Shown here: positions 1 through 64,000 of the stretch, piece after piece | How the letters are laid out: the number at the start of each line of letters is the position of its first letter | How positions within the stretch are numbered: the stretch's first letter is position 1 | From: a virus | Reading direction: 5' to 3' (one strand) | IMG/VR virus record: IMGVR_UViG_3300045988_184134 | Length of the DNA: 64,000 nt | Made by a program: the position numbers and the translations under genes | The notes under the pieces: model-generated | What the model was told of the DNA's origin: nothing | The model's database searches: none | The model's input: the letters and a program-made list of their open reading frames with translations, nothing else

Positions 1-313
1 TGTCATCACATCAGAATCCCGCTGGCAGGTATAATTCGGGTCTACCTGTTTGATGACGCTATAAATCGTCGCGCGGTTCATGTTGTATTCTTTCGCCAGC
101 TCAACGGCCGTCACACCCTTGCTGTACTTGCGAGCAATTTCTTTGTCTCGTTGTTTCTTCCATTTATGGAAGTCCATAGAATGTTCTTTACGACTTGCTT
201 CACGAGATACCCTGTAGCAGATGTGGTTTGATACATGATGCTTTGCGGCAGCGTCTTTGATAGACATACCACTCTTCAAGTCCTCGACAATGAGCCGATT
301 CCTTTCTAACATT
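1..313 (-). CDS. HTH DNA-binding protein (tandem helix-turn-helix repeats), 5'-part only; ORF runs off window start
   Basis: Minus-strand ORF with ATG at 313, absent from the ORF track because it is truncated by the window edge. Translation MLERNRLIVEDLKSGMSIKDAAAKHHV...IARKYSKGVTAVELAKEYNMNRATIYSV shows two Y..G.S...IA.KY.V-type HTH units like those in 8883..9683. Confidence 0.45.
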
Positions 314-423
314 GCCTCTCTATCAATCAATGTTCTGTCCTCCTTGCATATAAAAAAGCAGGCTCGTAAAAGAACCTGCTTTAGTGGTCGTTAATGCACT
401 TTTTGGTTTACAATACCCAGTTT

Positions 424-450
424 ACTCAATTCGCACAAACGTGCAAGAAG
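424..450 (-). promoter_or_regulatory. promoter-like element TTGCAC-GTTTGTGCGAATTG for the HTH gene ending at 313
   Basis: -35 and spacer motif are clear; -10 is weak (TAAACT). Confidence 0.35.
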
Positions 451-466
451 GCAACATAAAACGGTT

Positions 467-943
467 TTATTTCCATTCCATATATGGAATATGTGCCAGC
501 ATAAGCAAACACACTTCAAGATTTGATTCGATGTAACGAGCAATTGTATCGAATCGTTGATTCAGACTCAATGACTCAAAAGTGTAGCCGGATTCAGAAA
601 GAAGCATTTCCTCGCTGCTGGTATACAAAACATTGAGCATTGCCGTCAATGCTTGCAGAATTTCCGTATCGCAGTTCTTCTTTGTGAAGAAGAAATATCG
701 TGTTGAGTTCCCATCGGTGATGCCGATTTTGCCTTCATAGTCATCAAAATTTGCAAGGTCACCAAATAGGCTGCAAGCAATATAGCCAAGCTTTTCTTCA
801 ACCGGCACAGTGACCCACAAAGGATAACGCTCGTTTGGCTGAAAATCAGTCTTGCCACAGTTATACTCCCACTCGATGAAAGCACGAATACTGATAACTT
901 CTCCGTACGGCGTAATAATTTTGACGTTTTCCAATTTACTCAC
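467..943 (-). CDS. hypothetical protein (158 aa)
   Basis: ORF-track ORF with a GTG/TTG start region and a GAGGTGA RBS; no recognisable motif. Confidence 0.45.
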   Translation of the reverse strand: MSKLENVKIITPYGEVISIRAFIEWEYNCGKTDFQPNERYPLWVTVPVEEKLGYIACSLFGDLANFDDYEGKIGITDGNSTRYFFFTKKNCDTEILQALTAMLNVLYTSSEEMLLSESGYTFESLSLNQRFDTIARYIESNLEVCLLMLAHIPYMEWK

Positions 944-963
944 CTCACTTGTGCGTCACATGA

Positions 964-1027
964 CTTTATTGTATTCAATTCGCAATGAAAAGCAAAAAGA
1001 GGGGCCGCCTGACGGCAGTCCCTCTTA
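964..1027 (-). promoter_or_regulatory. terminator of 1038..1547 followed by a promoter (TTGCTT-N16-TACAAT, spacer TTGCGAATTG) for 467..943
   Basis: Hairpin AAGAGGGACTGCCGTCAGGCGGCCCCTCTT plus U-run, then the promoter. Confidence 0.45.
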
Positions 1028-1037
1028 TGCAATGTGA

Positions 1038-1547
1038 TTAGTATTTTCCGGCTTGTACACCGGGAATGGCTTCGATTTTCTTGAGGATGTTCTCGAAGTT
1101 GTGCATGACATACGAAGAAATCTCGCACATCTTCTCCTCGTGGTTCAGGGTGTCGAATTTGGCAAAAGCGCCGTTTTCCTCATAAGCAGCTTTCACCTCT
1201 GCGTAAACACGCTTGAAAACATTCGCGCTTTCGATGGCAACCTTGTCTGCGTAAAACGGGCACCAGACCTCTTTGGTGGTGTTGGCGGTTTTGATGAGGA
1301 TAGGCTCTCCCCTGTCGTCGCCATTGCCCAGCATTTGGAACAATGACATAGACATAGCCTGCATCATCTGGGACGGAGTCAACTCCTCCCATTTGGTGTC
1401 GGGCTCGGCAATCTTGCAGCTGTTGAACTTGGCGTATGCACAGCCGGTCTCGGCCTGGTAGTTCTTGTCGCGGGTTTCTGCATAGAGAAATTCGGCAACA
1501 TCTTTGGTCGGCATGGATTTGCCCATCAGAATAACAGTTTTGCTCAT
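1038..1547 (-). CDS. hypothetical protein (169 aa)
   Basis: Intact ORF followed by an intrinsic terminator at 994..1027. Confidence 0.5.
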   Translation of the reverse strand: MSKTVILMGKSMPTKDVAEFLYAETRDKNYQAETGCAYAKFNSCKIAEPDTKWEELTPSQMMQAMSMSLFQMLGNGDDRGEPILIKTANTTKEVWCPFYADKVAIESANVFKRVYAEVKAAYEENGAFAKFDTLNHEEKMCEISSYVMHNFENILKKIEAIPGVQAGKY

Positions 1548-1571
1548 GGTGGTATTCTCCTTTTTGAAAAA

Positions 1572-3005
1572 TTACATCGTCGGACTTTGCGGCAGCCACT
1601 GCTGCGGATAAGAACGAAGCAGATTCTTCGGCACACAATCATTCAGTGCAGAGTTCTCAGCAAGTGCCATGTCGATGATGTAGTAATCATCACCGTTGCG
1701 CATCACATCAACACTCCACTGCCCTGTCAGCTCTACGTGCGGGATAACCTTCTTCAGCTCATCCAGAACAATCTGGACACTCTCCTTGTAGCGCTTTTCC
1801 AGCACATCCTCGTGCATCTGGTAGATAACGTAGTCGTGCCGTTCCTGCGGACTGCTCACTTCCTGGAATTTGCCCTTCATCACATCGCTGCGCCAGTAAG
1901 GACTCACTCCGAGAATTGTCTTGGCATCGAAGTCCACAAACACGCGGTATTCAGTGTGCAGCGGCAGACCGTTATAGATAGTCGGGTTTCCTTCCTTGTC
2001 TTTGATATACTCTCTGACAACCCATTCATTGGTCGTATTTGCCCCATAGAAGCAATGTCCATTGGTGGGCGCTGCCATAGAACAGGTCAGGTGGTTCAGA
2101 AACAAGAAATACTCGCCTATCTCACGGACCTCTTGCGGTTCCTGGACATGAGCATTGCGAAACTCGTACTTGGAAGAGTAGGTGCCGGTTTTGATAAAGT
2201 AGTCGCCGTCATCGTTCAGATGGAAGATTCTCTTGCAGTAACGGTTCACAATCGCCTTCGTCACGGGATTCAGCGTCTCAAAGCCGAGTCTCGTGAGTTG
2301 GAGCATCGTGATGGGCACATGTAGGAGTTTCGTCTCCGGCACCTTGAAGAACTTATTACCGTCTAAGCCTTTAACCAACGGCGGCAGCCAGTAGCTCATG
2401 GTGTTCGGATTCATTTCGAGCATCTGATATGTGATGTCATCGAGGTCCAGAATATCGAGGCCCTGGCGGAACATGTGATACTGCATCGCCTTGTTTCGGT
2501 CATTTCTCGCATCGAGATACGCCTTGTAGTGGCTGAGCAGCACCTTGTAAGATGGCTCAGAAATGTCAATCTTCATCAGATTGCCGGTCAGCTGCGGCCG
2601 AAGTTCTTCCGGGAACTTCTTGAGGTCCTCATTCGTAACCGGCGGAAGGATATGCTGGTTTGCGGAATATCGAACGTAGTAACCACCGCGTTTCGGCTCA
2701 TAGATGTACAGTCTGGTGTCATCCATCAGCTCGGCAACGATTTGGTCAATGAGATTGTCCAGCTCTTTCGTAAAAGGCACGCTCTTATCGAGCATTGCCT
2801 TTACGGTTGCGGTATCCCACTGGAGAAGATTGTCAGACAGTGTCCCACTTTCCAGCACTTGGGTTTTGTAGACATCCTCAAAGGTTTTAAGAGCATCAGG
2901 GCTTGTTTTCAGCATCGATGCAAGCTCTTCATAGGAAAACAGCTTATTTTCTTTCTTAGATAGCATTGCACCGATTTGAGCAAGCATGTCATTGAACTGA
3001 GCCAT
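1572..3005 (-). CDS. ATP-grasp-like domain protein (477 aa)
   Basis: C-terminal half has an ATP-grasp-like pattern (…TGTYSSKYEF…VREIGEYFLFLNH…WSVDVMRNGDDYYIIDMALAENS). Start overlaps the stop of 3005..3337 (ATGA). Confidence 0.45.
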   Translation of the reverse strand: MAQFNDMLAQIGAMLSKKENKLFSYEELASMLKTSPDALKTFEDVYKTQVLESGTLSDNLLQWDTATVKAMLDKSVPFTKELDNLIDQIVAELMDDTRLYIYEPKRGGYYVRYSANQHILPPVTNEDLKKFPEELRPQLTGNLMKIDISEPSYKVLLSHYKAYLDARNDRNKAMQYHMFRQGLDILDLDDITYQMLEMNPNTMSYWLPPLVKGLDGNKFFKVPETKLLHVPITMLQLTRLGFETLNPVTKAIVNRYCKRIFHLNDDGDYFIKTGTYSSKYEFRNAHVQEPQEVREIGEYFLFLNHLTCSMAAPTNGHCFYGANTTNEWVVREYIKDKEGNPTIYNGLPLHTEYRVFVDFDAKTILGVSPYWRSDVMKGKFQEVSSPQERHDYVIYQMHEDVLEKRYKESVQIVLDELKKVIPHVELTGQWSVDVMRNGDDYYIIDMALAENSALNDCVPKNLLRSYPQQWLPQSPTM

Positions 3006-3337
3006 CAGTAGCCCTCCTCATCGGGAATCTCATCTGCCGTCAGGTCTTCGTTGAAGTCCACGGTCAAATCAGCAACCGGCGCGTCCAGCTTTTTAAGGCC
3101 GAACGACTCATAGAAGCCATCAGGAATCTCGGCCGCATCACCCCAGTTGAAGTAGCCACTGTTGAGTCGCAGCGTCTTTTTGCCTTCTTCGGTATCCAGA
3201 TAAGACTTTACGGCGTTGCGTACTTGCGTGAGAACGTCATACGCTTTTTCAGAGTCATACTCAAACTGCAACATGGTCGTCTCGGTGCTGAATGGGCCGA
3301 TGATTTCGTTTGCTGCGATAGTAAAAATTTTAGTCAT
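3005..3337 (-). CDS. hypothetical acidic protein (110 aa)
   Basis: AAAGGAG RBS 8 nt before the ATG; first gene after leader/terminator module copy 1. Confidence 0.55.
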   Translation of the reverse strand: MTKIFTIAANEIIGPFSTETTMLQFEYDSEKAYDVLTQVRNAVKSYLDTEEGKKTLRLNSGYFNWGDAAEIPDGFYESFGLKKLDAPVADLTVDFNEDLTADEIPDEEGY

Positions 3338-3364
3338 GGTAAATACACTCCTTTGTTTTGACGC

Positions 3365-3494
3365 AAAAAGAGCGGGCCTCCCGCGTGGGAAGTCCGCTCT
3401 TCAAGCGAAATTGTGAATACGAAGGGCAAGTCGCCTTTTCGATTATGTTATCTATCGTACACTTTTATCTTACGCAATTCGCATATTTTGACAA
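3365..3494 (-). promoter_or_regulatory. module copy 1 (TTGTCA-N16-TAAGAT promoter, leader, terminator) upstream of 3005..3337
   Basis: Same P1, P2 and conserved CGTATTCACAATTTCGCTT box as copy 4; terminator AGAGCGGAC…GCCCGCTCT plus U5 at 3365..3400. Confidence 0.55.
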
Positions 3495-3666
3495 CCGGGT
3501 GCTTTTGTTGGATGAATGACTGGATACGAGTGGCATCGTCATATTCGAGATGAAGGGTCGCGTTTACCATATTAGTAATAGATTGGATTGGTTATTGGAT
3601 AGAATTGGATAGATTTTGTATTGCTATGAGTTAATATCTAATCAAGAACGGAACAGTTGATACCCT

Positions 3667-4824
3667 TTACGGCTTGCAATACCCGCAAGGTGTATAGCCC
3701 TGCTCGATTAGGTCATCGCGGGAACCTGTATAGTCTTTGCGGTTTGCATCGCTCATTTGAGCTACGGCGGAGCAGTCAGGCTTATGAAATTTCATAGAGT
3801 TTGTGTTCAGGACATAGGTACTGACCGTCGTATCCTTTTGCTGTGACTCCTCGACCTCGACTGTATCGGTGGTAGTGCTTTCTGCCGCCTGGTGATATTC
3901 GCCATAAGTGAAAGTGACGTCCTTACCGTCCGATGTGCAGTAGATGTCTCCCATCTCGTCAGTTCTGAAAACCTCAATGTCTTTGCTCTGGAGCTTTGCC
4001 AAAGTGATGTCGTGTGGATGACCATAGCTGTTGTCCTTGCCACAGGAAATAACAGCATAGGCTGGATTCACTGTGTCGAGGAATGCTTCGGATGTGGAGG
4101 TTCGAGAACCATGATGCCCTACCTTCAGAACAGTAGATTGGATGTCTTGTCCAGACTGTAGGATAACATCTTCGGCAGGCTCTTCTGCATCACCCGTAAA
4201 CAAGAATGAGGTTTCTCCATATACGATGCGTAGGACAATGGAGGTATTGTTGGTATCATCCGGCACTGAGTTCACGGCGATAACAGTCACTTCGGCATCG
4301 CCAAGGGAGAATGTATCCCCTACCGACGGAATCGTAAGGCCGTTGCCTCTTTCTTCCGCTCGCTGCTTGAAGTTCCGAAAAGCTTTACTGTCGTACTCTG
4401 TGACAGGGCAATACGTGACATCAGCCGTCACGGCTTCGAATGCACCGGAAAGACCTCCGATATGGTCTTCATGGGCGTGCGTGCCAACAACATAATCCAG
4501 ATGTCCGTCTGTCTCACGTTCCAGAACAGAATATACGAGGTCAGAATCATCAACATTGCCACCGTCAATGAGCATCGAATGCCCATCACAGGTAACAAGA
4601 GCAGAGTCCGCCTGCCCCACATCAATGAAGTGGATAGTAAAGCTGCCGTCTTCCGTTACGCCAGCCGTCTGCTCGCTGTCAGAGACAGGACTTTCTGAGA
4701 CGACCCCGGATACAGGAAGACTACCCGAATCAATCGGGGTCTGACCGCAGCCTGCGAAGCTGAGGGTGAAGAGTGCCGCAATCGCTGCCGCTGCTCTCCG
4801 CAAGAATGTGTTTTTGCTTTGCAT
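3667..4824 (-). CDS. MBL-fold metallo-hydrolase lipoprotein with C-terminal Cys/His zinc-ribbon-like tail
   Basis: Lipobox LSFAGC after the signal peptide; HAHEDHIGG (HxHxDH) metallo-beta-lactamase motif; C-terminal H-K-P-x-C…C-G-Y-C-K-P motif. Confidence 0.7.
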   Translation of the reverse strand: MQSKNTFLRRAAAAIAALFTLSFAGCGQTPIDSGSLPVSGVVSESPVSDSEQTAGVTEDGSFTIHFIDVGQADSALVTCDGHSMLIDGGNVDDSDLVYSVLERETDGHLDYVVGTHAHEDHIGGLSGAFEAVTADVTYCPVTEYDSKAFRNFKQRAEERGNGLTIPSVGDTFSLGDAEVTVIAVNSVPDDTNNTSIVLRIVYGETSFLFTGDAEEPAEDVILQSGQDIQSTVLKVGHHGSRTSTSEAFLDTVNPAYAVISCGKDNSYGHPHDITLAKLQSKDIEVFRTDEMGDIYCTSDGKDVTFTYGEYHQAAESTTTDTVEVEESQQKDTTVSTYVLNTNSMKFHKPDCSAVAQMSDANRKDYTGSRDDLIEQGYTPCGYCKP

Positions 4825-4844
4825 TGGAAATTTCTCCTTTCAAA

Positions 4845-4983
4845 TAAAAAAGAGCGGGCCTACCCCGGAATGGGATAAGTCCGCTCTTAAAACAGATTGT
4901 GAACGATAGAAAATCGTAACATCTTTATGTGTTTGGTATCTATCGCACAATCAATATTGTAGTCAATTCGAAAGGAATGGCAA
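4845..4983 (-). promoter_or_regulatory. module copy 2 (TTGCCA-N16-TACAAT promoter, leader, terminator) upstream of 3667..4824
   Basis: Divergent leader that keeps P1 (GCGATAGA…TCTATCG) and CGTTCACAATCT; terminator AGAGCGGAC…GCCCGCTCT plus U6. Confidence 0.5.
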
Positions 4984-4988
4984 GGCCT

Positions 4989-5210
4989 TCACTTTTGGTT
5001 ATGGGACACTTTAAGGTCAGCATAAATGCAGCACCCAATAAGACCCAGGCTGCAGATACATCCAAGTGCTATATGGCGAGGATAAAGAATAAGCCAAGTG
5101 GGGTCAGTCATCGCCTTTGCCCAAAAAAGAACGTCCGCCAAAGCAATGGTGAGCGGAATGATAATGGTCTTTGTGACCTTCCAGATTTTCAGTAGTTTTT
5201 CCTTTGACAT
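4989..5210 (-). CDS. small membrane protein (73 aa)
   Basis: Two hydrophobic segments; AGGAG-like RBS; lies immediately downstream of the sortase-like gene. Confidence 0.4.
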   Translation of the reverse strand: MSKEKLLKIWKVTKTIIIPLTIALADVLFWAKAMTDPTWLILYPRHIALGCICSLGLIGCCIYADLKVSHNQK

Positions 5211-5222
5211 CTTTTGGCACTC

Positions 5223-5996
5223 CTAAGCAGACAGCGTGGCTCTGACGACATAGCGTTGGTTTGTGGTTTGGTAGTATCCGAACGGATAGCAGGTATACAT
5301 CACGAGCCGGTCGGTGGTGTCCGAAAGGTCCACAAGAATGGTTCCATCATCGGCCACCACAGTGCCCGCGTCTGCCGTTACCGTTCCCGGCCTGGCAGAA
5401 TCTACCGTATATACGTATTGTCCGTAGTCTGTAGTGACCACAAATTCGTCACCAATACTTACGTATTGAAGCAAAGCCAAAGTGCTGTCGTTATGGGAGC
5501 AAAGAAGATGACAACCACCGTAGCCTACCTGATAGGAGCCTGCGTACTGATATACACCGCTGCGGCTGTCGAGGAGAGCTTGGTCATCGCCCCAGATAAG
5601 GGAAGCGTTGATACCTACGCTGCTGCATGAGACTGTCCCGTAGGAAGCGCCATACGTGGCAGGCACCACATCACCCCATACGCTGGTCGTGAGTGGAGCC
5701 GGAGTATCTGTAGGGACCGGTATTGGTGCTTCTGTCGGTTCAGGCGTCTGTGTAGGAGTAGGCTCTGGTGCAGCTGTTGGTTTCGACAAAGGAGCATGAG
5801 GTGTGGGTTCCGGGATGCTGTCGGTGCTTAGATAAATCGCATCATTCGCTGTCTCAGCCGTTGCCGCTGATTCCGTTGTGCTGGCAAAAGAGTCTGGTGG
5901 TACTGATACGGGAGTAGATGCACTACTCGCGCAAGCTGTGGCAAAGGTCAGTACGCCTACTGCCACAGCAGTTATCACTGCTTTTGTCCGTCTCAT
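5223..5996 (-). CDS. sortase-family protein (secreted/lipoprotein, Pro/Thr-rich linker)
   Basis: N-terminal signal/lipobox (FATAC); PT-rich linker. C-terminal domain carries the sortase signature order: His (GGCHLL), Y.Y.V, TLxTC-like LVMYTCYPF, and Arg in RYVVRA. Confidence 0.5.
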   Translation of the reverse strand: MRRTKAVITAVAVGVLTFATACASSASTPVSVPPDSFASTTESAATAETANDAIYLSTDSIPEPTPHAPLSKPTAAPEPTPTQTPEPTEAPIPVPTDTPAPLTTSVWGDVVPATYGASYGTVSCSSVGINASLIWGDDQALLDSRSGVYQYAGSYQVGYGGCHLLCSHNDSTLALLQYVSIGDEFVVTTDYGQYVYTVDSARPGTVTADAGTVVADDGTILVDLSDTTDRLVMYTCYPFGYYQTTNQRYVVRATLSA

Positions 5997-6038
5997 ATAA
6001 CAAGTCCTTTCTGGTCGTTAGTAAAAATCAAAGCTGCC

Positions 6039-6704
6039 TCAATGCTTAACGAATCGAGGCAGCTTTTTGGCAACGGACATGATAAGCCATTTTTGCGTTT
6101 CTTCTGAGAGTTGGTGCGGTTTGCACTCTACCTTCTTGCGGATACCATAGGTGCTTTCACCGTCATAGTAAATCAGGACACCGATGCCATCGGGAATTTC
6201 GCCTTTCACTTTTTTATAGAGAGCCGTCGGCATAGCATAGTAGTTGCAATGCCCTACAAAGTTGTGCCCGTGGTCAGAGTGAAAGTCCCCTACTGAGATT
6301 TTAATTTCTACACAGGTGATGACGGTATCAATCGTGTAGAGATGCTGTGTCTTATACAACCTACAGAACCGCTCGGTGCAAGGTTCGTTGCGAAAATTCC
6401 AGTTGGAGATGTCCTTCGGACAATTCACTTCCTGCGTCCATTGTTCGATAGACGGCATAACGAGGTCTTTATCCTCGTCGGAGTACATCGACAATTTGCA
6501 AGTTCCACACTTTGTCTCAGAAGTAAAACACTCCTGCACACGGACGAAATCTACAAGCCCAGAGCGTGTCGTGCCGCACTCCACAGGCACTTCAAGAGCA
6601 TCGAAGCCCTGGCGGAATGTATCCGTTCTATACCCGCCGTAGTTGGTTGGATTCCAGTTATGGAGCGCCACCTCAATTTCGCGGGTCAATTGTGTTTTAG
6701 CCAC
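6039..6704 (-). CDS. Cys-rich hypothetical protein, possible PD-(D/E)xK-like nuclease
   Basis: Candidate D…E-x-K arrangement (LVDFVRV … VITCVEIKIS) and several CxxC pairs; weak. Confidence 0.35.
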   Translation of the reverse strand: MAKTQLTREIEVALHNWNPTNYGGYRTDTFRQGFDALEVPVECGTTRSGLVDFVRVQECFTSETKCGTCKLSMYSDEDKDLVMPSIEQWTQEVNCPKDISNWNFRNEPCTERFCRLYKTQHLYTIDTVITCVEIKISVGDFHSDHGHNFVGHCNYYAMPTALYKKVKGEIPDGIGVLIYYDGESTYGIRKKVECKPHQLSEETQKWLIMSVAKKLPRFVKH

Positions 6705-6710
6705 TTGTGT

Positions 6711-6830
6711 TTACCTCAGAATATCATGGCCCAGCTGAATCATCTTTTTACGCTTTTTGTGCAAAGAGACAAGATGCGCAACGGCAGCTGCGATACCGGC
6801 TACCATTACCATTTTCAGAAACTTCTTCAT
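6711..6830 (-). CDS. small hydrophobic peptide (39 aa), below the ORF-track cutoff
   Basis: Strong RBS AAAGGAGAACCCCC-ATG. Translation MKKFLKMVMVAGIAAAVAHLVSLHKKRKKMIQLGHDILR. Sits between the ParB-like gene and 6039..6704. Confidence 0.4.
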   Translation of the reverse strand: MKKFLKMVMVAGIAAAVAHLVSLHKKRKKMIQLGHDILR

Positions 6831-6848
6831 GGGGGTTCTCCTTTCAGG

Positions 6849-7715
6849 TTACGCCTTTTTCTTGGCTTTTTTGGCTTCAGGCTTTACGATACGTCCCGTG
6901 GCGTCGTAGATGTTGTACGGGAAATCACCGTCATTGATGCGCTTTGCGACACGCTGGCCGGTGGCAGTCTTATAATACTGGTTCAGTCGGTTCGCAGTAC
7001 GGTAGAAGGCATACTTCGCATACTGTGTGCCGGTTTTGGAAGTGTTGTTGCGAATCAGGTCATCACGCAGCATGACGGCATAGTGCTCGGCTTCATTGGT
7101 CGTGAAACCGCTATAGAAAACTTCGAGAAACTTGGCGATATAGGCTTCGGGCACATCGTTTATCGCTGCCACAATCATGGCGGCGGTGATACCGGCGGAA
7201 GACAGGCCACGCATCGAACCACGCTTAATATGGCTCGTGACCATCTCAATCTGAGGCCGATACTTGGCGAGCCACTCGGTCAGGTCTTCCTCATGGCTTA
7301 AATTGGAGCCGGAAAACATACGGCCGATAAGGTTGGCTGCCGAGAGAATTGTTTTGTCGGTCCAACTCATGTCGTAGTCTGACATCTGGACACGGTTCGC
7401 CATCGAGCGGCTGTTGCCGGAATCGATGTGCTGAGACTTGGGCGCATTGAAGGTCACGTTCATGCGTACTGTAACGCCGGACTCTACTACCGCCATCAGA
7501 CGGTGCTGACCATCGACCAACGTGCCATCGGTGGCAATCGCAATGCCCTGATGAGTCGTGTCCCAGTGACCCTCGCGCATATCCTTTGCCATTTTCTTGA
7601 CCTTGGCAAAGTTCACATTGCGGTTGTTGGTGTTCTTCTCAAGCCACTGCTTTGCAAGCGCCGGAGTGACGACATAGCCGTCACGAGTATGCTGTTCAAA
7701 ATTATAACGTCCCAT
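6849..7715 (-). CDS. ParB-like nuclease domain protein
   Basis: LVDGQHRLMAV matches the ParB/sulfiredoxin-fold DGxHR signature; basic C-terminal tail. Confidence 0.65.
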   Translation of the reverse strand: MGRYNFEQHTRDGYVVTPALAKQWLEKNTNNRNVNFAKVKKMAKDMREGHWDTTHQGIAIATDGTLVDGQHRLMAVVESGVTVRMNVTFNAPKSQHIDSGNSRSMANRVQMSDYDMSWTDKTILSAANLIGRMFSGSNLSHEEDLTEWLAKYRPQIEMVTSHIKRGSMRGLSSAGITAAMIVAAINDVPEAYIAKFLEVFYSGFTTNEAEHYAVMLRDDLIRNNTSKTGTQYAKYAFYRTANRLNQYYKTATGQRVAKRINDGDFPYNIYDATGRIVKPEAKKAKKKA

Positions 7716-7793
7716 TGTGATTTCCTTCCTGTTTGATAGGCATGTAATATGACTGATTTGTATTTACTGTGATTTGCCGATAAATGAGATAGA

Positions 7794-8345
7794 TTAGATG
7801 ACGGGCTTTTCCGCAGAATACTGCCGATTGACCAGTTCCTGTGTACTCATGGCGCAGAACCCTGCATCAGCGGCCGCGTCAACCGCCTTGAAGTAGTCAT
7901 CCACAAAGAGAATTTGGGAAGGCTCTAAGCCGTAGACTTTGGCAAACATCTGCATAACGGTCACTTTGCGTTCCGGGCTGGATGTGCCAAGCATGTCATG
8001 GAACTGGCCCGGAAAGTGCATTTCAAGCCATTGTTTTTTGAACGGCAGCGTGATGCTGTCCTGCACAAAAGAGATACAGTATTTCGGAATGTCGGGGCAG
8101 CTCTCAAGGAAGTGCTGGATGAGGTCATTGGGCTCACCGATTTCATCAAAGACTCGGTAGCCGTCCTTCGTTTCTTTTTCCCGGCGCAGGAGCCGTTCCC
8201 TGTGGGCCTCTCCCGTAGCATCGAGCCGATGTTCCCGATAGTGGATAAGCAGTGTATCATCAAAATCGAAGAACATCATCTTGATTTTTGAAAGGTTCAT
8301 GTCGTTTTCTCCTTTATTTGTAGGCAATTTCATGGTTTGTGACAT
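7794..8345 (-). CDS. HAD-superfamily phosphatase
   Basis: Motif I FFDFDDTLL (DxDxT) and motif IV LFVDD. Confidence 0.65.
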   Translation of the reverse strand: MSQTMKLPTNKGENDMNLSKIKMMFFDFDDTLLIHYREHRLDATGEAHRERLLRREKETKDGYRVFDEIGEPNDLIQHFLESCPDIPKYCISFVQDSITLPFKKQWLEMHFPGQFHDMLGTSSPERKVTVMQMFAKVYGLEPSQILFVDDYFKAVDAAADAGFCAMSTQELVNRQYSAEKPVI

Positions 8346-8607
8346 CAGATTCTGTCAGGAAAACATCACTATAGTCGTCCTCATCCGTTCCAGCGCAAAC
8401 ATGGTGTTCATAAGGCATAGAGCCTTCTTGCTCCACATCAATGCGCCAGATACCGTCGGTGTAGTGGACGAACAAAACCGTGTCATCTTCCAGAAAGAGC
8501 CAGACACCGGCCACATCATAGCAGCCGATTTCATCCACTGCATAATTTGAATTGTCCAAGCAGACGAGGTCGTCGCTCGAACCGTAGATTTTAACCATCA
8601 TATACAT
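8314..8607 (-). CDS. hypothetical acidic protein (97 aa)
   Basis: ORF-track ORF overlapping the start of the HAD gene by about 30 nt. Confidence 0.4.
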   Translation of the reverse strand: MYMMVKIYGSSDDLVCLDNSNYAVDEIGCYDVAGVWLFLEDDTVLFVHYTDGIWRIDVEQEGSMPYEHHVCAGTDEDDYSDVFLTESDVTNHEIAYK

Positions 8608-8698
8608 CCCTGCTTTACTTCACGATGCAATCTTTTACCGCAGCTTCTGACTCTGCGTACTGCCGAGCATGACTTTTGGCTGCCACCAGCAGAGCATC

Positions 8699-8899
8699 CT
8701 ACTCAACCTGAAGCACTGCCTGCATTGAGGTGTGCTGTTTCCGCTTTGCACGTGAAACGGCATGCTGCCTGACCGCCTGGCGGATGGCTGCGTTTGTGTG
8801 TTGGATGCTGGCGGTTTCCTCACGCGAAAAGTTTTTGTCCGTATTTCCTTGAAGATTAGACTCAGTTACAGCCTTTGCAAACTTAATAGATGTCGTCAT
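8699..8899 (-). CDS. small basic protein (66 aa)
   Basis: Internal ATG at 8899 preceded by GGAGG-CAGCT; trimmed from ORF-track 8699..8935. Confidence 0.3.
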   Translation of the reverse strand: MTTSIKFAKAVTESNLQGNTDKNFSREETASIQHTNAAIRQAVRQHAVSRAKRKQHTSMQAVLQVE

Positions 8900-9683
8900 A
8901 GCTGCCTCCGATTCCGGCCCAAAGAGCTTCATCACTCAAGTCGTTGCGAGGGCACTTGATAATGCCCGCTTCTCTTAAAATTTGTCTTGCTTCCTTTGGC
9001 GTTAAGCCGTATTGCTTGGCGAGATTCGATAGAGACTGATTTGGGATAGCTCTGGCTTGTGTAATCAATCGCCTTTTCTTTTCTGTCCAATCGATTGCTA
9101 AGCTCTTGTTTTTTGGAGCTGAGAGAGCGGTTCTTTCAAGGTCTTTTTCGAGGTCTTTTTGGTATTTTTTTGCGGCCGCCTGAATGCCGCTGACCGTCAT
9201 TCCCCATTTATCAGCAATCTTTTTATAAGACATGCCACTGATGTAGTCTTCATATATTTGTTTGTTTCTGGCGTGCTTTTCCTGAACATCTTTCTGGCGA
9301 TAGAGGCGCGTCTTCGCCAAACCTTCACGCTCTTTTTGATACTTTTTCACGATTGACCGAACGCAGCTACTGGTAACGCCCCATTTCTCCGCTATTTTGA
9401 TGCAAGACGCACCACTTATAAACTCTTCATAAATTTGCTTGTTTCTGGTATGTTTTGCCTGTGCATTTTTCTGCCAGTCAAGGCGTGTCTTCGTTAAACC
9501 ATATTTGGGGTCAGAACGTAGAATTTCGACAATTCTATAGCAAGAAAGGCTATATTTGTCCGCCAACTCCAAGACACATACACCATCCATATAATCTCTG
9601 TAAATGGCGTCATTGCGTTCTTTCAAAGATTCATAGACGCCGTTATTCTTTGCCTTCATCATAGTATCGCTGCTTCTCATCAC
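8883..9683 (-). CDS. transcription regulator with four tandem HTH repeats (sigma-70 region-4 / HTH_23-like)
   Basis: Repeated units YRDYMDGVCVLELADKYSLS / YEEFISGASCIKIAEKWGVTSS / YEDYISGMSYKKIADKWGMTVS / SLSNLAKQYGLTPKEARQIL. Confidence 0.55.
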   Translation of the reverse strand: MMRSSDTMMKAKNNGVYESLKERNDAIYRDYMDGVCVLELADKYSLSCYRIVEILRSDPKYGLTKTRLDWQKNAQAKHTRNKQIYEEFISGASCIKIAEKWGVTSSCVRSIVKKYQKEREGLAKTRLYRQKDVQEKHARNKQIYEDYISGMSYKKIADKWGMTVSGIQAAAKKYQKDLEKDLERTALSAPKNKSLAIDWTEKKRRLITQARAIPNQSLSNLAKQYGLTPKEARQILREAGIIKCPRNDLSDEALWAGIGGSYDDIY

Positions 9684-12508
9684 AGACCTCCAAACGAAAG
9701 TTGCTCGCCCGTTGTCTGAGGCTTTGCTTCACTCTTTTCTTTCTTCTTGGAACCAAAGCTGCCACCATTACGCCGCTTGTAGCCGTACCCCTTATGCGCA
9801 GCCTGGACGGATTTGTACCCATACCCGTTTGCATCATCCAGCACAGTGTTGGAATCCTCTTCCATGATGACATAGCGTACATCACCGGGTTTAGATAGCT
9901 TGGAGGAGCGAATAACTCGATATTCGGCCGGAAACGCTTCTTTTTCTTTCTTATACTGCTCTTCTCCGTCCTTCCACCAGCCGACAGGTTCAGAGTCATA
10001 CGTCTGACGCTCCGGCGGCAGACGCTTGTACTGGGAGAAGTCATAGGGTTCGGTTGCGGTTTCTTCTGCAACTTTGACATCCACACCCATGCTCTGCAAG
10101 CTGTTCAGCATTTGCTCGAAACTATCAGCCGGATTCAAAACCACCTGTTTCGAGGCTTGAGCCGGGCTGTACTGGGTAACAGGCTTTGGACGCTTCTTCT
10201 CGCGGACTTTCCAGACCTTGAGAAGCTGACGCTCATTGAAGTCGATGACCAAGCCGCAGTCTTTAAGCATCTTGCGAACCACATAAGTAGAGAAGTTCGA
10301 ATAACCCGAATAGGGGCCGACATGGTTCTCAATATCGACTGCCACGCAAGACATCTGATGTTCGAACTCTGCATGGTCATCAAGCCACTGTTCAATGACA
10401 TGGAGAAGTTCTTTCTTATTGACCGATTCTTCCGTAGCTTTCTTATTCTGTTTCACGTATGCTTCGCAGGCGGCCAGAATTGTGTCATAGCCGTTTACTG
10501 CCGTACCGCCCACGATAGAGCGAGTTCCCGCATCCAGGATGACATACTGCTCACCCTGCTTGATAATAGCAACACCTTCGTCCTGCGGCTTTTCCTCAAC
10601 AATGTTGCCGCCGGTATCAAATTCAGGCAGCGAAGTGTCGGACATAACACGGTCGAGAATCGTGTCAAGGCTCTGGGAGTAGTCTTTCTCCAGATTGTAG
10701 GCGAGAGCTTCCGTATAGACGCCCTTGGTGATGCACTTCACTACCGCATTCAGAAAAGCCGTGCGGTCCGGAATTTCGACTTCATACATCGTGTTATCCC
10801 GGATGTTCCAAAGAACGCCGGTAGGAAGGCCTGTGGCGAGCATATAGCAGGCGCACTGGATGAAGTGCTTGTGTGCGAGGTTTGATACGAACTTCAGATA
10901 ATAGACCTTGTTGTCCTTGACTACATCGGCCATACCGCTAACGATAAGCGATGTGACAGGCTGCTTCAGTTCATCCTGTTCTACCACAATGTTTAGTTCT
11001 GCGCGTTCCTGAACCTCTTCATCATGGGTAAACATCGTAGAGAGGCGGTCAGTCAGCGCTTTTGCCTGTTCCGGCGTGATGAAAGGCAGTTCAACCTGCT
11101 TGATGTAACGGTCCTGACTCGTCATCAGCATCGTCAGGAACAGGACTTTTTGCTCCACTGATTTCCAAGAGGTCGGGACCTTCGCCATCTTGTCCTTGTG
11201 TAGGTACATGAAGAAGGCGATGGCGCTGTCGATGTCGTAAAAATCGAAGAAGTTTGCCTGCTGGTAGATACCGATGCAGGGAGACAGGTCAATCATCGCA
11301 TCGGAGTGCTTGATTTCGATTTCCGTCTGGTCTTTCTGGAATACCTGCTTGGTTGTGATAAGGTTGTAGCACGCATCCACATCCTCATCAAACTTGAAAT
11401 CGAACATTTCACTGATGTCGAATTTGTCCTTAAAGGTGGTGCGAGTCTTGACAGGGGTCATCAGTGTCTTGTCACTCACGAGGCTACGCTTATCAGGCTT
11501 AACGAAGATGACTTCTTGCTTGCCACGGCTCGCAGCTACGCAAAAGAGGTTGCGCATGATTTCGTAGCGAGTCAGAGGCTGGCGCATACGGGTCGCCCAG
11601 TAATCCTCGGTAAAATCGAAGACCACGCAGATAGGACGTTCCATGCCCTTGCTGCCGTCGAATGTCGTGAAGATGCCCACATTGCTGTTCGGAGCTACGC
11701 TTTTTTCGCCGTCGTTGTCCTTGATGCTGGCATAAACATGTTTTTTGTCGTAAAGGTTATCGGGGCGCTCTTCCAAGGCATTCAAAACTGCGGCCATCTG
11801 GCCGGTACGAGCGCCAAGGCATAGGACGTTCTTCGGGTCCAAATCGTTGAGGTACTCGATGACCTCATCCTTCGTCATGGACTTGACTTTGCAGTTCTCG
11901 TTGACTCCGTTGATTTCCTTATTCCAGATAGTGCCAAGGCGCTCGGCCAAGTCGTGGGACAAGCGGAAGCATTGGGTAAAGTTGACCTGCGTGTGTTTGC
12001 CGAGGAACTTGTTGATGAAGTTCCAGATGTCCAAGGATGTGGTGTCGTAGATTTTCTGCGCCATATCCCCCACCGCAATAATTTGCATGGTGGGGTTTTC
12101 TTCCTTGATATATTCAAGCATTCGAGAGATTTCTTCGTTAATATCTTGGTACTCATCGATGATGAGCACGTCATAGCGACCGACCGGAACATGCAAATCG
12201 AGCGCCTTCTTAATTTGCTCGCCCTGTCCAATATTACGAACTCCGTGCCGATAGAGGAGTTTTGAAGCAAAGCCGTGGTAGTTCTGGACGACAACATTGT
12301 CGTTTAGGATTTTTTCTTGCGCGTCGAGTTTTAGCAGACGGTTATAGGTCAGGTACAGAATCTGTTTGGAGGCGTCAAACTCGTTACACAACACGTTGAT
12401 GGTCGATGTTTTACCGCTGCCGATGCAAGCGTCACAGAGTATATTTCTGCCTGCGAGAGCCAGGCGTACAAGGTCCTGTTGCTCAGTAGACAGGTTAGCG
12501 AGAGTCAT
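9680..12508 (-). CDS. UvrD/PcrA-like superfamily-1 DNA helicase (942 aa) with long C-terminal extension
   Basis: Motif I GSGKTS, motif II IIDEYQD, FTTFDGSKGME, motif VI VAASRGKQEV; preceded by leader/terminator module copy 6. Confidence 0.8.
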   Translation of the reverse strand: MTLANLSTEQQDLVRLALAGRNILCDACIGSGKTSTINVLCNEFDASKQILYLTYNRLLKLDAQEKILNDNVVVQNYHGFASKLLYRHGVRNIGQGEQIKKALDLHVPVGRYDVLIIDEYQDINEEISRMLEYIKEENPTMQIIAVGDMAQKIYDTTSLDIWNFINKFLGKHTQVNFTQCFRLSHDLAERLGTIWNKEINGVNENCKVKSMTKDEVIEYLNDLDPKNVLCLGARTGQMAAVLNALEERPDNLYDKKHVYASIKDNDGEKSVAPNSNVGIFTTFDGSKGMERPICVVFDFTEDYWATRMRQPLTRYEIMRNLFCVAASRGKQEVIFVKPDKRSLVSDKTLMTPVKTRTTFKDKFDISEMFDFKFDEDVDACYNLITTKQVFQKDQTEIEIKHSDAMIDLSPCIGIYQQANFFDFYDIDSAIAFFMYLHKDKMAKVPTSWKSVEQKVLFLTMLMTSQDRYIKQVELPFITPEQAKALTDRLSTMFTHDEEVQERAELNIVVEQDELKQPVTSLIVSGMADVVKDNKVYYLKFVSNLAHKHFIQCACYMLATGLPTGVLWNIRDNTMYEVEIPDRTAFLNAVVKCITKGVYTEALAYNLEKDYSQSLDTILDRVMSDTSLPEFDTGGNIVEEKPQDEGVAIIKQGEQYVILDAGTRSIVGGTAVNGYDTILAACEAYVKQNKKATEESVNKKELLHVIEQWLDDHAEFEHQMSCVAVDIENHVGPYSGYSNFSTYVVRKMLKDCGLVIDFNERQLLKVWKVREKKRPKPVTQYSPAQASKQVVLNPADSFEQMLNSLQSMGVDVKVAEETATEPYDFSQYKRLPPERQTYDSEPVGWWKDGEEQYKKEKEAFPAEYRVIRSSKLSKPGDVRYVIMEEDSNTVLDDANGYGYKSVQAAHKGYGYKRRNGGSFGSKKKEKSEAKPQTTGEQLSFGGL

Positions 12509-12540
12509 GGTTTGAATCCTCCAGAATACGTATTAACGCA

Positions 12541-12634
12541 AAAAGAATACCCCGGCAGGCACGCATGGTGTTCCGCCGGGGTACAATTATTTATCTTACA
12601 ATATCAATTGTAGGCAATTCGCACAGATGGTCAA
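12541..12634 (-). promoter_or_regulatory. module copy 6, short form (TTGACC-N16-TACAAT promoter, then terminator, then RBS of the helicase)
   Basis: TGTGCGAATTG spacer motif; hairpin TACCCCGGCGG…CCGCCGGGGTA plus UUCUUUUU. Confidence 0.5.
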
Positions 12635-12914
12635 GCGCTTTTTATCGTATTTTGTTTTGAGTTTTGCGAGCACAAAAACAACGTCCACCCGTGATTTACG
12701 GATGGACGTTCAATCTTACGCAGCTACATGTGCTGCTACGATGCTTTCGGACGACATGTAGTCGATACCGTCCTCGTTTCAATCTTACGCAGTCACACGG
12801 GCTGCTACGGCAAAATTACATAACAAAGAATTTTGCATATATTCAGCATTGTATATTCTGCCACTATTGGTTCTACGTTATTTTTGTTTGCTATCACCGC
12901 ATCTCTTTGCGGTT

Positions 12915-13922
12915 TTACATAATTCGATGCAGATAGGATTTGTTGATTTCTACGAGCAACTCCTCGATTTTCGCAAAATCGGGTTTTGCCGGGAGTTCCG
13001 TTTTCTTCACGTCACGCTGGAATTTCGTTTCGAGCTGGTCCACAGACTCGAAGAATTCGGGTGCATACGACCCATCCTCACGCATATACTTGCCGTTGCG
13101 GATAGCCAGCAGTTCTTCGTGCTCCTTGTCCCGGCGGGTGATGATGCGTCCTTGCTCCAGAATGTCAAATGCTGTGTAATACAGTCTCACAAGGTGCATG
13201 GCGTGCTTATTGATATGGGCAGCATCCTTTTGCGCTTTCGGATGCTGCGGCTGTTCATACTGGTCGATAGTCGTTGTCAGACCTCGAAGCAGGGACTTGA
13301 GAGAGTTGACAGGATAGTTACTCAGATTTCCAGAAATCAAGAGAGGATGTTTGCCTTCAGAATCGACATCTTCACTGATGCTGATTTTGAAAACGTCATC
13401 TTTCCCTTGGCCTGCAACCAGGCGTTCAAGACTTCTCTTCTCAAACTTGTTTTTGAGTGCTTCCGGTGAAGTGCCATTACGAAGGAGACCCATCTGCAAG
13501 CGTCTGAGCTGGTCGTTTGCAAAGCCACCATAGCTATAGGCAACGCGCCGAGTCAGAAAAAGCTCCTTATTATCGAGCAGCATCTGTCCTTCAGAGGTCA
13601 TATTCACATACAGCTCCGGGTCGTTGCCAAGAAGCTCGATGACATTAGGATTGCATTGGACAAGCAAGTTTACGAACTTATTGATAACGTAGATAACTGT
13701 GTCTGTCTGATTATTGATAACTTGCTCAAAGCGGTTAAATCCCAAGATTTCAGGCGAACCGGCCGCACCACGGATGTCAACATCCGAGCCCTCGATATTC
13801 GTGCCGTAGGCGTGGCTGCCTCCGACGGTCAAAAACAGGATATTGTCTCCCAGATGCTTGATGGTACGTAAAAAATCGTATTCTTCGCGCTGGAGGATTG
13901 CTTTCAATTCTTCGTTGGTCAC
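12915..13922 (-). CDS. Pol-beta-superfamily nucleotidyltransferase with helical C-terminal domain
   Basis: GGSHAYGTNIEGSDVDIRG, the [GS]x9-SDxD NTase signature, followed by a third acidic position in TDTVIYV. Confidence 0.55.
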   Translation of the reverse strand: MTNEELKAILQREEYDFLRTIKHLGDNILFLTVGGSHAYGTNIEGSDVDIRGAAGSPEILGFNRFEQVINNQTDTVIYVINKFVNLLVQCNPNVIELLGNDPELYVNMTSEGQMLLDNKELFLTRRVAYSYGGFANDQLRRLQMGLLRNGTSPEALKNKFEKRSLERLVAGQGKDDVFKISISEDVDSEGKHPLLISGNLSNYPVNSLKSLLRGLTTTIDQYEQPQHPKAQKDAAHINKHAMHLVRLYYTAFDILEQGRIITRRDKEHEELLAIRNGKYMREDGSYAPEFFESVDQLETKFQRDVKKTELPAKPDFAKIEELLVEINKSYLHRIM

Positions 13923-13942
13923 TAAATCACTTCCTTACTACT

Positions 13943-14362
13943 TTATGTCAGCGCGGTGCATTCGGATTCAACCCGAATCAACTTTTCAGTCCGCCAATCA
14001 TATTCCAGCACGTCTTTGGCAACCACTGTGCTTCCCTCGATATATTCCAGAATTTGCCGCACACGCATGGGACGTTTCGCATCCTGTGCTATCCGTAGCG
14101 CTGCATCTCTGTACTCAACTGTGTATGCAGGCTCGTAGGTTACATACGGGCAGCCATCGGGTTGTGTCTGACGACTCAGCTCAAAGCGCGACCGGACGTA
14201 GCCGTTGTGCAGGGCATTACGGATGGCGCAAGCACTTTTTCTTTCGCCACTCTGTTCAAAGGTTTGTGCAATTTCCTCCACACACCGACAAAAATGCGTG
14301 GCATCTTGGCTGTGTTTTGCGAAAATCAGTTTTCGAATCAGCAGTGCTTCATCTTGACTCAC
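13943..14362 (-). CDS. hypothetical protein (139 aa)
   Basis: Intact ORF in operon arrangement downstream of the NTase. Confidence 0.45.
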   Translation of the reverse strand: MSQDEALLIRKLIFAKHSQDATHFCRCVEEIAQTFEQSGERKSACAIRNALHNGYVRSRFELSRQTQPDGCPYVTYEPAYTVEYRDAALRIAQDAKRPMRVRQILEYIEGSTVVAKDVLEYDWRTEKLIRVESECTALT

Positions 14363-14374
14363 GGCTCTCTCCTT

Positions 14375-14710
14375 TCACTTCTTCGTCGAGACCAAGAAGA
14401 CTCTTTTGGAGAAAGTTCCCTTCTCTGCTGCCTTCTGGCTTCTGACCTGTTCCACTTCCCTCTTAGAGACAGCGCAAGTCTTGCCCATAGCGTACAGAAC
14501 CTCCATGACGTCTGATATTTCCTCTGCAAAGTCCAGAACGCTCCGTTGCTTGGCGGTGTAGGCTTCCAGCAGTTCGGCAACCTCTTCTTTCAGTTTCTCA
14601 GCCAGAGCATCTTCGTACTCCTTATCAGACAGCTTACGGGTCACGCAGGTTTCTCCGTTTTTCTCAATAATAGCCGGGATATTATCCCGAACCAGCTTTT
14701 GAAACATCAT
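14375..14710 (-). CDS. MazG/HisE-like all-alpha NTP pyrophosphohydrolase
   Basis: KLVRDNIPAIIEKNG…EEVAELLEA…DFAEEISDVMEVLYAMG pattern. Start trimmed to the internal ATG so the gene abuts the upstream stop. Confidence 0.55.
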   Translation of the reverse strand: MMFQKLVRDNIPAIIEKNGETCVTRKLSDKEYEDALAEKLKEEVAELLEAYTAKQRSVLDFAEEISDVMEVLYAMGKTCAVSKREVEQVRSQKAAEKGTFSKRVFLVSTKK

Positions 14711-14714
14711 AGTT

Positions 14715-15131
14715 TTATCTTTCCTCCAGTTTACAGCGCCGCAGCGGTATGCGCAGCTCATGACAGGTGTATGCGGTTTCTCGTTCATCATCGGTTCCTT
14801 CAAAGACTACACAGCCTTTCTGCTGTTGCTTGGAAAGGTATGCGGGTAAATCATCGTTTGTGACAGATACAAATAGGTATCCACGCTCACTGGCGTACAT
14901 CGCAGCCAAGGCCGCAATCTTCTGCCCTGATTCTGCTACAATGACAACCTTATCTCGTTTTGCCAGCATCTTGTCGAGATACTCAGCTACCTGTTGGCGG
15001 TGCTTCCCCATCGCTTGCTGCGTGGCAGTAACACCACAAAAGAACCAATCCTTTTCGCAGATTCTGGCATCGCATTCCTTGCACTGAAGGTGGACCACGT
15101 TGCCATCTGTATAGGGGCAATAGCTGCTCAT
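14715..15131 (-). CDS. Cys-rich hypothetical protein (138 aa)
   Basis: C-x-x-C pairs CPYTDG…CKEC and ICEKDWFFC. Confidence 0.45.
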   Translation of the reverse strand: MSSYCPYTDGNVVHLQCKECDARICEKDWFFCGVTATQQAMGKHRQQVAEYLDKMLAKRDKVVIVAESGQKIAALAAMYASERGYLFVSVTNDDLPAYLSKQQQKGCVVFEGTDDERETAYTCHELRIPLRRCKLEER

Positions 15132-15390
15132 TTAACACCATCACACCTTTTGACACAATTTATTTACTACCTATATTTTCTCATAAGCAAGAAGAAATTG
15201 CGATTGTATGTTCTATTTGTTTACGGATTGTACATATTCCGGTTTGCCGCAAAAAGAAACACCCAAGCACCTGTTAAAGTGATAGGGTGTTCTCAATCTT
15301 ACGCAGCACGAAGCTGCTTCATTTTTATCTTGGCAGACGGTAACGTGTCGGTCTTCATTAGTGACGTTTTAATCTTATACTCGTTTCTTT

Positions 15391-15603
15391 TTACACTTTT
15401 TTGAAGTATTTCTCGACATATTCATCCGGCAGCTCCATGCGCATCTTATCCGGTCCAGTGAATTCCTTGAAGCTATATTGCCCGCCGCACCATACCAGAT
15501 GCCAGATGTTCCTGCGTTTGACACGGTATGGCTTCTTTTTGCCATCTGGACCATCATACCATAGTGTCAGCGGCTTGACGCATTTGTAATTTGTGTTATA
15601 CAT
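15391..15603 (-). CDS. small protein (70 aa)
   Basis: AAGGAG-CGAT-ATG RBS at the internal Met; the longer ORF-track version 15391..15897 overlaps the macro gene and is rejected. Confidence 0.45.
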   Translation of the reverse strand: MYNTNYKCVKPLTLWYDGPDGKKKPYRVKRRNIWHLVWCGGQYSFKEFTGPDKMRMELPDEYVEKYFKKV

Positions 15604-15652
15604 ATCGCTCCTTGTTTTTGTTGGTGGATTCTCCAACCCGTATTCATTTGTC

Positions 15653-16132
15653 TTATCTCTTATTCGGCGACAAAACCCAAATCTCCACATTAGCGTTCCA
15701 CGCCTCAGCAGCTTCAGCAATGAGAGAAAAGACAGTGTCCCAATCACCGCCCGCCAGGCCGCAGCCGATGCTGCTCGGAATACGGATAGTTGCTTCCGGC
15801 GCAATTCTCGAACAATCTCGCATAAACGTAAACAATGCCGTTGCAAAGGCCGCATAGTTCGTCTGGCGTTCACCAATTCCATAGTTGTTTTGCCCAAACA
15901 GGTTCACCACATGAATGTTTGGCTCAACCTGGACTTTCTGGTAACTGCCAAGGAACTCCTTCCATGCCGGAATTTCCATATATTGCTGATACACAACGGG
16001 CCACTTACGGCGAATTTTGAGAGCAAGCCCCGCGCCCATCACGCCTCGACAATTCACCTGTTGACAGATGTAGACATCCTTGTTAGTAGGAAGATTCGTC
16101 AGGATGTCGCCGGAGATAATCTTGATGCTCAT
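15653..16132 (-). CDS. macro-domain protein (ADP-ribose binding / ADP-ribosylhydrolase-like)
   Basis: IISGDILT…DVYICQQVNCRGVMGAGLALKI fits the macro-domain N-terminal glycine-rich signature. Confidence 0.7.
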   Translation of the reverse strand: MSIKIISGDILTNLPTNKDVYICQQVNCRGVMGAGLALKIRRKWPVVYQQYMEIPAWKEFLGSYQKVQVEPNIHVVNLFGQNNYGIGERQTNYAAFATALFTFMRDCSRIAPEATIRIPSSIGCGLAGGDWDTVFSLIAEAAEAWNANVEIWVLSPNKR

Positions 16133-16136
16133 GTCC

Positions 16137-16736
16137 TCACTCCTTTATGACGGTATAGTTGCCCGTGGCAAAGCCCAGCAGCTTGTTGTAAAGTTCCGCA
16201 GCAATTTCAATGAATGTCTCGCTGCAAGGGCTTATCCTGTGCAGGAATCGCTTGTCTTGCTGCATAGACGATGCCATGTTAAAGGCAATGGCAAGAACCT
16301 TTTTCTGCATACGGCCGAAAGTCACGCCTCTCATTTCCACACTGTCAGGCGTCGCTGCCCACACGGATGCCTGTACTGTAATGGCCCACAGGTCCGCATC
16401 CCAGAATCGAGCGTTTTCGTTGCCCATCAAAGGCCGCATAATGCGCCAGGCGTTCGCATAGCTTTTGCCTTCGACATTATCAATGGCAGGGCCAAAGAAA
16501 CCGTCGGTTTTGTTGCTGAGTTCAATGAGACGCTCAGCCATCTTGGTGGCAGCGTAGGCCAGAGACTTGGCATCGGTGTCGTTCATTTCGATAGTCAGCT
16601 CTTCCCCATCGGGCTTGATGTACTTATACTTGTTCTCACCGATGGCTGCACTCTCCCACAGGATGCAGGGCAGTTCCTTCAGCACGGTCTTGCTTGCACC
16701 AGCCTTCGCTTTTTCAATATAACTGCTGTTTGACAT
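16137..16736 (-). CDS. hypothetical protein (199 aa) translationally coupled to the macro gene
   Basis: Stop is 4 nt from the macro start codon. Confidence 0.5.
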   Translation of the reverse strand: MSNSSYIEKAKAGASKTVLKELPCILWESAAIGENKYKYIKPDGEELTIEMNDTDAKSLAYAATKMAERLIELSNKTDGFFGPAIDNVEGKSYANAWRIMRPLMGNENARFWDADLWAITVQASVWAATPDSVEMRGVTFGRMQKKVLAIAFNMASSMQQDKRFLHRISPCSETFIEIAAELYNKLLGFATGNYTVIKE

Positions 16737-16774
16737 GTTGTGTTCCTCTCAGCTCAAATGACAGATGCTTTGAC

Positions 16775-17173
16775 TCAGTTCAGCTTGTTTCCCGGATAGA
16801 GCGCATAGTCATTGCGGGATGCACGCTCCTCGCTATGTATCAGCATTACGTTTGCCATGCTGGTGTAGTAGTCCTTGTCTCCGCTCATCGTGTCTTCGAC
16901 CTCAAATTTGATGTTCAGACCACCATCGATAATCTCGTACTTTACGAGCTTGGCTATGACCCACTGATTATTATGCCGGTAGTAGATGTAATCATAGTCC
17001 GTCTCTGCTGATTCTGCCGTACTGGGCTCGGCTGTTTCACTCGTAGCAAACAGCTGTGACGGAATGTCCTTCAGTTCTTCCAGCGTCTGGTCTGCTACTT
17101 CACCGCAGCCCTCGAAGGCTACTGCAACGACCAAAATCACGCACACGACCAGTGCTTTCTTTGCAAATCGCAT
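16775..17173 (-). CDS. lipoprotein (about 132 aa)
   Basis: MRFAKKALVVCVILVVAVAFEGCG signal peptide and lipobox; start trimmed to this Met. Confidence 0.45.
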   Translation of the reverse strand: MRFAKKALVVCVILVVAVAFEGCGEVADQTLEELKDIPSQLFATSETAEPSTAESAETDYDYIYYRHNNQWVIAKLVKYEIIDGGLNIKFEVEDTMSGDKDYYTSMANVMLIHSEERASRNDYALYPGNKLN

Positions 17174-17499
17174 AATCTGTTTCAAGTGAATCACCACCAT
17201 TTTTGTGGATGCAATGTGCTTTTTTCCTTCTTTATTTATAATTTTACCTGTAAAAACAGAAAAACACAACGATAGTAGCTTGTTTTTAATTTTCTGTACA
17301 CATTTTGAAAGAAAGTCTTTGCCATCGAATAGAAAAGAAAAGACCCGCCTGTTAGCAGCAGGCAGGCCGTTCTCGCAGTGAGCGTTTTAGGTCCGCTCAA
17401 GACCCTATTCGTCTCTACCGAAGCAACACTATCAGCGCCGTTCAGTATCTATTAGTATACGGTGGTCGCATATCGTGTCAACTGGATATCGCGGCAATG

Positions 17500-17545
17500 C
17501 AACAGAAAAAGGAGCCTCGCCCGTTTTTGCAGGTAAGACTCCTCG
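17500..17545 (-). terminator. terminator of paralogue cassette 17556..17876
   Basis: Hairpin plus U5; a near-identical sister terminator lies at 18010..18060. Confidence 0.45.
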
Positions 17546-17555
17546 TTCGTTTGGC

Positions 17556-17876
17556 TTAGCCTTCGATATCGAAAGTGTAGCCCTTCACGGTCATAGTGAC
17601 CAGGCCGCTGCAAGACTTGCACTTTACGCCGTCCAGGCTGACATCGAGAGTCAGGCTGGAATCTTCGTTGTCCAGCCAGCTGGGCCGCATGTAGGCAGCG
17701 AGGTCGTGCAGCGCACCGATGACGTAAGCAACCAGGTCCTCATCATCCAGAGTCTGAGCAATCACGTCGTTTTCCTTGTCAGCGGGAAAGCCGATGGAAG
17801 CGGTGATGCTGTCAAGGGTGTTGTCGCCCTTGGAACGGAAAGCGGTGGCGCTGAACTCAATCAGGTTGGTACTCAT
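17556..17876 (-). CDS. hypothetical protein (106 aa), paralogue of 18065..18385
   Basis: Shares FSATAFRS…WLDNEDSSLTLD… with the neighbouring cassette; has its own promoter and terminator. Confidence 0.5.
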   Translation of the reverse strand: MSTNLIEFSATAFRSKGDNTLDSITASIGFPADKENDVIAQTLDDEDLVAYVIGALHDLAAYMRPSWLDNEDSSLTLDVSLDGVKCKSCSGLVTMTVKGYTFDIEG

Positions 17877-17919
17877 AATGGTATTCTCCTTTGTATTTCT
17901 TATTATTTCCTATGGTACT

Positions 17920-17955
17920 TTTATTGTATTCAGTTCGCATATTGCGTCAACTATC
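17920..17955 (-). promoter_or_regulatory. promoter TTGACG-N16-TACAAT (spacer ATGCGAACTG) for 17556..17876
   Basis: Sequence match. Confidence 0.5.
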
Positions 17956-17958
17956 GCA

Positions 17959-18012
17959 CCTATGGTTCGTTGCAGCTACGCTCCCTCCCCTGTTCTTGGC
18001 TGCAGCTACGCA
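17959..18012 (+). repeat. two or three further RGCTACGSY copies, 30 nt apart
   Basis: agctacgct at 17974 and agctacgca at 18004, plus variant acctatggt at 17959; in the spacer between the paralogue cassettes. Confidence 0.45.
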
Positions 18013-18060
18013 ACAAAAAAGGCCTCACCTGTTTTTGGCAGGTAAGGCTCCTAACTGGCT
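18010..18060 (-). terminator. terminator of paralogue cassette 18065..18385
   Basis: GCCTTACCTG-CCAAAAA-CAGGTGAGGC plus U6. Confidence 0.5.
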
Positions 18061-18064
18061 TCGT

Positions 18065-18385
18065 TTAGTCTTCGAAATTGAAGGTGAAGCCACTTTCTTT
18101 CATAGCGACAAGGCCGCCGCGCGTCTGACATTTGTTTCTATCGAGAAAGGTTTCAAGCGTCAGGCTGGTGTCCTCATTGTCCAGCCATTTGGGGCGCAGG
18201 TCGCTGATAAGGTTGTACAGTGCTGCGACAGCATGGACAATCAGTTTCTCTTCGCCCAGCATGTTTCCAATCACTTCGTCGTCGTTCTCCACAGGGACGC
18301 TGATGGAAGCCGAGAGACTTTCGAGGTTGTTGTTGTCATCGTTGCGGAATGCGGTAGCTTCGAATTTGAGAGTACAAGTGTTCAT
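18065..18385 (-). CDS. hypothetical protein (106 aa), paralogue of 17556..17876
   Basis: AAAGGAGAA RBS before the internal Met MNTCTLKFEATAF; similar terminator to the sister cassette. Confidence 0.5.
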   Translation of the reverse strand: MNTCTLKFEATAFRNDDNNNLESLSASISVPVENDDEVIGNMLGEEKLIVHAVAALYNLISDLRPKWLDNEDTSLTLETFLDRNKCQTRGGLVAMKESGFTFNFED

Positions 18386-18435
18386 TTTTGATGTTCTCCT
18401 TTGTATGTTATTTGGTTTTCCTTGCACTTTAAATT

Positions 18436-18470
18436 GTACGCAGTTCGCAAGGGTAGTCAATCGGTCCAAT
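18436..18470 (-). promoter_or_regulatory. promoter TTGACT-N16-TACAAT (spacer TTGCGAACTG) for 18065..18385
   Basis: Sequence match. Confidence 0.5.
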
Positions 18471-18551
18471 AGCGCAGAATCCGGCTGGGTCGGATTTTGC
18501 AAAAAAAAATTTTGCGCAGTTAATTTTTCCTTTTACATATTTTTTATAAAT

Positions 18552-19403
18552 TTAGTCTTTAATGGCGTAGTATATATTTACTTCGTTATTTCGGCAAACA
18601 GTTTTGACATTTGTTATACTTTTGGATTTATTGAGCCTGAAAGTATCACATATTGCTATGTTTTGCCTTTTACATACCTTTTCTAAATTGATTGTATTAA
18701 AATACAGTACCTTTTCGTTCGAAGTTCCCCATGTATCGTGCATAACCAAAAAAACGTCTTCAATTCCACTAGACGCAGCTTCTCTTAGAACTGAAATAAA
18801 ATCTTTTGTAATTGGAAAATGATTATGGTCCACTATTTTACGTTTGTCGTTGTTGACTTCCCATTCTGCTGAGCATGGAATTGTTAACTCAATTAAGAAG
18901 CAGATTTTATTAGGGGCGCAACCAATCCTTTCGCAATATGAATTCACTTTTCGAAGGTGCTTTCCAATGATTCTCTCGAATTGTTTGATAAACTCATCAT
19001 AGTCGAAAGCATTAACGCTTTGCACATCGTCCAATGCCACTTTGAATAGAGCTTCGGGTGCATCTCCTTCATTTCCTTCCAAATTGTTATGGTACTGATT
19101 ATAGGTTTCTTTCCCCTTTTCTTCTTGTAGCTTTGAAGAAATCCTGATTGCGCCGTCGTTGGAGTAAATAAGACCGATTGCGAAATGCTCTATGCCACCC
19201 ATTGCCATTTTTGTTTTTGGCTCGACTATTGTAAAATCGAGCGGCAAACATGAAGCGCCGGGAACGACATCATAGCTTCCATTATTGGTTATTTTTGCAA
19301 GTGCCGATTTTACAGCTGGTGTTTGATTATCCTTCTTCAGAACAATGTTTAAACAATCGCTTTCTGCTTTATATTGCGATTCCGGACCATTGACGTCTAC
19401 CAT
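18552..19403 (-). CDS. hypothetical protein (283 aa) in AT-rich island
   Basis: Visibly lower GC than surrounding DNA. Confidence 0.45.
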   Translation of the reverse strand: MVDVNGPESQYKAESDCLNIVLKKDNQTPAVKSALAKITNNGSYDVVPGASCLPLDFTIVEPKTKMAMGGIEHFAIGLIYSNDGAIRISSKLQEEKGKETYNQYHNNLEGNEGDAPEALFKVALDDVQSVNAFDYDEFIKQFERIIGKHLRKVNSYCERIGCAPNKICFLIELTIPCSAEWEVNNDKRKIVDHNHFPITKDFISVLREAASSGIEDVFLVMHDTWGTSNEKVLYFNTINLEKVCKRQNIAICDTFRLNKSKSITNVKTVCRNNEVNIYYAIKD

Positions 19404-19521
19404 AGTGGCTCCTTTCTACAAAACAAAAAGGCCTCCCACCGCAGTCAGTATGATACTGATTACGATAGGAGGCTGTGAACCTGTTGCTATGTCTGTATTA
19501 TATCATGATTTGCGTTGCGAT

Positions 19522-20967
19522 TCAACCGCCAACCAAAAAGGCGCTGTCCAGCCTGGCAATGCTCTCCATCTCTTCTCGCAACTCCCTGTTTGCCTCCGCA
19601 TCCCCTACCATATCTCTCAGCACCACAAACAAAGCTCTCACCACAATGCAAGAGCCATGATAACGCCCAACGCGCTGGTGCTTTTCAGAGTCGCAACTGT
19701 CATGCAGTATCGGTGCTTGCCTAAATGCAATAGCTGCGTTAAGCGCCATTGCAATGGGCGCTCCGATGGTAAACTCGCCATCTGAGACCAATGCAAGCTT
19801 TGCAAGCCAGATATAGGAGCGGAAAATAAAGAGTATCTCCTCAAGGGATAGAAGGCTCCAGTCGGGGATGGAGTCGTTTCCTTGGATGGCGACAATGGCT
19901 TTCTTGAAGCCATCCTTCGCCTGCTGATACTTCCTTTCGACCGCATCCAGCCATGCAATTTGAAACATAGCCTTGTAGTAGGTACTATCCAGATGTAGAG
20001 CTTTCTGGAAGCATTGCAAGGCCCTCTCGCTATCCGCGTACATCTGCTTTTCAGACAGGCCGTATTTCAGGAATATCTCAGCTGTAAAAGGCATCGTCTC
20101 TTTGGAGGCATGCTCTATAGCATCACGCAGGTACGGTCGCGCATCAAGAGCGAACTGTGGTTGCCCTTCGCACAGTGCGGCGGCCAGGTGGTACATGGAT
20201 ATGAAGTCTGGCTCGACGCGGTGGATTTTGTTCAGTTCCGAAAGTAGTTTCTCTACCGGCTCAAGGACCGAGAGTAGTCTTATCCTCAACGGAGAGTAAG
20301 TCTCCAACGCGGCCGTAAGCTCTCTTAGATGTCTCTGCGCGTTCACATAAGCGTACACGGAATAGACGCTCTGAGGCCCTATTCGGCATTGCTTTTCCAG
20401 CTCAATGAAAGAATCTGCCATCTCGTTGAGGTAGCCGTCATCTGGCAACTTGTAATCACTTCTTGGGTTAAGAGCTTTTAGTTCGCTCATTTTCAGAGCC
20501 TGAAACGTACTCTTGATTTGCAAGTGCGCGAACATGTCAAACCGCCAGAAGGTCTCATTGATGTGCTGGAGACTCGCTACTGCCATCGCATCTTCTCGCC
20601 AAACGTGACGAATGATGTCATTAAGCGCTTCCTTCTCAAACCGCATCACAGAGGAACGGCCTTGTATAGCATCAGCACCATTGATAATCAGTTTCTGTTC
20701 CTTGATGCTGAAAACGCACCACAATTCATTCTCAGCCGGTTCTGAATCACCGGGATAGCAGTCAGTGAGAAACAGATACGCTGTCTGTTTATTCTCAGGA
20801 TGCGCCAATATCTTATGTTGCTTTGACATGTCTTCGGCCGACATCCTGGTTGTTCTGACCAGGCAGCCAACGAAGGTAAAGAATGTTCTCAAGACTTCTT
20901 TTTCTGCTCCGGCTTGCGGTTCGTAGCAAATCTTGATAGCCATAATTGGCTTGATTGCATTGCTCAT
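19522..20967 (-). CDS. TPR-like repeat protein (481 aa)
   Basis: Helical repeat segments such as YYKAMFQIAWLDAVERKYQQAKDGFKKAI. Confidence 0.5.
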   Translation of the reverse strand: MSNAIKPIMAIKICYEPQAGAEKEVLRTFFTFVGCLVRTTRMSAEDMSKQHKILAHPENKQTAYLFLTDCYPGDSEPAENELWCVFSIKEQKLIINGADAIQGRSSVMRFEKEALNDIIRHVWREDAMAVASLQHINETFWRFDMFAHLQIKSTFQALKMSELKALNPRSDYKLPDDGYLNEMADSFIELEKQCRIGPQSVYSVYAYVNAQRHLRELTAALETYSPLRIRLLSVLEPVEKLLSELNKIHRVEPDFISMYHLAAALCEGQPQFALDARPYLRDAIEHASKETMPFTAEIFLKYGLSEKQMYADSERALQCFQKALHLDSTYYKAMFQIAWLDAVERKYQQAKDGFKKAIVAIQGNDSIPDWSLLSLEEILFIFRSYIWLAKLALVSDGEFTIGAPIAMALNAAIAFRQAPILHDSCDSEKHQRVGRYHGSCIVVRALFVVLRDMVGDAEANRELREEMESIARLDSAFLVGG

Positions 20968-21029
20968 GATTGCTTTTTATAACAAGAAACGCACGCGTGC
21001 GTTCAAAATCACATGCGTGCGTTTTAAGA

Positions 21030-21647
21030 TTATTTCGTTTCTTTCTTCGGATAGACACCGCTCGTTGTAGCCGTAAACAGCTTTTGGAAGATTGCTACAG
21101 CTACCAGGCAGAACCTCTCTGATTTTGTTCTTCCTTCTACTTGCAGGCAGCCGCTTTCCTGAATTTGTAGCAGCGCCTTATAGATGGCTCCATAGATGGT
21201 CTTTCGGAGGTCTGCATCTTCTTTGAGTACAACCACGATGTCTTTCGATGCCCAGGTGCAGACGCACATGAGTTCTGAAAACTTTTCGTCTTCTCCTTCA
21301 AAGGCCAGCTTCCCGCCGGGTGCGAAAGCTGCAAGTGCCAGTTTGTAAAGCTCCTCGTCATCTTTTGGCGTTTCGAGTTTGTCAGACTCTTTTGTGGCAT
21401 CCCATACTTTAAGGATGCCGTCAGCATATTTTGCCGACATGAAAGCAAGTCTGGTTCGCGTAAAATCGTTTGCCTTTACACGCTGCTCAGTTTCGGGATT
21501 GTAACAGGTCGTACTATCTACAATGTACTGCTGCTTCATCGTCGTCTCGATAGCTCGAACTGCAGGCATCAGACTTTTTGTATAGCTTTCAAGGGCTTGA
21601 AAGCCTTTATCCCCTTCGCTATTGCGATTCTTGTAATTGCACTTCAT
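21030..21647 (-). CDS. hypothetical protein (205 aa)
   Basis: Intact ORF in operon spacing. Confidence 0.45.
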   Translation of the reverse strand: MKCNYKNRNSEGDKGFQALESYTKSLMPAVRAIETTMKQQYIVDSTTCYNPETEQRVKANDFTRTRLAFMSAKYADGILKVWDATKESDKLETPKDDEELYKLALAAFAPGGKLAFEGEDEKFSELMCVCTWASKDIVVVLKEDADLRKTIYGAIYKALLQIQESGCLQVEGRTKSERFCLVAVAIFQKLFTATTSGVYPKKETK

Positions 21648-21658
21648 AGATGACTCCG

Positions 21659-22270
21659 TTACGCAATAGAATTAACCATATCCAGCTCCATACAGAAAAG
21701 TACGAAGGCCAGGTTGGTGATTTTATCGGCATCTGTATCGAGATGCCTGCCGAGTTCCTTGACCGCGCCGCCGTCCTTGAGGCTCTTGGCCGCCTGGTAG
21801 ATGAGCATGTAGGTGTTGACGTAGATAGCCTGCTGTTTCACGCGGTCCTTGGTAATGTGCTCCGGCATGCAATCCTCTGACAGCGACTTAATGAGCGGAT
21901 ACCAGCAGGAAAGGTACAAAGCACCATCCTCATCGTTCATCGCCTGCTGAATCTTGACCTGATACTTCGGGTAGTTGCCATTCACGACCTCAATGAACTC
22001 GGTATCTTTGAACTCATCGCGGTGGCAGTGAAGCCACAGGATAGCGTTGGCAAGGTCCATGCAGATAAGCGCCAGCTTTTCGGCTTTGGAATCATCCAGC
22101 TGAACCGTATCGAAGCTGTCAGCATCGATGTCATACTGCTTGTAAATGTTCACCAGCTTGTAGCTGTTCTCCCCTGCGCGTACCTTCTTCTTGATGAAGT
22201 CGGTAAAGTCGTGCGCCAAGGCCTCATAGGCTTTCTGCTGCTCTTCGGCAATCGTATTCTGTTCGCTCAT
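21659..22270 (-). CDS. hypothetical protein (203 aa), paralogue of 23498..24109
   Basis: Start trimmed to the Met with AAAGGAGAA-CTCAAC-ATG. Shares YKLVNIY and EDCMP…KSLK.GG…DADKI.NLAF with the paralogue. Confidence 0.5.
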   Translation of the reverse strand: MSEQNTIAEEQQKAYEALAHDFTDFIKKKVRAGENSYKLVNIYKQYDIDADSFDTVQLDDSKAEKLALICMDLANAILWLHCHRDEFKDTEFIEVVNGNYPKYQVKIQQAMNDEDGALYLSCWYPLIKSLSEDCMPEHITKDRVKQQAIYVNTYMLIYQAAKSLKDGGAVKELGRHLDTDADKITNLAFVLFCMELDMVNSIA

Positions 22271-22284
22271 GTTGAGTTCTCCTT

Positions 22285-22728
22285 TTATCTTAATTTGGTC
22301 CTGATTTCTTCGAGCATCATGCCCAGTTTGTTCTGACCGTGAACGCCCTTGCATCTGGGACACTGGCAGTCGCCCCAATAGTTATCGTGCCAGCCTGTCG
22401 TGTCCTCAATAATGTGCCGGTCGCCTGTAGCGAGCAGTCGCTGTTTGAACTCTTCGTTCTGGTTGAACTTGGCATACAGCACCCGGCGCATCGCTTCGTC
22501 TCGAACTTTGTCCCAATCTGGAGAAAGTTGGACCCGGCGGCCGAGTCGCTTAGCCTCGTTCGGCATGAGACAGGCAAACTGGCGTCTTTCCTCCGGCGGG
22601 ACCTTTTGTGCCTGGAACGCTGCCTCCGCGTTGAGGTAGTAGATTCCATCTAGCACAAAGGAGCAAGGATAATAATTGCTCAGAAACCCGTAGGTCGGGT
22701 CGTCTTTCTTAAACCGCAGCAGATTCAA
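22285..22728 (-). CDS. NADAR-domain protein (YbiA-like N-glycosidase / ADP-ribose processing)
   Basis: YGFLSNYYPCSFVLDGIYYLNAEAAFQAQK…EAKRLGRRV…DWDKVRDEAMRRVLYAKFNQNEEFKQRLLATGDRHIIEDTT matches the NADAR signature. TTG start with GGAGGG RBS, overlapping the upstream stop. Confidence 0.65.
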   Translation of the reverse strand: MNLLRFKKDDPTYGFLSNYYPCSFVLDGIYYLNAEAAFQAQKVPPEERRQFACLMPNEAKRLGRRVQLSPDWDKVRDEAMRRVLYAKFNQNEEFKQRLLATGDRHIIEDTTGWHDNYWGDCQCPRCKGVHGQNKLGMMLEEIRTKLR

Positions 22729-23371
22729 TGTGCATTCCCTCCATAACCCCGGCGGGCGTATCTTTGAGAACCTTGTAGCGCATCGTCGTGGCACCAAGCA
22801 GACCGTTGAAGACGGTCACGGCGGTATGCACGAACAGAGGGTTCTGCAAGGTCATCTTGCCGTTTGTATCCCACTGGCCTTTGAGTTCAGCGGCCGCATC
22901 GTACACAACCATCATCATGGCTTCATACATGTCGGACATCAGCTGTCGGTCGTACTTCTTCAAAGCATAGTAGCTTGGTAGGTTGTAAACGCGGCCGAGG
23001 AGCGGCTCGTCATACAAGGGCGAACCTTTCGCAACCATCGTATTGTAGACTTTGGGCCAGGCAGCTTCTTTCGGCTTGCCGGTGGTTGCCTGCATCTCGA
23101 TGTTCTTGAAACCAGCCGTCATGTTGTACAGCACCATGAGCCGCTCGGCAAGCAAGACGGAAGATTCAGCCAGGTGCTTTGCTTCCTCATTGGTCATCGC
23201 AACCTGCATGGCCGTGCTGTCCGAGTCGTTGCCATAATAGAAATACTGCTTGCGCCCGGCGGCAGCTTTCTGTACGAGCTTCTTTGCCAGCTGGCTTTCG
23301 ATGTAATTGTAGATGTCGTTTTCCAACTCACAGGTGATGTGCGTTGCGGTATAATGGATATTTTTGTTCAT
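22709..23371 (-). CDS. hypothetical protein (220 aa) co-transcribed with NADAR
   Basis: Stop overlaps the NADAR start; preceded by leader/terminator module copy 7. Confidence 0.5.
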   Translation of the reverse strand: MNKNIHYTATHITCELENDIYNYIESQLAKKLVQKAAAGRKQYFYYGNDSDSTAMQVAMTNEEAKHLAESSVLLAERLMVLYNMTAGFKNIEMQATTGKPKEAAWPKVYNTMVAKGSPLYDEPLLGRVYNLPSYYALKKYDRQLMSDMYEAMMMVVYDAAAELKGQWDTNGKMTLQNPLFVHTAVTVFNGLLGATTMRYKVLKDTPAGVMEGMHIESAAV

Positions 23372-23403
23372 TGGTTTACCTCTTTGTGTATAATAAAAAG
23401 AAA

Positions 23404-23490
23404 GAGCGGTCGAGCCGCTCTCCTCAAAACACTTATTTAGCTTACAATTTTCATTCTATGCAATTCGCACAGACACGCAAGGCAAAATGG
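23404..23490 (-). promoter_or_regulatory. module copy 7, short form (TTGCGT-N16-TAGAAT promoter, then terminator, then RBS of 22709..23371)
   Basis: TGTGCGAATTG spacer motif; hairpin GAGAGCGGCTCGACCGCTCTTTC plus U5. Confidence 0.5.
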
Positions 23491-23497
23491 CGACGCC

Positions 23498-24109
23498 TCA
23501 CGGATTCATCTCGTAGGCAATCAGTGCATCGTTGAAATACTTGAAAGCAAGATTTCCGATTTTATCTGCGTCTTTCGGCAGCTTGTCCACCATGCGTTTG
23601 ATGGAACCACCTGTCTTGAGAGACTTCATTGCCAGGTGAACATTCCAGTACATGTTGGTGTATACCAGCTGCCACTTCTTTTTGTCTCCAACATAGGCAT
23701 CCGGCATACAGTCTTCTGCCACAAGGCGAATAAGCATGTCCCACGCATCCAGGTAGAGAGGACTTGTATCATCGTTCAGCTTATGGATGATTTGCTTCAG
23801 ATAGGAAGTGTAGTCTTCCCCACTGATGTCAACAAGCTCGATGTCTGCGAACTTGTCGCGGAAGTAATACAGCCAAAGCGTTGCTTTCGCAAGGTCACAG
23901 CTGGCCGCAGCAAGCAGCTGAGCTTTCTGGTCCTGCAAAGTCACAATCTTGGCATCAGGGTCATCCAAGCCCTTCTCACCATAGAGATTGACCAGCTTGT
24001 ACTGGTCTTTGCCGACTCTATCCTCTCTGCGGATAAACTCTTTGAAGTCTTCCACGAAGGCAATGTATGCCTGGACCTGTGGGTCGTTTTTCGGGTTGAA
24101 CTCACTCAT
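23498..24109 (-). CDS. hypothetical protein (203 aa), paralogue of 21659..22270
   Basis: AAAGGAGAAGCGCAC-ATG; promoter with CGTTCGAATTG spacer at 24133..24165. Confidence 0.5.
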   Translation of the reverse strand: MSEFNPKNDPQVQAYIAFVEDFKEFIRREDRVGKDQYKLVNLYGEKGLDDPDAKIVTLQDQKAQLLAAASCDLAKATLWLYYFRDKFADIELVDISGEDYTSYLKQIIHKLNDDTSPLYLDAWDMLIRLVAEDCMPDAYVGDKKKWQLVYTNMYWNVHLAMKSLKTGGSIKRMVDKLPKDADKIGNLAFKYFNDALIAYEMNP

Positions 24110-24132
24110 GTGCGCTTCTCCTTTACTTTAGT

Positions 24133-24165
24133 CTACCTACAATGATACTCAATTCGAACGGATGA
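24133..24165 (-). promoter_or_regulatory. promoter TTGTTC-N17-TATCAT (spacer CGTTCGAATTG) for 23498..24109
   Basis: Sequence match. Confidence 0.4.
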
Positions 24166-24299
24166 ACAAGGAACCTTACGACATGTACATGGTTTCTTTA
24201 GAAATTGTTATCACGCTTTTAATAAACAGCGTCAAATCTCGCATTTTTGTATTCCATGTGTTATAAATGCAAGTAGAAAAGAAGGATGAGGCGTTTTTT

Positions 24300-24734
24300 A
24301 TGACACAAACTGATACTAAGACCCGTATCACTGGTTTTGGCTTTTACCTGGATGAAATCGAAAAGCTGATATTTTACATTTTCCTTGAGAATCATCATCA
24401 GACTACAGATGCAATGACCGCTTCGGATAATGTTCGGGTGTTCCTTGACCGTATTTGTCTCGATAACGGCCGCATTAACTACGATGAAGCGGATAGGCTT
24501 TTGGCAAAGGATGACGATTGTGCCTTGATGGGCGAATGCCTTACTGCTATCCTCAATTATGAGTTTGGAGAAGAGCTACTCTCTTGCCACTGTAGTGGTT
24601 CGACCGCCATGAACCGCCCGTGCCTTATACTTTCATCTGAAAAAGACCATGATGAGTCGGCTGCGGCGTATATGAAGAAAGCTACGAAGGAACTTCTCGT
24701 GGATTTTGAGCATGCGTGTCACTATATCCTGTAA
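24300..24734 (+). CDS. hypothetical Cys/His-rich protein on plus strand
   Basis: One of the few plus-strand genes; followed by a bidirectional terminator at 24737..24795. Confidence 0.4.
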   Translation: MTQTDTKTRITGFGFYLDEIEKLIFYIFLENHHQTTDAMTASDNVRVFLDRICLDNGRINYDEADRLLAKDDDCALMGECLTAILNYEFGEELLSCHCSGSTAMNRPCLILSSEKDHDESAAAYMKKATKELLVDFEHACHYIL

Positions 24735-24736
24735 AA

Positions 24737-24795
24737 TAAAAAAGAAGGCTGCCACACCGGAGTTTGAGGTAACAGCCTATTTTTATTTTGCTCGG
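24737..24795. terminator. bidirectional intrinsic terminator between convergent genes
   Basis: Hairpin AGGCTGCC…CAGCCT with A-run on one side and T-run on the other. Confidence 0.5.
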
Positions 24796-24980
24796 CCATT
24801 GTAAAGCGCCGCAACCATATCCAATGCTTCTTCCGGTGATTTGCACTTGTAGCTGATGACGGTCCCGTTGCCCACGAGCATCGAGCCGCAGCGCCAGAAG
24901 GCTTTGCCATCGGAGGTATAGATTGTGTTGCCATTAGATACTCGAAGCGTTACTCCGCTATTGGTTCTGATTTCATCCAT
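24783..24980 (-). CDS. small protein (65 aa), tandem paralogue of 24973..25173
   Basis: GGAAGGAGA RBS at the internal Met; shares SGV[ST]LR[IV]…NG…F with the neighbour. Confidence 0.4.
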   Translation of the reverse strand: MDEIRTNSGVTLRVSNGNTIYTSDGKAFWRCGSMLVGNGTVISYKCKSPEEALDMVAALYNGRAK

Positions 24981-25173
24981 TGATTGTCTCCTTCCTGCCA
25001 CCATACTTTGCAAGTACGATTGCAACTGCGTCTTTCATGGTTGTGGCTTCTCCTTCGATTTCGCCATCACTCCGAATTAGGCGGCCATTGATGAACCAGT
25101 AGGATACATTATTGGAAGCAAAGATGACCGTACCATTGATACGAAGGCTGACGCCTGATTTCGTTTCAATCAT
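24973..25173 (-). CDS. small protein (66 aa), tandem paralogue
   Basis: MIETKSGVSLRINGTVIFASNNVSYWFINGRLI; paralogue of 24783..24980. Confidence 0.4.
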   Translation of the reverse strand: MIETKSGVSLRINGTVIFASNNVSYWFINGRLIRSDGEIEGEATTMKDAVAIVLAKYGGRKETING

Positions 25174-25366
25174 AACAAATTACGCCTCCTCCCCTTATAA
25201 CTTTTTAGGAGTTGCTTTTGCTACAATACGTCCCGTTTCCGAAACATTGTGTTCCAACTGGAACGAATTGCGTTTATGACTAACAATAGCACTTGGTTTA
25301 GGTGTATAAGCTCTGACTCGATTGGCATTTGCTCTATTTAGCATTTCAAAGCATGTAGGGCAGATT

Positions 25367-26257
25367 TTATACATGGTTCACCTCCAGGCATTCATTACAG
25401 ACAGTGCGGTAATAATCTGCCGTAGGCTGCTCGCCTTTAGGAAGCGGCATGATGGGCTTGACATGAAGGCTCACACCCTCCGTCGGTGAGCGGCCGCAGA
25501 GAGTGCAGCGGAACCCATCACGCTGCAGGACTGAGTGACGAAGCTCGGCAGATGCTGCTTTGCGAGCTGCTGCCCGTCTTTGCTTTTCTGCCTCATGTTC
25601 CTTTGCCAGCCTGACAAACTCCTTGGCCTCTGCCATAGAATATGTACGTGTCTCAGAGAGTGTCTTCCCTCTTGTGGGAGTATACTGCTTGACAGCATGG
25701 AAGACCGGCTGCGTGACAGGCGTGCCATATACCGCATCATTCACGAGTTTCTGTTCCCACTTGTGATAGAGGCAAAACGGCACTCGGCGGCCACAATCGT
25801 CATCTTTCTCCGTCCAGTTGGGCAGGTCTTCGAGTTCTTTTTTGTACATTCCAAACTGGACGTTGTTGCTATTGGCCCAACCGAAGACCTCTTCAAACGC
25901 ATCAATTTTCTTCTGGACGGTGCTCATAAAGAGCCGGTCAAAAGAAGCGTTTTCATAGTCTTCCTTCGTATCTTGAGGATACTCCAGCGTGATTTCCGCA
26001 TCGACATCATAGAACTCATAGCCTTGATTGATTTCTCGTAGCCCATCGAGGATGTTACTCGTCTGTTCTACATTCTTCTTGGCATGACGTGTGACCAGAA
26101 ACCAGATGAGCCCGATAATTCCCAGCAAGCCTGCTGCCACCAGCACAATATCCAAGGGCGTTATCATTGCCATTTGGTCCTCAATCCAGAACGAAAACTC
26201 GTCCGGCATGTCAATCAGCCAATCACCAAAGTCAATTGGCTTACCGTAGTTGTACAT
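25367..26257 (-). CDS. membrane protein with C-terminal degenerate HNH-like zinc finger
   Basis: TM helix near the N-terminus. C-terminal FRCTLCGRS…LHVKPIMP…TVCNECLEVNH resembles HNH, with the D-H pair replaced by K-P. Confidence 0.45.
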   Translation of the reverse strand: MYNYGKPIDFGDWLIDMPDEFSFWIEDQMAMITPLDIVLVAAGLLGIIGLIWFLVTRHAKKNVEQTSNILDGLREINQGYEFYDVDAEITLEYPQDTKEDYENASFDRLFMSTVQKKIDAFEEVFGWANSNNVQFGMYKKELEDLPNWTEKDDDCGRRVPFCLYHKWEQKLVNDAVYGTPVTQPVFHAVKQYTPTRGKTLSETRTYSMAEAKEFVRLAKEHEAEKQRRAAARKAASAELRHSVLQRDGFRCTLCGRSPTEGVSLHVKPIMPLPKGEQPTADYYRTVCNECLEVNHV

Positions 26258-26359
26258 GTTTCACCTCTTTCAGTTCAAGCCATTTTCATCATACTTGTCG
26301 CTCTTGCCAAGATTACAGATGCTGCAAAGAGTCCGCAGGTTGAATAGCCTGAAAGTCCT

Positions 26360-26785
26360 TTATGCAAATATAGATAGAATTCGATATACGATGCCGACTG
26401 CAACAAGCATAAGCACCGGAATCCAGCTACCGAATGTCATGGGCTGGTCTTCCCTGCAGCAAAATGCTCTTTTTGGGTTCCCGCTCGGAAAATAGAACAT
26501 CCTTGGCTCCGGGTAGTCATTCTGTTGGCGGCGCTTTGTATATATCCTGCCTTCAAACTCAAATTGATATGTGACGGAATAGTTGTGGCTCTTATAGGCA
26601 GGTTCATTGGAGTTATACGGCTTGTCTTGGATTTTGACAGGCGTTGCCATAGCGCAGTAGCCTTTGTCTTTTGCCGAATGTATTTTCTCTTCATAGGTTT
26701 TAAACCAACGAGGGTGGGTAGCAACCGGAATACCAATACAGATGATGACGATAAATGTTGAGATTGCGAATAAAGCGATATTCAT
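26360..26785 (-). CDS. two-TM membrane protein (DUF3592-like topology)
   Basis: N- and C-terminal hydrophobic helices flank a beta-rich middle. Confidence 0.45.
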   Translation of the reverse strand: MNIALFAISTFIVIICIGIPVATHPRWFKTYEEKIHSAKDKGYCAMATPVKIQDKPYNSNEPAYKSHNYSVTYQFEFEGRIYTKRRQQNDYPEPRMFYFPSGNPKRAFCCREDQPMTFGSWIPVLMLVAVGIVYRILSIFA

Positions 26786-28056
26786 TGCCAGTCTCTCCCA
26801 TAAACTCTGATATCAGGAGGATATTCGGTAAGCGTTTTGTATTCTTCTTCGCTCGCATCTACCCGTCCCCAAATGAATTTACCGTCAGCCAAAATATAGA
26901 CTTGAGCAATAGTAAGGTCAGAAATGAGCTCCGCCTGTTTCTTGGTAAGATGGCATACTTTTGCCACCTCTGGAACTAGATGGCTCCAAATGTGGTGATA
27001 TACCTGAACATCGGCATCAAGCATAATTTCGTGAAGAAACGCAAGGTCTTCGTCATAGTTAAAGACGCTGGTTGCGGAAATTACTGTGCAGTTGTTCAGC
27101 ATTGCGTTCTGGCAAATATATTTACTCCAGCCCAGCGTGGTGTCTTGCTCCAGCATATAAGGACCATACTTCATAACGTCTTGACTTTCGCCAAAAAACA
27201 CATCGCACAACAAGATGGCTTTTTTGTCTGCATCGTTTTGCATCCGTTCACTCAGGATTTCAAAACAGTAAGCCATCATAAATTCTTTGGCGCTGTTATC
27301 TTTGTTGATTTTGCCTTTATACTCCATAAAGTCCAAAACAAGGAATGGACTGTCCCAATCAATATCTGTCTTGTAGTTGAACCAGCCATAGGGACCGTCA
27401 ACGAAAAGCGAAAGCCGGTCAGCAAATTCTTCAAGCTCTTTCACTTTTGAAAGTTTAATGGTCATGTACAGGTCTTTGATGGTAGGAAACTCTTTGTACT
27501 GGTTTGTCCCTTCTACAAACAGGCTCGCGTTGTCAAGCGTAATGCCTTTCTTTTTGTAAACCTCATGCAGCATCATGTCCAAAAGAGCAGTTTGCTTTGG
27601 TATAATGCCGGGCATCAGAGTCTTAAACACAGCCAGCAATTCACGAATTTTTCTCTCCAGCACAGAACCTTTACATCTATCCTCGTTTGGTTTACGTATA
27701 TCGAACAAATTGATGTGAGCGTTTTCGCCAAGGAAAACGGTTTTACCGCCCAACAGGTCGCACATATATCCATATTTCTGTCGGCTCAACCCGCTCACAA
27801 GAACTGTTGCCTGCGCCCCTTCTTTGCAAAGCCGATAGAGAATAAGCTTGCTGGTGAAATTCTTGCCTGTACCGTGGCTCCCCACGATAGAAATGACCGA
27901 GCTCCTGTGCTTAGAAGAATCTGTCATATTGAAGGACAGTTCTCCTATTTCCGGCTCAAACCACCAGCGATTGGCAATGCAAATGCCACCATCTTCGTGA
28001 ATAACGTCTGGTTCAGGCGCTTTGACCGGCTCCTTTTTCTTAAAAAATGGAAACAT
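26782..28056 (-). CDS. P-loop NTPase (HerA/FtsK/VirB4-like ATPase domain)
   Basis: Walker A SIVGSHGTGKNFTSK; Walker-B-like ILLCDVFFGES. Confidence 0.5.
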   Translation of the reverse strand: MFPFFKKKEPVKAPEPDVIHEDGGICIANRWWFEPEIGELSFNMTDSSKHRSSVISIVGSHGTGKNFTSKLILYRLCKEGAQATVLVSGLSRQKYGYMCDLLGGKTVFLGENAHINLFDIRKPNEDRCKGSVLERKIRELLAVFKTLMPGIIPKQTALLDMMLHEVYKKKGITLDNASLFVEGTNQYKEFPTIKDLYMTIKLSKVKELEEFADRLSLFVDGPYGWFNYKTDIDWDSPFLVLDFMEYKGKINKDNSAKEFMMAYCFEILSERMQNDADKKAILLCDVFFGESQDVMKYGPYMLEQDTTLGWSKYICQNAMLNNCTVISATSVFNYDEDLAFLHEIMLDADVQVYHHIWSHLVPEVAKVCHLTKKQAELISDLTIAQVYILADGKFIWGRVDASEEEYKTLTEYPPDIRVYGRDWQ

Positions 28057-28094
28057 GTTCTTTTCCCTCCCAATGTGTATCGCTTTCTATTATC

Positions 28095-28130
28095 TGCAAT
28101 TCGCACAATTCATCAAATTTTCGCAGATAC
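28095..28130 (-). promoter_or_regulatory. promoter TTGATG-N17-ATAATA (spacer TGTGCGAATTG) for 26782..28056
   Basis: Sequence match; conventional terminator, then promoter order here. Confidence 0.45.
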
Positions 28131-28131
28131 G

Positions 28132-28165
28132 AAAAAAGCAGCCACCTCCCGAAGGAAGCGGCTGC
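28132..28165 (-). terminator. intrinsic terminator of 28182..29066
   Basis: GCAGCCGCTTCCTTCGGGAGGTGGCTGC plus U6 on the minus strand. Confidence 0.6.
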
Positions 28166-28181
28166 ATATCACTAATCCGAA

Positions 28182-29066
28182 TTAGAACTTGAAGAATCGA
28201 GGCACAATACCATCTTTGTCCATGTCCAGAATCATGGCAGCGAAAGTATCCATCTGAATCGGCACAAACTCAGCCGTATAGCTGAGCGAGCCGCCGGACT
28301 CCTCCGCAATGTCGAGCATCGTCTTGAGGAATGCTGTAAAATCCTGAATCTCGTTAGGCTTGAGGGTGACGCTCGTGCAGATGGAAAGGCAACTCTCATC
28401 CACGTCTGCCACATCGCCTTCCTTGCGGCCAAAGACGCTCCAGACAGACTGAACTGCAGCCAGCATCTTATCGACCTGCTGAACGGTGAAGGTATCTCCC
28501 GCTTCCAGCTCCATCTCGAAGGTGTAGCAGAACCAGAAAGGAATATCCTTTACCGCTTCTTCCGACACATAATCGGGACTGTCGCACAGCGTCTTGCCAT
28601 CAAATGTCAGCATCGACACATGGCTGTCCACGTCGTAGTATTCAAGGCCCTGATACCGAACAGATTCAGCCCCGCAATCCTGCAAAATATCGCTCCAGAA
28701 TGCAGAGCCGTAGAAGATGCTGTGGCTGAAGTAGTGAATCATGCCGTAAGACAGAAACGCTTCAACGTCCACATCTTCGAGGATACGCGAAACGGCATCC
28801 TCCACTTCCGGCGTGCTCTGCCAGCTGGTATCGAGACCATCAAGCCCCTTCCCGCCGGTCTTGTTGTGAATGTCCAGAGCAGTTTTCCCGTCAAGTTTGA
28901 TGACCATTGCGCTAAGACTCATGGACTCGATGCTGGCGGTATCGAGGAACTGGCGCAAATACCGCGCCAAATCTTTACGTACCTGCTCGGCACCCTTCTC
29001 ACCTTTCCCGATAATGATGCGCTCAATAGCGACCAATTCAGTGCTCATAGTATCTCCTTTACTCAA
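28182..29066 (-). CDS. hypothetical protein (294 aa)
   Basis: Intact ORF with an intrinsic terminator at 28132..28165 downstream. Confidence 0.5.
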   Translation of the reverse strand: MSKGDTMSTELVAIERIIIGKGEKGAEQVRKDLARYLRQFLDTASIESMSLSAMVIKLDGKTALDIHNKTGGKGLDGLDTSWQSTPEVEDAVSRILEDVDVEAFLSYGMIHYFSHSIFYGSAFWSDILQDCGAESVRYQGLEYYDVDSHVSMLTFDGKTLCDSPDYVSEEAVKDIPFWFCYTFEMELEAGDTFTVQQVDKMLAAVQSVWSVFGRKEGDVADVDESCLSICTSVTLKPNEIQDFTAFLKTMLDIAEESGGSLSYTAEFVPIQMDTFAAMILDMDKDGIVPRFFKF

Positions 29067-29233
29067 TATGGACAGGCAGCTTGATTTCTGTCTCGCTCTG
29101 TTTCAGAGGCGGCAAATCCTGTACGTACTCAGCAATCTTCTCAGCCAGTTCGGCAGCGCTCAGCATTTTGATTTCCGGCGGAACAATGCAGCGGTCATCA
29201 ACGACATAGTTCTTAGTGCCCATAGGCATTCAC

Positions 29234-29734
29234 TCACAGTGCAGCCAGATAGTGAATCGCCATCTTTGCAAACCCGATAGCAGATACAAGGCACCATCCT
29301 GCTTTTCCAGCCCAGATAACCTTTGTATAGATGGGTAATACCTTTCGGACCGGCTCCAATTTCCCGAATGCAAGAGGAATTGCAGATACCATCAGCAGCG
29401 AAATATCAAACGCTAAACAAACAAATACAGTTAAACAGTAGTTCAGCATGAGTTGAGCTTCGACCTTATTGACTTCAATTAAGCGCAAAGCCAACAAAGC
29501 AAATGCCGTTGAAATCACACAGCTAATGACAAGGATTCGTACCGTATGGTTCAGAGTATCCTCGGGTGATAGGTATTTTCTTTTGCCGCAGCAATAGGTT
29601 ACTTCTTGGAAGGCTTTACGCCCAAAATACAAGTTATAAACACCACTTGCGGCAAAAAGGATAGCAGTCACAAAGAACAGCGCCGCTCTGCAAATATCAA
29701 CGATACCCATAGGAATCAGAAGGAGAACTTGCAC
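29234..29734 (-). CDS. multi-pass membrane protein (166 aa)
   Basis: Four or five hydrophobic segments. Confidence 0.45.
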   Translation of the reverse strand: MQVLLLIPMGIVDICRAALFFVTAILFAASGVYNLYFGRKAFQEVTYCCGKRKYLSPEDTLNHTVRILVISCVISTAFALLALRLIEVNKVEAQLMLNYCLTVFVCLAFDISLLMVSAIPLAFGKLEPVRKVLPIYTKVIWAGKAGWCLVSAIGFAKMAIHYLAAL

Positions 29735-30603
29735 TCACGGCGCTCGCGGCCATTGCCGCACCAATAGTGCCGCCAGGTGGGAGCCTTACCGTTCGCTTCC
29801 TTCTTGTAACGCTCCATCAGATAATGGCCCACCACAAAGGTCTTGATATTGACTTTCTTGGTCTGGCCCTTGAACGTAAAGACAGGACGTTCGTCCTTTT
29901 TCGGGCTGTCCAGACGAATCTCCACGCCTTTGCTGGCAAGGTAGTAGGCACACAGCATTGCGAGACGGACATAGGGCGTGCCTTCGCCGTAAACAGACGG
30001 GATAGCGTCCAGCGTTTCAGGAATAGTGATGTCATCTTTATCGCGGGTCGAAGATGCCTTTTCGATGTACTGTTTCGTGCTGCGAGTCGCCTCCGTCAAG
30101 CTCTGACCCTCCTTAATCCAAGCGGGAAGGGACAGGAACGCGAAGTTCTCCTTCTCGTTCTGGACGGGGCCGACAAGGACGATGCCAACGAAGGTGTCAT
30201 CCGTCTTTGTATCGAACTCGATATGCACGAACATGCCGCAGTAGTCCACGCTGTTGTACAGAGGCACATAGAAGTTCTTGAACGGCAGGCGCTCCAGCAC
30301 CTCGCGATGGAGAGTGAGGTCATCGGTATCCATCAGCAGTTCCAGAAAATCCTTGCCGAAATCGTAGATGACCTTGGTCTTGTTCCAGTTGGCGATGGTG
30401 TAGCACGGGAAAATCTGGGCAGCCAGCACCTTTTCAAATCCAGGCTGCTGCATCTGCTGGGCAACACGCAGGCACTGAAGCGTAGCGCTCTTGGTGAATT
30501 CGTCCAGCGTCTTGCCGCAGGGGTCCTCAAAATCGAAGCCGGTACGGGTCGAGCGAGTAACGGCATTGGCGGTGAGTGCGATACGAACCTGTTCAGAAGT
30601 CAT
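29716..30603 (-). CDS. hypothetical protein (295 aa)
   Basis: GGAGGA RBS. Confidence 0.5.
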   Translation of the reverse strand: MTSEQVRIALTANAVTRSTRTGFDFEDPCGKTLDEFTKSATLQCLRVAQQMQQPGFEKVLAAQIFPCYTIANWNKTKVIYDFGKDFLELLMDTDDLTLHREVLERLPFKNFYVPLYNSVDYCGMFVHIEFDTKTDDTFVGIVLVGPVQNEKENFAFLSLPAWIKEGQSLTEATRSTKQYIEKASSTRDKDDITIPETLDAIPSVYGEGTPYVRLAMLCAYYLASKGVEIRLDSPKKDERPVFTFKGQTKKVNIKTFVVGHYLMERYKKEANGKAPTWRHYWCGNGRERRECKFSF

Positions 30604-30663
30604 AAATATCCTCCAAAATATGTTATTTGTTTTCGGTTTCCCGATGGTTTGTTAGAAAGCAAA

Positions 30664-30746
30664 GTTGTCTGCCAGCCGTAGCTGTTGCCCGCTGCCCGCC
30701 TCGTGGAGGCCTCTTTGCGTAAAGGCAGCTGCGGGGAGAACCCCGC
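30664..30746. other. conserved intergenic structured element, copy A
   Basis: GTTGCCCGCYGC…GCC(Y)CGTGGAGGC…GGCAGC plus terminal hairpin GCGGGGAGAACCCCGC; abuts the stop codon of 30747..31343; no U-run. Confidence 0.4.
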
Positions 30747-31343
30747 TCAAGATTTGATGTTTAGGCGTCTATTGATTTCTTTCACGCCGAGTTTCCGAGA
30801 TGTAAATACAGGCTTTACCTCTTGCCCGTGCTGTTTCACAAACCGTTCGAGCACTGTCCATGACGGCTCGCTTCCATCCTCAAAGGAATACGGGTCAAGG
30901 TTCAGAAAGAGCCAGGTCTTGGTGTGTTCCCTGCCGGCCAGATAGTGAATGAGTGATGCCGTAATGGCAAGAACCCCCTTATGCCATGTGTAGGTCATAG
31001 TTCGGCTCACATCATGGACAATAAGTTGGGGCTGCTTTCCCATCGCCATATCGACTTCGATGGTATGCGCCACAACGGGCTTATCGTCCGTAATCTTATA
31101 TTGATGCAGAATCATCGGAATGCGGCCCGGAACGATACGGTCATGGTCCAGTACAAAGTCCGCGTACTCCCCTGTCACATCAAAGACAATGATTCGGTCT
31201 GATATGGTACGCAGCGTCTTGGCAATCTGACGCTTACACCAGAACGTCTTCCCTACCCCTTCATTGGCAGATACGAGAGTATAGTAGCTGGTTTCAATGA
31301 TATTAGGTTCTATCCTTTTCATTCCTTGATGTACTCCTCGCAA
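30747..31343 (-). CDS. small P-loop NTPase (198 aa)
   Basis: Walker A SANEGVGKT; hhhhD Walker B IIVFDVTGE. Confidence 0.45.
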   Translation of the reverse strand: MRGVHQGMKRIEPNIIETSYYTLVSANEGVGKTFWCKRQIAKTLRTISDRIIVFDVTGEYADFVLDHDRIVPGRIPMILHQYKITDDKPVVAHTIEVDMAMGKQPQLIVHDVSRTMTYTWHKGVLAITASLIHYLAGREHTKTWLFLNLDPYSFEDGSEPSWTVLERFVKQHGQEVKPVFTSRKLGVKEINRRLNIKS

Positions 31344-31849
31344 AACTCCAGTTTGCGTTCTGCATAACTCTCATCACCCGTAACATTGACCAGAAATTCT
31401 TGCAATTCCGCTTCGAGCTTCTTCTCGGTCAGAGTGGCGAGCTTTTCGTTATACTCTTTCGGCGGCCAATCAATGGCGCAGAAAACCATCGTGTTGCCAT
31501 CGTAATCAAACGTACTGAAAAAGCTCCCGGAGGGATAGCCGTAACACTTTTCAAAAACGAGACACAGGGCGTTTGCATAGATGATATGGGCTTCTTCCTT
31601 CAAGCAGTCACTTCCGTAGTCCTTAGCCCGGTGCAGATTATACCAATCACCGGCTGCCGCAACGAATTTCATGCCCAGCGGCCAGGATTCATACCCTTCG
31701 AGGTCTTCGTTTTTGAAAGACGGCACTAAGGCAAGAACTTCTTCTTTAGTCGGAACATATCTCGCCAGAAAGTCCTCGTTGTAATGGACTTCCTCACCGT
31801 CTCCAAGGTTAATACCTTTCCCGGTGTTGTTTACGTGATACCACCCCAT
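31319..31849 (-). CDS. hypothetical protein (176 aa)
   Basis: Intact ORF. Confidence 0.45.
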   Translation of the reverse strand: MGWYHVNNTGKGINLGDGEEVHYNEDFLARYVPTKEEVLALVPSFKNEDLEGYESWPLGMKFVAAAGDWYNLHRAKDYGSDCLKEEAHIIYANALCLVFEKCYGYPSGSFFSTFDYDGNTMVFCAIDWPPKEYNEKLATLTEKKLEAELQEFLVNVTGDESYAERKLEFCEEYIKE

Positions 31850-32423
31850 TAGTTGTTTGCCCCTCCATTTGCATTTTGATTAGCAGAACTGCGCTTGTTG
31901 CAGACAGCAGTGAAAGAAATCCGCACAGAAACGATGCCCAAAAATTCTCGGCGTCGGAGCTGCTGTCTACGCTGATATAGTACGGATATGCGTTCATGTC
32001 TCCAATTGCTTCCTGATATTCCTCCAGGTGTTCTGCCGGTACAGCCAGGATATTGCCTTTAATAGGAGCATGGCTATAGATATAGGAGCCTTTTTCGCTA
32101 TCATCAAACTCGGCCGCGATGATATAATCATCACCACTTTTGGTGTATACCTTTATCGGGTAGAAGGCTGTTACGTAGTCGCCGGACGGCTCATCACTTG
32201 CGGCCTGATGCCGTTCCCACATGATGATGTTGGATACAATGTTATAGTCTTCCGAATCCAGCGCAATGGATTTTTTCTCATACTGCTCCAATTGAGAAGG
32301 CTCAACCGTAGCCAGGTTCGTTCTGATAACCTGCTGCATGTAGGAAATCGGTACGAATGCAAACAGTACCGCCATCACCAACATAAGAAGTATCTGCATA
32401 ATGGCTTTCGTTTTCTTTTTCAT
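31809..32423 (-). CDS. membrane/secreted protein
   Basis: MKKKTKAIMQILLMLVMAVLFAF signal anchor; C-terminal second hydrophobic helix. Confidence 0.4.
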   Translation of the reverse strand: MKKKTKAIMQILLMLVMAVLFAFVPISYMQQVIRTNLATVEPSQLEQYEKKSIALDSEDYNIVSNIIMWERHQAASDEPSGDYVTAFYPIKVYTKSGDDYIIAAEFDDSEKGSYIYSHAPIKGNILAVPAEHLEEYQEAIGDMNAYPYYISVDSSSDAENFWASFLCGFLSLLSATSAVLLIKMQMEGQTTNGVVSRKQHRERY

Positions 32424-32509
32424 AGTTATCTCCCGTGTGCTGCATACCAAGCATAGAAGCCATCGTATTGCTCCCGCCCTGGTCTGCCTTCGCTCAAACT
32501 CGCGGGTAT

Positions 32510-32773
32510 CTACAAATGACTATACCGTCCGGCGTGCAAGCCTCTACCACAGGCTTCTTTTTCGGCTTCTTTGAGTTTCTCAGGAAATTCCCGTTCTTCC
32601 TTCTCGTTTTCTCGGAAGGCTTCCGCAAACGCTTTGTACAAGTCGTAAGTATCTTTTTCAGGATTAAAAGGCACGGTCCTATAATACTCCGTTATGAACC
32701 ATTTTTTACCATCGATGCTTGTCAGATAAAATCTTGTATTTGGGATTGGGATACTTCCTATCATGTTACTCAC
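32510..32773 (-). CDS. hypothetical protein (about 88 aa)
   Basis: Trimmed to the internal Met so it does not overlap the upstream gene. Confidence 0.3.
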   Translation of the reverse strand: MSNMIGSIPIPNTRFYLTSIDGKKWFITEYYRTVPFNPEKDTYDLYKAFAEAFRENEKEEREFPEKLKEAEKEACGRGLHAGRYSHL

Positions 32774-33162
32774 CATCCTCCACGAGATAAGCGAACCCAC
32801 TCTGTCCTTGTCCCGCTGTAATACGGAGTATGAGTATACGCTTCGTAGGCCCATTTGCGCTCTTGCTCTTCCCTCAATGCTTGCTCCTCCTTCAGTTCCT
32901 TGACTGTGGCGATGAGCTTGTTTTCTTTGCCTTCCGCTTCACCTTTGGCAAAAGCGGCTTTTTGGGCTTCGTCAATACGCTGGTATCTGTTCTTTCGTTC
33001 TTTCTCGATATAGAGTAGTCCATTGGCTACTGCATCGAGAAATGCTTGTGTCTCAAAGGCAGAAATAGGTTCTTTTCCATCCTTATCTTTGGATACACAG
33101 AAAAAGCCGTTTTCGTCATAGCAGATGAAATAGGGAGAGTTTGGGACCTGTTGTGTTTTCAT
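32770..33162 (-). CDS. hypothetical protein (130 aa)
   Basis: Glu/Lys-rich; GGAGAAAGCC-ATG RBS. Confidence 0.45.
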   Translation of the reverse strand: MKTQQVPNSPYFICYDENGFFCVSKDKDGKEPISAFETQAFLDAVANGLLYIEKERKNRYQRIDEAQKAAFAKGEAEGKENKLIATVKELKEEQALREEQERKWAYEAYTHTPYYSGTRTEWVRLSRGGW

Positions 33163-33196
33163 GGCTTTCTCCCCTTCTTTTTCGTTCTGAAGACTA

Positions 33197-33293
33197 TTTG
33201 CCAGGAGCCTTTCCCGTTGCCCGCCGCTTGCCCCGTGGAGGCTGTCTTCGTTGAGCGGCAGCAGCCCTCAATGGGCTGCGTGATGAACCTCAA
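33197..33293. other. conserved intergenic structured element, copy B
   Basis: Same conserved blocks with covarying stems (CCGC/GCGG instead of GCTGCC/GGCAGC; terminal hairpin CAGCCCTCAATGGGCTG); abuts the stop of 33294..34688. Confidence 0.4.
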
Positions 33294-34978
33294 TTATTTG
33301 TTGGGGCCCGTCTTCTTTTTATACGGATTGGTTTTGTTGGTGGTAGCATGCTTCTCAGCTGCCTTGGCGTGAGCATCCATGATGGCCTTTTCCTCGTCCG
33401 TAAAATCGGGACGGAAAGAAGTTTTATCTTCGCCGGTGATAGGGTCTTTCTCATGGAACATCCAACCATCTTCGACACGCTCGGAGGTGATGTGAGATTT
33501 TGGCTCGTCCAACTCCACACCATCGATATGGATGTTGCGGTCCGTCTTAGCCTGGATGCTATTGGCACGAACAATCTCACCCATGTCGATACCGGTTGCC
33601 TCCTTCACCGTCTGCATGGTCTGGGCCATGAGCACCGGGACGTTACCAGACACACCGGATACGCCGGAAGCATCACCACCGATGATAGACACCTTGTCGA
33701 TGCTGGACAGGGGCTGGGCCACGCTCTTGGCGATGTCAGGCAGAACCTTGATAAGCATTTCGGCAACAGCTGCGTCGTTGTACTGTTTGTAGGCTTCGGC
33801 TTTCTGCTTCATAGCCTCTGCCTCAGCCAGACCTTTCTGGCGAATGGCTTCAGCCTCAGCCTTACCGACCATCTCGATGCCTTCTGCTTCCTGCTGCTTA
33901 GCGAACTTTTGCGCTTCGGCTGCACGCTCCGCCTCGTATTTTTTGGCTTCTGCTTCTTTCTGACGGCGATAAAGGTCTGCATCAGCCTGTTTACGGACTT
34001 CTGCGTCCAGTTTACGCTGCTGGACTTCGGCTTCCTGCGCAGCAAGGTCAACCATCTTCTTCTGCTTGGCAATCTCTGCGTCAGCCTCAGCTTCTTTGAT
34101 TTCCTTGGCACGGAGGTTCATCTGGATACGACCGGCAGCATCTGCGTCGGCCGCAGCCTTGTCAGCTTCTGCCTTCAGCTTTGCCTTGGCAAGCTGCAAC
34201 TCGTTGTTGCGCTGTGCGATAGCGGTCTGGGCTTCAACTTCCTTGGCGTTCGCTGCCATCTCAGCATCTGCTTTGGCACATGCCACATCGCGAGCAGCCT
34301 GGGCACGGGCAATCTCAGCCTGCTTCTTCACCAGTTCTTCCTGCTCGATACCGATAGCTTCGATGACACCGTGATTGTGGCCCTGTGCATCAATCGCGTC
34401 CCTAATGTCTTGAACATTGAAGGTCACGACCTCAAGGCCCATCTTGGCGAGGTCTGGACGAGCGTTCTCAATGACGCTCAGTGCCATCTGCTTGCGGTTT
34501 GTCAGAATCTGGTCAACGGTCATGTCGGAGACAATCTCACGCAGGTTGCCCTGCAGAACGTCATTGACCTTGTCGTTGATGCCCTGCTCGTTCATGCCAA
34601 GAAAGTTTGAGATAGCTGCCTGCTGGCGGGACATGATATACGCCTTGGCGTCCTTCAGACCAGATGCTTTGACCTCATCGTCCAGCACAGTGGAGTTCTC
34701 ACTGTAGACCTGAATCGTTACGACAGAATCAGCGACACGCCATTCTGAGTCTTAACGCCTGTTTCCGGGGTCTTGACATCAATCTTCAGAAGCCGCATGT
34801 TCAGTTTGTCTGCTCGTTGCAAGACAGGAAGCACAAACGTGCCTTTACCGGATACTACTTTTGGCTTTGACAACCCAAAGCCGGTCACGACGATAGCCTC
34901 CGTCGGAGGGGCCTTCTTGTAGCACAGAAAGCCGAAGATGATAATAAGGACTGCTACAATCCCGATGATAAGCGCCAT
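33294..34978 (-). pseudogene. flotillin/SPFH (YqiK/FloA-like) gene interrupted by a 1-nt frameshift near 34735
   Basis: N-terminal fragment 34718..34978 (TM helix plus …VVSGKGTFVLPVLQRADKLNMRLLKIDVKTPETGVKTQNGVS) and C-terminal ORF 33294..34688 (SPFH core …TFNVQDIRD… plus long Ala/Glu/Lys coiled coil) are in different frames. Reading across them, …NGVS|ADSVVTIQVYSENSTVLDDEVKAS… is continuous apart from one missing base. Confidence 0.65.
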
Positions 34979-35040
34979 ATTCATACTCCTTTCGCTCATC
35001 ACAACCAATGCCTGTCTTTTGTGCAGGCGCGAATACAAAC

Positions 35041-35073
35041 AAAAAAGCTGCGGAAGCAAAAGCAACCACAGCC
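35041..35073 (-). terminator. intrinsic terminator inside the flotillin leader, about 60 nt before its RBS
   Basis: Minus strand GGCTGTGGTTGCTTTTGCTTCCGCAGC plus UUUUUUG. Confidence 0.5.
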
Positions 35074-35220
35074 TTTTATATGAACCACCGGCCCAGGAAA
35101 AAGCCGATGGGGTGAATACAAGCGGAAAGCAAACATGTCAAAGTGAGAGGAAACCACGTCGTACACACCGGCAGGAAGAGGTTAAGACCCGCCGGAACCC
35201 AATTCCGCTTGTACAATTCT

Positions 35221-35260
35221 AATTCTACGCAATTCGCACAAATGCACAAGACATTATTTC
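35221..35260 (-). promoter_or_regulatory. promoter TTGTGC-N16-TAGAAT with TGTGCGAATTG spacer motif; heads the about 230-nt leader of the flotillin gene
   Basis: Sequence match; an upstream intrinsic terminator at 35271..35310 insulates it. Confidence 0.5.
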
Positions 35261-35474
35261 GATAAGCAAAAAGAATCCCCGCTGCTCTTTGCGGGGAAAG
35301 CAGCGGGGTCCGTAAGAAAGGATGTAAGGAACGAGGTGACTGCATGAAAGCAGATAGAACCGTCGGAGAGGGACGGCAAATGTTGTGAGAACTCAGGCAC
35401 TGTACCCTGCCCCGGTTTGCATGGCTGCCATCGACAGCACCGTCGGGTCTTTGTCCTTGCCCTCTATATTGTAT

Positions 35475-35492
35475 TATACCACATGTGGTATA
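35475..35492. promoter_or_regulatory. 18-bp perfect palindrome TATACCACATGTGGTATA (candidate operator)
   Basis: Exact inverted repeat in the non-coding region 35261..35640, next to a TGTATAAT -10-like sequence at 35541..35548. Confidence 0.4.
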
Positions 35493-35642
35493 CAAAATCA
35501 AGATGCAATCCGAAAATATGGCACATTTAGTGCTTTGTCTGTATAATGAGTTGAACTTTTTTGCCTCTGTTTGTGGAGCTCAATCCAAAAAGATAGCCGT
35601 TTTCCAACCTTTTGGGAAATGAGATACACTTTTAACTTTAAC

Positions 35643-36153
35643 TCATTCCTGAAGCAGAGTAATGATGACGGTTCTGGCATTGGAGTAGTCCGAGGCACAG
35701 GTCGTCAGTGCCAACACCTTATAAGCTCCAGCATCTTTTTTGTAGGCTGCGAGTACATCCTGATTTACGTTCTCTGCATTTTCTTCTACATGTCTCGGCA
35801 GCAAAGCCAAACGGTGCGTAGACGCTTTCCAGCTGTTCAGCCGTTAGATAGTAGCGTTCCCGGCCAGCCAGGTGTTCGGGTCCTTGCAGGTCTGTGGTAC
35901 TGCCCACCTTTGCCCAGTCACCATTGATGCAAGCAAAGAAACCGGCAGCCGAGCCGTCCTCGCTTTCAAGTTTGATGTCTGCTTCTTTGTCTTCTTCAAG
36001 GCTGCTTTGCATTGCTATTTCGGAGGTCGCAATTGATGTTGTATTCTGTCCCTTCTTATCATCTGCGTAAGCCGCCGGTATGAAAGGAGTAAACAACTGC
36101 GCGGCGAGCAAAATGGCAGCCGATAAGCTTGTGATTCTTTTTGCGTCTGTCAC
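35643..36153 (-). pseudogene. secreted protein with probable frameshift about 35825 (or assembly indel)
   Basis: GTG start with signal peptide TDAKRITSLSAAILLAAQLFTPFIPAAYA. After …YAPFGFAAET the annotated frame becomes Arg/Cys/Lys-rich junk, while an alternative frame reads protein-like (HVEENAENVNQDVLAAYKKDAGAYKVLALTTCASDYSNARTVIITLLQE-stop). Confidence 0.3.
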
Positions 36154-36380
36154 TGTATCACACCTTTGCTGATATTTTGCGAAAAAGTTATAATGTGACA
36201 ACCATTGCAATGGATATTGTTGCCAATTCGCACGTTTTGGCAACAAAAAGGCCCGACCGCTTTGGGTCGAGCTTAATGCTTCTTATTATATGTTGCTGGT
36301 TTTGCGTTTTCTTTTGGGACAGTGAAGTGTTTGCAAACAATTCATCACACACTGTCGAGATTTATTATGATATGGTATAA

Positions 36381-36389
36381 TGGGTATAG
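36381..36389 (+). promoter_or_regulatory. extended -10 (TGgTATAAT) for the GNAT-like gene
   Basis: Sequence match 23 nt upstream of the RBS. Confidence 0.35.
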
Positions 36390-36411
36390 AAAATGAGAGG
36401 AATGATGTGTA

Positions 36412-36825
36412 ATGCAAACCTCAATGCAGAGACTGTGTCTTTCAAACGAGCAGATTGAACGGCTTCAAGCTATCATAGAGTCAAAGCAAAACTGCAAGTG
36501 CCAGGCGGATGTATCGTTTGGCACTGTATGGATTACATCGGATGATGAACTCAATGAGCTGCGAGTCTCTTTTCTGGGTGATTTCGAGCTTGTCGTGTCC
36601 CGCGTTGGCTTTACTCATAAGCGTCGTGGTACGATGACTTCTGTTCTGGAAGAACTGAAGAAGATATGCACCGAGGTCGGCGTTCCCAGGATTGTGATAC
36701 AGTCTGTTCTGACACCTGAGATGCAGGCATTCTGCCAGGCGCATCATATTGAGCCTGACAAGAACACAACCATGCAGGTTGGTGATGTCTTGGTAGGCGA
36801 CTATTATCTTATGCTGGATACCTGA
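36412..36825 (+). CDS. GNAT-family acetyltransferase-like protein (plus strand)
   Basis: FTHKRRGTMTSVLEELKKICTEVG resembles GNAT motif A; extended -10 (TGgTATAAT) at 36381..36389. Confidence 0.45.
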   Translation: MQTSMQRLCLSNEQIERLQAIIESKQNCKCQADVSFGTVWITSDDELNELRVSFLGDFELVVSRVGFTHKRRGTMTSVLEELKKICTEVGVPRIVIQSVLTPEMQAFCQAHHIEPDKNTTMQVGDVLVGDYYLMLDT

Positions 36826-36831
36826 ACCTTT

Positions 36832-37221
36832 TCAGCATTCGAGAACTTCCGGGTCTCCATCGAAATTCTCTCCCCTGTCGAGGCGCTGCCCCACAGAGAA
36901 GTTGATGACAAGGGGGTCCTTGTCATATTCAGAATAGTCGAAGTCTTCCCTCTCACCGTCACTCAACGCTGGGTCATACTCAATTGTTGCGAGCCAAGCA
37001 TCGAACGGCATTTCATCATGGGTTGCGATGTATTTGGCGTACTGCCCAAACAGTTCGCAGCATCTGGGCCACGGCAGAGGATTGTCAAGATAAAACTCAA
37101 GCTGCCAGTCCTCATACGGAGTCAGGTCGTTCACGCCGTAACGCTGGAGCCCCTTGAGTGCTTCCTGGCCTTCCTTGCTGGTAAAGAGATAATCGTATCC
37201 GTTCATGTTCATTTCCGTCAT
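36832..37221 (-). CDS. hypothetical acidic protein (129 aa)
   Basis: Converges on the GNAT-like gene. Confidence 0.45.
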   Translation of the reverse strand: MTEMNMNGYDYLFTSKEGQEALKGLQRYGVNDLTPYEDWQLEFYLDNPLPWPRCCELFGQYAKYIATHDEMPFDAWLATIEYDPALSDGEREDFDYSEYDKDPLVINFSVGQRLDRGENFDGDPEVLEC

Positions 37222-37380
37222 CTTTTACAGGTCCTTTCTTTATTTGTGTTTCTTCCAAGTTCGTGGTGGTCGGCCGAGTCCCTGCCCCCTTTCTTTGTGG
37301 GGTCACTCTATAAAGAGATATTTTCTATAAAAATGTAAACCGCTATATACAAAAAGCCTCCAAAATTCTGGCGGCTGCTG

Positions 37381-37905
37381 TTATTTGTGATGGAGAGGTG
37401 CTGCTCCGAGTAATGCTGTCACATCAAACGACGATGCGTTATAGACTGTCAGCTGTTTCTCAAGCGCGTATTTCACAGTATAAGCTGTGCCGCCTGTCTG
37501 CTTCGTGCAGTAAGAAATGCAATAGTCTGAGCAATCGACCAGATGCCTGTCACGGGTCAAGTAAGCACTCTTGCTCGGCTCTTTACTGACATAGACGATT
37601 TTGTCCATCTTTTTGTCTAAGTTCTTAGCATGGAGCTGCTGTTCTGGAGTCCATCGGTCGCGGTAGCCTTCAAAAGGAAGCACCTCGATGATGCGCAGGC
37701 GGCCGTTTTCTTTCTTCAGCTCAATGAGCATCTCCGCTACGAGGGTATCGAATCCTAAAGCACCGCCTACTCCATAGTAGATAATTCCGCTCTGGATGAG
37801 TGGGATAAGCCGATGCCTTACTCTGGTTAGAATCTTTGTTTGCTCTCCCGGCGGGATGTTTCGATGCCCCGTAAAGCAGCATGTTTGCTTCTTAAATTTT
37901 CCCAT
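37381..37905 (-). CDS. SLOG-superfamily protein (DUF1273/YpsA-like)
   Basis: CCFTGHRN…GGALGFD pattern typical of YpsA/DprA-like SLOG Rossmann domains. Confidence 0.4.
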   Translation of the reverse strand: MGKFKKQTCCFTGHRNIPPGEQTKILTRVRHRLIPLIQSGIIYYGVGGALGFDTLVAEMLIELKKENGRLRIIEVLPFEGYRDRWTPEQQLHAKNLDKKMDKIVYVSKEPSKSAYLTRDRHLVDCSDYCISYCTKQTGGTAYTVKYALEKQLTVYNASSFDVTALLGAAPLHHK

Positions 37906-37975
37906 ACCGGCTCCTTTCTGTCAATTGGACAATTTATCATCTTTTGTCAATTCCGCTCACAAATAAAGTGACGAT

Positions 37976-38003
37976 ATTGACGAATTAGCGCAATTCCGTA
38001 TAA
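37976..38003 (+). promoter_or_regulatory. plus-strand promoter TTGACG-N16-TATAAT for the BlaI-like / XRE regulator pair
   Basis: Near-consensus hexamers; spacer contains CGAATTAGCGCAATTCCG. Confidence 0.5.
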
Positions 38004-38035
38004 TTGAAATCAGCATTACAGAATAACAATGAAAG

Positions 38036-38431
38036 TTGGTGTTTTCTATGGCAGCTTCCAGCCATGCGCCCCGTCCGTATCATCTGACTCCCGCAGAGGA
38101 AACCGTTATGAAAGCTTTCTGGAACAGCAAAAAGCCGCTGTGCCAGCAGGATATCCTTGACCATGTGAAAGAGAATGGTGACCTGTTCTGGAAAGAGCGT
38201 TCCATCTTCGCCATCATCAATTCTCTGATGAAGAAAGGCTGTATCAAGGAGGATGGGATGGTTCGCGCCGGTAAAACCTATGCCAGAACTTTTGCTCCCG
38301 CAATGAGCCGTGCAGAGTTCTATGCGGGCATGGTGACGAACGCGCTGACGAAGAAAGAGCTGGTCGAGTTCCGTCGCGCTATGCGTCAGTTAGCGAACGA
38401 AGATTCTGAATCTTCCGATGAGGAGGCTTGA
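38036..38431 (+). CDS. BlaI/MecI/CopY-family winged-helix transcriptional repressor
   Basis: LTPAEETVMKAFW…QQDILDHV…ERSIFAIINSLMKKGCIKEDGMVRAGKTYARTFAP matches the penicillinase-repressor family. Confidence 0.6.
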   Translation: MVFSMAASSHAPRPYHLTPAEETVMKAFWNSKKPLCQQDILDHVKENGDLFWKERSIFAIINSLMKKGCIKEDGMVRAGKTYARTFAPAMSRAEFYAGMVTNALTKKELVEFRRAMRQLANEDSESSDEEA

Positions 38432-38437
38432 CTTCAT

Positions 38438-38746
38438 TTGGAGGTGACTCTTATGCCGAATGCACGGATATTAGGTGCTTATATCAGGCAGAGGATGAAA
38501 GAGAAAAATCTTTCCGTAAGTGCTGTTGCCTCTATGCTTAGTTGTAGCGAGGTGGATGTGCAGAGGCTTTTATGTGGCCGGGCACTTGCTTCATACCCAC
38601 AGATGCAGCGCCTGGCGGAAGGCTTAGGTTTATCTGTGCCTGCACTGCTGCGGAATGCCTCCAGAATTGAGACAAACGCTTCCAGAGAAAAGATTCTTGA
38701 CATTATCTGGGACTACATGGATGTCCGAGATGCGGTACTATGTTGA
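38438..38746 (+). CDS. XRE-family HTH regulator
   Basis: LGAYIRQRMKEKNLSVSAVASMLSCSEVDVQRLLCG helix-turn-helix. Confidence 0.55.
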   Translation: MEVTLMPNARILGAYIRQRMKEKNLSVSAVASMLSCSEVDVQRLLCGRALASYPQMQRLAEGLGLSVPALLRNASRIETNASREKILDIIWDYMDVRDAVLC

Positions 38747-38768
38747 CTACACGCCACAGTGGTGGGCC

Positions 38769-39041
38769 TTAACAAGGGTCTGCTGCCGTGGCGTTTTTTC
38801 TTGCTTCCACGAACCATTTATCTACTTCATAATAGAGGTATGTTCTGGCCCTTCCAATCTGGCATGTATAGCGGACTCCCACTCCGCCAGTCTTGGAGTA
38901 TTTGCGCGGCATCACCTCTGAGATGTTGGTGATGTCGAAGCGTTGGCCCGTATCCCAGATAACGGTCTGTGGCATGAGCGTTCCGTCCGGCTGAAAGTCA
39001 GCGATGACCTCAACATATTTCTTGATTCTCTGTTCTGGCAT
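38769..39041 (-). CDS. small protein immediately downstream of the Y-family polymerase (YolD-like by position)
   Basis: In SPbeta-type elements the uvrX-like Y-polymerase is followed by yolD; positional inference only. Confidence 0.3.
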   Translation of the reverse strand: MPEQRIKKYVEVIADFQPDGTLMPQTVIWDTGQRFDITNISEVMPRKYSKTGGVGVRYTCQIGRARTYLYYEVDKWFVEARKNATAADPC

Positions 39042-39044
39042 GGA

Positions 39045-40313
39045 TTATATGCTCCCTTGTAAGTATCCGTGTGGGTGAATCGTATGGTCTGCCCTCGCGT
39101 CGCAATGCGAGAGGAGTCGGTCCTTATACATCACAGCTCGCTGTACAGAATAGTATCCAAATCGGTTTCTGACCCCATCAATGGCAGATTCTAAGCGTTC
39201 CATCTCTTCTTGCTTTTCGGCACTGAAGTCGAACGAGATTTGGCAAGGCTCCGTATCCGGCTGTAGGTCTATGGCCCGCACGCCAATGGAACGAAGATGC
39301 TCGCTCCAATGATAGTGCTTTTTATATAACGTGAACGCGGCGGTCGCTATCTCTTGCTCTTGCATTGTCGGCAGGGACAGTTTCATCTGGCGCTCGAAGC
39401 TGAATAGGTTGGAGTCCCTCAAACTCACCTCCACGCCTCGGCATCGGAAATGGTTCTCTCGGAGGCGTGCCGCGACACTCTCTGCGAGTAGGTAAAGCAC
39501 TATCCAAACATCCTGGTCGGTCTTTAAGTCCCGTGGTGTCGTCCAGCTATTTCCGATGCTCTTGATGGGAGCAAGCACCTCCCGCTGCTCGTACTTCGCC
39601 ACCGGGTCAGAGTCCAGGCCGTTGGCAAACCTCCAGAGCAAGAGTCCTACCTTGCCGAGCTTCTCCTGCAAGAACTGAGGTCTGGTCTTTGCCAAGTCTC
39701 CAATGGTATGTATAGCATAGCTATCTAACTTAGCAGCCGTTTTCTTTCCTACATATAGCAAATCCGAAGCAGGCAGCGGAAAGACTATCTTCTCGAAATT
39801 CTGTCTATTGATGACCGTAATGGCATCTGGCTTTTTGTAGTCCGAGCCGAGCTTTGCCATCGTTTTATTCCAACTGACTCCGACCGAGCAGGTAATGCCG
39901 AGTTCGTCCTTGACGGTGTCGGAGATTTTCTTTGCTATCTCCTCCCCTGTCCCAAAGAGAGACTGACTCGCGGTACAATCGAGCCAGGCTTCGTCCAAGC
40001 CAAACGGTTCGACCTGGTCGGTATAGCGCAGGAAGATTTCTCTGGTATAGCCGCTGAATCGGGTGTATAGGTCATAGTGAGCCGGAACAAAGGTGATGTC
40101 TCTGCAATGTTGCTGTGCCTCCCAAAGCGGCATACCAGTTTTCACGCCCATCCGCTTGGCCGGATACGAAGCTGTCAATACGATGCCGCTCCGCCGTTCT
40201 GGGTCACCGCATACTGCAATCGGCTTGTCCCGTAATTCAGGATGGTAGGCCATCTCACAGCTGGCATAGAAGCAGTTCATATCGCAATGAAGGACGGCTC
40301 GTTCTTTTGCCAT
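39045..40313 (-). CDS. Y-family DNA polymerase (DinB/UmuC/UvrX-like)
   Basis: MAKERAVLHCDMNCFYASCEMAYHPELRDKPIAVCGD… N-terminal signature. Start trimmed to MAK because the TGYGCGAATTG promoter motifs at 40326..40365 lie inside the longer ORF-track version. Confidence 0.85.
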   Translation of the reverse strand: MAKERAVLHCDMNCFYASCEMAYHPELRDKPIAVCGDPERRSGIVLTASYPAKRMGVKTGMPLWEAQQHCRDITFVPAHYDLYTRFSGYTREIFLRYTDQVEPFGLDEAWLDCTASQSLFGTGEEIAKKISDTVKDELGITCSVGVSWNKTMAKLGSDYKKPDAITVINRQNFEKIVFPLPASDLLYVGKKTAAKLDSYAIHTIGDLAKTRPQFLQEKLGKVGLLLWRFANGLDSDPVAKYEQREVLAPIKSIGNSWTTPRDLKTDQDVWIVLYLLAESVAARLRENHFRCRGVEVSLRDSNLFSFERQMKLSLPTMQEQEIATAAFTLYKKHYHWSEHLRSIGVRAIDLQPDTEPCQISFDFSAEKQEEMERLESAIDGVRNRFGYYSVQRAVMYKDRLLSHCDARADHTIHPHGYLQGSI

Positions 40314-40325
40314 AATATACAACCT

Positions 40326-40365
40326 CAATTCGTACAGATGGTTCCTAATTCGCATATAACAACCG
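40326..40365 (-). promoter_or_regulatory. two tandem TGYRCGAATTR motifs immediately upstream of the Y-family polymerase start
   Basis: TATGCGAATTAG and TGTACGAATTGAGG on the minus strand; -10 TATATT abuts the ATG. Confidence 0.35.
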
Positions 40366-40508
40366 ACTGTTGTTATTATAGCCTATCAAGTGGTGGGATG
40401 CAAGGGGTATGGAAGAATTTGCCGTTTGCAATCCCATTAGTTACTCTACAACTGTGGAAGACCTTGACAAAAGAAAGAGAGGAGCTTGTTTAGCTCCCCT
40501 CTTTTACT

Positions 40509-42218
40509 TTATTCTGTGATATTCAGTTTTTTGAGTTCCTCGTACACGCTCTGCTCTACAAGACTTAGCGATGTGACATCACGGATATAGCCTACTGGAA
40601 CGCCTTTTCGTCCGGCAAGGTCTTTGATTGGCGTATACTCTTTATGGCCCATGCTGTCAGTCTTGAAGAGTACGGCGGCCGCACCGTCCAATTGCCTATC
40701 GGCCGTCATTGCTTTATCTTTCTCGACGACAGCGGCTTCCGGGTATTTCTGAGCGAATTTGCCCATGATGTTTGGATGCCCACCAACGAAGACGATTTTC
40801 TTAGCCGAGAAGATTTTTGAAAGTTCCTCCTCATAGTTGATGTCTGTTTCCGCCGGGGCAGCCTCTACTCTTTCTTCGGTCGGTTGAGCTGGAAGCTGCT
40901 GACGCAGCCTGGCGTTCTCTTCCCGCAGGGCTTTGAGTTGTTCCTCAAGGTCTGTGATTTGCTTTTGCTGGGACTCGACCTTGGATTGGATGCCTGCATA
41001 GCGATTCCTGGCATCCTCGGCCGCACGCTCTGCCGCATCGGCGCGGACCTTGTATTCCTTCAGAGACTCTTTCTGCTGTTTCAGCAGCTCACCGTCCCGT
41101 TCCATCTGTCGCTTGCACTTCTTCAGTTCATTGTTTAGGCGGGTCCCCTGCGGATTGAAGAAGTAGTCCTGTAATCCTTCCAGCACAGTTTTCTTCGTTT
41201 GCTCGCAAAGCATCGTATAGTAAGTAGCATTAAAGAGTGCAGTACGGAATATTTTCACTTTCTCTTTTGCTATCTGTATGGTTTCGTCATCGTAAGCAGA
41301 TTCGTTTTCTGCGTCAATCGCTTCCCATACCTTCTCAAGCGGTGCATCTACTTTATCGATACTGGCGGCCGTATAAGCAGCAACTGCCATGTGCATCAGC
41401 ATTTCCTTGGACAGCACCTGCTTATCCATTCTTTGCTGGTTCATTACGCCACTGGCCGTGAGTGTCGCGATAAGAGGCATCTGAAGAGCGTTTTCTTCAT
41501 CGCGTTCTATACCTGTTTTCCGGCGCATCGTATTGGAGTCGTTAATCCAGGTGGCACCGAAGCTTTTAGCAGCAAATCGCGGCCGTACTATGGTTCGATA
41601 CAAATAGTCGTAGCGTTCCATGTAGCGAACCTTGGCAGTGGTATTGATATTACCCAACAGCATCATCGCCAAGAGTGCATTGGTGTAGATGTCATTGCTG
41701 CAAGAATCGAAATTCTTGTATCGCGGTGCATATACCGCAAAGAAGGCTCTGGATGGCGGATTCAGTTTATGTTCTGTAAAAGCGTCATACGCTATGGTTT
41801 GCTTGCTCTTGTCGTCATCAGGGGTTGACTCTATCTTACTGTATACTGCTTCGAGCGCCTTCTCGTTAATCGCAGGCAATTTTTCTTTCTTTGTGTTTTT
41901 CAGATAGGTTGATAGGAGGTCTTCGGTAAACTGCGGCTTATCATCTTCGTCGCTGCTTAGAATACATGCCAGGCATAGGACTGCATTGCGGCTCTGCACT
42001 GTATCTAAGCCTAATATGTACTGGAGCGTTTTCTCTCCGTGGCAGATTGCTTTGATATGCTTATCTACCTTATCCTGATGCTCACTGTAGTATTTGCCGG
42101 ACAACTCTATGCACGCTTTGCTTCGGCTCGCAAATAGCGCCATGCGTTCGGCGTACTTATCGTACAATGCGCCCACTGTCATGGTTTTTGGAATTTTGTT
42201 CTTTGCCACGTCATTCAC
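40509..42218 (-). CDS. coiled-coil protein with conserved C-terminal VFVGGHP domain (569 aa)
   Basis: Long Glu/Lys/Arg coiled coil at about aa 370..460. C-terminal KKIVFVGGHPNIMGKF… is paralogous to the C-terminus of 43808..44452. Confidence 0.5.
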   Translation of the reverse strand: MNDVAKNKIPKTMTVGALYDKYAERMALFASRSKACIELSGKYYSEHQDKVDKHIKAICHGEKTLQYILGLDTVQSRNAVLCLACILSSDEDDKPQFTEDLLSTYLKNTKKEKLPAINEKALEAVYSKIESTPDDDKSKQTIAYDAFTEHKLNPPSRAFFAVYAPRYKNFDSCSNDIYTNALLAMMLLGNINTTAKVRYMERYDYLYRTIVRPRFAAKSFGATWINDSNTMRRKTGIERDEENALQMPLIATLTASGVMNQQRMDKQVLSKEMLMHMAVAAYTAASIDKVDAPLEKVWEAIDAENESAYDDETIQIAKEKVKIFRTALFNATYYTMLCEQTKKTVLEGLQDYFFNPQGTRLNNELKKCKRQMERDGELLKQQKESLKEYKVRADAAERAAEDARNRYAGIQSKVESQQKQITDLEEQLKALREENARLRQQLPAQPTEERVEAAPAETDINYEEELSKIFSAKKIVFVGGHPNIMGKFAQKYPEAAVVEKDKAMTADRQLDGAAAVLFKTDSMGHKEYTPIKDLAGRKGVPVGYIRDVTSLSLVEQSVYEELKKLNITE

Positions 42219-42279
42219 TCCTTTTCTATCTGTATTATACCAAGAGCGGTATCAACAACCAATGTTGGCGGTAAGAATG

Positions 42280-42744
42280 TTACAGATTCTTCAGTTCTTC
42301 TTTGATAAACGCCCATAAGTCAGGAAGGTGAAGAGCTGTGCGGAGGTAATCTGAAAGTTCTTTGTACTGGCTAAGGCCTACTCGGCCGCGATAAAGATAC
42401 TGCTCCCCTGCATCGTTTGTCAGGGTCAGATACCAGCGGTCGGTATGATGGCTGTCCTCCGTCTGCAGGAGCATCGGCAAATCATGTTTTACTTTCTCGA
42501 ACACGGAATGTATTGCATCAGCCGGTAGATGATGAATGGTGTAGTGGTCTCGGACCGGTTCGTCTTCATCCAGATATTCGAGCTGTTCGAGATATACATG
42601 ACCTCCCTGTTCTGCCACAATGAGCCGCTGCTCTGATTCTTTGTTCGGTTCTGCATCGAGACTTAGTTTCGTACAGGTGGTACGAAGCTGCAATCTGATG
42701 ATGTTTTCCTCGAACCGCTTCGAGTTATGGTCTGTAAGTGCCAT
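42280..42744 (-). CDS. hypothetical protein (154 aa)
   Basis: Intact ORF. Confidence 0.45.
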   Translation of the reverse strand: MALTDHNSKRFEENIIRLQLRTTCTKLSLDAEPNKESEQRLIVAEQGGHVYLEQLEYLDEDEPVRDHYTIHHLPADAIHSVFEKVKHDLPMLLQTEDSHHTDRWYLTLTNDAGEQYLYRGRVGLSQYKELSDYLRTALHLPDLWAFIKEELKNL

Positions 42745-42855
42745 GAAGATGCCTCTTTCTGAGTACGATGTGTCTCTGTATAGTTTATCGCCCTATGCAC
42801 AACTCGTTTTCATTTTCCGCATGACGATGTTTGTATTTATAGCACGTAGCGTGCT

Positions 42856-43662
42856 TTATGGTTTGCGGCTCTCAAGGTTTTCCTTCTCACGCTGATAAGC
42901 AGAATCAAACTCTCTTTGTTTCTTCTCTCTCATAACATCTGAAAAGAGAATCAAGTTCTTGCGTTGCCCCATCTGTTCATCGTCTTGGAAGCCCTCAAAG
43001 GTCAGTTTGCAGTCGAGGGCCATCTCTAAGCTGACGATACGGGAATAGTCCTTATTGAGTGGAAGCTCGTGCTCTTCGTCATCCAAAAGCAGGATACTAT
43101 AGAGCCATCTGGCTGGTCCTTCGATAAAGTCAAGGTCAATCTTTGTGTCGAACAGTTCTTCGCCTGGGAACAGCGGTGATTTGACTTTCGGACATTCTTC
43201 ATCGAAGCCGAAATTATAAATCAGCTCGCAGTAAGGTGATGCGGGTGTTATCGTGCAGCGGTATTTTTCAGTCGGAAAGGCAATGCACTGTGTTAGAGTG
43301 TAGGCAAATGGCCCGGCGCTGCGAGTTGCAAGGTTGAAGTATTCCGCCCAGGCATTGAGGTCTGTTGTTAGATAGGAAATCGCTGCTTCCTGTATTTGCT
43401 TGATAGCATCCTTTCGGTTCGCATTCAGAAGCCCGCCTTCCGGGGCCTCTTTGCCCTGCTGCATCTGGAAGCCTTCTGCTTCGTCGTAGGATGCTTTCAC
43501 CTTTCCGGCTTTGATTTCAAGACGAGAGAATCCAAAGGCTCCATCATAGTGCAGAAAGCTGTACTTCCGTGTGTCGATATAAAGTGTTCCTTTGATGATA
43601 AACTCTGTGTCATAGAAGCCTATATGGTGGTAGCCGGAAACTTCCGTACGGATGATACTCAT
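42856..43662 (-). CDS. hypothetical protein (268 aa)
   Basis: Intact ORF. Confidence 0.45.
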   Translation of the reverse strand: MSIIRTEVSGYHHIGFYDTEFIIKGTLYIDTRKYSFLHYDGAFGFSRLEIKAGKVKASYDEAEGFQMQQGKEAPEGGLLNANRKDAIKQIQEAAISYLTTDLNAWAEYFNLATRSAGPFAYTLTQCIAFPTEKYRCTITPASPYCELIYNFGFDEECPKVKSPLFPGEELFDTKIDLDFIEGPARWLYSILLLDDEEHELPLNKDYSRIVSLEMALDCKLTFEGFQDDEQMGQRKNLILFSDVMREKKQREFDSAYQREKENLESRKP

Positions 43663-43807
43663 ACCAATACCCTCTTTTGATTTTTAGGAAACAGAGATTT
43701 TTTCAGAGAAAATTTTCAAAATTGCGAAAGCGGCTTGTAGCAAAGATTTAGCAAGTATTAGCAAGCTGCGTAGATAGTTTGCTCTGAGCTGAAGCAAGTA
43801 CCAGCTC

Positions 43808-44452
43808 TTATTGATGCAGGTCCGCGTCGACCACCTGTTCTGCGCATTTCGTTGCGGAAGCCGAAGTGAAATAGCGCAGTGGGATGTTCTTGCTGCGGAC
43901 AATGTCGATGATTTTGTAGAAAGCCTTATGGGAAAGGTAGTTCGTCTGCAGCCACACAATTTCAGCGCCCTTGATTTGTTCAGTGCTCGGTACACCATCC
44001 ACGAATTTCACATCAGGAATCATCGGCCGTATTGCTTTCAGCCAAGAAGGATGCCCGCCAAATACGATATGCTTCATGGTAGTGTGGTACGGGAACTCTA
44101 CCTGCGTTTTGGTATCTTTCCCGGCGGCAGAGTCTGCGTCGTTGGTCAGCGCAAACACCAGCTCACGAAGGTCGTTCAGTTCTTGCTTTTCTTTCTCGTG
44201 TTCTACAGAAGCCTTCTCTATGGCAGTAGTTAGTTCACCGATTGTCTTTTCAGCTTTATAGAGTGCCTGCTTATTCTTTTCGTGCGTATTCTTGAGTTTC
44301 TCAATCTCTGCTTCATACGTATCGCATTTGGCGCGTAAAGCATCGCACTCATCTTTTGTGTCGTTTGGAAAGTCGATACGGTCTTTCAAGTTGGACAGTA
44401 GAGATATGTATGCGGCGTATACAGCTCTACCTTCCGGCGCGGTTACGCCCAA
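43808..44452 (-). CDS. coiled-coil protein with C-terminal VFGGHP domain (paralogue of the 40509..42218 C-terminus), possibly a fragment
   Basis: HIVFGGHPSWLKAI…VDGVPS… domain after a coiled coil. Preceded by two further ORFs in other frames with only small gaps or overlaps. Confidence 0.45.
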   Translation of the reverse strand: MGVTAPEGRAVYAAYISLLSNLKDRIDFPNDTKDECDALRAKCDTYEAEIEKLKNTHEKNKQALYKAEKTIGELTTAIEKASVEHEKEKQELNDLRELVFALTNDADSAAGKDTKTQVEFPYHTTMKHIVFGGHPSWLKAIRPMIPDVKFVDGVPSTEQIKGAEIVWLQTNYLSHKAFYKIIDIVRSKNIPLRYFTSASATKCAEQVVDADLHQ

Positions 44453-44478
44453 ATCGGTAAGGGCTGTTTCTACTGGGT

Positions 44479-44817
44479 CTACGCTGGCTGTGTTACGTGG
44501 AACGAGGACTCCATCGGTATAGGTGTATACGGCACTGGAGTCTTTGCATCTGCACCTTCTTGTTGTACCAAGGACATTGTATCCCAGCAGATTGGCACAA
44601 CACTGCTATCTCTTGTCAGGTTGTCTTCCATTAGATGGAGCTTGGCTGTATTTGCATCGATATAGGAAGCGGACTGACCTGTTGCATCCAAGCATTGTTT
44701 GACTGCTCCTCCACACCACGGTAGTTGCGCCGCTGCGTAGGAGAGAAGCACACAGGATGGATAGTAAAGCCACGGAAGATTATCGCCGTTATCTATCATG
44801 TAATAGAATGCGAGCAC
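44479..44817 (-). CDS. ORF fragment (112 aa), possibly part of a frameshifted larger gene
   Basis: Separated from the flanking ORFs by a 26-nt gap (44453..44478) and a 22-nt overlap (44796..44817), in different frames. Confidence 0.25.
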   Translation of the reverse strand: MLAFYYMIDNGDNLPWLYYPSCVLLSYAAAQLPWCGGAVKQCLDATGQSASYIDANTAKLHLMEDNLTRDSSVVPICWDTMSLVQQEGADAKTPVPYTPIPMESSFHVTQPA

Positions 44818-45938
44818 ACTGCATACGGGTCCATGACTTCAAACATCACCGCACGCTTTGCTACTGCTGCCGAATATTTCTTTGTCCATGTCTCTTCTGT
44901 CCAATAGACACATTCGGCACTGTCATAAGCAAAGTCTCGTTCCAACTCGTTGAGCTTTTTGAGTTTGGTTTGCATTGCCTCTAACTTTGCAACGATAGTT
45001 TCTCCGCGTTCTGCAATAGAATGGAGCCCGATTGTCATTTCTGTTTTTGTACCGACTCCAGGCATATTATTTTTAGCAAGCGGCAGGGCTTTTGCTTTGA
45101 CCATAGAATGCGTCTTTTGGGAAAAAGCATTTGCTTCATCGCTCACTTTATTAAGCTCGTCATCAAGGCGATGAATTTCATCCAGACATTTCTTCTCTTC
45201 CTTGACCCACTTGGAGCGGCAACAGAAATAACGACTTATGGCTCCTCTTACCTGTATTGCATACGTATTTACAGCATTATCGACCTTATCCTCCGGGAGC
45301 AAACCAATAATGGCATCAAACACATTTCTGGACAGTACATTCTGATGCTGCTTACCCGCAACGGTATAGCTATCAGTGACAGGATACTTGAGTGGAGGCT
45401 TCTCCGGGTTATTGATGCCAACACAGTCCTCGTTTCGATGCAGAATGATATAAACCATACTGCGAATCACAGCTTCACTATAGCAAGGAGATACACAAGA
45501 CGGTAGTTCGATAGATGCGAGCTGTTCCTCGTCTTTTGGCAACAAAGCGAGTGCTTCATCCATCTTGTGGTTCGCTCTGATGGCATCCAGCATCCAGATA
45601 GCAGCGGCGAGCGAGTAATTGAACTGTCGCTCACCTATGTTGAACGGAGGAGTCATCACCATATTCAGGCGGACCCATTCGTCCTCGTATCGCACCTCAA
45701 GGTCTTCCGGTATATATTCTTTGGCAATAGCTACTGCCATATCTCGTGTTTCGGCAATGGCTTCTACTCGCCTATCTATTGTTTTGTTGTCAATGTCAAA
45801 CTCAAAGGCAACGCTTGGGTCCTTCTCCATCTCGCCGCCGAATCCGGCTATGTTTTTAAGCAACGCCCGTTTGCATCGTTCTTTGAAGCTGCTGGTTGGC
45901 TTCTTGCTATTGCGTTTTGCCTTGCCTTTGCCCATCGT
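44796..45938 (-). CDS. hypothetical protein (about 380 aa)
   Basis: AAAGGAGAACACG-ATG at the internal Met MGKGKAKRNS…; the longer ORF-track N-terminus is unsupported. Confidence 0.4.
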   Translation of the reverse strand, partial: TMGKGKAKRNSKKPTSSFKERCKRALLKNIAGFGGEMEKDPSVAFEFDIDNKTIDRRVEAIAETRDMAVAIAKEYIPEDLEVRYEDEWVRLNMVMTPPFNIGERQFNYSLAAAIWMLDAIRANHKMDEALALLPKDEEQLASIELPSCVSPCYSEAVIRSMVYIILHRNEDCVGINNPEKPPLKYPVTDSYTVAGKQHQNVLSRNVFDAIIGLLPEDKVDNAVNTYAIQVRGAISRYFCCRSKWVKEEKKCLDEIHRLDDELNKVSDEANAFSQKTHSMVKAKALPLAKNNMPGVGTKTEMTIGLHSIAERGETIVAKLEAMQTKLKKLNELERDFAYDSAECVYWTEETWTKKYSAAVAKRAVMFEVMDPYAVCSHSIT

Positions 45939-46453
45939 GTTCTCCTTTGTCTGGGTTGCGCCAGATTTCTCTAATATAACATTATACGACATGTTGCGGT
46001 ATTTATCAATCACCACACTTTTCCGTGTACGGCAAGCTTCACATTTTCCCGACGAGTTTTTGCTGATTCCGGCACTTTTTACAACGAGTTCCGTTCTACT
46101 GTTTGTGGTTTGCGTGAACGCCGCACTCGGCTCCCACATAGAGTTGCTTGCCAACTGTGTCATGGTTGGCTGCTCTGATATGATGTCTGGCAGCGCTTGC
46201 TCGCTATGAAGCGCGTGCCGGATGTACTGGACCGTGCCCCTTGCCGTGGTTCATCCAGCACAAAGAGAACTTACACGCCGTGCAACAGAATTCGTCTATA
46301 GCTTACACGCGTGTAACTATCCGTGTAAGTTATTCACAGCGCCACAAGGCCGCCTGCCACGAGGTATTTCATGCTTAGACCGATATTGTTCCTATACAAC
46401 AAGAAAAGCACGCCACAGAAGCCCGTAGGCCCCTATGACGTGCGTATCGTTAT

Positions 46454-47296
46454 TTAGAGATAGTTAGATAGCTTAATGACGGATACTCCGTATGGAGATG
46501 TATCAATGTCGAGGTATGTGCAGCCGGAGTTGGGTCTATCCATCCGAGTGATTTCTTTATGAGGGATATGGCCGAAAACATAGAGCGTATCCCGATGGCC
46601 GGTCAGCATTTCATCTTTATCATAGTCAAAGACTCTGCCGAACGGATTGTTGTGTGTCACCACGACTTGTTTGAATCGAGAGCCAGGCGGAGGTGTGATA
46701 TTGAGTTCCTGCGTTTGATTCTCAAAGACGGCTTCAAAGCTTTCCCTTGTCCTTTTCGTGCCAGACAGGTACTCGTAGATGGTATGCTCTGCTTCATACG
46801 GTGTGCCACACATATTGTCGAGCAAGTATACGACCATCTGCCAAAGCCCATCATTCTCCCACGAGAGAGTATAAGTGATGAAGAGCTTCTGCCACCCGGC
46901 GAATGTATGAGGTCTTGCGGCGAGAATCTTCTTTCTTTCCTCCATGCTGCATCTGAGCGTTTCGAGTTCTTCTTTTGTTCTGAAGATGTGCTCTCCTTGC
47001 TTGTAGTGTAGGAAGACCCAGGCTGCGAGCTTTCTGACGGTCGGAGACTGTGCGAGTGCTTTATAGTATCGAAGCATCTGCCTATGTTCGTATTCGTGGT
47101 TGCCAAGAACGAGATGGACTGTATCTGGATGTTCCGTAATGAAGTTGACGACCTTTGCGTTTTCCTTGCCACGGTCTACTACATCACCAACGAAGACGAG
47201 CTTGTCGGTTCCTTCATTCCATCCGGCGGCCATGAGGGATTCGATGAGACCTTTGTAGTTCCCATGCACATCTCCTGCCACATAGATGTCGCTCAT
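46454..47296 (-). CDS. calcineurin-like metallophosphoesterase (Ser/Thr phosphatase / ApaH-like)
   Basis: GDVHGN, GDVVDRG and GNHE motifs in the canonical order. Confidence 0.75.
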   Translation of the reverse strand: MSDIYVAGDVHGNYKGLIESLMAAGWNEGTDKLVFVGDVVDRGKENAKVVNFITEHPDTVHLVLGNHEYEHRQMLRYYKALAQSPTVRKLAAWVFLHYKQGEHIFRTKEELETLRCSMEERKKILAARPHTFAGWQKLFITYTLSWENDGLWQMVVYLLDNMCGTPYEAEHTIYEYLSGTKRTRESFEAVFENQTQELNITPPPGSRFKQVVVTHNNPFGRVFDYDKDEMLTGHRDTLYVFGHIPHKEITRMDRPNSGCTYLDIDTSPYGVSVIKLSNYL

Positions 47297-48081
47297 TGGT
47301 TATCACCTTCTTTCCCAAAGTCGTCCGTGTTTATTTCCGCAATCTGGTTGTACAGCACTCTGAGCTTGTACATCGGTTTATCGATGTCTTGGTGCATGTG
47401 GCCGCAACACCATTGTTTAAACTTCACCCGGCGGTAAATTTCATCAAGGTATACGCCAGTCGGGTCGTGAATCGGGCTGATGTCTCTGAAATAGATTGGC
47501 ATGAGCATCTGTGGAAGCATGTGCGTCAGGATGATGTCTACTTTATTCCCATGCTCATCCAATGCGTCAAGACCGTGCCACATCTCTTTCTGAGATGGGA
47601 CTTCTTCCCTCCACCAAGTGACGCCTTCTGTACGGTATGCTTTATCGATAGACTCTGCACCTCCCATACACCATACAGTCATACCATCAATCGTGTAGTA
47701 TTCGCCGCGCATCAGGTGGATGACATTCGGTGCTTCCGGCAGGCGTTGAATCAAGCCGCCATTCCACCGTTCAGTAGGCTGCTCTGCCCAGAAGGTGTGG
47801 TTATCGTGGTTACCATCGATGAAGAGGATATTGCAAGGAAAAGACTTCATCCAGTCGGTGTACATCTGGTACGCTCGCGCTGACTTGATACAGTGTTGCG
47901 GCATGTCCAGTGTCTTGAGGTCGTCCGCCGGGATGCGGTCTGTCGGAAAGAACGGAAATCCGAAGTCTCCGCAAACAACAATCGCATCATCTTTTGTGAT
48001 GTCACGGTTAAGGAACCGTTTCGGATTGATTTTGGAAATCTCATCCGGTCCATGTGTATCGCCAAAAATATGAAGAAGCAT
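47293..48081 (-). CDS. second calcineurin-like metallophosphoesterase
   Basis: GDTHG, GDFG and GNHD motifs; start overlaps the stop of the first phosphoesterase. Confidence 0.7.
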   Translation of the reverse strand: MLLHIFGDTHGPDEISKINPKRFLNRDITKDDAIVVCGDFGFPFFPTDRIPADDLKTLDMPQHCIKSARAYQMYTDWMKSFPCNILFIDGNHDNHTFWAEQPTERWNGGLIQRLPEAPNVIHLMRGEYYTIDGMTVWCMGGAESIDKAYRTEGVTWWREEVPSQKEMWHGLDALDEHGNKVDIILTHMLPQMLMPIYFRDISPIHDPTGVYLDEIYRRVKFKQWCCGHMHQDIDKPMYKLRVLYNQIAEINTDDFGKEGDNQ

Positions 48082-48140
48082 CCGTCGTCATCTCCTTTCT
48101 GTTCTGCGTTGATTTTGTTCTGGATGGATTATAGGGTGCC

Positions 48141-48899
48141 TCACAGCATCGCGAGCAGTTTCTCTGCTTCATGGTTTTCCTTGTAGGCCGCAATCGCCAT
48201 ATTCCGCCGGTCTCTCTCCTGCTCTTCTTCGGGATACCAGTCTTCGGTATAGTCGTCGCCCAGCAGCTTCTTTACGACATCCTCAAACGGAATGCCCTTG
48301 CTGGGTTCGCCGCTTTCAGCAAGGTCTTTCTTTTCTTCCTCAAGGTTCGCATCGATTTCAGCTTTGGCGTTCTCCATACCTTCAGGTTCGATGCCAAAAA
48401 AGGTCATCTCCCACAACACGCGGGAAAGGCACCACTCAAGGCCGTAGATATAGATACTGGACGGTGCCAGTTTCCAGCTGAGAATCTCTTCCCAACTGCA
48501 AAACTCAAAGGCGTATTGTGTCGGCAAGTCCTGCTTCATTACGGCGGCCATGATGTCGTCGGTGCTCATAAAGGTAAGCATCTCGTCGCTGATGGTTTCC
48601 GCTTCAGGAACTTTTGTGTGCTTCTCTTTCCACTCGCGAAGGTCACTAGCTTCAATGCAGACGGTGTCATCTCCTACATTGCCAAAGCCCTTGCAGACGA
48701 AGAGCAGTTTCTGCTCCGGCTCTACTTTCAGGGTGAGTGTCTTCATGCGCATGAATGCAGCATTGACCTCTTCTTTGGCATCTGCAAGCCTGTCGCGTTC
48801 TTCGCCGCCACTGTGATACATAGCTGCAAACTCCGCAGCCAGCTTGTCTACGTCACAGTGCATGAATGCCTGATAGGTGTTCTCAAAGTTCGTGGTCAT
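48141..48899 (-). CDS. hypothetical acidic protein (252 aa)
   Basis: Intact ORF. Confidence 0.45.
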   Translation of the reverse strand: MTTNFENTYQAFMHCDVDKLAAEFAAMYHSGGEERDRLADAKEEVNAAFMRMKTLTLKVEPEQKLLFVCKGFGNVGDDTVCIEASDLREWKEKHTKVPEAETISDEMLTFMSTDDIMAAVMKQDLPTQYAFEFCSWEEILSWKLAPSSIYIYGLEWCLSRVLWEMTFFGIEPEGMENAKAEIDANLEEEKKDLAESGEPSKGIPFEDVVKKLLGDDYTEDWYPEEEQERDRRNMAIAAYKENHEAEKLLAML

Positions 48900-49004
48900 A
48901 ATTGCCTTTCCGGCTGTTCACTTCAGCCCAATTCTTGTGTATTCCAAAGTGCTGCTTCATAGTTCTTGATGAACTTATATCAGGCAACAGCTTCATCATA
49001 TCTC

Positions 49005-49238
49005 TTATTTCTTCGTTTTCTTCCCGGCTTCTTTCAAAATAGTCACCTTCGTCTTCGGATGCAGCTTATCCTTTACAGCTTCATATTCTTCTGTCGTCCC
49101 CTCAAAGGTGATTTTACTACCTCCTGCTACCATCGCTTTTTGCATATCAAGAGAGTCAATGCACTGTGCGGATTCCGTATGAACTCCAATGATAGTTCCT
49201 GTTCCGCGTCCTCTCGGACTTATCACTTCATATACCAT
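49005..49238 (-). CDS. small protein (77 aa)
   Basis: Intact ORF just downstream of 9-mer repeat cluster A. Confidence 0.4.
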   Translation of the reverse strand: MVYEVISPRGRGTGTIIGVHTESAQCIDSLDMQKAMVAGGSKITFEGTTEEYEAVKDKLHPKTKVTILKEAGKKTKK

Positions 49239-49243
49239 GTTTG

Positions 49244-49416
49244 GCTACGCCTCCTAAAAAGAAAAAGAACGACGGCTACGCAACCAGCGACCAGTTTCAT
49301 GGTGGCAGCTACGCTTCCGTCGTTCATAAGCTCCTTTGCTATTGGCAGCGATGCTTTCATCCTCTGCCTACGGTTCGTTCCACGCGCACCTACGGTTTCA
49401 CCCGCCGGGCTACGCT
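49244..49416 (+). repeat. 9-mer repeat cluster A: six copies of RGCTACGSY in 173 nt
   Basis: Copies start at 49244, 49274, 49308, 49366, 49388 and 49408, all in the same orientation; the first three are spaced about 30 to 34 nt apart. Confidence 0.6.
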
Positions 49417-49605
49417 TTAATCATCGTCGTCTTTGAGTGCGTTATAGGCAAAGAACCCATAAAGGCCAAAGAAGTACAGCGTAATAACCCAAGTGGGAAG
49501 GTATTCAGTCACGCCGGTCAGCGTGAAGACAACAGCCATAATACAAGCCGTTACCAGGAACTGCGAATCGACGTACAGCACCAATCCGATGTTAAAGCCT
49601 TTCAT
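49417..49605 (-). CDS. small two-TM membrane protein (62 aa)
   Basis: Two hydrophobic helices; acidic DDDD C-terminus. Confidence 0.4.
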   Translation of the reverse strand: MKGFNIGLVLYVDSQFLVTACIMAVVFTLTGVTEYLPTWVITLYFFGLYGFFAYNALKDDDD

Positions 49606-49607
49606 CT

Positions 49608-50273
49608 TTATGCCTCCTCAAAGTAGTCTCTCAGCGAGTCAGAGACTTTAACTCGTACAGTGTCATCCCACGAGTCGTATTTGTTCTCCGGGTACGAAAC
49701 ATCTTCGACAGAACTCAGCTTCCAGGTAGAAACAGGCTCACCGTCTTCGATGCGAACAATGGTAGGAGCGCCGATACGCTTCTCTCCAATCTCGTACTTG
49801 TTCTTGTCCTTATCACTTACCGTGTAATCTGCCAGGTAGTCTTGCAGCCAATTGAGAAGTTCATCATACCCTTCCCCTGCTGCTTTTGTCATCACAGGAG
49901 CACCAGCATTCTCGTCGTATGCGTAGATGTCGCGGTACTCATCGATTTGGCAGTAGTAAACGGTCTGGTTCTTTTCTTTGGCAATACCGGTAAGTTCAGG
50001 AATCAGGTTGCGGCAGTAAGGGCAGCGAGGATACGCAAAGATAACGATGCCATCTTTGATTTCTCTCGCCTGTGTCGCAGTCACTTCAACATAAGTGTTA
50101 TTCCAGGGAATGCCTACGGTTTGATAGGTATAGTCAGCAGCTACGCTCGGCTTCTGGTTGTTGTATCCAGAGTAGCTTCTTGCAACTACGGCTCCATCAC
50201 TACTGGCTACGCTAATTGCAGCAGCCATTGCCAGCGATGCAACTACGTAAGGAACAATGAATTTCTTAGTCAT
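49608..50273 (-). CDS. secreted thioredoxin/glutaredoxin-fold protein (CPYC active site)
   Basis: Signal peptide MTKKFIVPYVVASLAMAAAISVASS; IVIFAYPRCPYCRNLIPEL CxxC motif. Its first 55 codons carry five copies of the RGCTACGSY 9-mer. Confidence 0.6.
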   Translation of the reverse strand: MTKKFIVPYVVASLAMAAAISVASSDGAVVARSYSGYNNQKPSVAADYTYQTVGIPWNNTYVEVTATQAREIKDGIVIFAYPRCPYCRNLIPELTGIAKEKNQTVYYCQIDEYRDIYAYDENAGAPVMTKAAGEGYDELLNWLQDYLADYTVSDKDKNKYEIGEKRIGAPTIVRIEDGEPVSTWKLSSVEDVSYPENKYDSWDDTVRVKVSDSLRDYFEEA

Positions 50274-50490
50274 TTCTCAAAACCTCAAGTGCCTACGGTC
50301 AGGAGCTACGCTTTGAGGTTTGTAGTTCTTCGGCTACGCTTCGGCAGCTACGCTCCTTCCGTGTTTCGTCTTCTTTATTTTCATCGCCATTATACCACGA
50401 ATTCGTAATTGTCTCAATTGTGGTCCTTCGATGTTCATAAAATAGTAATATTTGCTTTTGAGGTTTTTGACGTGCGCTATCAGCTACGCT
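50112..50490 (+). repeat. 9-mer repeat cluster B: ten copies of RGCTACGSY spanning the 5' end of the thioredoxin-like gene and its upstream region
   Basis: Copies at 50112, 50138, 50183, 50205, 50240, 50291, 50304, 50332, 50346 and 50482. Two of them sit in the loop of the inverted repeat AAACCTCAA…TTGAGGTTT (50281..50322). Confidence 0.6.
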
Positions 50491-50505
50491 TCTTTTGAAT
50501 GAGAC

Positions 50506-51708
50506 TTAAAAGAGACTCTTCTGTTCAGCGGTGTTTGCCGCTTCCATCGCTCGCGCCTCACTCTCTTTAGCAGCATCCAACTGTTTCTGCAACTGTTCAA
50601 TTTGCTTGACCAGTGCATCCTCATTGGAGTTCTTCGTGCCGCCAAATAGCTCATTGGAGATAGAGCCTTTCAGTTCATCGTTGTATGCTTCGCCGAGACT
50701 GCGAATTGCGATGTACATAGGCAGCATCGTGTTATAGAGATTGACGATAGCAGCCACAGCAAGACTTGATGTTTCATCCGCCAGGATTCGGCCATTGTCA
50801 TCAATTTTGATGTGCTCATCGTCCATCAAGGAGAAGAAATCGCCGCGCACCACTTTGCCATCTTCACCGACCTTGGTAAAGTATAAGCTCTTGGCAACAG
50901 CACGCTGAGCTTCGGTGAATTTTTGCTTCGTAATGGTACGGTCATAAGCCGGGCTATTTGCAACACCGGCATCCAACAGGGCCAGCGTGCTCAGCATTTC
51001 GGCGGAACAAGACACGCCGTAGTTAGAGAAAGAGAACCAGTCAAAATGACCAATATCTCCATCGTCATCTTCTAACATGAGGTCATTCGTTCCAGATACC
51101 AGAACTGCATTCGTCACGAGGTCAGAGAAGTTCTTCTGGTTTGTCATACCATATTGGACAAAGAATTTCTCTTGCTCAGACAAAGGCTTTTCTGCATCTG
51201 TCTTTCGGGTCATCTGAGATAATGTGTTGCAAAGACGCGAAAAGCCCATTCGGTTCTGTTCCAGATAGCTTTCAGGACTCGCAAGCAGGAAAATGGCAAA
51301 GACTGCCACATTCCCAATCTCGCTTCCATAAAGGCCAGACATACGCTTTGCCAATTTCAGCATGCCATCTTTTTCGTTTTTATAAATTTCACTGACAAGA
51401 GAAGCGACAGAGCCATATTCTTTGCCAAACAGCATTACCAACTTTGTGTATTTGGGTGCCTTATCCGCATACAGCAAATAATAAAGGACAGCTGCGATTT
51501 TTAGTCCCTCCGTGCGCTTGGCACAAGGCAGCACAGTAACGCCATAGAAATTCCCGTCTGCAATAAGTTCTTTTGCGCAGCGACGATAGCAAAGGTTGCT
51601 CTCGTATTCTTCGATGAACCGTTTGCGAGGACCGCCCGTGTGCGTCAGGTCAGCAGCGATAATGCTGCACCACATTGGGTCAAATGGGATAGATTCGTTA
51701 TATTTCAT
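50506..51708 (-). CDS. hypothetical protein (400 aa)
   Basis: Intact ORF with a C-terminal coiled coil. Confidence 0.45.
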   Translation of the reverse strand: MKYNESIPFDPMWCSIIAADLTHTGGPRKRFIEEYESNLCYRRCAKELIADGNFYGVTVLPCAKRTEGLKIAAVLYYLLYADKAPKYTKLVMLFGKEYGSVASLVSEIYKNEKDGMLKLAKRMSGLYGSEIGNVAVFAIFLLASPESYLEQNRMGFSRLCNTLSQMTRKTDAEKPLSEQEKFFVQYGMTNQKNFSDLVTNAVLVSGTNDLMLEDDDGDIGHFDWFSFSNYGVSCSAEMLSTLALLDAGVANSPAYDRTITKQKFTEAQRAVAKSLYFTKVGEDGKVVRGDFFSLMDDEHIKIDDNGRILADETSSLAVAAIVNLYNTMLPMYIAIRSLGEAYNDELKGSISNELFGGTKNSNEDALVKQIEQLQKQLDAAKESEARAMEAANTAEQKSLF

Positions 51709-51876
51709 AAAGAGTTTTCTCCTTTCAAAAGAAAAACCGCTCGGTGTAGCAACCGAACGGCAGGAATTGTGAATTATATAAAGGAATAGTATCTATGCTA
51801 CATTCATAATTGTACGCATATCGCACAGTCGTGCAATAGAAAAAGCCGCCCTCTTGAAAGAGGACGGCAGTTAATG

Positions 51877-52827
51877 TTATTTGTTTTCCAGGGCTACAGT
51901 TACGCGCTTAGAAACCTCGCTCCGAATATCTTCGGGGACCCCGAGCGTATCCAATGCCTTATCAAGCGTAAGATTCAAAGAGTGCATTAGGCTCTCGATG
52001 TTTTTCACCGTAGCCTCAATACGTCCCTGCTCGACGCCTTTTTTGATGCCCTTTGCTTCCACAAGGTCACTATAGTTGCACATGCTATCAACTCCTTGTC
52101 GGATGTTATTTGTGATTTTAATTCCGCAATTGCGGACGGTTTCAAGTTTTTCTGCGATAGGCACATCAGAACTATACACTGTAGAGAAAAGACGTACCAA
52201 ATCGTTATCAGAAGTAATGTCACCAAGACACGCCATTACTACACAAAGTTTATCATATTGCTGCTTGGGGAAACGATATTCTTTGGTAAGGCATTCCTCG
52301 GTAAGTTCATAGCGATTGATTACTCCACTCGCCTTCTCGTTCGGAGAGATGCACAGCCAGATGCTGTATACTTTGCGAATCTTTCCGTATTGCGAGTTGT
52401 GGAAGACAGTCTCTTTCTGGGAAGAGAGAAGCCTGCCACAATAGAATACAGCGCGAGTAAGTAAGGGGTAGCCGGGGTAGTAATTGTTCTGAGCTTCAAT
52501 GTCGATGATGACCTTTGCCTTATTGCTGTCTGGAAGATGGATGTCAAAGAGGACATCGTAATAAAGGGTTCCTTCGTTTACACTCTTTGACTCAACATTT
52601 TTATCATCGATTCTTTCGGGCAGGTCATCGACATTATGAAGTCCAATTTCCGGTGTTCCAACAATTCGATTTGCAATTTCATCAACAGACATGCCTTCAA
52701 ATTCTGCAATGCAGTTCTTTACCACAAAGGCCGCAATAGCCTTGCAGCCAAGAAGCGCTTTACATCCGGCATCCAAATTGCTCTTGTCATTGCTCACGGC
52801 ATGGCCGACGGAATTGAGAGATTCCAT
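51877..52827 (-). CDS. Rpn-family (transposase_31 / PD-(D/E)xK) recombination-promoting nuclease-like protein
   Basis: YYDVLFDIHLP…VIIDIEAQN core. C-terminal AKGIKKGVEQGRIEATVKNIESLMHSLNLTLDKALDTLGVPE resembles the Rpn C-terminal tail. Confidence 0.5.
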   Translation of the reverse strand: MESLNSVGHAVSNDKSNLDAGCKALLGCKAIAAFVVKNCIAEFEGMSVDEIANRIVGTPEIGLHNVDDLPERIDDKNVESKSVNEGTLYYDVLFDIHLPDSNKAKVIIDIEAQNNYYPGYPLLTRAVFYCGRLLSSQKETVFHNSQYGKIRKVYSIWLCISPNEKASGVINRYELTEECLTKEYRFPKQQYDKLCVVMACLGDITSDNDLVRLFSTVYSSDVPIAEKLETVRNCGIKITNNIRQGVDSMCNYSDLVEAKGIKKGVEQGRIEATVKNIESLMHSLNLTLDKALDTLGVPEDIRSEVSKRVTVALENK

Positions 52828-52971
52828 TGGGTTTTGCCTCCTATATTATATCACGTGACGCATACGCCTGCAACTGTTCACTGGTATCCACCTCCTTTAA
52901 CGTGAACATTGCGATAAATAAAAAATGGCCCACCCGAAGGGGTGAGCCATCCGCCAAAGGAGAATAAGCTG

Positions 52972-53271
52972 TTACTGCTTTTCCTCCTTCTTCTTCTCGA
53001 ACGCCTTGGTAGCCCGTTCGTAGCCAGCCTTGAAGTGCTTGGTGCGCTTCACAAGCTGGTACGGCAGGAAGATACCGAAGAGGCCAGAGAACGTCAGCCC
53101 AAAAGCTGCCTTAGCGAGAGACCACAGCACATTGAGTGCCACGAAACCAATCGCCTTGACAGCCAGGATGACGGCCAATACGGCAACGGTAGCGGCGGCA
53201 ACGACCACGAAGGTCTTACCGGCTATGTTGCCAATGGATTTGACGGACTGGGACATTTTCTGCTTGTTCAT
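52972..53271 (-). CDS. membrane protein (99 aa)
   Basis: Two or three hydrophobic helices. Confidence 0.4.
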   Translation of the reverse strand: MNKQKMSQSVKSIGNIAGKTFVVVAAATVAVLAVILAVKAIGFVALNVLWSLAKAAFGLTFSGLFGIFLPYQLVKRTKHFKAGYERATKAFEKKKEEKQ

Positions 53272-53471
53272 TTTTGCTACCTCCTAATGGTGCTGAACAA
53301 GATAGCCTTGGACGTATTCCAAGACTATTGTGATTAAAACTGGATGTAACGGTTACATCCAGTGCAGGGAAACAACGGGTAAGCAAGCCTAAAAGGAATC
53401 AGTTCAAATGAAGTTATCAATCAAGTGCTCGCGAGTCACTCGAAATCATCTTCGCTATCACGTCAAACCTC

Positions 53472-53795
53472 TTAACGGCAGTAATGGATGAAACCATCAC
53501 TTACGCCTGCATCGATGTCATGCCAAGCGGGCGCAACATTGCGCCACTGGTAGACACCGTCGTCAATCTCCTCGAATACGGGAACTTCCTCTTCGCCCTC
53601 GTCACGAACGCGGCTCGGGTAGAGGATTTCTTCCGCAAACTTAGCGAAGGAAACTCGATGGGTAGGGACATCATCAGGCCGGTCGAATAGACTGACAAGA
53701 CGATTTTTGAGACTGACATAAACAATATCGTCAGCCTCGATGGATAGGTGTGGGTCCAGCGCATTGCGGACCGTGGATATGCAATTGACGTTCAT
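53472..53795 (-). CDS. hypothetical protein (107 aa)
   Basis: First gene after module copy 3 and its long leader. Confidence 0.4.
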   Translation of the reverse strand: MNVNCISTVRNALDPHLSIEADDIVYVSLKNRLVSLFDRPDDVPTHRVSFAKFAEEILYPSRVRDEGEEEVPVFEEIDDGVYQWRNVAPAWHDIDAGVSDGFIHYCR

Positions 53796-53930
53796 TTTTT
53801 CGTTCTCCCTTCCAAGAGACAGTTAATTAGTGAGCAGAAAACCATATAGGCTTCTGTATCGCAAGATAGCGATTCGGTCAATTTATTCAAAACAGCACCT
53901 AAGGGCAAGGTACTGGTAGTCCGCCAAATA

Positions 53931-54112
53931 AAAAAGAGCGGGCCTCCTGACGAATCAGGAAGTCCGCTCTTGGCAGTTTGTTAAGGGTCAAAGCTCAAGC
54001 AGCCGGATTGGTTCCGGTGGACAACTTACAACATAGTAAGTTTCCAAATTGCTTGCGATAAATGGTATCCATTAACTGCTTTTTATTATAGGCAGTTCGC
54101 AAGCAGCGTCAA
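53931..54112 (-). promoter_or_regulatory. module copy 3 (TTGACG-N16-TATAAT promoter, different leader, same terminator hairpin) upstream of 53472..53795
   Basis: Terminator AGAGCGGACTTCC…GGAGGCCCGCTCT plus U6 at 53931..53970; about 130 nt more of leader before the RBS. Confidence 0.45.
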
Positions 54113-54136
54113 CATCATAACAGAAGATTTTTCTAG

Positions 54137-55318
54137 TTACTTTTTTGAGGCCTTTACACTAAAGCTGCGACTCGTTTCTCGCTGCGGAATCAGGCAGTCG
54201 TTAAAAGCCTTGGGATACAAAGCCTCCAGCTTTTTCATGTCAACGGAAGTGCGGCTCATGCGAGGCGTGTACTTGATAAGCCATGTAGTGCCATCAACGC
54301 CCGTGGCTTCGCCAGCAACATTCGCACCGAGCGCAGCAGCGAACGGGACAACCATATCCTTGCACTGCTCGTCCAGCAGCTCATACGCCTTTTTAGTGGC
54401 ATCACGTTTGGCCTTCAGGTCGCTGTACTCCTTGCACATCTGAGCAAACTCAGAGCCAAGCAGCATGGCAGGAGCCTTTTTGTTCGCATCCCCCGCGTAC
54501 TTGTGAATCGTGTCCAGCACAGCCTCCGCGTTGCCAATCGGCTCAGGCGGGTTCATAGGAAGAACATGATTCAGCCAGAAGTCATCAATTCCTTCAATGA
54601 TGCGCATTTCCTCGTCGAGGTCACGCTTAATGGTGTTAGCCACGATAGTATCGCGGTCAAACATGCAGACAACAACACATTCCCAGACACCCAGGATTGC
54701 CATATATGTGCGCACCTGATAAATGTAAGGAAGAGGGATGTTGCCGTTCTCCCATTCAGACTTCTTGAAAGAACTCGCCGTTTTGATTTCGACAAGGCAG
54801 TAGGAGCCGTCGGGTTTGCGCATCATACGGTCGATGTTGGCCGTAATATAAGGCTTGCCTGGCATGGCGTAAATGTTCGTATCCGTGATAATTTGGTTGT
54901 ACGGATAGCGCTCAGACAGCCACGCATCCACATACTCCTCGGAGATGTGGCCCCACAGCTTGTTTAATCTCGACTGGGATGTTTCCTGCTCAACGACCAG
55001 AGGCTTCTTGCCCGTCTTGGCATAGTACAGGTCAAGGTTCGTCTTATAGGCATTCGCGCCAAAGATGGCAGAAATGTCAGAGCCTCCAAGGTGAGTGGCA
55101 CGGCGGTCCTGCCACTGGGTATCCGTCAGCGTGCTGGCATCAACCTCAACTTCGGGGCCATTGTAACCATCCGGGTCACAGAACTTGATAGCTTCGGGCG
55201 AAGCCTGGCCCATTGCCTCATTGTAAAGGCTGCGGGTGTACTCCGTCCGAATTTCCCAGTACGGAAGGTGCTGAGCGCACCCCGCGCTGGATTTGTTAGT
55301 ACCGTCATAGCTTGCCAT
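54137..55318 (-). CDS. YqaJ/lambda-Exo-like 5'-3' exonuclease (PD-(D/E)xK)
   Basis: LGGSDISAIFG…, RKPDGSYCLVEIKT (D…E-x-K) and a C-terminal extension. Confidence 0.65.
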   Translation of the reverse strand: MASYDGTNKSSAGCAQHLPYWEIRTEYTRSLYNEAMGQASPEAIKFCDPDGYNGPEVEVDASTLTDTQWQDRRATHLGGSDISAIFGANAYKTNLDLYYAKTGKKPLVVEQETSQSRLNKLWGHISEEYVDAWLSERYPYNQIITDTNIYAMPGKPYITANIDRMMRKPDGSYCLVEIKTASSFKKSEWENGNIPLPYIYQVRTYMAILGVWECVVVCMFDRDTIVANTIKRDLDEEMRIIEGIDDFWLNHVLPMNPPEPIGNAEAVLDTIHKYAGDANKKAPAMLLGSEFAQMCKEYSDLKAKRDATKKAYELLDEQCKDMVVPFAAALGANVAGEATGVDGTTWLIKYTPRMSRTSVDMKKLEALYPKAFNDCLIPQRETSRSFSVKASKK

Positions 55319-55414
55319 AGAGCAAACTCCTTTCTTGTGATGAGATTCAGCGAGTTAAGCCGTAAATCAATACGGCTGCGATAAGAAGCATCAAGAAATT
55401 GCGAGGCTTTACCA

Positions 55415-56560
55415 TCACAGTTCCTCCTTGCCGGGCAGGTCCACATCGCTCCAGCGAACGCGGGCGCAACGTGCAACGCAATCGGCCGCAGCAAAGAGTT
55501 TCTTGGCATCCTTTGCATGATTCCGTACCACACTGCCGTACGCATCGCAAACGGACAGATAGATGTCTGCCGCCGTGACAGACGCATTGCCGAAGATAGA
55601 GTCGTAAGCTGCAAATGCTTCTGCTGCTTCAGCTTTCGGCATGCCGCCGCTCTTCAAAACGCGGACGAGAGCAGCTTTGCCGTTCTTCACCTCGATGGTT
55701 TGAAGCTTGCTGATGTCAGTGCTCGCATCATCGAAGTAGGCCAGCAGCGCGGTAAACGCATTGGTAACGCGCCCTTTGATGTCTTCGCCGATATGAGGGA
55801 TAGCAACATCCTTCGCCATAGGCACAACGATACCGCCGCCCATATCAAGGCACGGAATCAGGCGCACAGCGGACGCCGCGACATCCGAGCTAATCATTTG
55901 CACCGCAGGGCTGTATCCGCTGCAGAATTCAGCGGGCAACTTGCGGAAGAACTGGGCCTTGTACGCATCAAGACCGACTACGACGCTCATCATCTCATGG
56001 GACACATACCCGCTCACCATCTCGCGTTCGGGCCAGTTGGTCCGCATGTAGCTGTTCATAATCTCCAGCAGCTCGGCGTTGCTGATGTCGGCGTAGCGGG
56101 CAGAATGCACTGCGCGAATCTTTTCGTGGCTGAATTTGACACGAATCGAGCCCTGGCGTTCTGCCAGAATCAGGTTCAGGACTTCTTTGAGGCTGCCGCG
56201 ATTGTTCTTTCGCAGCAGTTCATAGCAGTTGAGACCAATCATGCCACGGTCGCAGATGCTCCGAATAGCGCTGTCCCCTACCGGCTTGGTTCCGATAGAA
56301 GTCGTGAGATTCAGCCCGGCATGTTCCTGTGTGTCGATGACCGCATCAGTGCTGACCTTCAGGTGCTTTGCATACTCGGGAGCGCAGAGCGGCTCATCAT
56401 AGCTTGCTTCGAAGCGAACATCACGGATGCCCTCATCGAGCCACTGGGTTTGGTTTGCATCCTCTTTGCAGAACTCAACAAGCTCATCAAGCTGGCCGAA
56501 ATCAAAGAACTTCTCGGCACCATCGAGGACGAAATTGGGGGTTTTAGCTGTGTTGGACAT
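55415..56560 (-). CDS. hypothetical protein (381 aa); candidate recombination partner of the exonuclease
   Basis: AAAAAGGAGAA-TGTAAT-ATG; directly upstream of the YqaJ-like gene; driven by module copy 4. Confidence 0.45.
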   Translation of the reverse strand: MSNTAKTPNFVLDGAEKFFDFGQLDELVEFCKEDANQTQWLDEGIRDVRFEASYDEPLCAPEYAKHLKVSTDAVIDTQEHAGLNLTTSIGTKPVGDSAIRSICDRGMIGLNCYELLRKNNRGSLKEVLNLILAERQGSIRVKFSHEKIRAVHSARYADISNAELLEIMNSYMRTNWPEREMVSGYVSHEMMSVVVGLDAYKAQFFRKLPAEFCSGYSPAVQMISSDVAASAVRLIPCLDMGGGIVVPMAKDVAIPHIGEDIKGRVTNAFTALLAYFDDASTDISKLQTIEVKNGKAALVRVLKSGGMPKAEAAEAFAAYDSIFGNASVTAADIYLSVCDAYGSVVRNHAKDAKKLFAAADCVARCARVRWSDVDLPGKEEL

Positions 56561-56584
56561 ATTACATTCTCCTTTTTTAGACGC

Positions 56585-56719
56585 AAAAAGGCGGACCCCC
56601 GAAAATTTCGGAAGGTCCGCCTAAAAGCGAAATTGTGAATACGAAGGGCGCTTTGCCTTTTCGATAACTGTTATCTATCGTACAACTACCATTGTATTCA
56701 CTTCGCACAGCTGTGCAAG
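56585..56719 (-). promoter_or_regulatory. module copy 4: promoter (TTGCAC-N17-TACAAT), conserved structured leader, intrinsic terminator, then RBS of 55415..56560
   Basis: On the minus strand: TTGCACAGCTGTGCGAAGTGAATACAAT; P1 CGATAGATAAC…ATCG; P2 AAGGC-AAAGC-GCCCTT; box CGTATTCACAATTTCGCTT; hairpin GGCGGACC…GGTCCGCC plus U5; AAAAAGGAGAA; ATG. Confidence 0.55.
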
Positions 56720-56722
56720 CAA

Positions 56723-57172
56723 TTATTCGGCAGCCGTTTCGGCGGTAGCCGCTTCACTGCTCTGCATAACGATTACTTGACAAGTATCCGATAAAGCCCC
56801 ATCCTTCGTTGAAAGAGTCAAAGTAGTAGTCCCGGCGGATACGCCACGCAAAACGCCAGCCTGTTCATCATAAACAGCAACCGATTCATTGGCCGTTGTC
56901 CATACAAGGTCGAGCTTATTGACTGCCGCTATCACCAGGTCGTTATCCTGCACTTTAGCAGTTGCCACATTAAAGCCGACCGCTTGGGCCTCGCCTACAT
57001 TCAGCTCAACTGTACCATTCAAGACAAGTTGGGTGATTTCCACCTTGTTTGCCTTAGATACCTGATAACTGAAAGCCAGAATGAGTGCCAAGATAGCAGC
57101 AATGACTGCAACGATAAAAGCGGGCTTTTTGAAAATCGGTTTTGATTTCTGCGTGGATTTGCTATTTTTCAC
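56723..57172 (-). CDS. membrane-anchored Big_2 (bacterial Ig-like) domain protein
   Basis: N-terminal TM helix; …AVYDEQAGVLRGVSAGTTTLTLSTKDGALSDTCQVIV Big_2 pattern. Confidence 0.5.
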   Translation of the reverse strand: MKNSKSTQKSKPIFKKPAFIVAVIAAILALILAFSYQVSKANKVEITQLVLNGTVELNVGEAQAVGFNVATAKVQDNDLVIAAVNKLDLVWTTANESVAVYDEQAGVLRGVSAGTTTLTLSTKDGALSDTCQVIVMQSSEAATAETAAE

Positions 57173-57175
57173 GAT

Positions 57176-57751
57176 TTATTGTCCTTTCTGCTGTGCTATA
57201 TCATTGTCTGTGGTTTCGGGAGTTCCAATCGGGATACTATAGTAGACCTTTGAAAGAATGTTATCTCTCGGCACAAAATGTTCATCCCAATAACGTGAAT
57301 CGTATGAGTTATTTCGATTGTCCCCCATCATAAAGTAGCATCCACTGGGTATCTGAAAGGGACCAAAATCCAAATCTTCTGGAGTTTCTCTCAAGTACGG
57401 CTCATCATAGATTTCACCATTGATATAGGTTTGCCCGTGCTTGATTTCAAGAGTGTCTCCCGGCATTCCAACAATACGCTTGGCATATATCTTTGAATTG
57501 CCATCTGCTCTTTTGAAAAGCACGATGTCTCCCCTTTCAGGTTCTTCAAACCAGTAAGTGGCTCTTGCGCTGAAGGAGAAACACGGAGAGGGCAATGTCG
57601 GATACATAGATGCGGTAGGGATAATAGCAGTCAGGAAAACGAACTTGAATAAGATAAATGCAACTGCGAAGCAGATAACGGGGAATCTCCATTCCCGCCA
57701 GAACTGTTTCACCCTTGCGGTGTGCGACTGCACATTGTTATTTTCGTCCAA
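57176..57751 (-). CDS. signal peptidase I (S26 family)
   Basis: Box B ASMYPTL (catalytic Ser), box D KRIVGMPGDT (catalytic Lys), box E GDNRNNSYDSRYW. Confidence 0.8.
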   Translation of the reverse strand: MDENNNVQSHTARVKQFWREWRFPVICFAVAFILFKFVFLTAIIPTASMYPTLPSPCFSFSARATYWFEEPERGDIVLFKRADGNSKIYAKRIVGMPGDTLEIKHGQTYINGEIYDEPYLRETPEDLDFGPFQIPSGCYFMMGDNRNNSYDSRYWDEHFVPRDNILSKVYYSIPIGTPETTDNDIAQQKGQ

Positions 57752-57758
57752 AATAAGT

Positions 57759-58133
57759 TCACCTCGGTAAATTAGAATTCACAAAAGCTATAAGCTGCTG
57801 TAGGTAATAGGAAACCTGGGTCAGGATTGCTTGATAGTCAACCTCGATGCCAAGATACTGCATAAGATGATACACCGCATATAGCGTGATGCCACCCAGT
57901 ACGATTGTCTCAAACACTCGACTGACACCGCGAGCAACAAACCAAACCACCATAACAATCAAAGCAATATCGACTACAACTCGAATATCACCAGACTGCA
58001 CAAGAGAATTGATGCTGTTCGCCACATCGTTCATGGCAGACATAAAAATCGCCTCCTTTGCGTTGATGCTACCATTTTTTATCCTACGCCGTTCGCACAT
58101 TTCCGCAATGAAACGGCATAACTCGTAAAACAT
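57759..58133 (-). CDS. membrane protein (124 aa)
   Basis: Central hydrophobic helices IVMVVWFVARGV… and GGITLYAVYHL. Confidence 0.4.
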   Translation of the reverse strand: MFYELCRFIAEMCERRRIKNGSINAKEAIFMSAMNDVANSINSLVQSGDIRVVVDIALIVMVVWFVARGVSRVFETIVLGGITLYAVYHLMQYLGIEVDYQAILTQVSYYLQQLIAFVNSNLPR

Positions 58134-58183
58134 TCATAATAAAAAAGGGCAGCACCACGAGGATGCTGCCGATATGTGTGGGA

Positions 58184-59152
58184 TTACTTAATAGCCTTGC
58201 AGTTTGCAACGTACAGGTACGCAGATTCGTCGCCGCGATACAAGGTTACCACGAAAATACCACGGTTGCCGTTAAGGATGTTCTCCTTTGCGGCCTCATA
58301 GTCCTTGTTGTCACGACGGACCCAGTTGCCATTTTTCCTCATATCCGTGATTTGCCGCTGGAGGGTCTCCAGGGCTTTCGCAGAGGTGATAGCAACTTCC
58401 ATAGCGCTGCCAATAGAGTCGTACACGACGTAGACCCTATCGGGGACGCTGCTGGCAGCCGGTGCAGCCGGAGCCTGAGGAGCAGGCAAAGCCGAGGTTG
58501 CAGCAGGCTTCGGAGCAGCGGGTGCATTGTCGGTCACACCCGGAATCTTGCGGCCGTGAATCTCAAGGTAGCCCGCCGGGTTTGCAATGTATGCAGCCCA
58601 GTGCATCTTGATGGCGCTTGCCATAGCGACCAGTTCCTGGCTGGTGCATCCAACCGTAATGAACGTAGCCTTTGCACCCTGTTTCTTCTGATAGCCACCA
58701 AGATTGTTCTTCTCGCCTTCAGCTTCCGTAACCGAGATTGCATAGTCCATCTTAGAGCCAGGGGCAAGAGCAATCTGACGCCACATGACGGGGCGGTCGC
58801 CTTTGGCATCACTGCCGCCATTGTACGTAAAAATAGCCTGCGGGTACTTTTCTCCTGCTGCTTTTGCATCATTCAGAGCCTTCTGACGGCGTTTGTGCAT
58901 CACACCACTCAGAATTGCCTCGCAGAAATACAAGGCACCGTCGCCTCCATTGATGCGCAGAGCGCCCTCAACGTGGGCAATCGGGGAGCAGCCATTTGCG
59001 CGGCCCGTGTGCGACACGAACGAAAGATGAACTTTGTCAATATTGGCCCAATCCATCTTGACCTTGAGGAAACTCTTCGGCCCCTGGATTTGGTAAATGA
59101 CGCTATCATCTTTTTCCTTTACCTTTGTGTTGCGTGCGTTGCTGTTTTCCAT
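58184..59152 (-). CDS. hypothetical protein with Pro/Ala-rich linker (322 aa)
   Basis: Two globular parts joined by …PAAPKPAATSALPAPQAPAAPAAS…. Confidence 0.45.
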   Translation of the reverse strand: MENSNARNTKVKEKDDSVIYQIQGPKSFLKVKMDWANIDKVHLSFVSHTGRANGCSPIAHVEGALRINGGDGALYFCEAILSGVMHKRRQKALNDAKAAGEKYPQAIFTYNGGSDAKGDRPVMWRQIALAPGSKMDYAISVTEAEGEKNNLGGYQKKQGAKATFITVGCTSQELVAMASAIKMHWAAYIANPAGYLEIHGRKIPGVTDNAPAAPKPAATSALPAPQAPAAPAASSVPDRVYVVYDSIGSAMEVAITSAKALETLQRQITDMRKNGNWVRRDNKDYEAAKENILNGNRGIFVVTLYRGDESAYLYVANCKAIK

Positions 59153-59168
59153 TTTCTTAGTTCCTTTC

Positions 59169-60386
59169 TTATGCAGTTACATTTAAATCACGAGGAATAA
59201 ACGGGATATACTTGAATTCCTGTTTTTCCGCGCATTTTACGATACTTTGATTGGCGGGAATGAATGGTCGTAAAGCCTTTCCCTGCGATACTGCAAGGAA
59301 GTAATCATCCACGCCTTTGTAAGCCGTGCCCCAGTTGAAGCGCGTCATAGTGATGCCATAACGAGCTGCAATCGCATAGAGCTTTTTCAGCGCATTGCGA
59401 ACATGCTCATTGCTTTCTCGGTCCGAATCGAAGGCATCAGCCACATGAGTAACGCCCAACGCTTTGAGGTGCTCACAAGTCGCTTCCCATTGGTTAAAGC
59501 AGTTGACTCCAGCAAGGGCAATGTACGGATTCGAGTTACCACTCAGCGTGCAGGCAATGTGAGCTTTCAAAGCTCCTTCCGTGATGTACACGGTCTTGTC
59601 CTTTGCGCATTTGGGCATAACTCCCGGAATACCATAGCTTGCGATGTTTTTGGCGCTACACCCGTTCTCATAACCTGGAGATGAGAACCAACGATAACGC
59701 TTGTCACCATCATCGAACCGAATCTGCATACCAACAATCTGATTATCGGCATTAAAGTACGGGATGAAGAATCCGGGCTTCGTACAAGCAGAGAAGGCTT
59801 TTCCGTTTTTCTCATAGAAGCCGGGAATTCCAATAAAGGAAATCTTCAGCTTCTTGAGTCTCACGAATACGCCAGCCCAGTGTTCAGGAACAGAACGATA
59901 CAGGCATCGGTCGATGACCTCGTCCGTCAAACCTCGCTTGCGCAGATTTTCTCGATGCTCAGGATTCAGAGTCAGCTCATTCAGAACCGCTCTATACACC
60001 TTATCGAGTTCTGCATCAGGACGTGCCTGTAAGCTGAGGTCAATGTCCGATTCCGGCCTCATCACAATTTTACATTTTGTGTGCGCTGGTTTGCCGCTGA
60101 GGTCCATCGAAATGGCATGCTTGGCGAACTGTCTGTCGTTAGGGTCAATTCCCGTAAACATGCAGTAAAGGTCAATCATGCCGCCACTGTATGGGCATCC
60201 GCTGCAACAATGGAAGCAGTTGTACTGTCCCTTTGCAACATTGACGCTGAAATAGACTGGTTGCTTATTGCGCCCGCATACGCCATGCGGGCACTGCACC
60301 TCTATTTCACCGGCACGCGTAACCTTTCCACGGGTCTTGGCCCCCACAAGGTCCAAAACCGTGTCCATAGAAAAGCTCCATGCCAC
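59169..60386 (-). CDS. DnaG-type DNA primase (CHC2 zinc finger + TOPRIM)
   Basis: CPHGVCGRN…YNCFHCCSGCPYSGG zinc finger; TOPRIM Glu (TVYITEGALKAHIA) and DxD (ADAFDSDRESNEH). Confidence 0.8.
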   Translation of the reverse strand: MAWSFSMDTVLDLVGAKTRGKVTRAGEIEVQCPHGVCGRNKQPVYFSVNVAKGQYNCFHCCSGCPYSGGMIDLYCMFTGIDPNDRQFAKHAISMDLSGKPAHTKCKIVMRPESDIDLSLQARPDAELDKVYRAVLNELTLNPEHRENLRKRGLTDEVIDRCLYRSVPEHWAGVFVRLKKLKISFIGIPGFYEKNGKAFSACTKPGFFIPYFNADNQIVGMQIRFDDGDKRYRWFSSPGYENGCSAKNIASYGIPGVMPKCAKDKTVYITEGALKAHIACTLSGNSNPYIALAGVNCFNQWEATCEHLKALGVTHVADAFDSDRESNEHVRNALKKLYAIAARYGITMTRFNWGTAYKGVDDYFLAVSQGKALRPFIPANQSIVKCAEKQEFKYIPFIPRDLNVTA

Positions 60387-60428
60387 TGAGGTATCCCCCT
60401 TTCATTGAAATTTTGTAGGAAAATGCGA

Positions 60429-61331
60429 TTAGAGGTTGTACTGTCCCGCAATCAGGCGAGCGGCAGCCTGAATCGGTTTACCGTTGTACTGAGGCCGCAG
60501 GAAGTAGGTGATGGCCCCACCGTTACCGGAGTCCATCATTTCCTTCATGGTCTGCCCAGCAAAACGACCAGCCATAACTTTGAACGCCAGAGCTTTTTCA
60601 AGCGTCATAGGCTCATTGTCGGGAGTCGGATTTGCAGCCGGGACAGGCGGAACAGGGAAAGTGTTCTGAACAGGCGCAGCGACAGGCTTTACAGGTTCAT
60701 CCACTTTTTCTTCAACCTGAGTCGGAGCCGCTTTCGGTGCAGCTTTTTTGACGGTCTTCTTTGCAGCAGGTACATCAGTCTTGGGGTCGGTCTCTTTTTC
60801 CTTCTCCTTGACCTTGTCCTGAAGCTGCTGCGGCACAGGTGGCACCGGGAAATTCGTCAAAACGCCGCCGTCAACGGGGGCATCCGGCAAATCGGCCGTT
60901 GTCTTGTACACGGTAGTGACATCTTCGATGTACTCAGCGTCCGCCGGGGTGCCAAATCCGCAGTTGCCGAGGGCTTTGCGAATCGCGGCCGTACCGGCGT
61001 TCTGGATGTAGTCCTTGCCGAACTGGTCATCGCTGTGATAGCGGGTGGCGAAAGCGTTCGCCAAAAGGTTGCCATTTTCGTCGATGACGCGGCCCTCGAC
61101 CGTTGCCATCTGGTCATTGGCCCGATAGACAATCTGTTCCAAGCGCCCGCCGGGGTGCTTCAGTCGGAACCACAGCATAGCAGGCTCTGCCTGGAGATAC
61201 ATGCGGTTGTTACCTTCCGCATCCTGAAAGCAGGACGTTACCAGGCGGGGGTCAAAACCATCTACTGCATTGACATTAGCCATTGCCGTGAGAGTCTTCT
61301 TCTGGGCATCTTTGATTGTTTCTTTGGTCAT
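60429..61331 (-). CDS. possible Rad52/Sak-like single-strand annealing protein with Pro/Lys-rich linker
   Basis: …GRVIDENGNLLANAFATRY…QNAGTAAIRKALGNCGFG resembles the Rad52 …[20 protein letters not shown] region; weak. Confidence 0.4.
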   Translation of the reverse strand: MTKETIKDAQKKTLTAMANVNAVDGFDPRLVTSCFQDAEGNNRMYLQAEPAMLWFRLKHPGGRLEQIVYRANDQMATVEGRVIDENGNLLANAFATRYHSDDQFGKDYIQNAGTAAIRKALGNCGFGTPADAEYIEDVTTVYKTTADLPDAPVDGGVLTNFPVPPVPQQLQDKVKEKEKETDPKTDVPAAKKTVKKAAPKAAPTQVEEKVDEPVKPVAAPVQNTFPVPPVPAANPTPDNEPMTLEKALAFKVMAGRFAGQTMKEMMDSGNGGAITYFLRPQYNGKPIQAAARLIAGQYNL

Positions 61332-61370
61332 TTCGATTTACTCCTTTTGTTTTTTTGTTGGTTACAAATA

Positions 61371-61505
61371 CAAAAAGAGCGAACCTCCCATAATAGGAAG
61401 TCTGCTCTTTAAGCGAAATTGTGAATACGCAGGGCTTTCGCCTTTTCGATTGTTATGGTATCTATCGTACAACTATCATTGTATCCACTTCGCACAAATG
61501 TGCAA
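61371..61505 (-). promoter_or_regulatory. module copy 5 (TTGCAC-N16-TACAAT promoter, leader, terminator) upstream of 60429..61331
   Basis: P1; P2 with a GAAA loop (AAGGC-GAAA-GCCCTG); conserved box; terminator AGAGCAGAC…GTTCGCTCT plus U5. Confidence 0.55.
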
Positions 61506-61558
61506 GCAACCTATGACACAAAAAATGCCGCCTACCCGAAGGCAGACGGCAAATGGTA

Positions 61559-63283
61559 TCAGAGGAGATTCTTCTTGACGATGTTGCAAAGTACACGAGG
61601 CATCGTTTCAAGATTGCTGATGTCGATGAAATTGTCACCAAATTCATGTTCAACGCTGCCACGGGAAGAACCGATACCTGCACCAATGACGATGATGTTG
61701 TACTTCTTCCTCAGGTCTTTGATAACCTGCTGGATGCTTTCGCGGCCACCGTCAGAGCAACCATCCGTACTAACAATCAGCAGGCGCTTCTCTGCCTGTT
61801 CGCGTCTGAGCTTTTCGCCCATATAGCGCATAGCAGGCATAGTAGGCGTGCCGCCGCGAGATGCCATACCGGTGATGCGGTACTTGTCCTTGCCATCAAT
61901 GTCCTGGTCAACATACTCAAGAATCTGCGTTCCGCCATAGTTGCTTGCTGTAGTGTATCCGCAGATATAACACGGCAACTCCATGCGTTCACAGAGGTCC
62001 TGAATGATGATGCCGGTACGAACCGAAGCCTGAATTGCAGACCCGCTCATAGAACCGGATTCGTCACAAAGGTAGCCAACTGCAAGGCGAGGGTTGTCTC
62101 TGGGGAAATTCTTGCGGCTGAAGATTTTTCCGTCCTGATGATAGGCAAGCCGAGCCTCTACGCGGCTGCCCATAGGCAAACCGGCAACAGCATCGTCATT
62201 CTCTTCATCACGGATTACGGTCTTCAGTCGGCGTTCGAGATTCTTTGTGACACCGAGCAAATCGCTGGACAGCCTTTTGTAGGTTGCCACATTGGAGTCA
62301 CTTACCTTCTCTGCCCGAGTGACTTCGAGTCTCGTACCAACAGTCTTCCTCATTTCCGCAGCTTCTTTTTTGAGCTGTGCATTGAGTTCTTCGTTAGCCT
62401 GCTCAGTAGCTGCCTCAATCTTGCGCTGGTTTTCGATGCTCTTCAAGTCCATCGTTGCAGCGCCCAAATCAGGTTGACCAATAGAAGAACCTTTCTCGTG
62501 AGACACATTGTTATGGTCAGTACGGCCAGTGTCGGATTCACTCGCTGCCTGTTTTCCGTTGCTATAATCCTTAGCTTCCTTAGAACGAGCGCCTTTGTCT
62601 GTAATGCTCTGGGAGTCACGGTCGCCCTCTTTGGTTGCGCCAGCGCGGTTAGCAGCCTTTTGGGCGGCTTTTGCTGCCTTTTGAAGTGCTTTCTGCAGGA
62701 CACTCTGAGGAATGTTCTGGATAGAATCATTCTGGCCCTGCTGACTGCTGTTGTTTCCGTTCTGGCTCTGCTGGTTATTGCTATTGCCATTTTGGCTTTG
62801 GCTCTTATCGCCGGAGGAACCGTTCTGCCCAGAAGGGCCGCTGTTTCCCATACCACCAGAAGGTGAGCCGGAATCTCCACCGCCTGCGCTCTGGTCCATC
62901 TTTGTTTCCTTCTTGATGAAGTCTTTCAAAAGCGGATACAGGGCGCAGCACAGTTCGTTGACGCCTTTGAGTCTTTTTAACGAGTCGCGTTCGTATTTGC
63001 AGTCGTCAATAAGTTCGATGCACTCGTCGAAGATGTCATCGTATTCTGACGGCATATCTTCGGTCATAGTAAAATCGAACTTTGCATACAGCAAAACTTG
63101 CTCCATCATAGCCTCAAACGGAGAGCTCTTCTTCAGCGTTTCGCCAAAGCTCTGGCTCTTGGAAATGAGTGCGTCATTGATAGTAGCCAGTTCGGTAGAA
63201 GCCAGGCCGCCGTACATGGAACGAATCTCACGCTCAATGAAGCCGTCTTCGATGGAATTCTCAATGTTCTTAGCAATGCTCAT
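61559..63283 (-). CDS. von Willebrand factor A (vWA) domain protein with Ser/Gly/Asn/Gln-rich low-complexity centre
   Basis: MIDAS motif LCDESGSMSG (DxSxS) plus downstream IVSTDGCSDGG; about 90-aa low-complexity stretch (GGGDSGSPSGG…QNGNSNNQQSQNGNN). Confidence 0.65.
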   Translation of the reverse strand: MSIAKNIENSIEDGFIEREIRSMYGGLASTELATINDALISKSQSFGETLKKSSPFEAMMEQVLLYAKFDFTMTEDMPSEYDDIFDECIELIDDCKYERDSLKRLKGVNELCCALYPLLKDFIKKETKMDQSAGGGDSGSPSGGMGNSGPSGQNGSSGDKSQSQNGNSNNQQSQNGNNSSQQGQNDSIQNIPQSVLQKALQKAAKAAQKAANRAGATKEGDRDSQSITDKGARSKEAKDYSNGKQAASESDTGRTDHNNVSHEKGSSIGQPDLGAATMDLKSIENQRKIEAATEQANEELNAQLKKEAAEMRKTVGTRLEVTRAEKVSDSNVATYKRLSSDLLGVTKNLERRLKTVIRDEENDDAVAGLPMGSRVEARLAYHQDGKIFSRKNFPRDNPRLAVGYLCDESGSMSGSAIQASVRTGIIIQDLCERMELPCYICGYTTASNYGGTQILEYVDQDIDGKDKYRITGMASRGGTPTMPAMRYMGEKLRREQAEKRLLIVSTDGCSDGGRESIQQVIKDLRKKYNIIVIGAGIGSSRGSVEHEFGDNFIDISNLETMPRVLCNIVKKNLL

Positions 63284-63341
63284 ATAGCATCATCACTTTC
63301 TGCCACAACTTTATAAACCTTATCGTCATCCAATACAAATC

Positions 63342-63740
63342 TTACCATTTCAGTAATTCGTCCCCCATCACAATCTTCCAGTCATCTACTTGACCTTTCC
63401 AGTAGCGGCGAGAAATTTCCAATTGCTCAATAGATGCTTTCTTCTCAAGATTTTCCCGAGTTTCGACCTCGACAATCACAATGCGTTCATCTATCAAATA
63501 AATCATAAAATCTGTTTTCCATCCAATTGTAAGGTAGGCATCTCTGAGTCCTGTGGCATCTATCTTTTCAGCCACTTTTTCAAGCGGAACATCTGTATCG
63601 TAATGCTCTACTCTATCATCGTTTTCAAGTAATCTCGCCACTTCACGAGCAATAACGGAATGCACCATAATAACCCTTCCGTTCTTTTTACTCATAAATG
63701 AAATATCGCGTATGTTTTTTCGATTTTTGTTCATATTCAA
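63342..63740 (-). CDS. hypothetical protein (132 aa), possible PD-(D/E)xK-like fold
   Basis: DFMIYLIDERIVIVEVETRE arrangement; sits next to an AT-rich repeat region. Confidence 0.35.
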   Translation of the reverse strand: MNMNKNRKNIRDISFMSKKNGRVIMVHSVIAREVARLLENDDRVEHYDTDVPLEKVAEKIDATGLRDAYLTIGWKTDFMIYLIDERIVIVEVETRENLEKKASIEQLEISRRYWKGQVDDWKIVMGDELLKW

Positions 63741-64000
63741 ATTCCTTTCTATGATTTATTTCAAAAAATCGCATTACATATTCCATAAAATGGAAATTAT
63801 TGGCGATTTTTTACGATATAATTTTTTAATTTCAAATAATTTCAAACATTTTTTATTAAAATTTTCGTTGCTGTTTGAAATTCATCGCATCATCGTCGAT
63901 TACCGCTCTAAAATTTTAGAATAAATAATTTCGGAATAAAACTATATGTAATCACCTCTCGTGCCGTGTCCAATGGAACCAATATAATGTCCGTATTGGT
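63741..64000. repeat. AT-rich region with direct and inverted AATTTCAAA-type repeats
   Basis: atttcaaaaaatcg, taatttcaaataatttcaaacat and inverted gtttgaaattcat; a sharp GC drop compared with the rest of the window. Confidence 0.4.

Follow-up and report, generated by a model that had tools for sequence, protein, structure and literature searches.

What purpose is served by a short sequence that recurs in one orientation across positions 49,244 to 50,490 of a 64,000-nucleotide stretch of DNA (IMG/VR record IMGVR_UViG_3300045988_184134), in and around a gene for a secreted thioredoxin-like protein? The whole 64,000-nucleotide stretch that was analysed is referred to below as the window. An initial annotation, made from the sequence alone, had taken the repeats mainly for an iteron-like array of a replication origin or a partition site, and had named an array of regulator binding sites as another possibility.

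The repeated unit and its arrays

The plus strand carries 16 CTACG cores in a single orientation, 6 in 49243-49416 (cluster A) and 10 in 50112-50490, which agrees with the number and the two clusters initially described; the 9-mer RGCTACGSY used to define them fits only 9 of the 16. The set is made up of 10 GCTACGC, 4 CCTACGG and 2 weak intragenic copies (ACTACGG and ACTACGT). RGCTACGSY is enriched, with 17 matches in the window versus 2.2 expected and none of 100 shuffles reaching 17. For ASCGTAGSY, 20 matches were observed versus 2.2 expected, and GCTACGC occurs 15 times on the plus strand and twice on the minus strand. A better description is obtained on the gene-sense (minus) strand, where the motif is the 12-mer W-A-[G/C]CGTAG[C/G]-Y-R-C (for example, AAGCGTAGCTGC), and conservation stops at these 12 nt when positions from -45 to +36 are checked. 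It is repeated beyond chance and it is conserved.

The gap between the clusters, said to be copy-free, contains no copy in the same orientation, but a reverse-oriented, unpaired GCGTAGA is present at 49920-49926. The spacings of 31 and 33 nt within cluster A and of 30 nt at 17974/18004 are as first reported. Helical phasing does not hold as a general property: spacings are anywhere between 8 and 112 nt, peaking only loosely near 30-33, and spacers in orthologous arrays differ by 1-6-nt indels. The 9-bp inverted repeat around two copies (50280-50288 and 50313-50321) was also found as described; the 3' arm on its sense strand includes the Shine-Dalgarno sequence GAGG, and the repeat occurs in this lineage only.

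Thirteen of the 15 sense-strand GCGTAGC copies in the 64 kb have another CGTAG core at most 60 nt away, and the remaining two lie 130-160 nt from their arrays. Three simple candidates were rejected: a Chi-like hotspot, because no copy is dispersed versus about 4 dispersed copies expected by chance; a backup stop codon (UAG within the motif), because it is at odds with the covarying flanks and with an inconsistent frame; and an ECF-type or phage-type promoter, because there is neither a -35-like partner nor a longer unit and nothing is conserved beyond 12 nt. A literature search with the 7-mer and both 10-mers returned no description of the motif in conjugative elements, and phage and plasmid reference collections gave no DNA or protein match. 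No Rfam family was found at the arrays, using permissive settings on the region and the gathering threshold on the window and five loci. The Rfam matches in relatives were tRNA clusters only. A pattern scan of species-representative genomes gave, among the matches listed, CRISPR arrays, coding tandem repeats and unrelated repeats.

Table 1. Array features in the window, with positions counted from its first letter
Feature	Position	Strand	Remarks
Motif copy, sense GAA-GCGTAGC-TGA	50482..50490	-	~65 nt upstream of -35 box
Promoter TTGAGA-17-TATAAT, extended -10 (TGG)	50389..50417	-	strong, sigma-70-type
Four motif copies	50291..50354	-	5' leader of thioredoxin-like gene
Leader GCGTAGC copies	50346-50354, 50332-50340, 50304-50312	-	
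Leader CCGTAGG copy	50291-50299	-	
9-bp inverted repeat AAACCTCAA / TTGAGGTTT	50280..50321	-	two motif copies in loop
Five motif copies	50112..50249	-	first 55 codons of thioredoxin-like gene; all in frame xxC-GTA-Gxx
Intragenic GCGTAGC copies	50205-50213, 50139-50147	-	
Intragenic CCGTAGG copy	50112-50120	-	
Weak intragenic copies	50241-50249, 50184-50192	-	
Secreted thioredoxin-like protein gene	49608..50273	-	signal peptide, CPYC motif
62-aa membrane protein gene	49417..49605	-	TAA stop 1 nt before first cluster A copy
Cluster A, upstream half	49366..49416	-	GCGTAGC 49408-49416; CCGTAGG 49388-49396, 49366-49374
Terminator-like hairpin	49253..49325	-	RNA z = -3.55; U-run after stem
Outer stem of hairpin, GAACGACGG / CCGTCGTTC	49317-49325 / 49267-49275	-	
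Motif copy	49243..49251	-	between Shine-Dalgarno AGGAGG and ATG of 77-aa gene
77-aa protein gene	49005-49238	-	downstream of cluster A
Second array	17923..18047	-	between two paralogous 106-aa genes
Second array, intrinsic terminator	18015-18047	-	first in order
Second array, two GCGTAGCTGC copies	18004-18012, 17974-17982	-	after terminator
Second array, degenerate third copy ACCATAGGTGC	17956-17966	-	
Second array, promoter TTGACG-16-TACAAT	17923-17950	-	last in order
Three GCGTAGC copies	11693-11701, 11534-11542, 11482-11490	-	in 942-aa UvrD-like helicase gene

The promoter at 50389..50417 has the top score in the window and is invariant across three diverged lineages, and the leader copies lie at about +35 to +95 nt from its -10 hexamer. 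In relatives, the copy at 50482-50490 overlaps the final codons and stop of an upstream 91-aa zinc-ribbon gene. At the other end of the array, each arm of the terminator-like hairpin holds a motif copy (49307-49315 and 49274-49282), the two pairing through G.U; this hairpin is kept in 5 sequences, with compensatory changes at 4 pairs. An AlphaFold model of the 77-aa protein was too poor for a fold search (mean pLDDT 60), and Pfam and NCBIfam searches with neighbouring small and large proteins gave nothing usable.

The two clusters first described are not the only ones, as the same motif also occurs at 17974-18012 and 11482-11701. At least four arrays are present in the window, and at least six non-homologous array families in related elements. 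Their motifs are always gene-oriented, variably spaced, and situated at stop codons, terminators and promoters; some lie in a 5' untranslated leader or in coding sequence, and the conserved terminator hairpin has them in both arms. Some copies abut or contain a stop codon and others flank terminators, and in one family they come after the terminator. Four of the six families (F1-F3 and F6, the last including the second array) have three copies upstream of the next promoter, 8-70 nt from a -35 box. One relative has an intact CCGTAGG as third copy in F6. Copies thus placed, or placed downstream of a start site, never lie over a -35 or -10 hexamer.

Strand, paired flanks and conservation

Every clustered copy in the window is on the gene-sense strand. 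The bases flanking CGTAG are Watson-Crick complementary in 18/19 clustered cores versus 3/19 isolated ones (p = 1.3e-6), which is consistent with a C-GTA-G mini-hairpin. Across IMG/VR loci (a sample of ~1 Mb of motif-selected loci), clustered flank pairs were GC in 75 cases, CG in 13, AT in 2 and CT in 1, with no G..T (90/91 complementary), and contexts of the paired type numbered 104 on the sense strand versus 36 on the antisense strand. For the loop base, enrichment was found for T only, which points to a base-specific reader. Nearest-neighbor folding of the 13-mers as DNA gave about -0.1 to -0.9 kcal/mol on either strand, in a model that misses G-N-A loops and assigns the same energy to the well-known GCGAAGC. 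Note that d(GCGNAGC) mini-hairpins are reportedly exceptionally stable in single-stranded DNA, according to work by Hirao and by Yoshizawa. Cluster A folded as DNA gave z = -2.0 for the sense and -1.5 for the antisense strand.

Relatives with 62-67% identity in the thioredoxin-like protein have arrays in the same places while the surrounding DNA has diverged, and in alignments the intergenic and leader copies appear as invariant islands. Within the gene, AGC-GTA-GC is retained in three lineages as neighbouring synonymous sites drift; thioredoxin homologs outside the element use other residues or codons at these positions and do not have the motif. This pattern, judged from alignments, suggests that the copies are functional. 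The initial view is upheld that these are functional nucleic-acid sites and no by-product of coding, and that they are strictly co-oriented.

The framing of this DNA as a phage was not borne out. In close relatives, genes for VirD4, a VirB4-like protein and pilin immediately precede the thioredoxin-like gene, which is the final gene of their type IV secretion block, and the window is a variant, without type IV secretion genes, of a very large human-gut conjugative element. The element exceeds 95 kb with gene order in one direction, and contigs carrying it cluster at 218-250 kb, for a full length of roughly 230 kb. These conjugative elements are widespread: their proteins are indexed in hundreds to more than 1,200 blocks of a public assembly collection, and the loci read were mostly from human-gut assemblies. 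Besides type IV secretion genes, they carry genes resembling anti-CRISPR and anti-Pycsar functions, and a primase (DUF3854/Toprim protein, 59169-60386). The host looks Firmicute-like, with Gram-positive traits that include a sortase, Shine-Dalgarno sites and TTGACA/TATAAT-type promoters.

How the copies may be read

Our best explanation, held tentatively, is that the arrays are strand-specific signals read on locally single-stranded DNA during transcription. Each non-template 12-nt unit (A-A-GCGTAGC-T-G-C) would fold within the transcription bubble into a two-pair mini-hairpin with a sheared G.A pair and a flipped-out T, like ops (RfaH) and opsX (UpxY). RNA polymerase would pause at the unit, acquire an elongation factor there, or both, and the pause or factor would then set the read-through of terminators between gene blocks by polymerases coming from the strong promoter or the preceding operon. 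In favor of this are the sense-strand bias, the paired flanks and the T-only loop, a conserved length of 12 nt, the same as in ops and suited to the single-stranded part of a transcription bubble, and the published ops/opsX parallel (PMC11685472). The copies are found in transcribed intergenic, leader and terminator positions (after the strongest promoter, at stop codons, and in and around terminators), and their survival as islands absent from outside thioredoxin homologs also agrees with a signal of this kind.

Several observations run against such transcriptional reading. No NusG/KOW paralog is among the precomputed Pfam calls, which span most of the window and its flanks, and a small NusG/RfaH profile found nothing in ~6,400 ORFs from the motif-bearing and related loci that were retrieved. 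An operon with known ops elements has one or two of them, in its leader, whereas there are 3-10 copies per array here; the four copies at 50291-50354 do lie between promoter and first gene, but those of F1-F3 and F6 would be met only by read-through polymerases, and one family follows a terminator. Agreement with the pause consensus (G-10, Y-1, G+1) is only partial: Y-R-C is conserved after the hairpin and, with C9 as the pause position, G0 falls at -10, but +1 is not G. LoaP, a known NusG paralog of Bacillota, reportedly works through an RNA hairpin instead of non-template DNA (PMC12691694). Finally, two main variants, G..C and C..G, make up the covariation, which a hairpin on transferred or lagging-strand DNA would explain just as well.

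Extended to the elements as a group, the proposal is that Firmicute gut elements may use arrays of 12-nt non-template mini-hairpins as an operon-to-operon control code, gating the secretion-end and anti-defence blocks, with a reader that could be a non-NusG factor, a divergent relative of NusG or the polymerase itself; alternatively, the arrays might constitute a new class of minimal single-strand priming signal. We put this forward as a possibility short of an even chance. Either way, a hairpin signal at operon boundaries offers a way into the timing of gene expression or DNA conversion in such elements, and the motif is a simple marker for related elements and module borders in metagenomes. 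Reading in the transcription bubble would extend ops-type control to Gram-positive mobile elements in a multi-copy format and would offer a testable route toward the reader protein, while reading on transferred DNA would make this a new minimal priming signal.

A role in transfer or replication is rather doubtful but deserves consideration. By analogy with sso/ssi sites, mini-hairpins on a displaced, transferred or lagging-template strand might mark start sites for a primase, either the element's DUF3854/Toprim protein or host DnaG. Strand specificity and paired flanks are explained by this too, the stability of d(GCGNAGC) mini-hairpins in single-stranded DNA speaks for it, and a primase gene is part of the element. 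The sense strand serves as the lagging-strand template when a replicon is co-oriented, and is the one transferred in rolling-circle transfer of the ICEBs1 type; the invariant TAG has as its complement CTA, the start triplet preferred by Firmicute DnaG primases. The placement of the copies breaks no rule, intergenic sites being free of coding constraint, and both module swaps and an IscB insertion have breakpoints in or beside copies. However, known sso/ssi sites are long structured elements of 100-200 nt rather than 7-nt hairpins, a hairpin on free single-stranded DNA has no 12-nt limit, the arrays in the window are few and unevenly spaced (at 50, 18 and 11.6 kb), and it would be by coincidence that they accompany promoters, stop codons and terminator arms. 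Pfam and NCBIfam searches with neighbouring proteins identified no relaxase, and no oriT was identified, either of which would show the strand that is transferred.

The arrays of regulator binding sites named in the initial annotation stay in consideration, although we judge them unlikely, with co-orientation and paired flanks counting against them. Here an element-encoded global regulator would bind duplex DNA and tune the promoters of secretion-end and accessory (anti-defence) operons, in the manner of ArdK/KorA of IncW/IncP plasmids, StbA, or omega of inc18 plasmids. The copies of F1, F2, F3 and F6 are suitably close to -35 boxes, which ArdK direct-repeat operators also adjoin (PMC9723621), the 49244-50490 array brackets the strongest promoter, and leader and early-coding arrays might serve as roadblocks. 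A repressor needs no strict co-orientation, yet this is seen at at least nine independent loci. Nor does the reading of independent half-sites predict complementary flanks in 90/91 cases around an asymmetric centre, and spacer changes of 1-6 nt argue against cooperative phased binding. There is no nearby promoter for cluster A, the terminator arms or the helicase-internal cluster, most other strong promoters of the element have no array, and no candidate binder was linked to the arrays across families.

It is improbable that the sites act at the RNA level, through a protein that would bind GCGUAGC in the transcript and block the terminator hairpin or occlude ribosome-binding sites. The G.U pairing of the two copies that form the arms of the conserved terminator is that of an RNA-type stem, one copy sits between the Shine-Dalgarno sequence and ATG of the 77-aa gene, and two are in the loop of a hairpin sequestering a Shine-Dalgarno sequence. 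Against this, G..U variants of the mini-stem are absent among the 91 clustered copies, an RNA stem of 2-3 bp is unstable, and ribosomes would sweep copies in translated sequence; the 5' leader array is unstructured overall (z = -0.25), and Rfam gave no match.

The main proposal of the initial annotation, iterons of a vegetative origin or a partition centromere, now appears very improbable. Direct repeats in two clusters are what suggested it, and contigs at 218-250 kb mean that the element may be an autonomous replicon needing an origin. Full-length relatives moreover encode, two genes upstream, a 421-aa protein with a winged-helix-like N-terminus, but this has no Rep or Par signature (Pfam/NCBIfam) and is absent from the window's variant. 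Cumulative GC skew changes in one direction throughout the window and does not turn at 49-50 kb, a single 100-nt stretch is AT-rich and this is the promoter rather than an unwinding element, no DnaA boxes were found, annotated neighbourhoods contain no partition ATPase, and, as had been noted from the start, no Rep family is represented among the neighbouring genes. The lack of a skew turn, AT-rich unwinding stretch, adjacent initiator or partition gene and fixed phasing makes an origin of this type unlikely. The unit is also 12 nt rather than 17-22 nt with irregular, indel-variable spacing, gene-oriented arrays are many per element, and copies lie within coding sequence and a terminator.

That the copies are passive boundary sequences, short conserved module-junction linkers persisting by promoting recombinational shuffling of gene blocks, is scarcely credible: variant elements do diverge in, or within ~35 nt of, a copy (L006 breaks inside the motif between CCGT and AGG, the junction of three upstream variants is 32 nt ahead of the 50482 copy, and F3 variants diverge at the second copy), but 12 nt is too short for efficient homologous exchange, paired flanks, strand specificity and intragenic copies are left unexplained, and any conserved signal is expected to yield junctions at conserved sites.

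Comparison with known systems

Theta-plasmid iterons share with these arrays clustered short repeats in the same orientation, but are 17-22 bp long with regular spacing of ~22 bp, occupy one or two loci per replicon and adjoin a rep gene, an AT-rich stretch and DnaA boxes, none of which were found here. Short direct repeats near promoters of establishment or transfer genes are also known for ArdK/StbA (R388), omega (pSM19035) and ParR/parC (PMC9723621, PMC3937220, PMC3098194); these are contiguous or regular, overlap the -35 box and are orientation-free, with flanks that do not covary.

The ssoA/ssoU sites of rolling-circle plasmids, ICEBs1 sso1 and F-like ssi/Frpo are likewise orientation-specific non-coding single-strand signals of mobile elements, and the element here has its own primase. 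Each of them is one long hairpin structure, 100-300 nt in size and with promoter-like or CS-6 features, in contrast to a 7-nt hairpin in loose arrays. The virion RNA polymerase of phage N4 uses, on single-stranded DNA early after entry, small hairpin promoters with a G-N-A-type three-base loop closed by C:G, whose AGC-GGA-GCT resembles the AGC-GTA-GCT found here. Those promoters have stems of 5-7 bp, one per promoter, on the template strand, and depend on a dedicated single-subunit polymerase; no such polymerase is evident here.

There is also a likeness to the published sites of RfaH (ops, GCGGTAGC) and of Bacteroides UpxY (opsX, YGCGNAGCR), and to the element of B. fragilis PSA (ccGCGTAGCgca) (PMC11685472). 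The 7-base core here equals the non-template-strand hairpin GCGNAGC by which NusG paralogs are recruited in Bacteroides. Those systems use one or two sites rather than multi-copy arrays of 3-10, and many arrays here are at operon ends or upstream of the next promoter. Flanks here are A before and Y after the core, as opposed to Y before and R after, and the setting is a Firmicute-like host with no NusG paralog found. What is shared is a 12-nt non-template-strand element with a core of GCG(N)TAGC / GCGNAGC, G:C and C:G pairs, a G.A pair and an exposed T, and, for the leader copies, a position at the head of a long one-directional gene array, as in the control of conjugation operons by RfaH/ActX. 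In the B. fragilis PSA element the 7-mer is identical, GCGTAGC (PMC11685472).

A strand-specific unit with paired flanks

Sixteen CTACG cores lie on the plus strand at 49244-50490, all in one orientation, with six in 49243-49416 (cluster A) and ten in 50112-50490 (cluster B). This bears out the initial annotation, which had claimed two co-oriented clusters with at least 16 copies and a copy-free gap between them; zero same-orientation copies were found in the gap. An enrichment check on the window gave a result far above chance, with 17 matches to the annotated 9-mer, RGCTACGSY, versus 2.2 expected, and 17 was reached by no shuffle. As a description of the unit the 9-mer was only partly adequate, fitting 9 of the 16 copies and missing the other seven (by composition, GCTACGC 10, CCTACGG 4 and weak intragenic copies 2). 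GCTACGC occurs 15 times on the plus strand of the window and twice on the minus strand; ASCGTAGSY has 20 matches, with 2.2 expected. Nearly all window genes are on the minus strand, so the motif reads best along the gene-sense strand. Using 56-61 non-identical clustered copies from the window and relatives, the gene-sense unit is W-A-[G/C]CGTAG[C/G]-Y-R-C, and between -45 and +36 these copies show no conservation outside the 12 nt. Helical phasing of the repeats, also proposed, is not a conserved property: spacings are broadly distributed and show no more than a loose mode at 30-33 nt, and spacer lengths vary by 1-6 nt among orthologous arrays.

The bases flanking CGTAG are complementary in 18/19 clustered cores of the window versus 3/19 isolated cores (Fisher p = 1.3e-6). 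In ~1 Mb of further loci, flank pairs of clustered copies were G..C (75), C..G (13), A..T (2) and C..T (1), with zero G..T. Among the four GCGNAGC variants, N = T alone is enriched, and on the sense strand only. Due to the complementary flanks and the T-only enrichment, the unit resembles a hairpin of two to three pairs in which C:G closes G-T-A and T is specifically required. Note that nearest-neighbour folding of the unit did not discriminate between strands; such folding is uninformative because the well-known GCGAAGC gets the same marginal energy.

Locus anatomy and array families

The inverted repeat annotated around two cluster-B copies is present, and its hairpin is listed with the other features in the table.

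Features of the 49.2-50.5 kb locus in gene-sense order, and recurrent promoters of the window
Feature	Position	Strand	Remarks
Motif copy	50482-50490	-	First in gene-sense order
Best sigma-70-type promoter of the window	50417-50389	-	From promoter comparison across the window
Four motif copies	Leader of thioredoxin-like gene	-	
Hairpin sequestering Shine-Dalgarno site		-	Two leader copies in loop; lineage-specific
Five in-frame motif copies	First 55 codons of thioredoxin-like gene	-	
Copy-free stretch, ~690 nt	Remainder of thioredoxin-like gene and 62-aa gene	-	
Cluster A start	1 nt past TAA of 62-aa gene	-	
Long hairpin, then U-run	49325-49267	-	Last part of cluster A
Final cluster A copy	Between Shine-Dalgarno site and ATG of 77-aa gene	-	
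Recurrent promoters, first base	61505, 56718, 54112, 51836, 35249, 23480, 18460, 12634, 995 (and 17950)	Sense (minus)	

Five sequences preserve the structure of the long hairpin, in which many pairs are G.U and four show compensatory changes; the motif is always present in the 3' arm of the hairpin. A 45-aa ORF (49223-49360, minus strand) that overlaps cluster A and this terminator hairpin is uncalled in every related locus and probably spurious.

Array positions are retained in two further lineages, with thioredoxin-like proteins 67% and 62% identical. When cluster A and the upstream region are aligned, the surrounding DNA has diverged but the promoter and motif copies stand out as invariant blocks; within the gene, AGC-GTA-GC persists at two sites despite drift at adjacent synonymous positions. 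Homologs 51-53% identical, outside the secretion context, have different residues or codons at these two sites and lack the motif entirely, so by sequence comparison the motif belongs to the element and not to the protein.

A pattern scan of IMG/VR returned >120 arrays, and six non-homologous families (F1-F6) were left after excluding coding tandem repeats. F4 and F5 are the two clusters of the 49.2-50.5 kb locus, F6 is the array of the window near 18 kb (the 18-kb array), and F3 shares its contigs with F4 and F5. F1 and F2 belong to a second element family, where they occur together on contigs; this family has AcrVA2-like, YpsA-like and other accessory genes in common with the window (43-84% identity). 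In F1, F2, F3 and F6, three copies occupy the gap that separates a gene end from the -35 box of the promoter that follows; the leading copy often overlaps the stop codon or is 0-1 nt away from it. Elsewhere, the stop codon is the TAG of the motif itself. Motif conservation in F1-F3 is biased because these were found using the motif; the unbiased evidence is the paired flanks and lineage conservation.

The 18-kb array is flanked by tandem paralogous 106-aa genes, 45% identical (17556-17876 and 18071-18385, minus strand). Elements carrying F1 and F3 have six-tRNA gene clusters in gene orientation (L229 5056-5615 and L230 6294-6870, minus strand). Module junctions coincide with the arrays. Compared with related locus L001, a variant element (L006 10879-10882) departs from the window type mid-motif, between CCGT and AGG, and F3 variants diverge at the second copy. 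In four loci (L151, L152, L154, L155), a ~1.8-kb insertion encoding an IscB-like 515-aa protein (PLMP motif; ~+906 to +2700 from the start of the thioredoxin gene) begins directly after a CCGTAGG copy of cluster A, with 40 nt including one copy replaced. L012 and L227 have OrfB/TnpB genes at a distance of no more than ~0.8 kb from arrays. Transposition of IS200/IS605-type elements proceeds via single-stranded DNA, which may be relevant here.

The element and its neighbouring signals

An identical thioredoxin-like protein is encoded on many human-gut contigs, downstream of VirD4, a VirB4-like ATPase and other secretion genes. The longest are mostly 218-250 kb (217,909; 226,441; 227,868; 228,627; 229,708; 230,250; 237,146; 245,528; 247,750), and a few reach 1.4-3.3 Mb. 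The 218-250 kb contigs come from independent assemblies and suggest a replicon of ~230 kb, with the caveat that contigs of 1.36 and 3.27 Mb carry the same genes as well. Transcription is one-directional over >95 kb. Cargo includes a type IV pilin, RecD2-like helicase, YqaJ, DUF3854 primase and IMS-family polymerase. The element also has its own SecY- and SecE-like proteins, S26 signal peptidase and sortase (L141 1-1160, L141 12636-13211, window 5223-5996), unusual cargo for a conjugative element. Pfam signatures of AcrVA2-like and, faintly, anti-Pycsar Apyc1-like type are at 29716-30603 and 3667-4824 (minus strand). Given its AcrVA2-like, Apyc1-like, IMS polymerase, NADAR and YpsA-like genes, the region downstream of the array resembles an anti-defence or establishment region. 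Phage identity was rejected, the element being conjugative with secretion genes and pilin; nothing similar was found in phage and plasmid reference sets.

The 400-aa ORF at 50506-51708 (minus strand) corresponds to residues 1-397 of a 559-aa protein in full-length relatives, where the secretion block separates the 559-aa gene from the array. The window lacks everything from the cut point of this gene to ~32 nt before the 50482 copy (junction near 50491-50525), including helicase, pilin, VirD4 and VirB4-like genes. With its truncated ORF and lost block, the window is a secretion-deficient deletion variant.

The recurrent promoter class, TTGNNN - N4 - (T)GTGCGAA - N5/6 - TA(C/G)AAT, counts nine members in sense orientation, plus a weak match on the opposite strand; several have a terminator hairpin upstream, and the class also follows arrays of F1, F2 and F6. 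Its spacer block is conserved, which hints at a regulator or sigma factor specific to the element. Two 30-nt direct repeats at 12711-12812 (minus strand), CGTAGCAGC-N6/7-(G/A)CTGCGTAAGATTG, can each form a GCAGC/GCTGC hairpin and are followed by a terminator and the helicase promoter; they are similar to the motif (TAGCTGCGTA), but their flanks are unpaired. A conserved set in which ATACAACAnTTT occurs twice in direct and once in inverted orientation, at L001 8083-8190 (also L011 ~3998-4090 and L014 ~4038-4130) and missing from the window, directly follows a motif copy containing the stop codon of a 257-aa gene. The set precedes a gene for a 421-aa protein whose N-terminus is winged-helix-like, and may be an operator or oriT.

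Candidate readings of the arrays

The array is a real, conserved signal and apparently undescribed; literature searches for the motif returned nothing relevant. Candidate mechanisms are few and testable, and each turns on a very small, strand-specific DNA hairpin or the duplex form of it. Four features (paired flanks, strict strand specificity, a required T and the 12-nt size) suggest that the unit is recognized as a single strand. We tentatively rank a co-transcriptional signal first, in which pausing and/or factor loading at the arrays would decide read-through between gene blocks. Against this, a profile search of ~6,400 ORFs from the fetched motif-bearing and related loci found no NusG-like protein, the copy number is without precedent, four array families sit upstream of the next promoter, and LoaP, the known Bacillota paralog, is reported to act via RNA (PMC12691694).

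If the arrays acted as a single-strand signal, for example a priming site, on lagging-strand or transferred DNA, the same core facts would be accounted for and no placement rule broken, but the tiny size and terminator/promoter link would be left unexplained; we consider this reading doubtful. Promoter-proximal arrays would fit a duplex operator array of the kind used by the plasmid regulators ArdK, StbA or omega, an unlikely reading in view of the covarying flanks, orientation rule and promoter-less copies. RNA-level binding is improbable. Iterons or a centromere, as initially annotated, are very improbable: cumulative GC skew falls steadily with no turn across the window, no stretch other than the promoter is AT-rich, the units are short and irregularly spaced, the arrays are numerous, gene-oriented and partly in coding sequence and a terminator, and neighbouring genes include no initiator or partition gene. 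Passive recombination boundaries are equally remote.

The co-transcriptional reading is placed first due to two likenesses to known systems. Conjugation operons controlled by plasmid NusG paralogs with ops-like sites are on record (PMC11880322). The closest described objects are the ops and opsX non-template-strand hairpins that recruit NusG paralogs, GCGGTAGC for RfaH and YGCGNAGCR for Bacteroides UpxY (PMC11685472); the PSA locus reads ccGCGTAGCgca (PMC11685472), and its 7-mer is the 7-mer of the arrays.

What the first reader, a model, noticed from the sequence alone, without database searches (positions are those of the whole stretch)
56585..56719. Multi-copy promoter, structured leader and intrinsic terminator module directly in front of gene RBSs: candidate nut/put- or Q-type antitermination element, or an sRNA family
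At least seven intergenic regions (3365-3494, 4845-4983, 12541-12634, 23404-23490, 53931-54112, 56585-56719, 61371-61505) share one unusual architecture on the coding (minus) strand: a near-consensus sigma-A promoter (TTGaca-N16/17-TAcAAT), a short transcribed leader, a strong Rho-independent terminator (14-bp GC-rich stem plus U5-6), and 10-25 nt later the AGGAG RBS and start codon of the next gene. If the promoters are real, every transcript should stop before the gene unless termination is suppressed. Four copies (3365, 4845, 56585, 61371) share a conserved leader of about 80 nt. It contains a helix P1 (CGATAGA…ATCG) with variable loop length and a small hairpin P2 (AAGGC-loop-GCCCTT). The P2 loop covaries and is GNRA-like (GAAA in copy 5), which recalls lambda boxB. 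A conserved linear box CGTATTCACAATTTCGCTT follows, which recalls boxA. The terminator hairpin sequence itself, AGAGCGGAC…GCCCGCTCT, is also conserved. Conserved sequence with covarying stems argues for a functional RNA rather than ordinary terminators. The genes served are diverse: helicase, the Rad52-like protein, the MBL lipoprotein, and the partner of the YqaJ exonuclease. I cannot assign the element to any named family from memory.
Basis: partly seen in the sequence, partly recalled or inferred. Interest (0 to 1): 0.85.

Follow-up and report, generated by a model that had tools for sequence, protein, structure and literature searches.

The report
Multi-copy promoter–leader–terminator switch in gut phage
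A large uncultured human-gut mobile element (filed as a virus in IMG/VR) starts many of its operons with the same unit: a phage-type promoter, a conserved folded RNA of about 100 nt, and a strong terminator just before the first gene. This looks like a new, genome-wide device for controlling transcriptional read-through.

Summary
The window holds four full copies, at 3359-3494, 4840-4983, 56579-56718 and 61366-61505 on the minus strand. At least five simpler promoter-then-terminator units use the same promoter family.

A covariance model found 365 copies (208 distinct) in 2 Mb of related contigs, up to about nine per 15 kb. Exact-pattern scans found the element in many human-gut metagenomes and in only one GTDB genome. 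Rfam has no match.

Each copy sits at a fixed distance from a conserved sigma-A-type promoter. The RNA starts inside a closing helix (GUACGA/UCGUAC) around a roughly 48-nt domain. A conserved box (AUUCAYAAUUUCGC) follows, then a covarying GC-rich terminator. The start codon lies a median 22 nt beyond the modelled element.

43% of copies also have a strong terminator just upstream of the promoter. For those, the operon can only be transcribed by reading through the leader terminator.

My best reading is a cis-acting attenuation/antitermination leader controlled by a factor specific to this clade. The box can pair with the terminator's 5' arm, and the early transcribed region carries a -10-like TACGAT, as at Q/AlpA-type promoters. 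The boxA/boxB analogy is not supported. The mechanism and the factor are unproven.

The parts
56713..56718 (-). -35 hexamer TTGCAC of the focal copy
   Evidence: Read. It lies 16 nt from the -10. The family appears.
56699..56709 (-). Conserved promoter-spacer motif TGTGCGAAGTG (family consensus TGTGCGAAYTG)
   Evidence: (repeat families D1-D4) and 32: 17 family promoters in the window, all on the minus strand.
56691..56696 (-). -10 hexamer TACAAT
   Evidence: In 169 of 186 distinct leaders a TAnnnT hexamer ends 5 nt (154 copies) or 4 nt (15 copies) before the start of the model.
56677..56682 (-). -10-like hexamer TACGAT in the early transcribed region, starting 9 nt after the -10
   Evidence: TAnnnT at this offset in 78% of 181 terminator-bearing family promoters, against 2% of 85 terminator-less ones.
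56639..56683 (-). 5' leader domain. Helix P0 (GUACGA 56683-56678 with UCGUAU 56644-56639) encloses the conserved GAUAGAUAAC and one or two small hairpins. The predicted start is G56683.
   Evidence: folds. P0 is 98% paired but nearly invariant. P0 closes the minimum-energy fold in 166 of 181 distinct copies.
56625..56640 (-). Box2, AUUCACAAUUUCGCUU. It is single-stranded in the terminated RNA. Its 3' half (AAUUUCGC) is complementary to the terminator's 5' arm.
   Evidence: conservation; 91.9% paired against 20-49% when slid; three-way covariation.
56590..56621 (-). Terminator hairpin GGCGGACCUUCCG...CGGGGGUCCGCC
   Evidence: Stem covariation across the family is shown (6 of 9 upper-stem pairs have changes on both sides).
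56581..56589 (-). U tract (56589-56585) followed by the conserved GCGU. The GCG can pair with the CGC of box2 in read-through RNA.
   Evidence: helix 2, 89% paired, all 3 pairs with changes on both sides. (folds of read-through RNA).
55415..56574 (-). Ribosome-binding site AAGGAG (56574-56569), ATG (56560-56558) and a 381-aa gene with no family match. A YqaJ/RecE-like exonuclease gene (54137-55318) follows.
3359..3494 (-). Full copy in front of the 110-aa gene 3005-3337
   Evidence: 90.8 bits, E = 4e-16.
4840..4983 (-). Variant copy in front of the metallo-beta-lactamase-fold gene 3667-4824. Its closing helix is shifted and longer (UGCGAUAGA/UCUAUCG).
   Evidence: (53.9 bits).
61366..61505 (-). 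Full copy in front of the 300-aa gene 60429-61331. A separate strong terminator precedes it at 61526-61551.
   Evidence: 79.3 bits.
53928..54112 (-). Related unit: family promoter, a longer and different leader, and a family-type terminator AGAGCGGACUUCC...
   Evidence: 28-31 bits.
51731..51840 (-). Degenerate unit (AUGUAGCAUAGAUAC...AUUCACAAUUCC plus a different terminator) in front of gene 50506-51708. A terminator precedes it at 51845-51868.
   Evidence: (15.5 bits).
12541..12634 (-). Short unit: family promoter, about 25 nt starting UUGUAAGAUAAAUA, then a terminator, in front of the UvrD-like helicase gene
23404..23484 (-). Short unit: family promoter, a short leader (UUGUAAGCUAAAUA), then a terminator
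355..450 (-). Short unit in front of a tandem-HTH (Mor-like) gene that runs off the end of the window

Best explanation
The element is a cis-acting transcription-attenuation leader, fused to a clade-specific promoter, that gates entry of RNA polymerase into the downstream operon.

Proposed sequence of events:
1. Host sigma-A polymerase starts about 8 nt after the -10. This is inferred.
2. The first nucleotides (GUACGA) pair with UCGUAC about 40 nt later and close a compact 5' domain.
3. The polymerase then transcribes a conserved box (AUUCAYAAUUUCGC) and a strong intrinsic terminator. By default it stops and releases an RNA of about 100 nt.
4. The operon, whose ribosome-binding site lies only 10-40 nt further on, is expressed only when the terminator is bypassed.

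I propose that a factor encoded by the element prevents the lower terminator stem from forming. The factor is probably a protein and has not been identified. It would do this by stabilising the weak alternative hairpin between the box (AAUUUCGC) and the terminator's 5' arm (GCGGACUU). This works like BglG/LicT acting on RAT sites, copy by copy.

What is shown: the family and its copy number, the fixed coupling to the promoter, the folds, the position before genes, and the bracketing terminators.

What is inferred: the start site, termination in vivo, regulated read-through, the antiterminator hairpin, and the existence of the factor.
For: - 365 model hits (208 distinct) in 2 Mb of related DNA, with up to about nine copies per 11-15 kb.
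- 169 of 186 distinct copies have the promoter at a fixed offset of 4-5 nt. The start codon lies a median 22 nt after the element.
- 83 of 195 copies have an equally strong terminator (median -17.9 kcal/mol, against -18.8 for the leader terminators) within 75 nt upstream of the -35. Read-through is then the only route into the operon, and operon-end terminators appear to be meant to work.
- The box and the terminator's 5' arm are 91.9% complementary, against 20-49% in slid controls.
- One position shows three-way covariation between box, 5' arm and 3' arm: C-G-C 109, U-A-U 32, U-G-C 16 of 208. This would also explain why the 5' arm keeps its sequence while the 3' arm tolerates C/U changes.
- The alternative hairpin appears in the minimum-energy fold of truncated transcripts for two of the four window copies (3365 and 4845) and in ten examples printed at random. 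That call's automatic count scored it in 82 of 190 copies, and I judged the count unreliable.
This points to a factor of the element's own rather than a host metabolite or host protein.
- No Rfam family matches.
Against: - The alternative hairpin is weak. Truncated transcripts fold no better than shuffled sequence in three of the four window copies (z about 0). In the focal copy only five contiguous pairs form.
- Its support is mostly conserved complementarity, with a single covarying pair, and I derived the pairing from these same sequences.
- The same CGC can instead pair with GCG after the U tract.
- The model does not explain why the 5' domain and GAUAGAUAMC are so conserved.
- It does not cover the short units (12623, 23469, 435), which lack the box.
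- No RNA-binding antiterminator family was found among the 85 window proteins scanned.
- No expression data exist.
Confidence: 0.4

Rival explanations
1. Processive antitermination loaded at the promoter, either Q/AlpA-like or put-like. In the Q/AlpA version, a DNA-binding factor recognises the conserved spacer element, engages the polymerase at a sigma-dependent pause caused by the -10-like TACGAT, and makes it resistant to terminators. In the put-like version, the roughly 48-nt 5' RNA domain does this itself.
For: All three cis features of Q/AlpA promoters, as listed in PMC9371919, are present:
- a conserved element between -35 and -10;
- a -10-like nACGAT in the early transcribed region at a fixed offset, in 78% of terminator-bearing promoters against 2% of terminator-less ones.
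- an intrinsic terminator about 100 nt downstream.
The short units without the box keep a TAAGAT or TAAGCT at the same offset. HK022 putL is also a roughly 70-nt folded RNA directly after its promoter and carries a -10-like sequence (PMC9378689). A clade-restricted protein with four tandem Mor-type HTH repeats is encoded at 8883-9683.
Against: - The spacer motif is also present in the seven window promoters that have no terminator, so it is not specific to antitermination.
- The statistic is dominated by one leader family and comes from loci fetched by that family's own pattern.
- Strong terminators at operon ends just upstream of 43% of units would be pointless if polymerases were made terminator-proof.
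- No Q, N or NusG-like family was found. The PF06530 hit has E = 0.005, is below threshold, and lies on a generic HTH.
- TACGAT is also part of helix P0, so its conservation may be due to the RNA.
Confidence: 0.27
2. Constitutive design without a switch. The terminator is simply leaky and sets a low, fixed level of expression and insulation for each operon. The 5' stem protects the RNA from 5'-end-dependent decay. The extended hairpin of read-through RNA (terminator, paired A/U tract and CGC/GCG clamp) is a processing site, for example for RNase III.
For: - The 5' end lies inside a helix in 166 of 181 copies.
- Read-through RNA folds into a duplex of about 20 bp with the CGC/GCG clamp.
- No regulator was identified.
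- Short units show that a promoter followed by a terminator is used without the elaborate leader.
Against: - The leader terminators are as strong as the operon-end terminators and have U tracts of 5-7, which makes a poor leaky design.
- It does not explain the tight sequence conservation of box2 and GAUAGAUAMC across 208 variants whose flanks are unrelated.
Confidence: 0.15
3. A family of abundant trans-acting small RNAs, acting as regulators or as decoys for a host factor. Downstream genes would be expressed incidentally by read-through.
For: Each copy has its own promoter and terminator, and often a terminator upstream, so it is a self-contained unit of about 100 nt. The layout is a 5' stem domain, a single-stranded conserved box and a terminator hairpin. 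The high copy number would give a high dose.
Against: - Every one of about 186 distinct copies is on the coding strand, and in 173 a ribosome-binding site and start codon were found 11-60 nt after the element. The downstream operon has no room for a promoter of its own.
- No sequence complementary to the box exists in the 64-kb window at up to 3 mismatches.
- The short units would give RNAs made of little more than the terminator.
Confidence: 0.1
4. A selfish or recombinogenic repeat that spreads or shuffles gene cassettes and has no regulatory role of its own.
For: Identical leaders are followed by different genes in different contigs (for example L215 and L220). This shows recombination at or near the units.
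Against: - Orientation is strict, the spacing to promoter and ribosome-binding site is fixed, and there are no terminal inverted repeats or target duplications.
- The terminator stem shows compensatory changes, and the family is maintained across divergent contigs.
Confidence: 0.05

Closest known systems
Lambdoid PR'-6S RNA-tR' with Q, and Pseudomonas AlpA/PalpB
   Same: A constitutive-looking promoter with a conserved element between -35 and -10, a -10-like nACGAT just after the start, a short terminated leader RNA, and genes that need read-through.
   Different: Here there are dozens of units per genome rather than one. The host is Firmicutes-like. The leader RNA has a conserved fold and box. 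The spacer element also occurs at promoters without terminators. No Q or AlpA homologue was found.
HK022 put RNA
   Same: A folded RNA of 50-70 nt directly downstream of the promoter that could act on the polymerase that made it. putL also contains a -10-like sequence.
   Different: There is no detectable sequence similarity. The terminator follows immediately. Each genome has many copies, with functional-looking terminators between units. Independence from protein factors is untested.
BglG/SacY/LicT RAT-terminator attenuators
   Same: Several copies per genome of a conserved sequence that can form a weak hairpin overlapping the 5' arm of a strong terminator. This implies stabilisation by a protein.
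   Different: The sequence and shape differ. There is an extra promoter-coupled 5' domain. No CAT/PRD protein is present in the window. The element sits on a phage-like element rather than in sugar operons.
conAn bipartite antitermination of Gram-positive conjugative elements (pLS20; PMC8191782)
   Same: A mobile element of a Gram-positive host that uses a 5' leader RNA plus its own protein to pass terminators.
   Different: From my own memory (only the abstract was seen here), conAn works from a single long leader at the start of one large operon and is processive. Here short units are repeated in front of many small operons.
Type III toxin-antitoxin loci (ToxIN)
   Same: The order is promoter, non-coding RNA, terminator, then a gene with its ribosome-binding site right after.
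   Different: The RNA contains no tandem repeats. The downstream genes are diverse and are not ToxN-like.

Membership tests
Lambda N / nut site | boxA linear element (CGCUCUUA-like) that is conserved | tested here: not met
   The conserved core is AUUCAYAAUYU(C)GC. The CGCUU(N)AA part varies (CUGCAAACAG, CGCUGAGG) and behaves as pairing sequence.
Lambda N / nut site | boxB hairpin with a conserved GNRA-like loop | tested here: not met
   P2 loops differ in length and sequence between copies (GAAA, AAAGCG, UUUUAU, CUAUU...).
Lambda N / nut site | Small arginine-rich N protein | tested here: inconclusive
   No Pfam hit and no obvious arginine-rich small protein in the window. Related contigs reach 100-390 kb, so much of the element probably lies outside the 64-kb window.
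Q / AlpA-type antitermination | Factor-binding element between -35 and -10 | tested here: inconclusive
   A conserved TGTGCGAAYTG lies in the spacer, but it is also present at promoters without terminators.
Q / AlpA-type antitermination | -10-like element in the early transcribed region | tested here: met
   TACGAT starts 9 nt after the -10. TAnnnT occurs at that offset in 78% of terminator-bearing promoters against 2% of terminator-less ones. Pausing itself is untested.
Q / AlpA-type antitermination | Intrinsic terminator downstream of the promoter, before the genes | tested here: met
   (median 101 nt from the -10 to the U tract).
Q / AlpA-type antitermination | Q or AlpA homologue | tested here: not met
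   The only hit is a sub-threshold PF06530 match (E = 0.005, 17 bits against a cut-off of 26) on an HTH of the 266-aa protein.
HK022 put RNA | Two-stem RNA directly after the promoter that acts without protein | not testable with these tools
   A closed 48-nt domain with 1-2 hairpins is present. No similarity search against put was possible beyond Rfam, which gave no hit.
BglG/LicT RAT attenuators | Conserved hairpin overlapping the terminator's 5' arm | tested here: inconclusive
   91.9% paired against 20-49% when slid, with one covarying pair. The hairpin is energetically weak.
BglG/LicT RAT attenuators | CAT RNA-binding and PRD protein | tested here: not met
   No CAT_RBD or PRD hit among the 85 window proteins scanned.
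Any Rfam family | Score at or above the gathering threshold | tested here: not met
   0 hits at the gathering threshold over the window. The E-value scan gave only chance-level hits.
Trans-acting sRNA gene | Own promoter and terminator, and a target elsewhere | tested here: inconclusive
   A promoter and terminator are present. No complementary site was found in the window. Host targets cannot be tested.

The most novel reading that the evidence does not exclude
A prevalent human-gut large phage or mobile element runs most of its non-structural operons through one regulon of promoter-fused leader RNAs. These would be switched on by a so far unknown antiterminator encoded by the element, or by the leader RNA itself acting on Firmicutes RNA polymerase as put does. 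That would be a new RNA family together with a new antitermination factor class, used tens of times per genome.
Probability: 0.35. Interest if true: 0.8.

Novelty: new variant of a known kind. Interest (0 to 1): 0.62.

Why it matters
If the unit is a switch, it would be the first case I know of where a phage-like element controls dozens of operons with one repeated promoter-leader-terminator cassette. Known systems use one or two nut, put or qut sites.

It would give a defined RNA of about 100 nt and a defined promoter motif to fish for a new antiterminator in Firmicutes. It would offer a way to read early and delayed gene classes directly from the sequence of an uncultured gut element with contigs of 100-370 kb. 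It would also provide a compact, portable terminator-gating part.

The family is also an unannotated structured RNA that belongs in RNA family databases.

Tried and rejected
- Rfam at the gathering threshold over the whole window, and at E-value threshold over the focal region: nothing meaningful.
- tRNA and tmRNA scan: none.
- Megablast of 14-24 kb against isolate phages and plasmids: no match.
- tblastn with the helicase and the HTH protein: only distant or no hits. No cultured relative is available.
- boxA/boxB reading: rejected.
- Classical riboswitch with a strong antiterminator: no long complement to the terminator arm exists, only the weak 8-position box/arm pairing.
- Leader peptide: there is no ribosome-binding site or start codon inside the leader (from reading the sequence).
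- Trans target of the box in the window: none at up to 3 mismatches.
- Search for N, Q, NusG, CAT, ANTAR, HutP or TRAP-type proteins by Pfam over 85 window proteins: none.
- First genes behind terminator-less promoters were clustered to look for an early regulator. They are mostly small acidic proteins plus a tandem-HTH protein, and no recognisable antiterminator.
- RNAalifold on a plain MAFFT alignment missed P0 because of gap placement. I replaced it with a hand-specified model.
- My first promoter and terminator classification was faulty, because AAGG inside the leader was taken as a ribosome-binding site. It was redone.
- Structure prediction of the HTH protein was considered and not run. 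A repeat protein of Mor-type HTHs would not settle the mechanism.
- Literature searches found no description of this element.

Full report
**What is in the window**

On the minus strand, 56720-56558 reads as follows:
- a -35 hexamer TTGCAC, a 16-nt spacer containing TGTGCGAAGTG, and a -10 hexamer TACAAT;
- eight nt later, TACGATAGATAAC;
- two small hairpins, then TCGTAT;
- the box ATTCACAATTTCGCTT;
- a GC-rich hairpin of 13-14 bp, then TTTTT and GCGT;
- AAGGAG, then the ATG of a 381-aa gene.

The same layout is found at 3359-3494, 4840-4983 and 61366-61505. The 19-nt box occurs three times exactly, with none expected.

A repeat search and a motif scan show that the promoter belongs to a family of 17 copies. 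All are on the minus strand, none on the plus strand. At least nine of the 17, ten if 35238 is counted, are followed by an intrinsic terminator before the next ribosome-binding site: 61494, 56707, 54101, 51825, 35238, 23469, 12623, 4972, 3483 and 435. The remaining promoters run straight into a gene; 36232 was not resolved.

**Where it comes from**

Neither isolate phages nor plasmids match at the DNA level. Protein searches give only remote hits.

Exact-pattern scans find the promoter motif and the leader in IMG/VR contigs of 30-390 kb. Among 185,579 GTDB species genomes it occurs only in one metagenome-assembled 'Clostridiales bacterium'.

The window itself encodes replication, recombination and accessory functions: a UvrD-like helicase, a YqaJ/RecE-like exonuclease, a primase, a Y-family polymerase, a sortase, a signal peptidase, SPFH proteins, phosphoesterases and Mor-type HTH proteins. 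It has no clear virion genes. I therefore call it a large phage-like mobile element of a Firmicutes-type host. GC content is 48% and the ribosome-binding sites are AGGAG.

**The family**

I built a covariance model from 26 representatives that are less than 90% identical.
- In the window it finds four strong copies and two weak ones.
- In 2.05 Mb of fetched loci plus the window it finds 55 + 189 + 121 hits. The stored alignments hold 326 of them, 208 distinct.
- Copies are dense. Loci L207, L235, L210 and L046 carry six to nine copies in 11-15 kb, each at the head of an operon of one to seven genes.
- Of 186 distinct copies, 169 have a TAnnnT -10 and the CGA motif at a fixed offset: 5 nt in 154 copies and 4 nt in 15. 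The other 17 have visibly variant promoters.
- A ribosome-binding site and start codon follow the element by a median of 22 nt, range 11-60.
- Identical leaders precede different genes in different contigs, so recombination happens at the units.

**RNA structure**

- The first transcribed nucleotides GUACGA pair with UCGUAC about 40 nt downstream (helix P0). This helix is 98% paired across 104 distinct rows but almost invariant. It closes the minimum-energy fold of the 5' domain (median 48 nt) in 166 of 181 distinct copies.
- A few diverged copies keep P0 through changes on both sides: L121 has UGUACAA/UUGUACA, L093 has UGCAUGA/UUAUGCA, and window copy 4845 has UGCGAUAGA/UCUAUCG.
- The interior is variable. 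The conserved GAUAGAUAMC pairs in different ways in different subfamilies (UAGAU/AUCUA, GAUA/UAUC, and UGGAU/AUCCA in L215). Its conservation is therefore not explained by one helix.
- The terminator stem covaries strongly. Six of nine upper-stem pairs have changes on both sides.
- A CGC in the box can pair with the conserved GCG after the U tract: 89% paired, with all three pairs changing on both sides. In read-through RNA this gives a duplex of about 20 bp.

**A possible antiterminator**

The 3' half of the box, AAUUUCGC(U), is complementary to the conserved 5' arm of the terminator, (A)GCGGACUU.
- On the model-fitted alignment the seven pairs are 91.9% paired, against 20-49% when the partner is slid by 1-3 columns.
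- One position shows three-way covariation between box, 5' arm and 3' arm: C-G-C in 109, U-A-U in 32 and U-G-C in 16 of 208 distinct sequences. That is the pattern expected of mutually exclusive helices.
- It would explain why the 5' arm keeps its sequence while its partner varies between C and U.
- The hairpin is weak. Truncated transcripts fold no better than shuffles in three of the four window copies. I derived the pairing from these sequences, so I treat it as suggestive only. If it is real, it would need a stabilising factor.

**Why a cis-regulatory reading**

The downstream operon has no room for a promoter of its own. In 83 of 195 distinct loci a hairpin-plus-U-run terminator as strong as the leader terminator lies within 75 nt upstream of the -35 (median -17.9 against -18.8 kcal/mol). 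Window examples are 61551-61526 and 51868-51845. There the unit's own promoter is the only source of transcripts, and they meet a strong terminator after about 100 nt. Expression therefore requires terminator bypass.

The presence of working-looking terminators at operon ends argues for local bypass at each unit rather than bypass that persists along the genome. This is an inference, not a test.

**The Q/AlpA-like alternative**

Q-type systems need three things: a binding element in the promoter, a -10-like sequence in the early transcribed region, and a downstream terminator (PMC9371919). All three are present here.
- TACGAT starts 9 nt after the -10.
- TAnnnT occurs at that offset in 78% of 181 terminator-bearing family promoters, against 2% of 85 terminator-less ones.
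- The short units at 12623 and 23469 keep TAAGAT and TAAGCT at the same place.

There are caveats. The sample is dominated by one leader family and was partly fetched with that family's pattern. The hexamer is also part of P0. The spacer motif is also present at terminator-less promoters. No Q or AlpA homologue was found. The 266-aa protein at 8883-9683 consists of four Mor-type HTH repeats and is restricted to this clade. It gives only a sub-threshold PF06530 match.

HK022 put is a functional analogue of the 5' domain: about 70 nt, two stems, directly after PL, with a -10-like sequence inside (PMC9378689). No homology could be tested.

**What was not supported**

The boxA/boxB reading fails, because P2 loops are variable and the 'box' divides into a P0 strand and a pairing segment. 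A trans-acting sRNA is disfavoured by the invariable placement before a ribosome-binding site and by the lack of any complementary site in the window. It is not excluded. A selfish repeat is unlikely given the strict orientation, the fixed spacing and the compensatory changes.

**Verdict**

It most likely gates read-through into operons. I put about 0.4 on local, factor-dependent antitermination, about 0.27 on processive Q/AlpA- or put-like loading, and the rest on constitutive or trans-acting readings. The kind of device is known. The family, its promoter coupling and its use tens of times per genome are new.

Noticed in passing
window 12709-12809 (minus strand), and about 15292-15320: CRISPR-like repeats. 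Two 32-33-nt repeats, CGTAGCAGC-N7-CTGCGTAAGATTGAA(A)C, are separated by a 35-nt spacer (12741-12775) and followed by a terminator. A third, solitary repeat (GAAGCAGCTTCGTGCTGCGTAAGATTGAG) is also followed by a terminator. The GCAGC/GCTGC stem and the ...ATTGAAAC end, from my memory of published repeats, resemble type I-C-like repeats. This could be a mini-array plus a solitary repeat unit carried by the element (an RNA anti-CRISPR?). The spacer matched only the same element in IMG/VR.
   Followed up: partly
window 35020-35250 (minus strand); relatives L028, L034, L058: A second, unrelated long leader sits behind a family promoter. It starts UUGUACAAGCGGAA and pairs about 95 nt later with UUCCGCUUGUA, enclosing a GC-rich domain. 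Further hairpins and a terminator follow before the gene at 34978. It is conserved in relatives and could be another structured leader family.
   Followed up: no
window 8883-9683 (minus strand); P0001-P0009: The 266-aa basic protein is built of tandem Mor-type HTH repeats. The window version and P0001 carry one extra 60-aa repeat compared with the 198-206-aa relatives. Only nine protein clusters exist in the 5.8-billion-sequence database. A shorter tandem-HTH paralogue runs off the window at 1-313 and lies behind a family promoter in relatives.
   Followed up: partly
window 18065-18385 and 17556-17876 (minus strand): Two paralogous acidic 106-aa proteins (pI 4.1-4.4), each behind its own terminator-less family promoter (18449, 17939). 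They look like immediate-early host-takeover genes, and the same family recurs in relatives.
   Followed up: no
window 56713-56702, 61500-61489, 435 region: In promoters whose -35 is TTGCAC, the -35 and the spacer motif form an imperfect dyad (GCACAGCTGTGC, GCACA-TT-TGTGC). This would suit a dimeric DNA-binding protein. Promoters with TTGACG or TTGCCA lack the left half.
   Followed up: no
loci L244, L275, L308, L314, L318 (metagenome contigs): The leader occurs on human-gut contigs of 250-371 kb, and several cluster near 250-270 kb. The element may therefore be much larger than the roughly 100-135 kb suggested by the closest IMG/VR contigs.
   Followed up: no
window 36412-38746 (plus strand): This is the only stretch with plausible plus-strand ORFs (137, about 107-131 and 102 aa) in an otherwise single-strand gene layout. 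Neighbouring minus-strand ORFs lack ribosome-binding sites.
   Followed up: no

Follow-up and report, generated by a model that had tools for sequence, protein, structure and literature searches.

A repeated promoter-leader-terminator cassette as a possible attenuator of a putative Rad52-like/primase operon

The window, a 64,000-nucleotide stretch of DNA from an IMG/VR virus record, carries copy 5 of a repeated cassette in which a family-specific promoter is followed by a structured leader RNA, a conserved box and a strong intrinsic terminator. Copy 5 lies directly ahead of an operon encoding a putative Rad52-like protein and a primase, and its terminator falls between the promoter and the ribosome-binding site, so downstream expression requires read-through. 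We tentatively interpret copy 5 as a self-contained promoter-proximal attenuator that gates this operon and that would be relieved by a putative factor encoded by the element (probability about 0.4).

Layout of the cassette and the downstream operon

The genes of the window are all encoded on the minus strand, and copy 5 is read on that strand, as are all features described below. The upstream boundary of the cassette is the intrinsic terminator of a VWA/CobT-like gene (61559-63283), located at 61520..61551 and consisting of TGCCGTCTGCC-TTCG-GGTAGGCGGCA followed by T6. The promoter motif that had been proposed for this site, TTGCAC-N16-TACAAT with the spacer motif TGTGCGAAGTG, is present in full at 61478-61505 on the minus strand. 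The -35 hexamer TTGCAC (61500..61505), of which TTG alone is conserved across the family, is separated by a 16-nt spacer from the -10 hexamer TACAAT (61478..61483), and the spacer motif (61486..61496) is family-specific, with an invariant TGCGA core at about -23 to -19. Compared with the sigma-70/sigma-A hexamers (TTGACA/TATAAT), TTGCAC matches at 3/6 positions and TACAAT at 5/6, with N16 between them; a generic promoter scan misses this promoter because of the scan's -35 rule. The leader begins six nucleotides past TACAAT with an invariant stretch of 17 nt (TTGTACGATAGATACCA, 61456..61472), in which positions 2-14 are at least 94% conserved and which contains both a -10-like TACGAT and the 5' strand of the P1 helix (61465-61472). 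It is followed by the P2 hairpin GGC-GAAA-GCC (61433..61442; 3 bp, -4.4 kcal/mol) and by the 3' strand of P1, GCGTAT (61425..61430), which in copy 5 forms five pairs only, one of them G.U. Directly after GCGTAT (together 61411-61430) is the box TTCACAATTTCGCTT (61411-61425), in agreement with the original prediction; its longer form, CGTATTCACAATTTCGCTT, shows no differences among the three long-form copies in the window, and its single-stranded core, TTCACAAT (61418..61425), is at least 94% conserved at T1, T2, A4, A6 and T8. A candidate antiterminator hairpin, UUCGCUU-AAA-GAGCAGA (61401..61417), with a C.A mismatch in copy 5, overlaps the 5' arm of the leader terminator. This terminator, AAAGAGCAGAC...GTTCGCTCTTT (61374-61410, with U5 to 61371), was also correctly predicted; written out as AAAGAGCAGACTTCC-TATTAT-GGGAGGTTCGCTCTTT plus U5 (61371-61410), it forms 16 pairs, interrupted by a single A.C mismatch (-19.6 kcal/mol), and is of the intrinsic (Rho-independent) type, with a G+C-rich hairpin immediately 5' of a U tract. 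The Shine-Dalgarno sequence AAAGGAG (61341..61347) and the ATG at 61331 of a 300-aa gene follow.

The operon consists of this 300-aa gene (60429..61331), which has no Pfam hit, a DUF3854 primase gene (59169-60386) and a gene encoding 322 aa (58184-59152), in that order and with no strong internal terminator, and it ends in a terminator at 58148-58170, beyond which lies the next promoter of the family (58081-58108). The AlphaFold model of the 300-aa protein has a pLDDT of 75.5, with values >90 over most of residues 11-140, and its best PDB match is the N-terminal domain of human RAD52 (E 4.5e-4, probability 1.0, TM about 0.36-0.40 on the target), so that a Rad52-like protein is a plausible, weakly supported assignment. 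The proposed location of the module ahead of a Rad52-like gene and a primase is supported by this fold match and by the DUF3854 gene that follows. The gene order of VWA gene, module, Rad52-like gene and primase is conserved in relatives, and the primase of the operon shares ~30% identity with its counterparts on large Clostridia plasmids.

A family of promoter-coupled leaders

Related leaders were identified with a covariance model (R1) built from 14 leaders, all from other contigs, with no window sequence included. In the window, this model matched 3366-3462 (71 bits, E 3.8e-13), 56585-56685 (64.5 bits, E 1.2e-11), copy 5 over its full length at 61373-61472 (62.1 bits, E 4.1e-11), 4848-4950 (50.6 bits, E 1.3e-08), 53932-54024 (31.7 bits, E 0.00018) and 51733-51803 (18.5 bits, E 0.14). 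The copy 5 cassette is more than a chance resemblance, and the repeated module of promoter, leader, box and terminator that had been proposed from it is real. Across the 859 kb of loci retrieved, R1 detected 181 leaders, a single 10-kb locus containing as many as six, and an HMM search of all loci resulted in at least 170 distinct full-length leaders, with the same promoter type 5-6 nt ahead of 170/170 of them. Because every leader is found directly behind the same promoter, the unit is promoter plus leader and not a standalone RNA motif. The promoter pattern TTG-N9-GCGAAnTG-N2-TAnnnT has 17 matches in the window (0.17 expected), all on the minus (coding) strand, and the spacer motif is present in 17/17 of these promoters as well as upstream of the 170/170 distinct leaders. 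A strong terminator is located between promoter and ribosome-binding site at about 10/17 of the window promoters, short forms included. In the short-form cassettes, found at 12585-12647, 23431-23493 and 397-459 (minus strand), the same promoter is followed by TTGTAAG(A/C)TAAATAA or similar and leads straight into an intrinsic terminator (promoters at 12607, 23453 and 419), without P1/P2 or box; the placement of a terminator right behind the promoter therefore extends beyond the long-form leaders.

A pattern combining the promoter with the first leader bases was found in 95 IMG/VR loci and, among the metagenome matches listed, in >118 loci, nearly all of these listed matches being from the human gut and on contigs whose length reaches 374 kb. 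The same pattern matched twice in a set of 185,579 species-representative genomes, in a Clostridiales MAG and in a Lachnospiraceae MAG (L268), the latter of which was rejected as a family member since no leader is present there and the match is probably due to chance. A 16-mer scan of IMG/VR gave 24 matches, of which 7 were real and near-identical to window copies, the rest being chance matches. The whole window had no match in Rfam 15 at gathering thresholds, and nothing meaningful was found at the copy 5 locus at E<=10 (the best entry, sok, scored 22 bits against a threshold of 59). When the module and its surrounding 8 kb were compared by blastn with GenBank phages and PLSDB plasmids, nothing matched, and a full-text literature search with literal motif strings returned unrelated primer matches only. 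The putative leader/attenuator family thus has no counterpart in Rfam 15 or in the annotated phage and plasmid collections searched, and the kind of element that it appears to represent, a promoter-proximal transcription attenuator, is known.

Around the start site of many copies, the first transcribed bases mirror the -10 hexamer as an inverted repeat of the form TACAAT-N4-5-ATTGTA (61478-61483 with 61467-61472 in copy 5), and TACAAT then recurs in the 3' strand of P1 at about +50. The similarity of the promoter spacer GCGAAyTG to the reverse complement of the box (GCGAAATTG) was judged to be due to chance, as the spacer is constant where the box changes. A potential antisense promoter inside the leader (TTGTTA-N18-TATCAT) is found in copy 5 only and was discarded as not conserved.

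Structure and covariation of the leader RNA

In most members of the family, P1 is a helix between the 5'-terminal eight nucleotides, UUGUACGA, and UCGUACAA ~40 nt downstream, and one subfamily carries the compensatory variant UUGUACAA/UUGUACAA. A further hairpin, P1a (UAGAU-AnC-AUCUA), often sits inside P1. The P2 hairpin, which adjoins the 3' strand of P1, is always present and highly variable in sequence, with stems such as GGCGC/GCGCU, GGCAC/GUGCU, GGCAUA/UAUGCU, AGCGU/ACGCU, CACACAU/AUGUGUG, GAAAGA/UCUUUC and CCGAA/UUCGG. In a covariance-model alignment of 95 distinct leaders, standard pairs make up 93.8% of cells, compared with 79.1% after column shuffles (0/500 of which reach the observed value) and 38-47% with slid partners, and changes on both sides of the pair are seen at 4/4 pairs of P2, 4/6 of P1 and 11/12 of the terminator. 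A hand-padded alignment agrees with this result, with P2 in that alignment being fitted by construction, and in an alignment-free test the hairpin adjoining P1 averaged 4.35 bp versus 2.29 bp for shuffled sequences. RNAalifold applied to a plain MAFFT alignment recovered the terminator only, with covariation; the other helices were missed because P2 was misaligned, and the padded hand and covariance-model alignments were needed to recover them.

Conserved unpaired nucleotides include GAUAGAUAnCA and the box UUCAYAAU, and the 5' arm of the terminator, GCgGACU, is conserved in sequence. Overall, the conserved nucleotides belong to the box and to the stems of P1 and P1a, and the junctions are nearly empty. 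The first 17 nt of the leader are invariant whatever their pairing partner, and the same 5' domain is found with two different classes of box and terminator. At one terminator position (alignment A5, columns 139/168), 45/95 distinct leaders have an A.C mismatch; a 5' arm conserved in sequence together with a frequent A.C mismatch is unusual for an intrinsic terminator. Two other interpretations of the 5' domain were rejected, namely a mini-ORF at the start of the RNA (ATG-TAC-GAT-AGA-TAA), as position 15 can be any base and position 1 varies, and mimicry of the Cas12a repeat hairpin by UAGAU/AUCUA, as the order of the arms is reversed.

A candidate antiterminator

The seven nucleotides past the box core, UUCGCUU, can pair with GRGCGGA at the base of the terminator 5' arm, and the resulting hairpin of 6-7 bp with a 3-4 nt loop, which lies over that arm, could act as a weak antiterminator. 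RNA prefixes ending after the 5' arm fold as P1/P2 plus this hairpin in the five leaders c56, c3, L122, L062 and L127, and the best pairing available to the post-box segment with the terminator arm has a mean of 5.35 bp, versus 3.88 bp for shuffled sequences. The two partners switch jointly between classes (UUCGC/GCGGA, UCUGC/GCAGA, UUUGUC/GGCAGA and UGAAC/GUUCA), with the arm GCAGAC accompanied by UCUGC or UUUGUC and with UGAAC/GUUCA belonging to a divergent leader; because the segments are ~10 nt apart and the classes few, this co-variation of box and terminator may partly reflect linkage. The antiterminator hairpin (-5.5 to -6.3 kcal/mol) is much weaker than the terminators (-20 to -25 kcal/mol) and would be relevant only if something stabilizes it. 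Observed and shuffled sequences did not differ in how well the 5' domain pairs with the antiterminator strand (4.51 bp each), and this lack of a general alternative pairing argues against a classical switch of the riboswitch type.

Features particular to copy 5

Among seven leaders folded or parsed by hand, copy 5 has the weakest P1 and the weakest antiterminator, and R1 scores it lowest among the window's three long forms. In its full-length minimum-energy fold, AGGCGAAA pairs with UUUCGCUU and replaces the three-pair P2. Strand exchange by such an anti-antiterminator was considered and rejected, as no enrichment was found in the family and the 8-bp AGGCGAAA/UUUCGCUU alternative occurs in copy 5 alone.

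Two orthologues of copy 5 (L264 and L269) are located upstream of proteins 91-99% identical to the product of the window gene, and both keep GGC-GAAA-GCC and have a fully paired terminator, AGAGCGGAC/GTTCGCTCT. The canonical GNRA loop reported for P2 does occur in copy 5 (61433-61442) but is not a conserved feature of the module, since paralogues have P2 loops such as AAAGC, GACUU, UAUUU and UACCU and GAAA is found only in copy 5, L264 and L269. The original prediction had also described a G-to-A change in the terminator stem, relative to copy 1 of the module, as compensated by a C-to-T change. This does not hold in detail: the A faces an unchanged C and is the sole A.C at that pair among 28 aligned leaders. 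As the orthologues' AGAGCGGAC/GTTCGCTCT are fully paired, the AGAGCAGAC of the window represents a private G-to-A SNP (position 61403), which changes the terminator from -24.8 to -19.6 kcal/mol, a cost of ~5 kcal/mol, and the antiterminator from -6.3 to -2.4 kcal/mol. The two T residues that replace C of copy 1 are paired with the neighboring G (as G.U) and A (as A-U). The terminator stem is preserved overall relative to copy 1, although not through the compensatory pair that was claimed.

Rearrangements at module copies

In one relative (L144), ~1 kb comprising a module and a PDDEXK_2 gene is inserted between the VWA and Rad52-like genes (L144 1665-2870), and the insert is flanked by two copies of terminator, promoter and 5' block that both align to window 61455-61558. 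In a second (L146), the equivalent of window 58108-56577 is joined to that of 61506-60923 via a single module (L146 2327-2477), which corresponds to about window 56577-56722. These junctions inside module copies suggest module-mediated recombination. The cassettes mark boundaries of gene cassettes at which rearrangements occur and bear on gene shuffling in large elements.

A tentative attenuator model and its alternatives

In the attenuator model that we favor, a putative sigma-A/sigma-70-type promoter with its TGCGA spacer element would initiate transcription ~6 nt past TACAAT. The first 8 nt of the RNA would pair ~40 nt downstream as P1, enclosing the small P2 hairpin, and would be followed by the conserved single-stranded box UUCACAAU and then by the strong intrinsic terminator ~25 nt ahead of the ribosome-binding site. 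By default, most transcripts would presumably end at this terminator as an RNA of ~100 nt. A putative trans-acting factor encoded by the element would provide read-through into the Rad52-like/primase operon by recognizing the invariant parts of the leader (the first 17 nt and/or the box) and acting locally, for instance by stabilizing the UUCGCUU/GRGCGGA hairpin that would sequester the base of the terminator 5' arm. Attenuation is favored because the terminator arm pairs with a conserved upstream competitor, local action because every operon retains a separate promoter and a terminator at its end, and recognition of the protein type over the pocket type because conservation is found in stems and in a single-stranded box and not in junctions. 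Against this model, no candidate RNA-binding antiterminator was found among the window proteins with Pfam and PHROGs, the antiterminator hairpin is weak relative to the terminator and is disrupted in copy 5 (-2.4 kcal/mol), and the invariant 17 nt with their ever-attached promoter indicate a signal at the DNA level that the model does not need. If the cassette is a regulated attenuator, it would define a new leader-RNA family supported by covariation and without an Rfam 15 match, and it would imply an undiscovered antitermination factor that governs much of the expression of an abundant uncultivated human-gut mega-element. A broader and rather doubtful extension is that a ~370-kb element of gut Clostridia runs a genome-wide antitermination regulon, in which dozens of operons would be controlled through a composite DNA and RNA signal (TGCGA element, fixed 17-nt start, folded leader, box and terminator) by one factor of a new family that mixes features of Q (promoter-coupled) and of N/RAT (RNA-coupled). 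For annotation purposes, the R1 model offers a means of directly locating the starts of transcription units in related contigs, whose proteins mostly lack known function.

The main rival is promoter-loaded antitermination of the Q type, which we consider unlikely. A DNA-binding factor would read the TGCGA spacer, comparable to the QBE of lambda, and load while the polymerase pauses at TACGAT, thereby conferring resistance to the terminator, and the RNA fold would serve mainly as a 5' stabilizer. The lambda PR'-tR' late region has this architecture of promoter, pause element and nearby terminator, and the cassette shares with PR'-qut-tR' a spacer element, an early -10-like hexamer, a terminator within ~100 nt and, as its probable default product, an RNA that is terminated early and therefore short. 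The Q-type mechanism alone accounts for the constant fusion of every leader to the same promoter, for the conservation of the TGCGA spacer in all window promoters and for the invariant first ~18 nt, a partner-independent block from the start site to about +18 that lies roughly at the expected sigma-dependent pause; TAnnnT was read by eye at about +2 to +9 in 9/15 window promoters, and the short-form promoters also enter terminators directly, without a box. However, it leaves the covariation of P2, the conserved box and the antiterminator pairing unexplained, processive antitermination would override the operon-end terminators that the cassette-driven operons possess, and the TG abuts the -10-like hexamer directly whereas an extended -10 has 1-nt spacing. 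No Q-family protein was found in the window with Pfam and PHROGs, and the cassette further differs from the lambda region in its covarying leader and box and in being present in dozens of copies per genome rather than one. An improbable alternative is a constitutive cassette with no dedicated regulator, in which the 5'-terminal helix blocks a 5' exonuclease, a leaky terminator sets low expression, and the repeats serve as portable cassettes and recombination sites; the terminated RNA might alternatively be an sRNA. That P1 pairs the very first nucleotides is consistent with this explanation, as is the unrelated leader at 35222, which also pairs its own 5' end, and so are the rearrangement junctions within modules and the combination of one 5' domain with two box/terminator classes. 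A precedent is provided by the PeSL cassettes of T4-type phages (PMC2839356, PMC4122927), which are likewise many near-identical promoter/stem-loop cassettes ahead of unrelated, mostly unknown genes in a large genome, with indel and rearrangement junctions within the cassettes; the window has 17 promoters per 64 kb. The PeSL stem-loop, however, is upstream of the promoter and not between promoter and gene, and nothing in PeSL corresponds to the ~55-nt fold, box and terminator (a ~100-nt leader) found here between promoter and Shine-Dalgarno sequence. Much leakage is, moreover, unlikely at terminators of this strength (-20 to -25 kcal/mol, U5-7), and the single-stranded box and the conserved arm GCgGACU indicate specific recognition.

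We give little credence to a put-, EAR- or canT-like RNA that acts in cis as a processive antiterminator, in which the P1/P2 fold would bind the polymerase and carry it through the terminator without protein. A small RNA of two to three stems right after the promoter and before a terminator would suit such a role, for which a phage and a mobile element of Firmicutes provide precedents (PMC11658703), and HK022 put, the B. subtilis EAR, Tn916 canT and pLS20 conAn2 are also structured 5' RNAs in terminator-containing operons of mobile elements. These RNAs, of which an element carries 1-2 copies, have processive effects that extend across kilobases and exceed the leader in size (canT requires 341-452 nt), whereas the cassette is multi-copy with its own adjacent terminator in each copy; a processive RNA would make that terminator pointless and would override the operon-end terminators, no Rfam match was found, and the conserved antiterminator overlap suggests local control. 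A metabolite- or ion-sensing riboswitch, with a three-way junction as aptamer and the antiterminator/terminator as expression platform, is highly improbable. Some features of the leader would be expected of one, namely stems that covary, conservation of unpaired nucleotides and a hairpin that competes with the terminator, but the exclusive pairing of aptamer and platform strands is not seen (4.51 bp, as in shuffled sequences), conservation is in stems with nearly empty junctions, the leader invariably comes attached to a single promoter type and is found ahead of unrelated genes, and the motif is restricted to one element family (two matches in the 185,579 species representatives, one of which lacks a leader).

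Returning to the attenuator model, its closest parallel is the RAT of BglG/SacY-LicT systems, in which part of a short weak hairpin similarly belongs to the 5' arm of a far stronger terminator and which likewise involves an antiterminator that on its own could not stop termination. The leader differs in showing no similarity to the RAT consensus in a comparison by eye and in being fused to a specific promoter, and no CAT_RBD or PRD Pfam domain was matched by the window proteins. Lambdoid nut sites resemble the leader in having a small hairpin and then a conserved single-stranded box shortly past the promoter, and the loop of copy 5 happens to be GNRA. A nut (boxA/boxB) reading was nevertheless rejected, as the P2 loop is not conserved in the leader family and the 3' half of the box switches with the terminator arm, CGCUU becoming CUG where the arm is GCAGAC, which is the behavior of a pairing partner rather than of a NusB/E site.

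The host element

Most window proteins remained without assignment in Pfam and PHROGs. Those assigned include a Y-family polymerase, a signal peptidase, a sortase, a flotillin, a UvrD-like helicase, a RecE/YqaJ exonuclease and metallophosphatases. Searches of the window proteins with Pfam and PHROGs (8/18 protein packs with Pfam only) gave no match for Q, NusG, CAT/PRD, ANTAR or sigma, nor for any other transcription-elongation factor or phage hallmark gene, and a search of the window for tRNA and tmRNA genes found none. The only protein in the window that resembles a transcription regulator is encoded at 8883-9683 (minus strand), just after the UvrD-like helicase gene; it has 266 aa and repeated HTH domains of the Mor family, which are underlain by a 177-nt tandem repeat in the DNA (9147-9500). 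Related contigs, among them OLOI01000001.1, OGWZ01000003.1 and OLVW01000002.1, are from human-gut metagenomes and reach 370-374 kb; IMG/VR lists such contigs as viral, and the primase resembles those of Clostridia megaplasmids. The element may be either a huge phage, in line with this listing, or a megaplasmid.

At 35076-35249 (minus strand), and in L025, L026, L028 and other loci, the same promoter is followed by a different leader of ~150 nt. The 5' end of the leader at 35222, UUGUACAAGCGG, pairs with CCGCUUGUACA far downstream, and this leader may represent a second structured family that also sequesters its 5' end. Neighboring genes that resemble paralogues by eye are found within 16137-16736, 17556-17876, 18065-18502 and 21030-24109 (minus strand), several of them with their own family promoter. 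Judged by eye, the product of 23498-24109 resembles that of 21659-22378, and the product of 22709-23371 resembles those of 21030-21647 and 16137-16736, while the products of 17556-17876 and 18065-18502 share SATAFR...WLDNED..SLTL.
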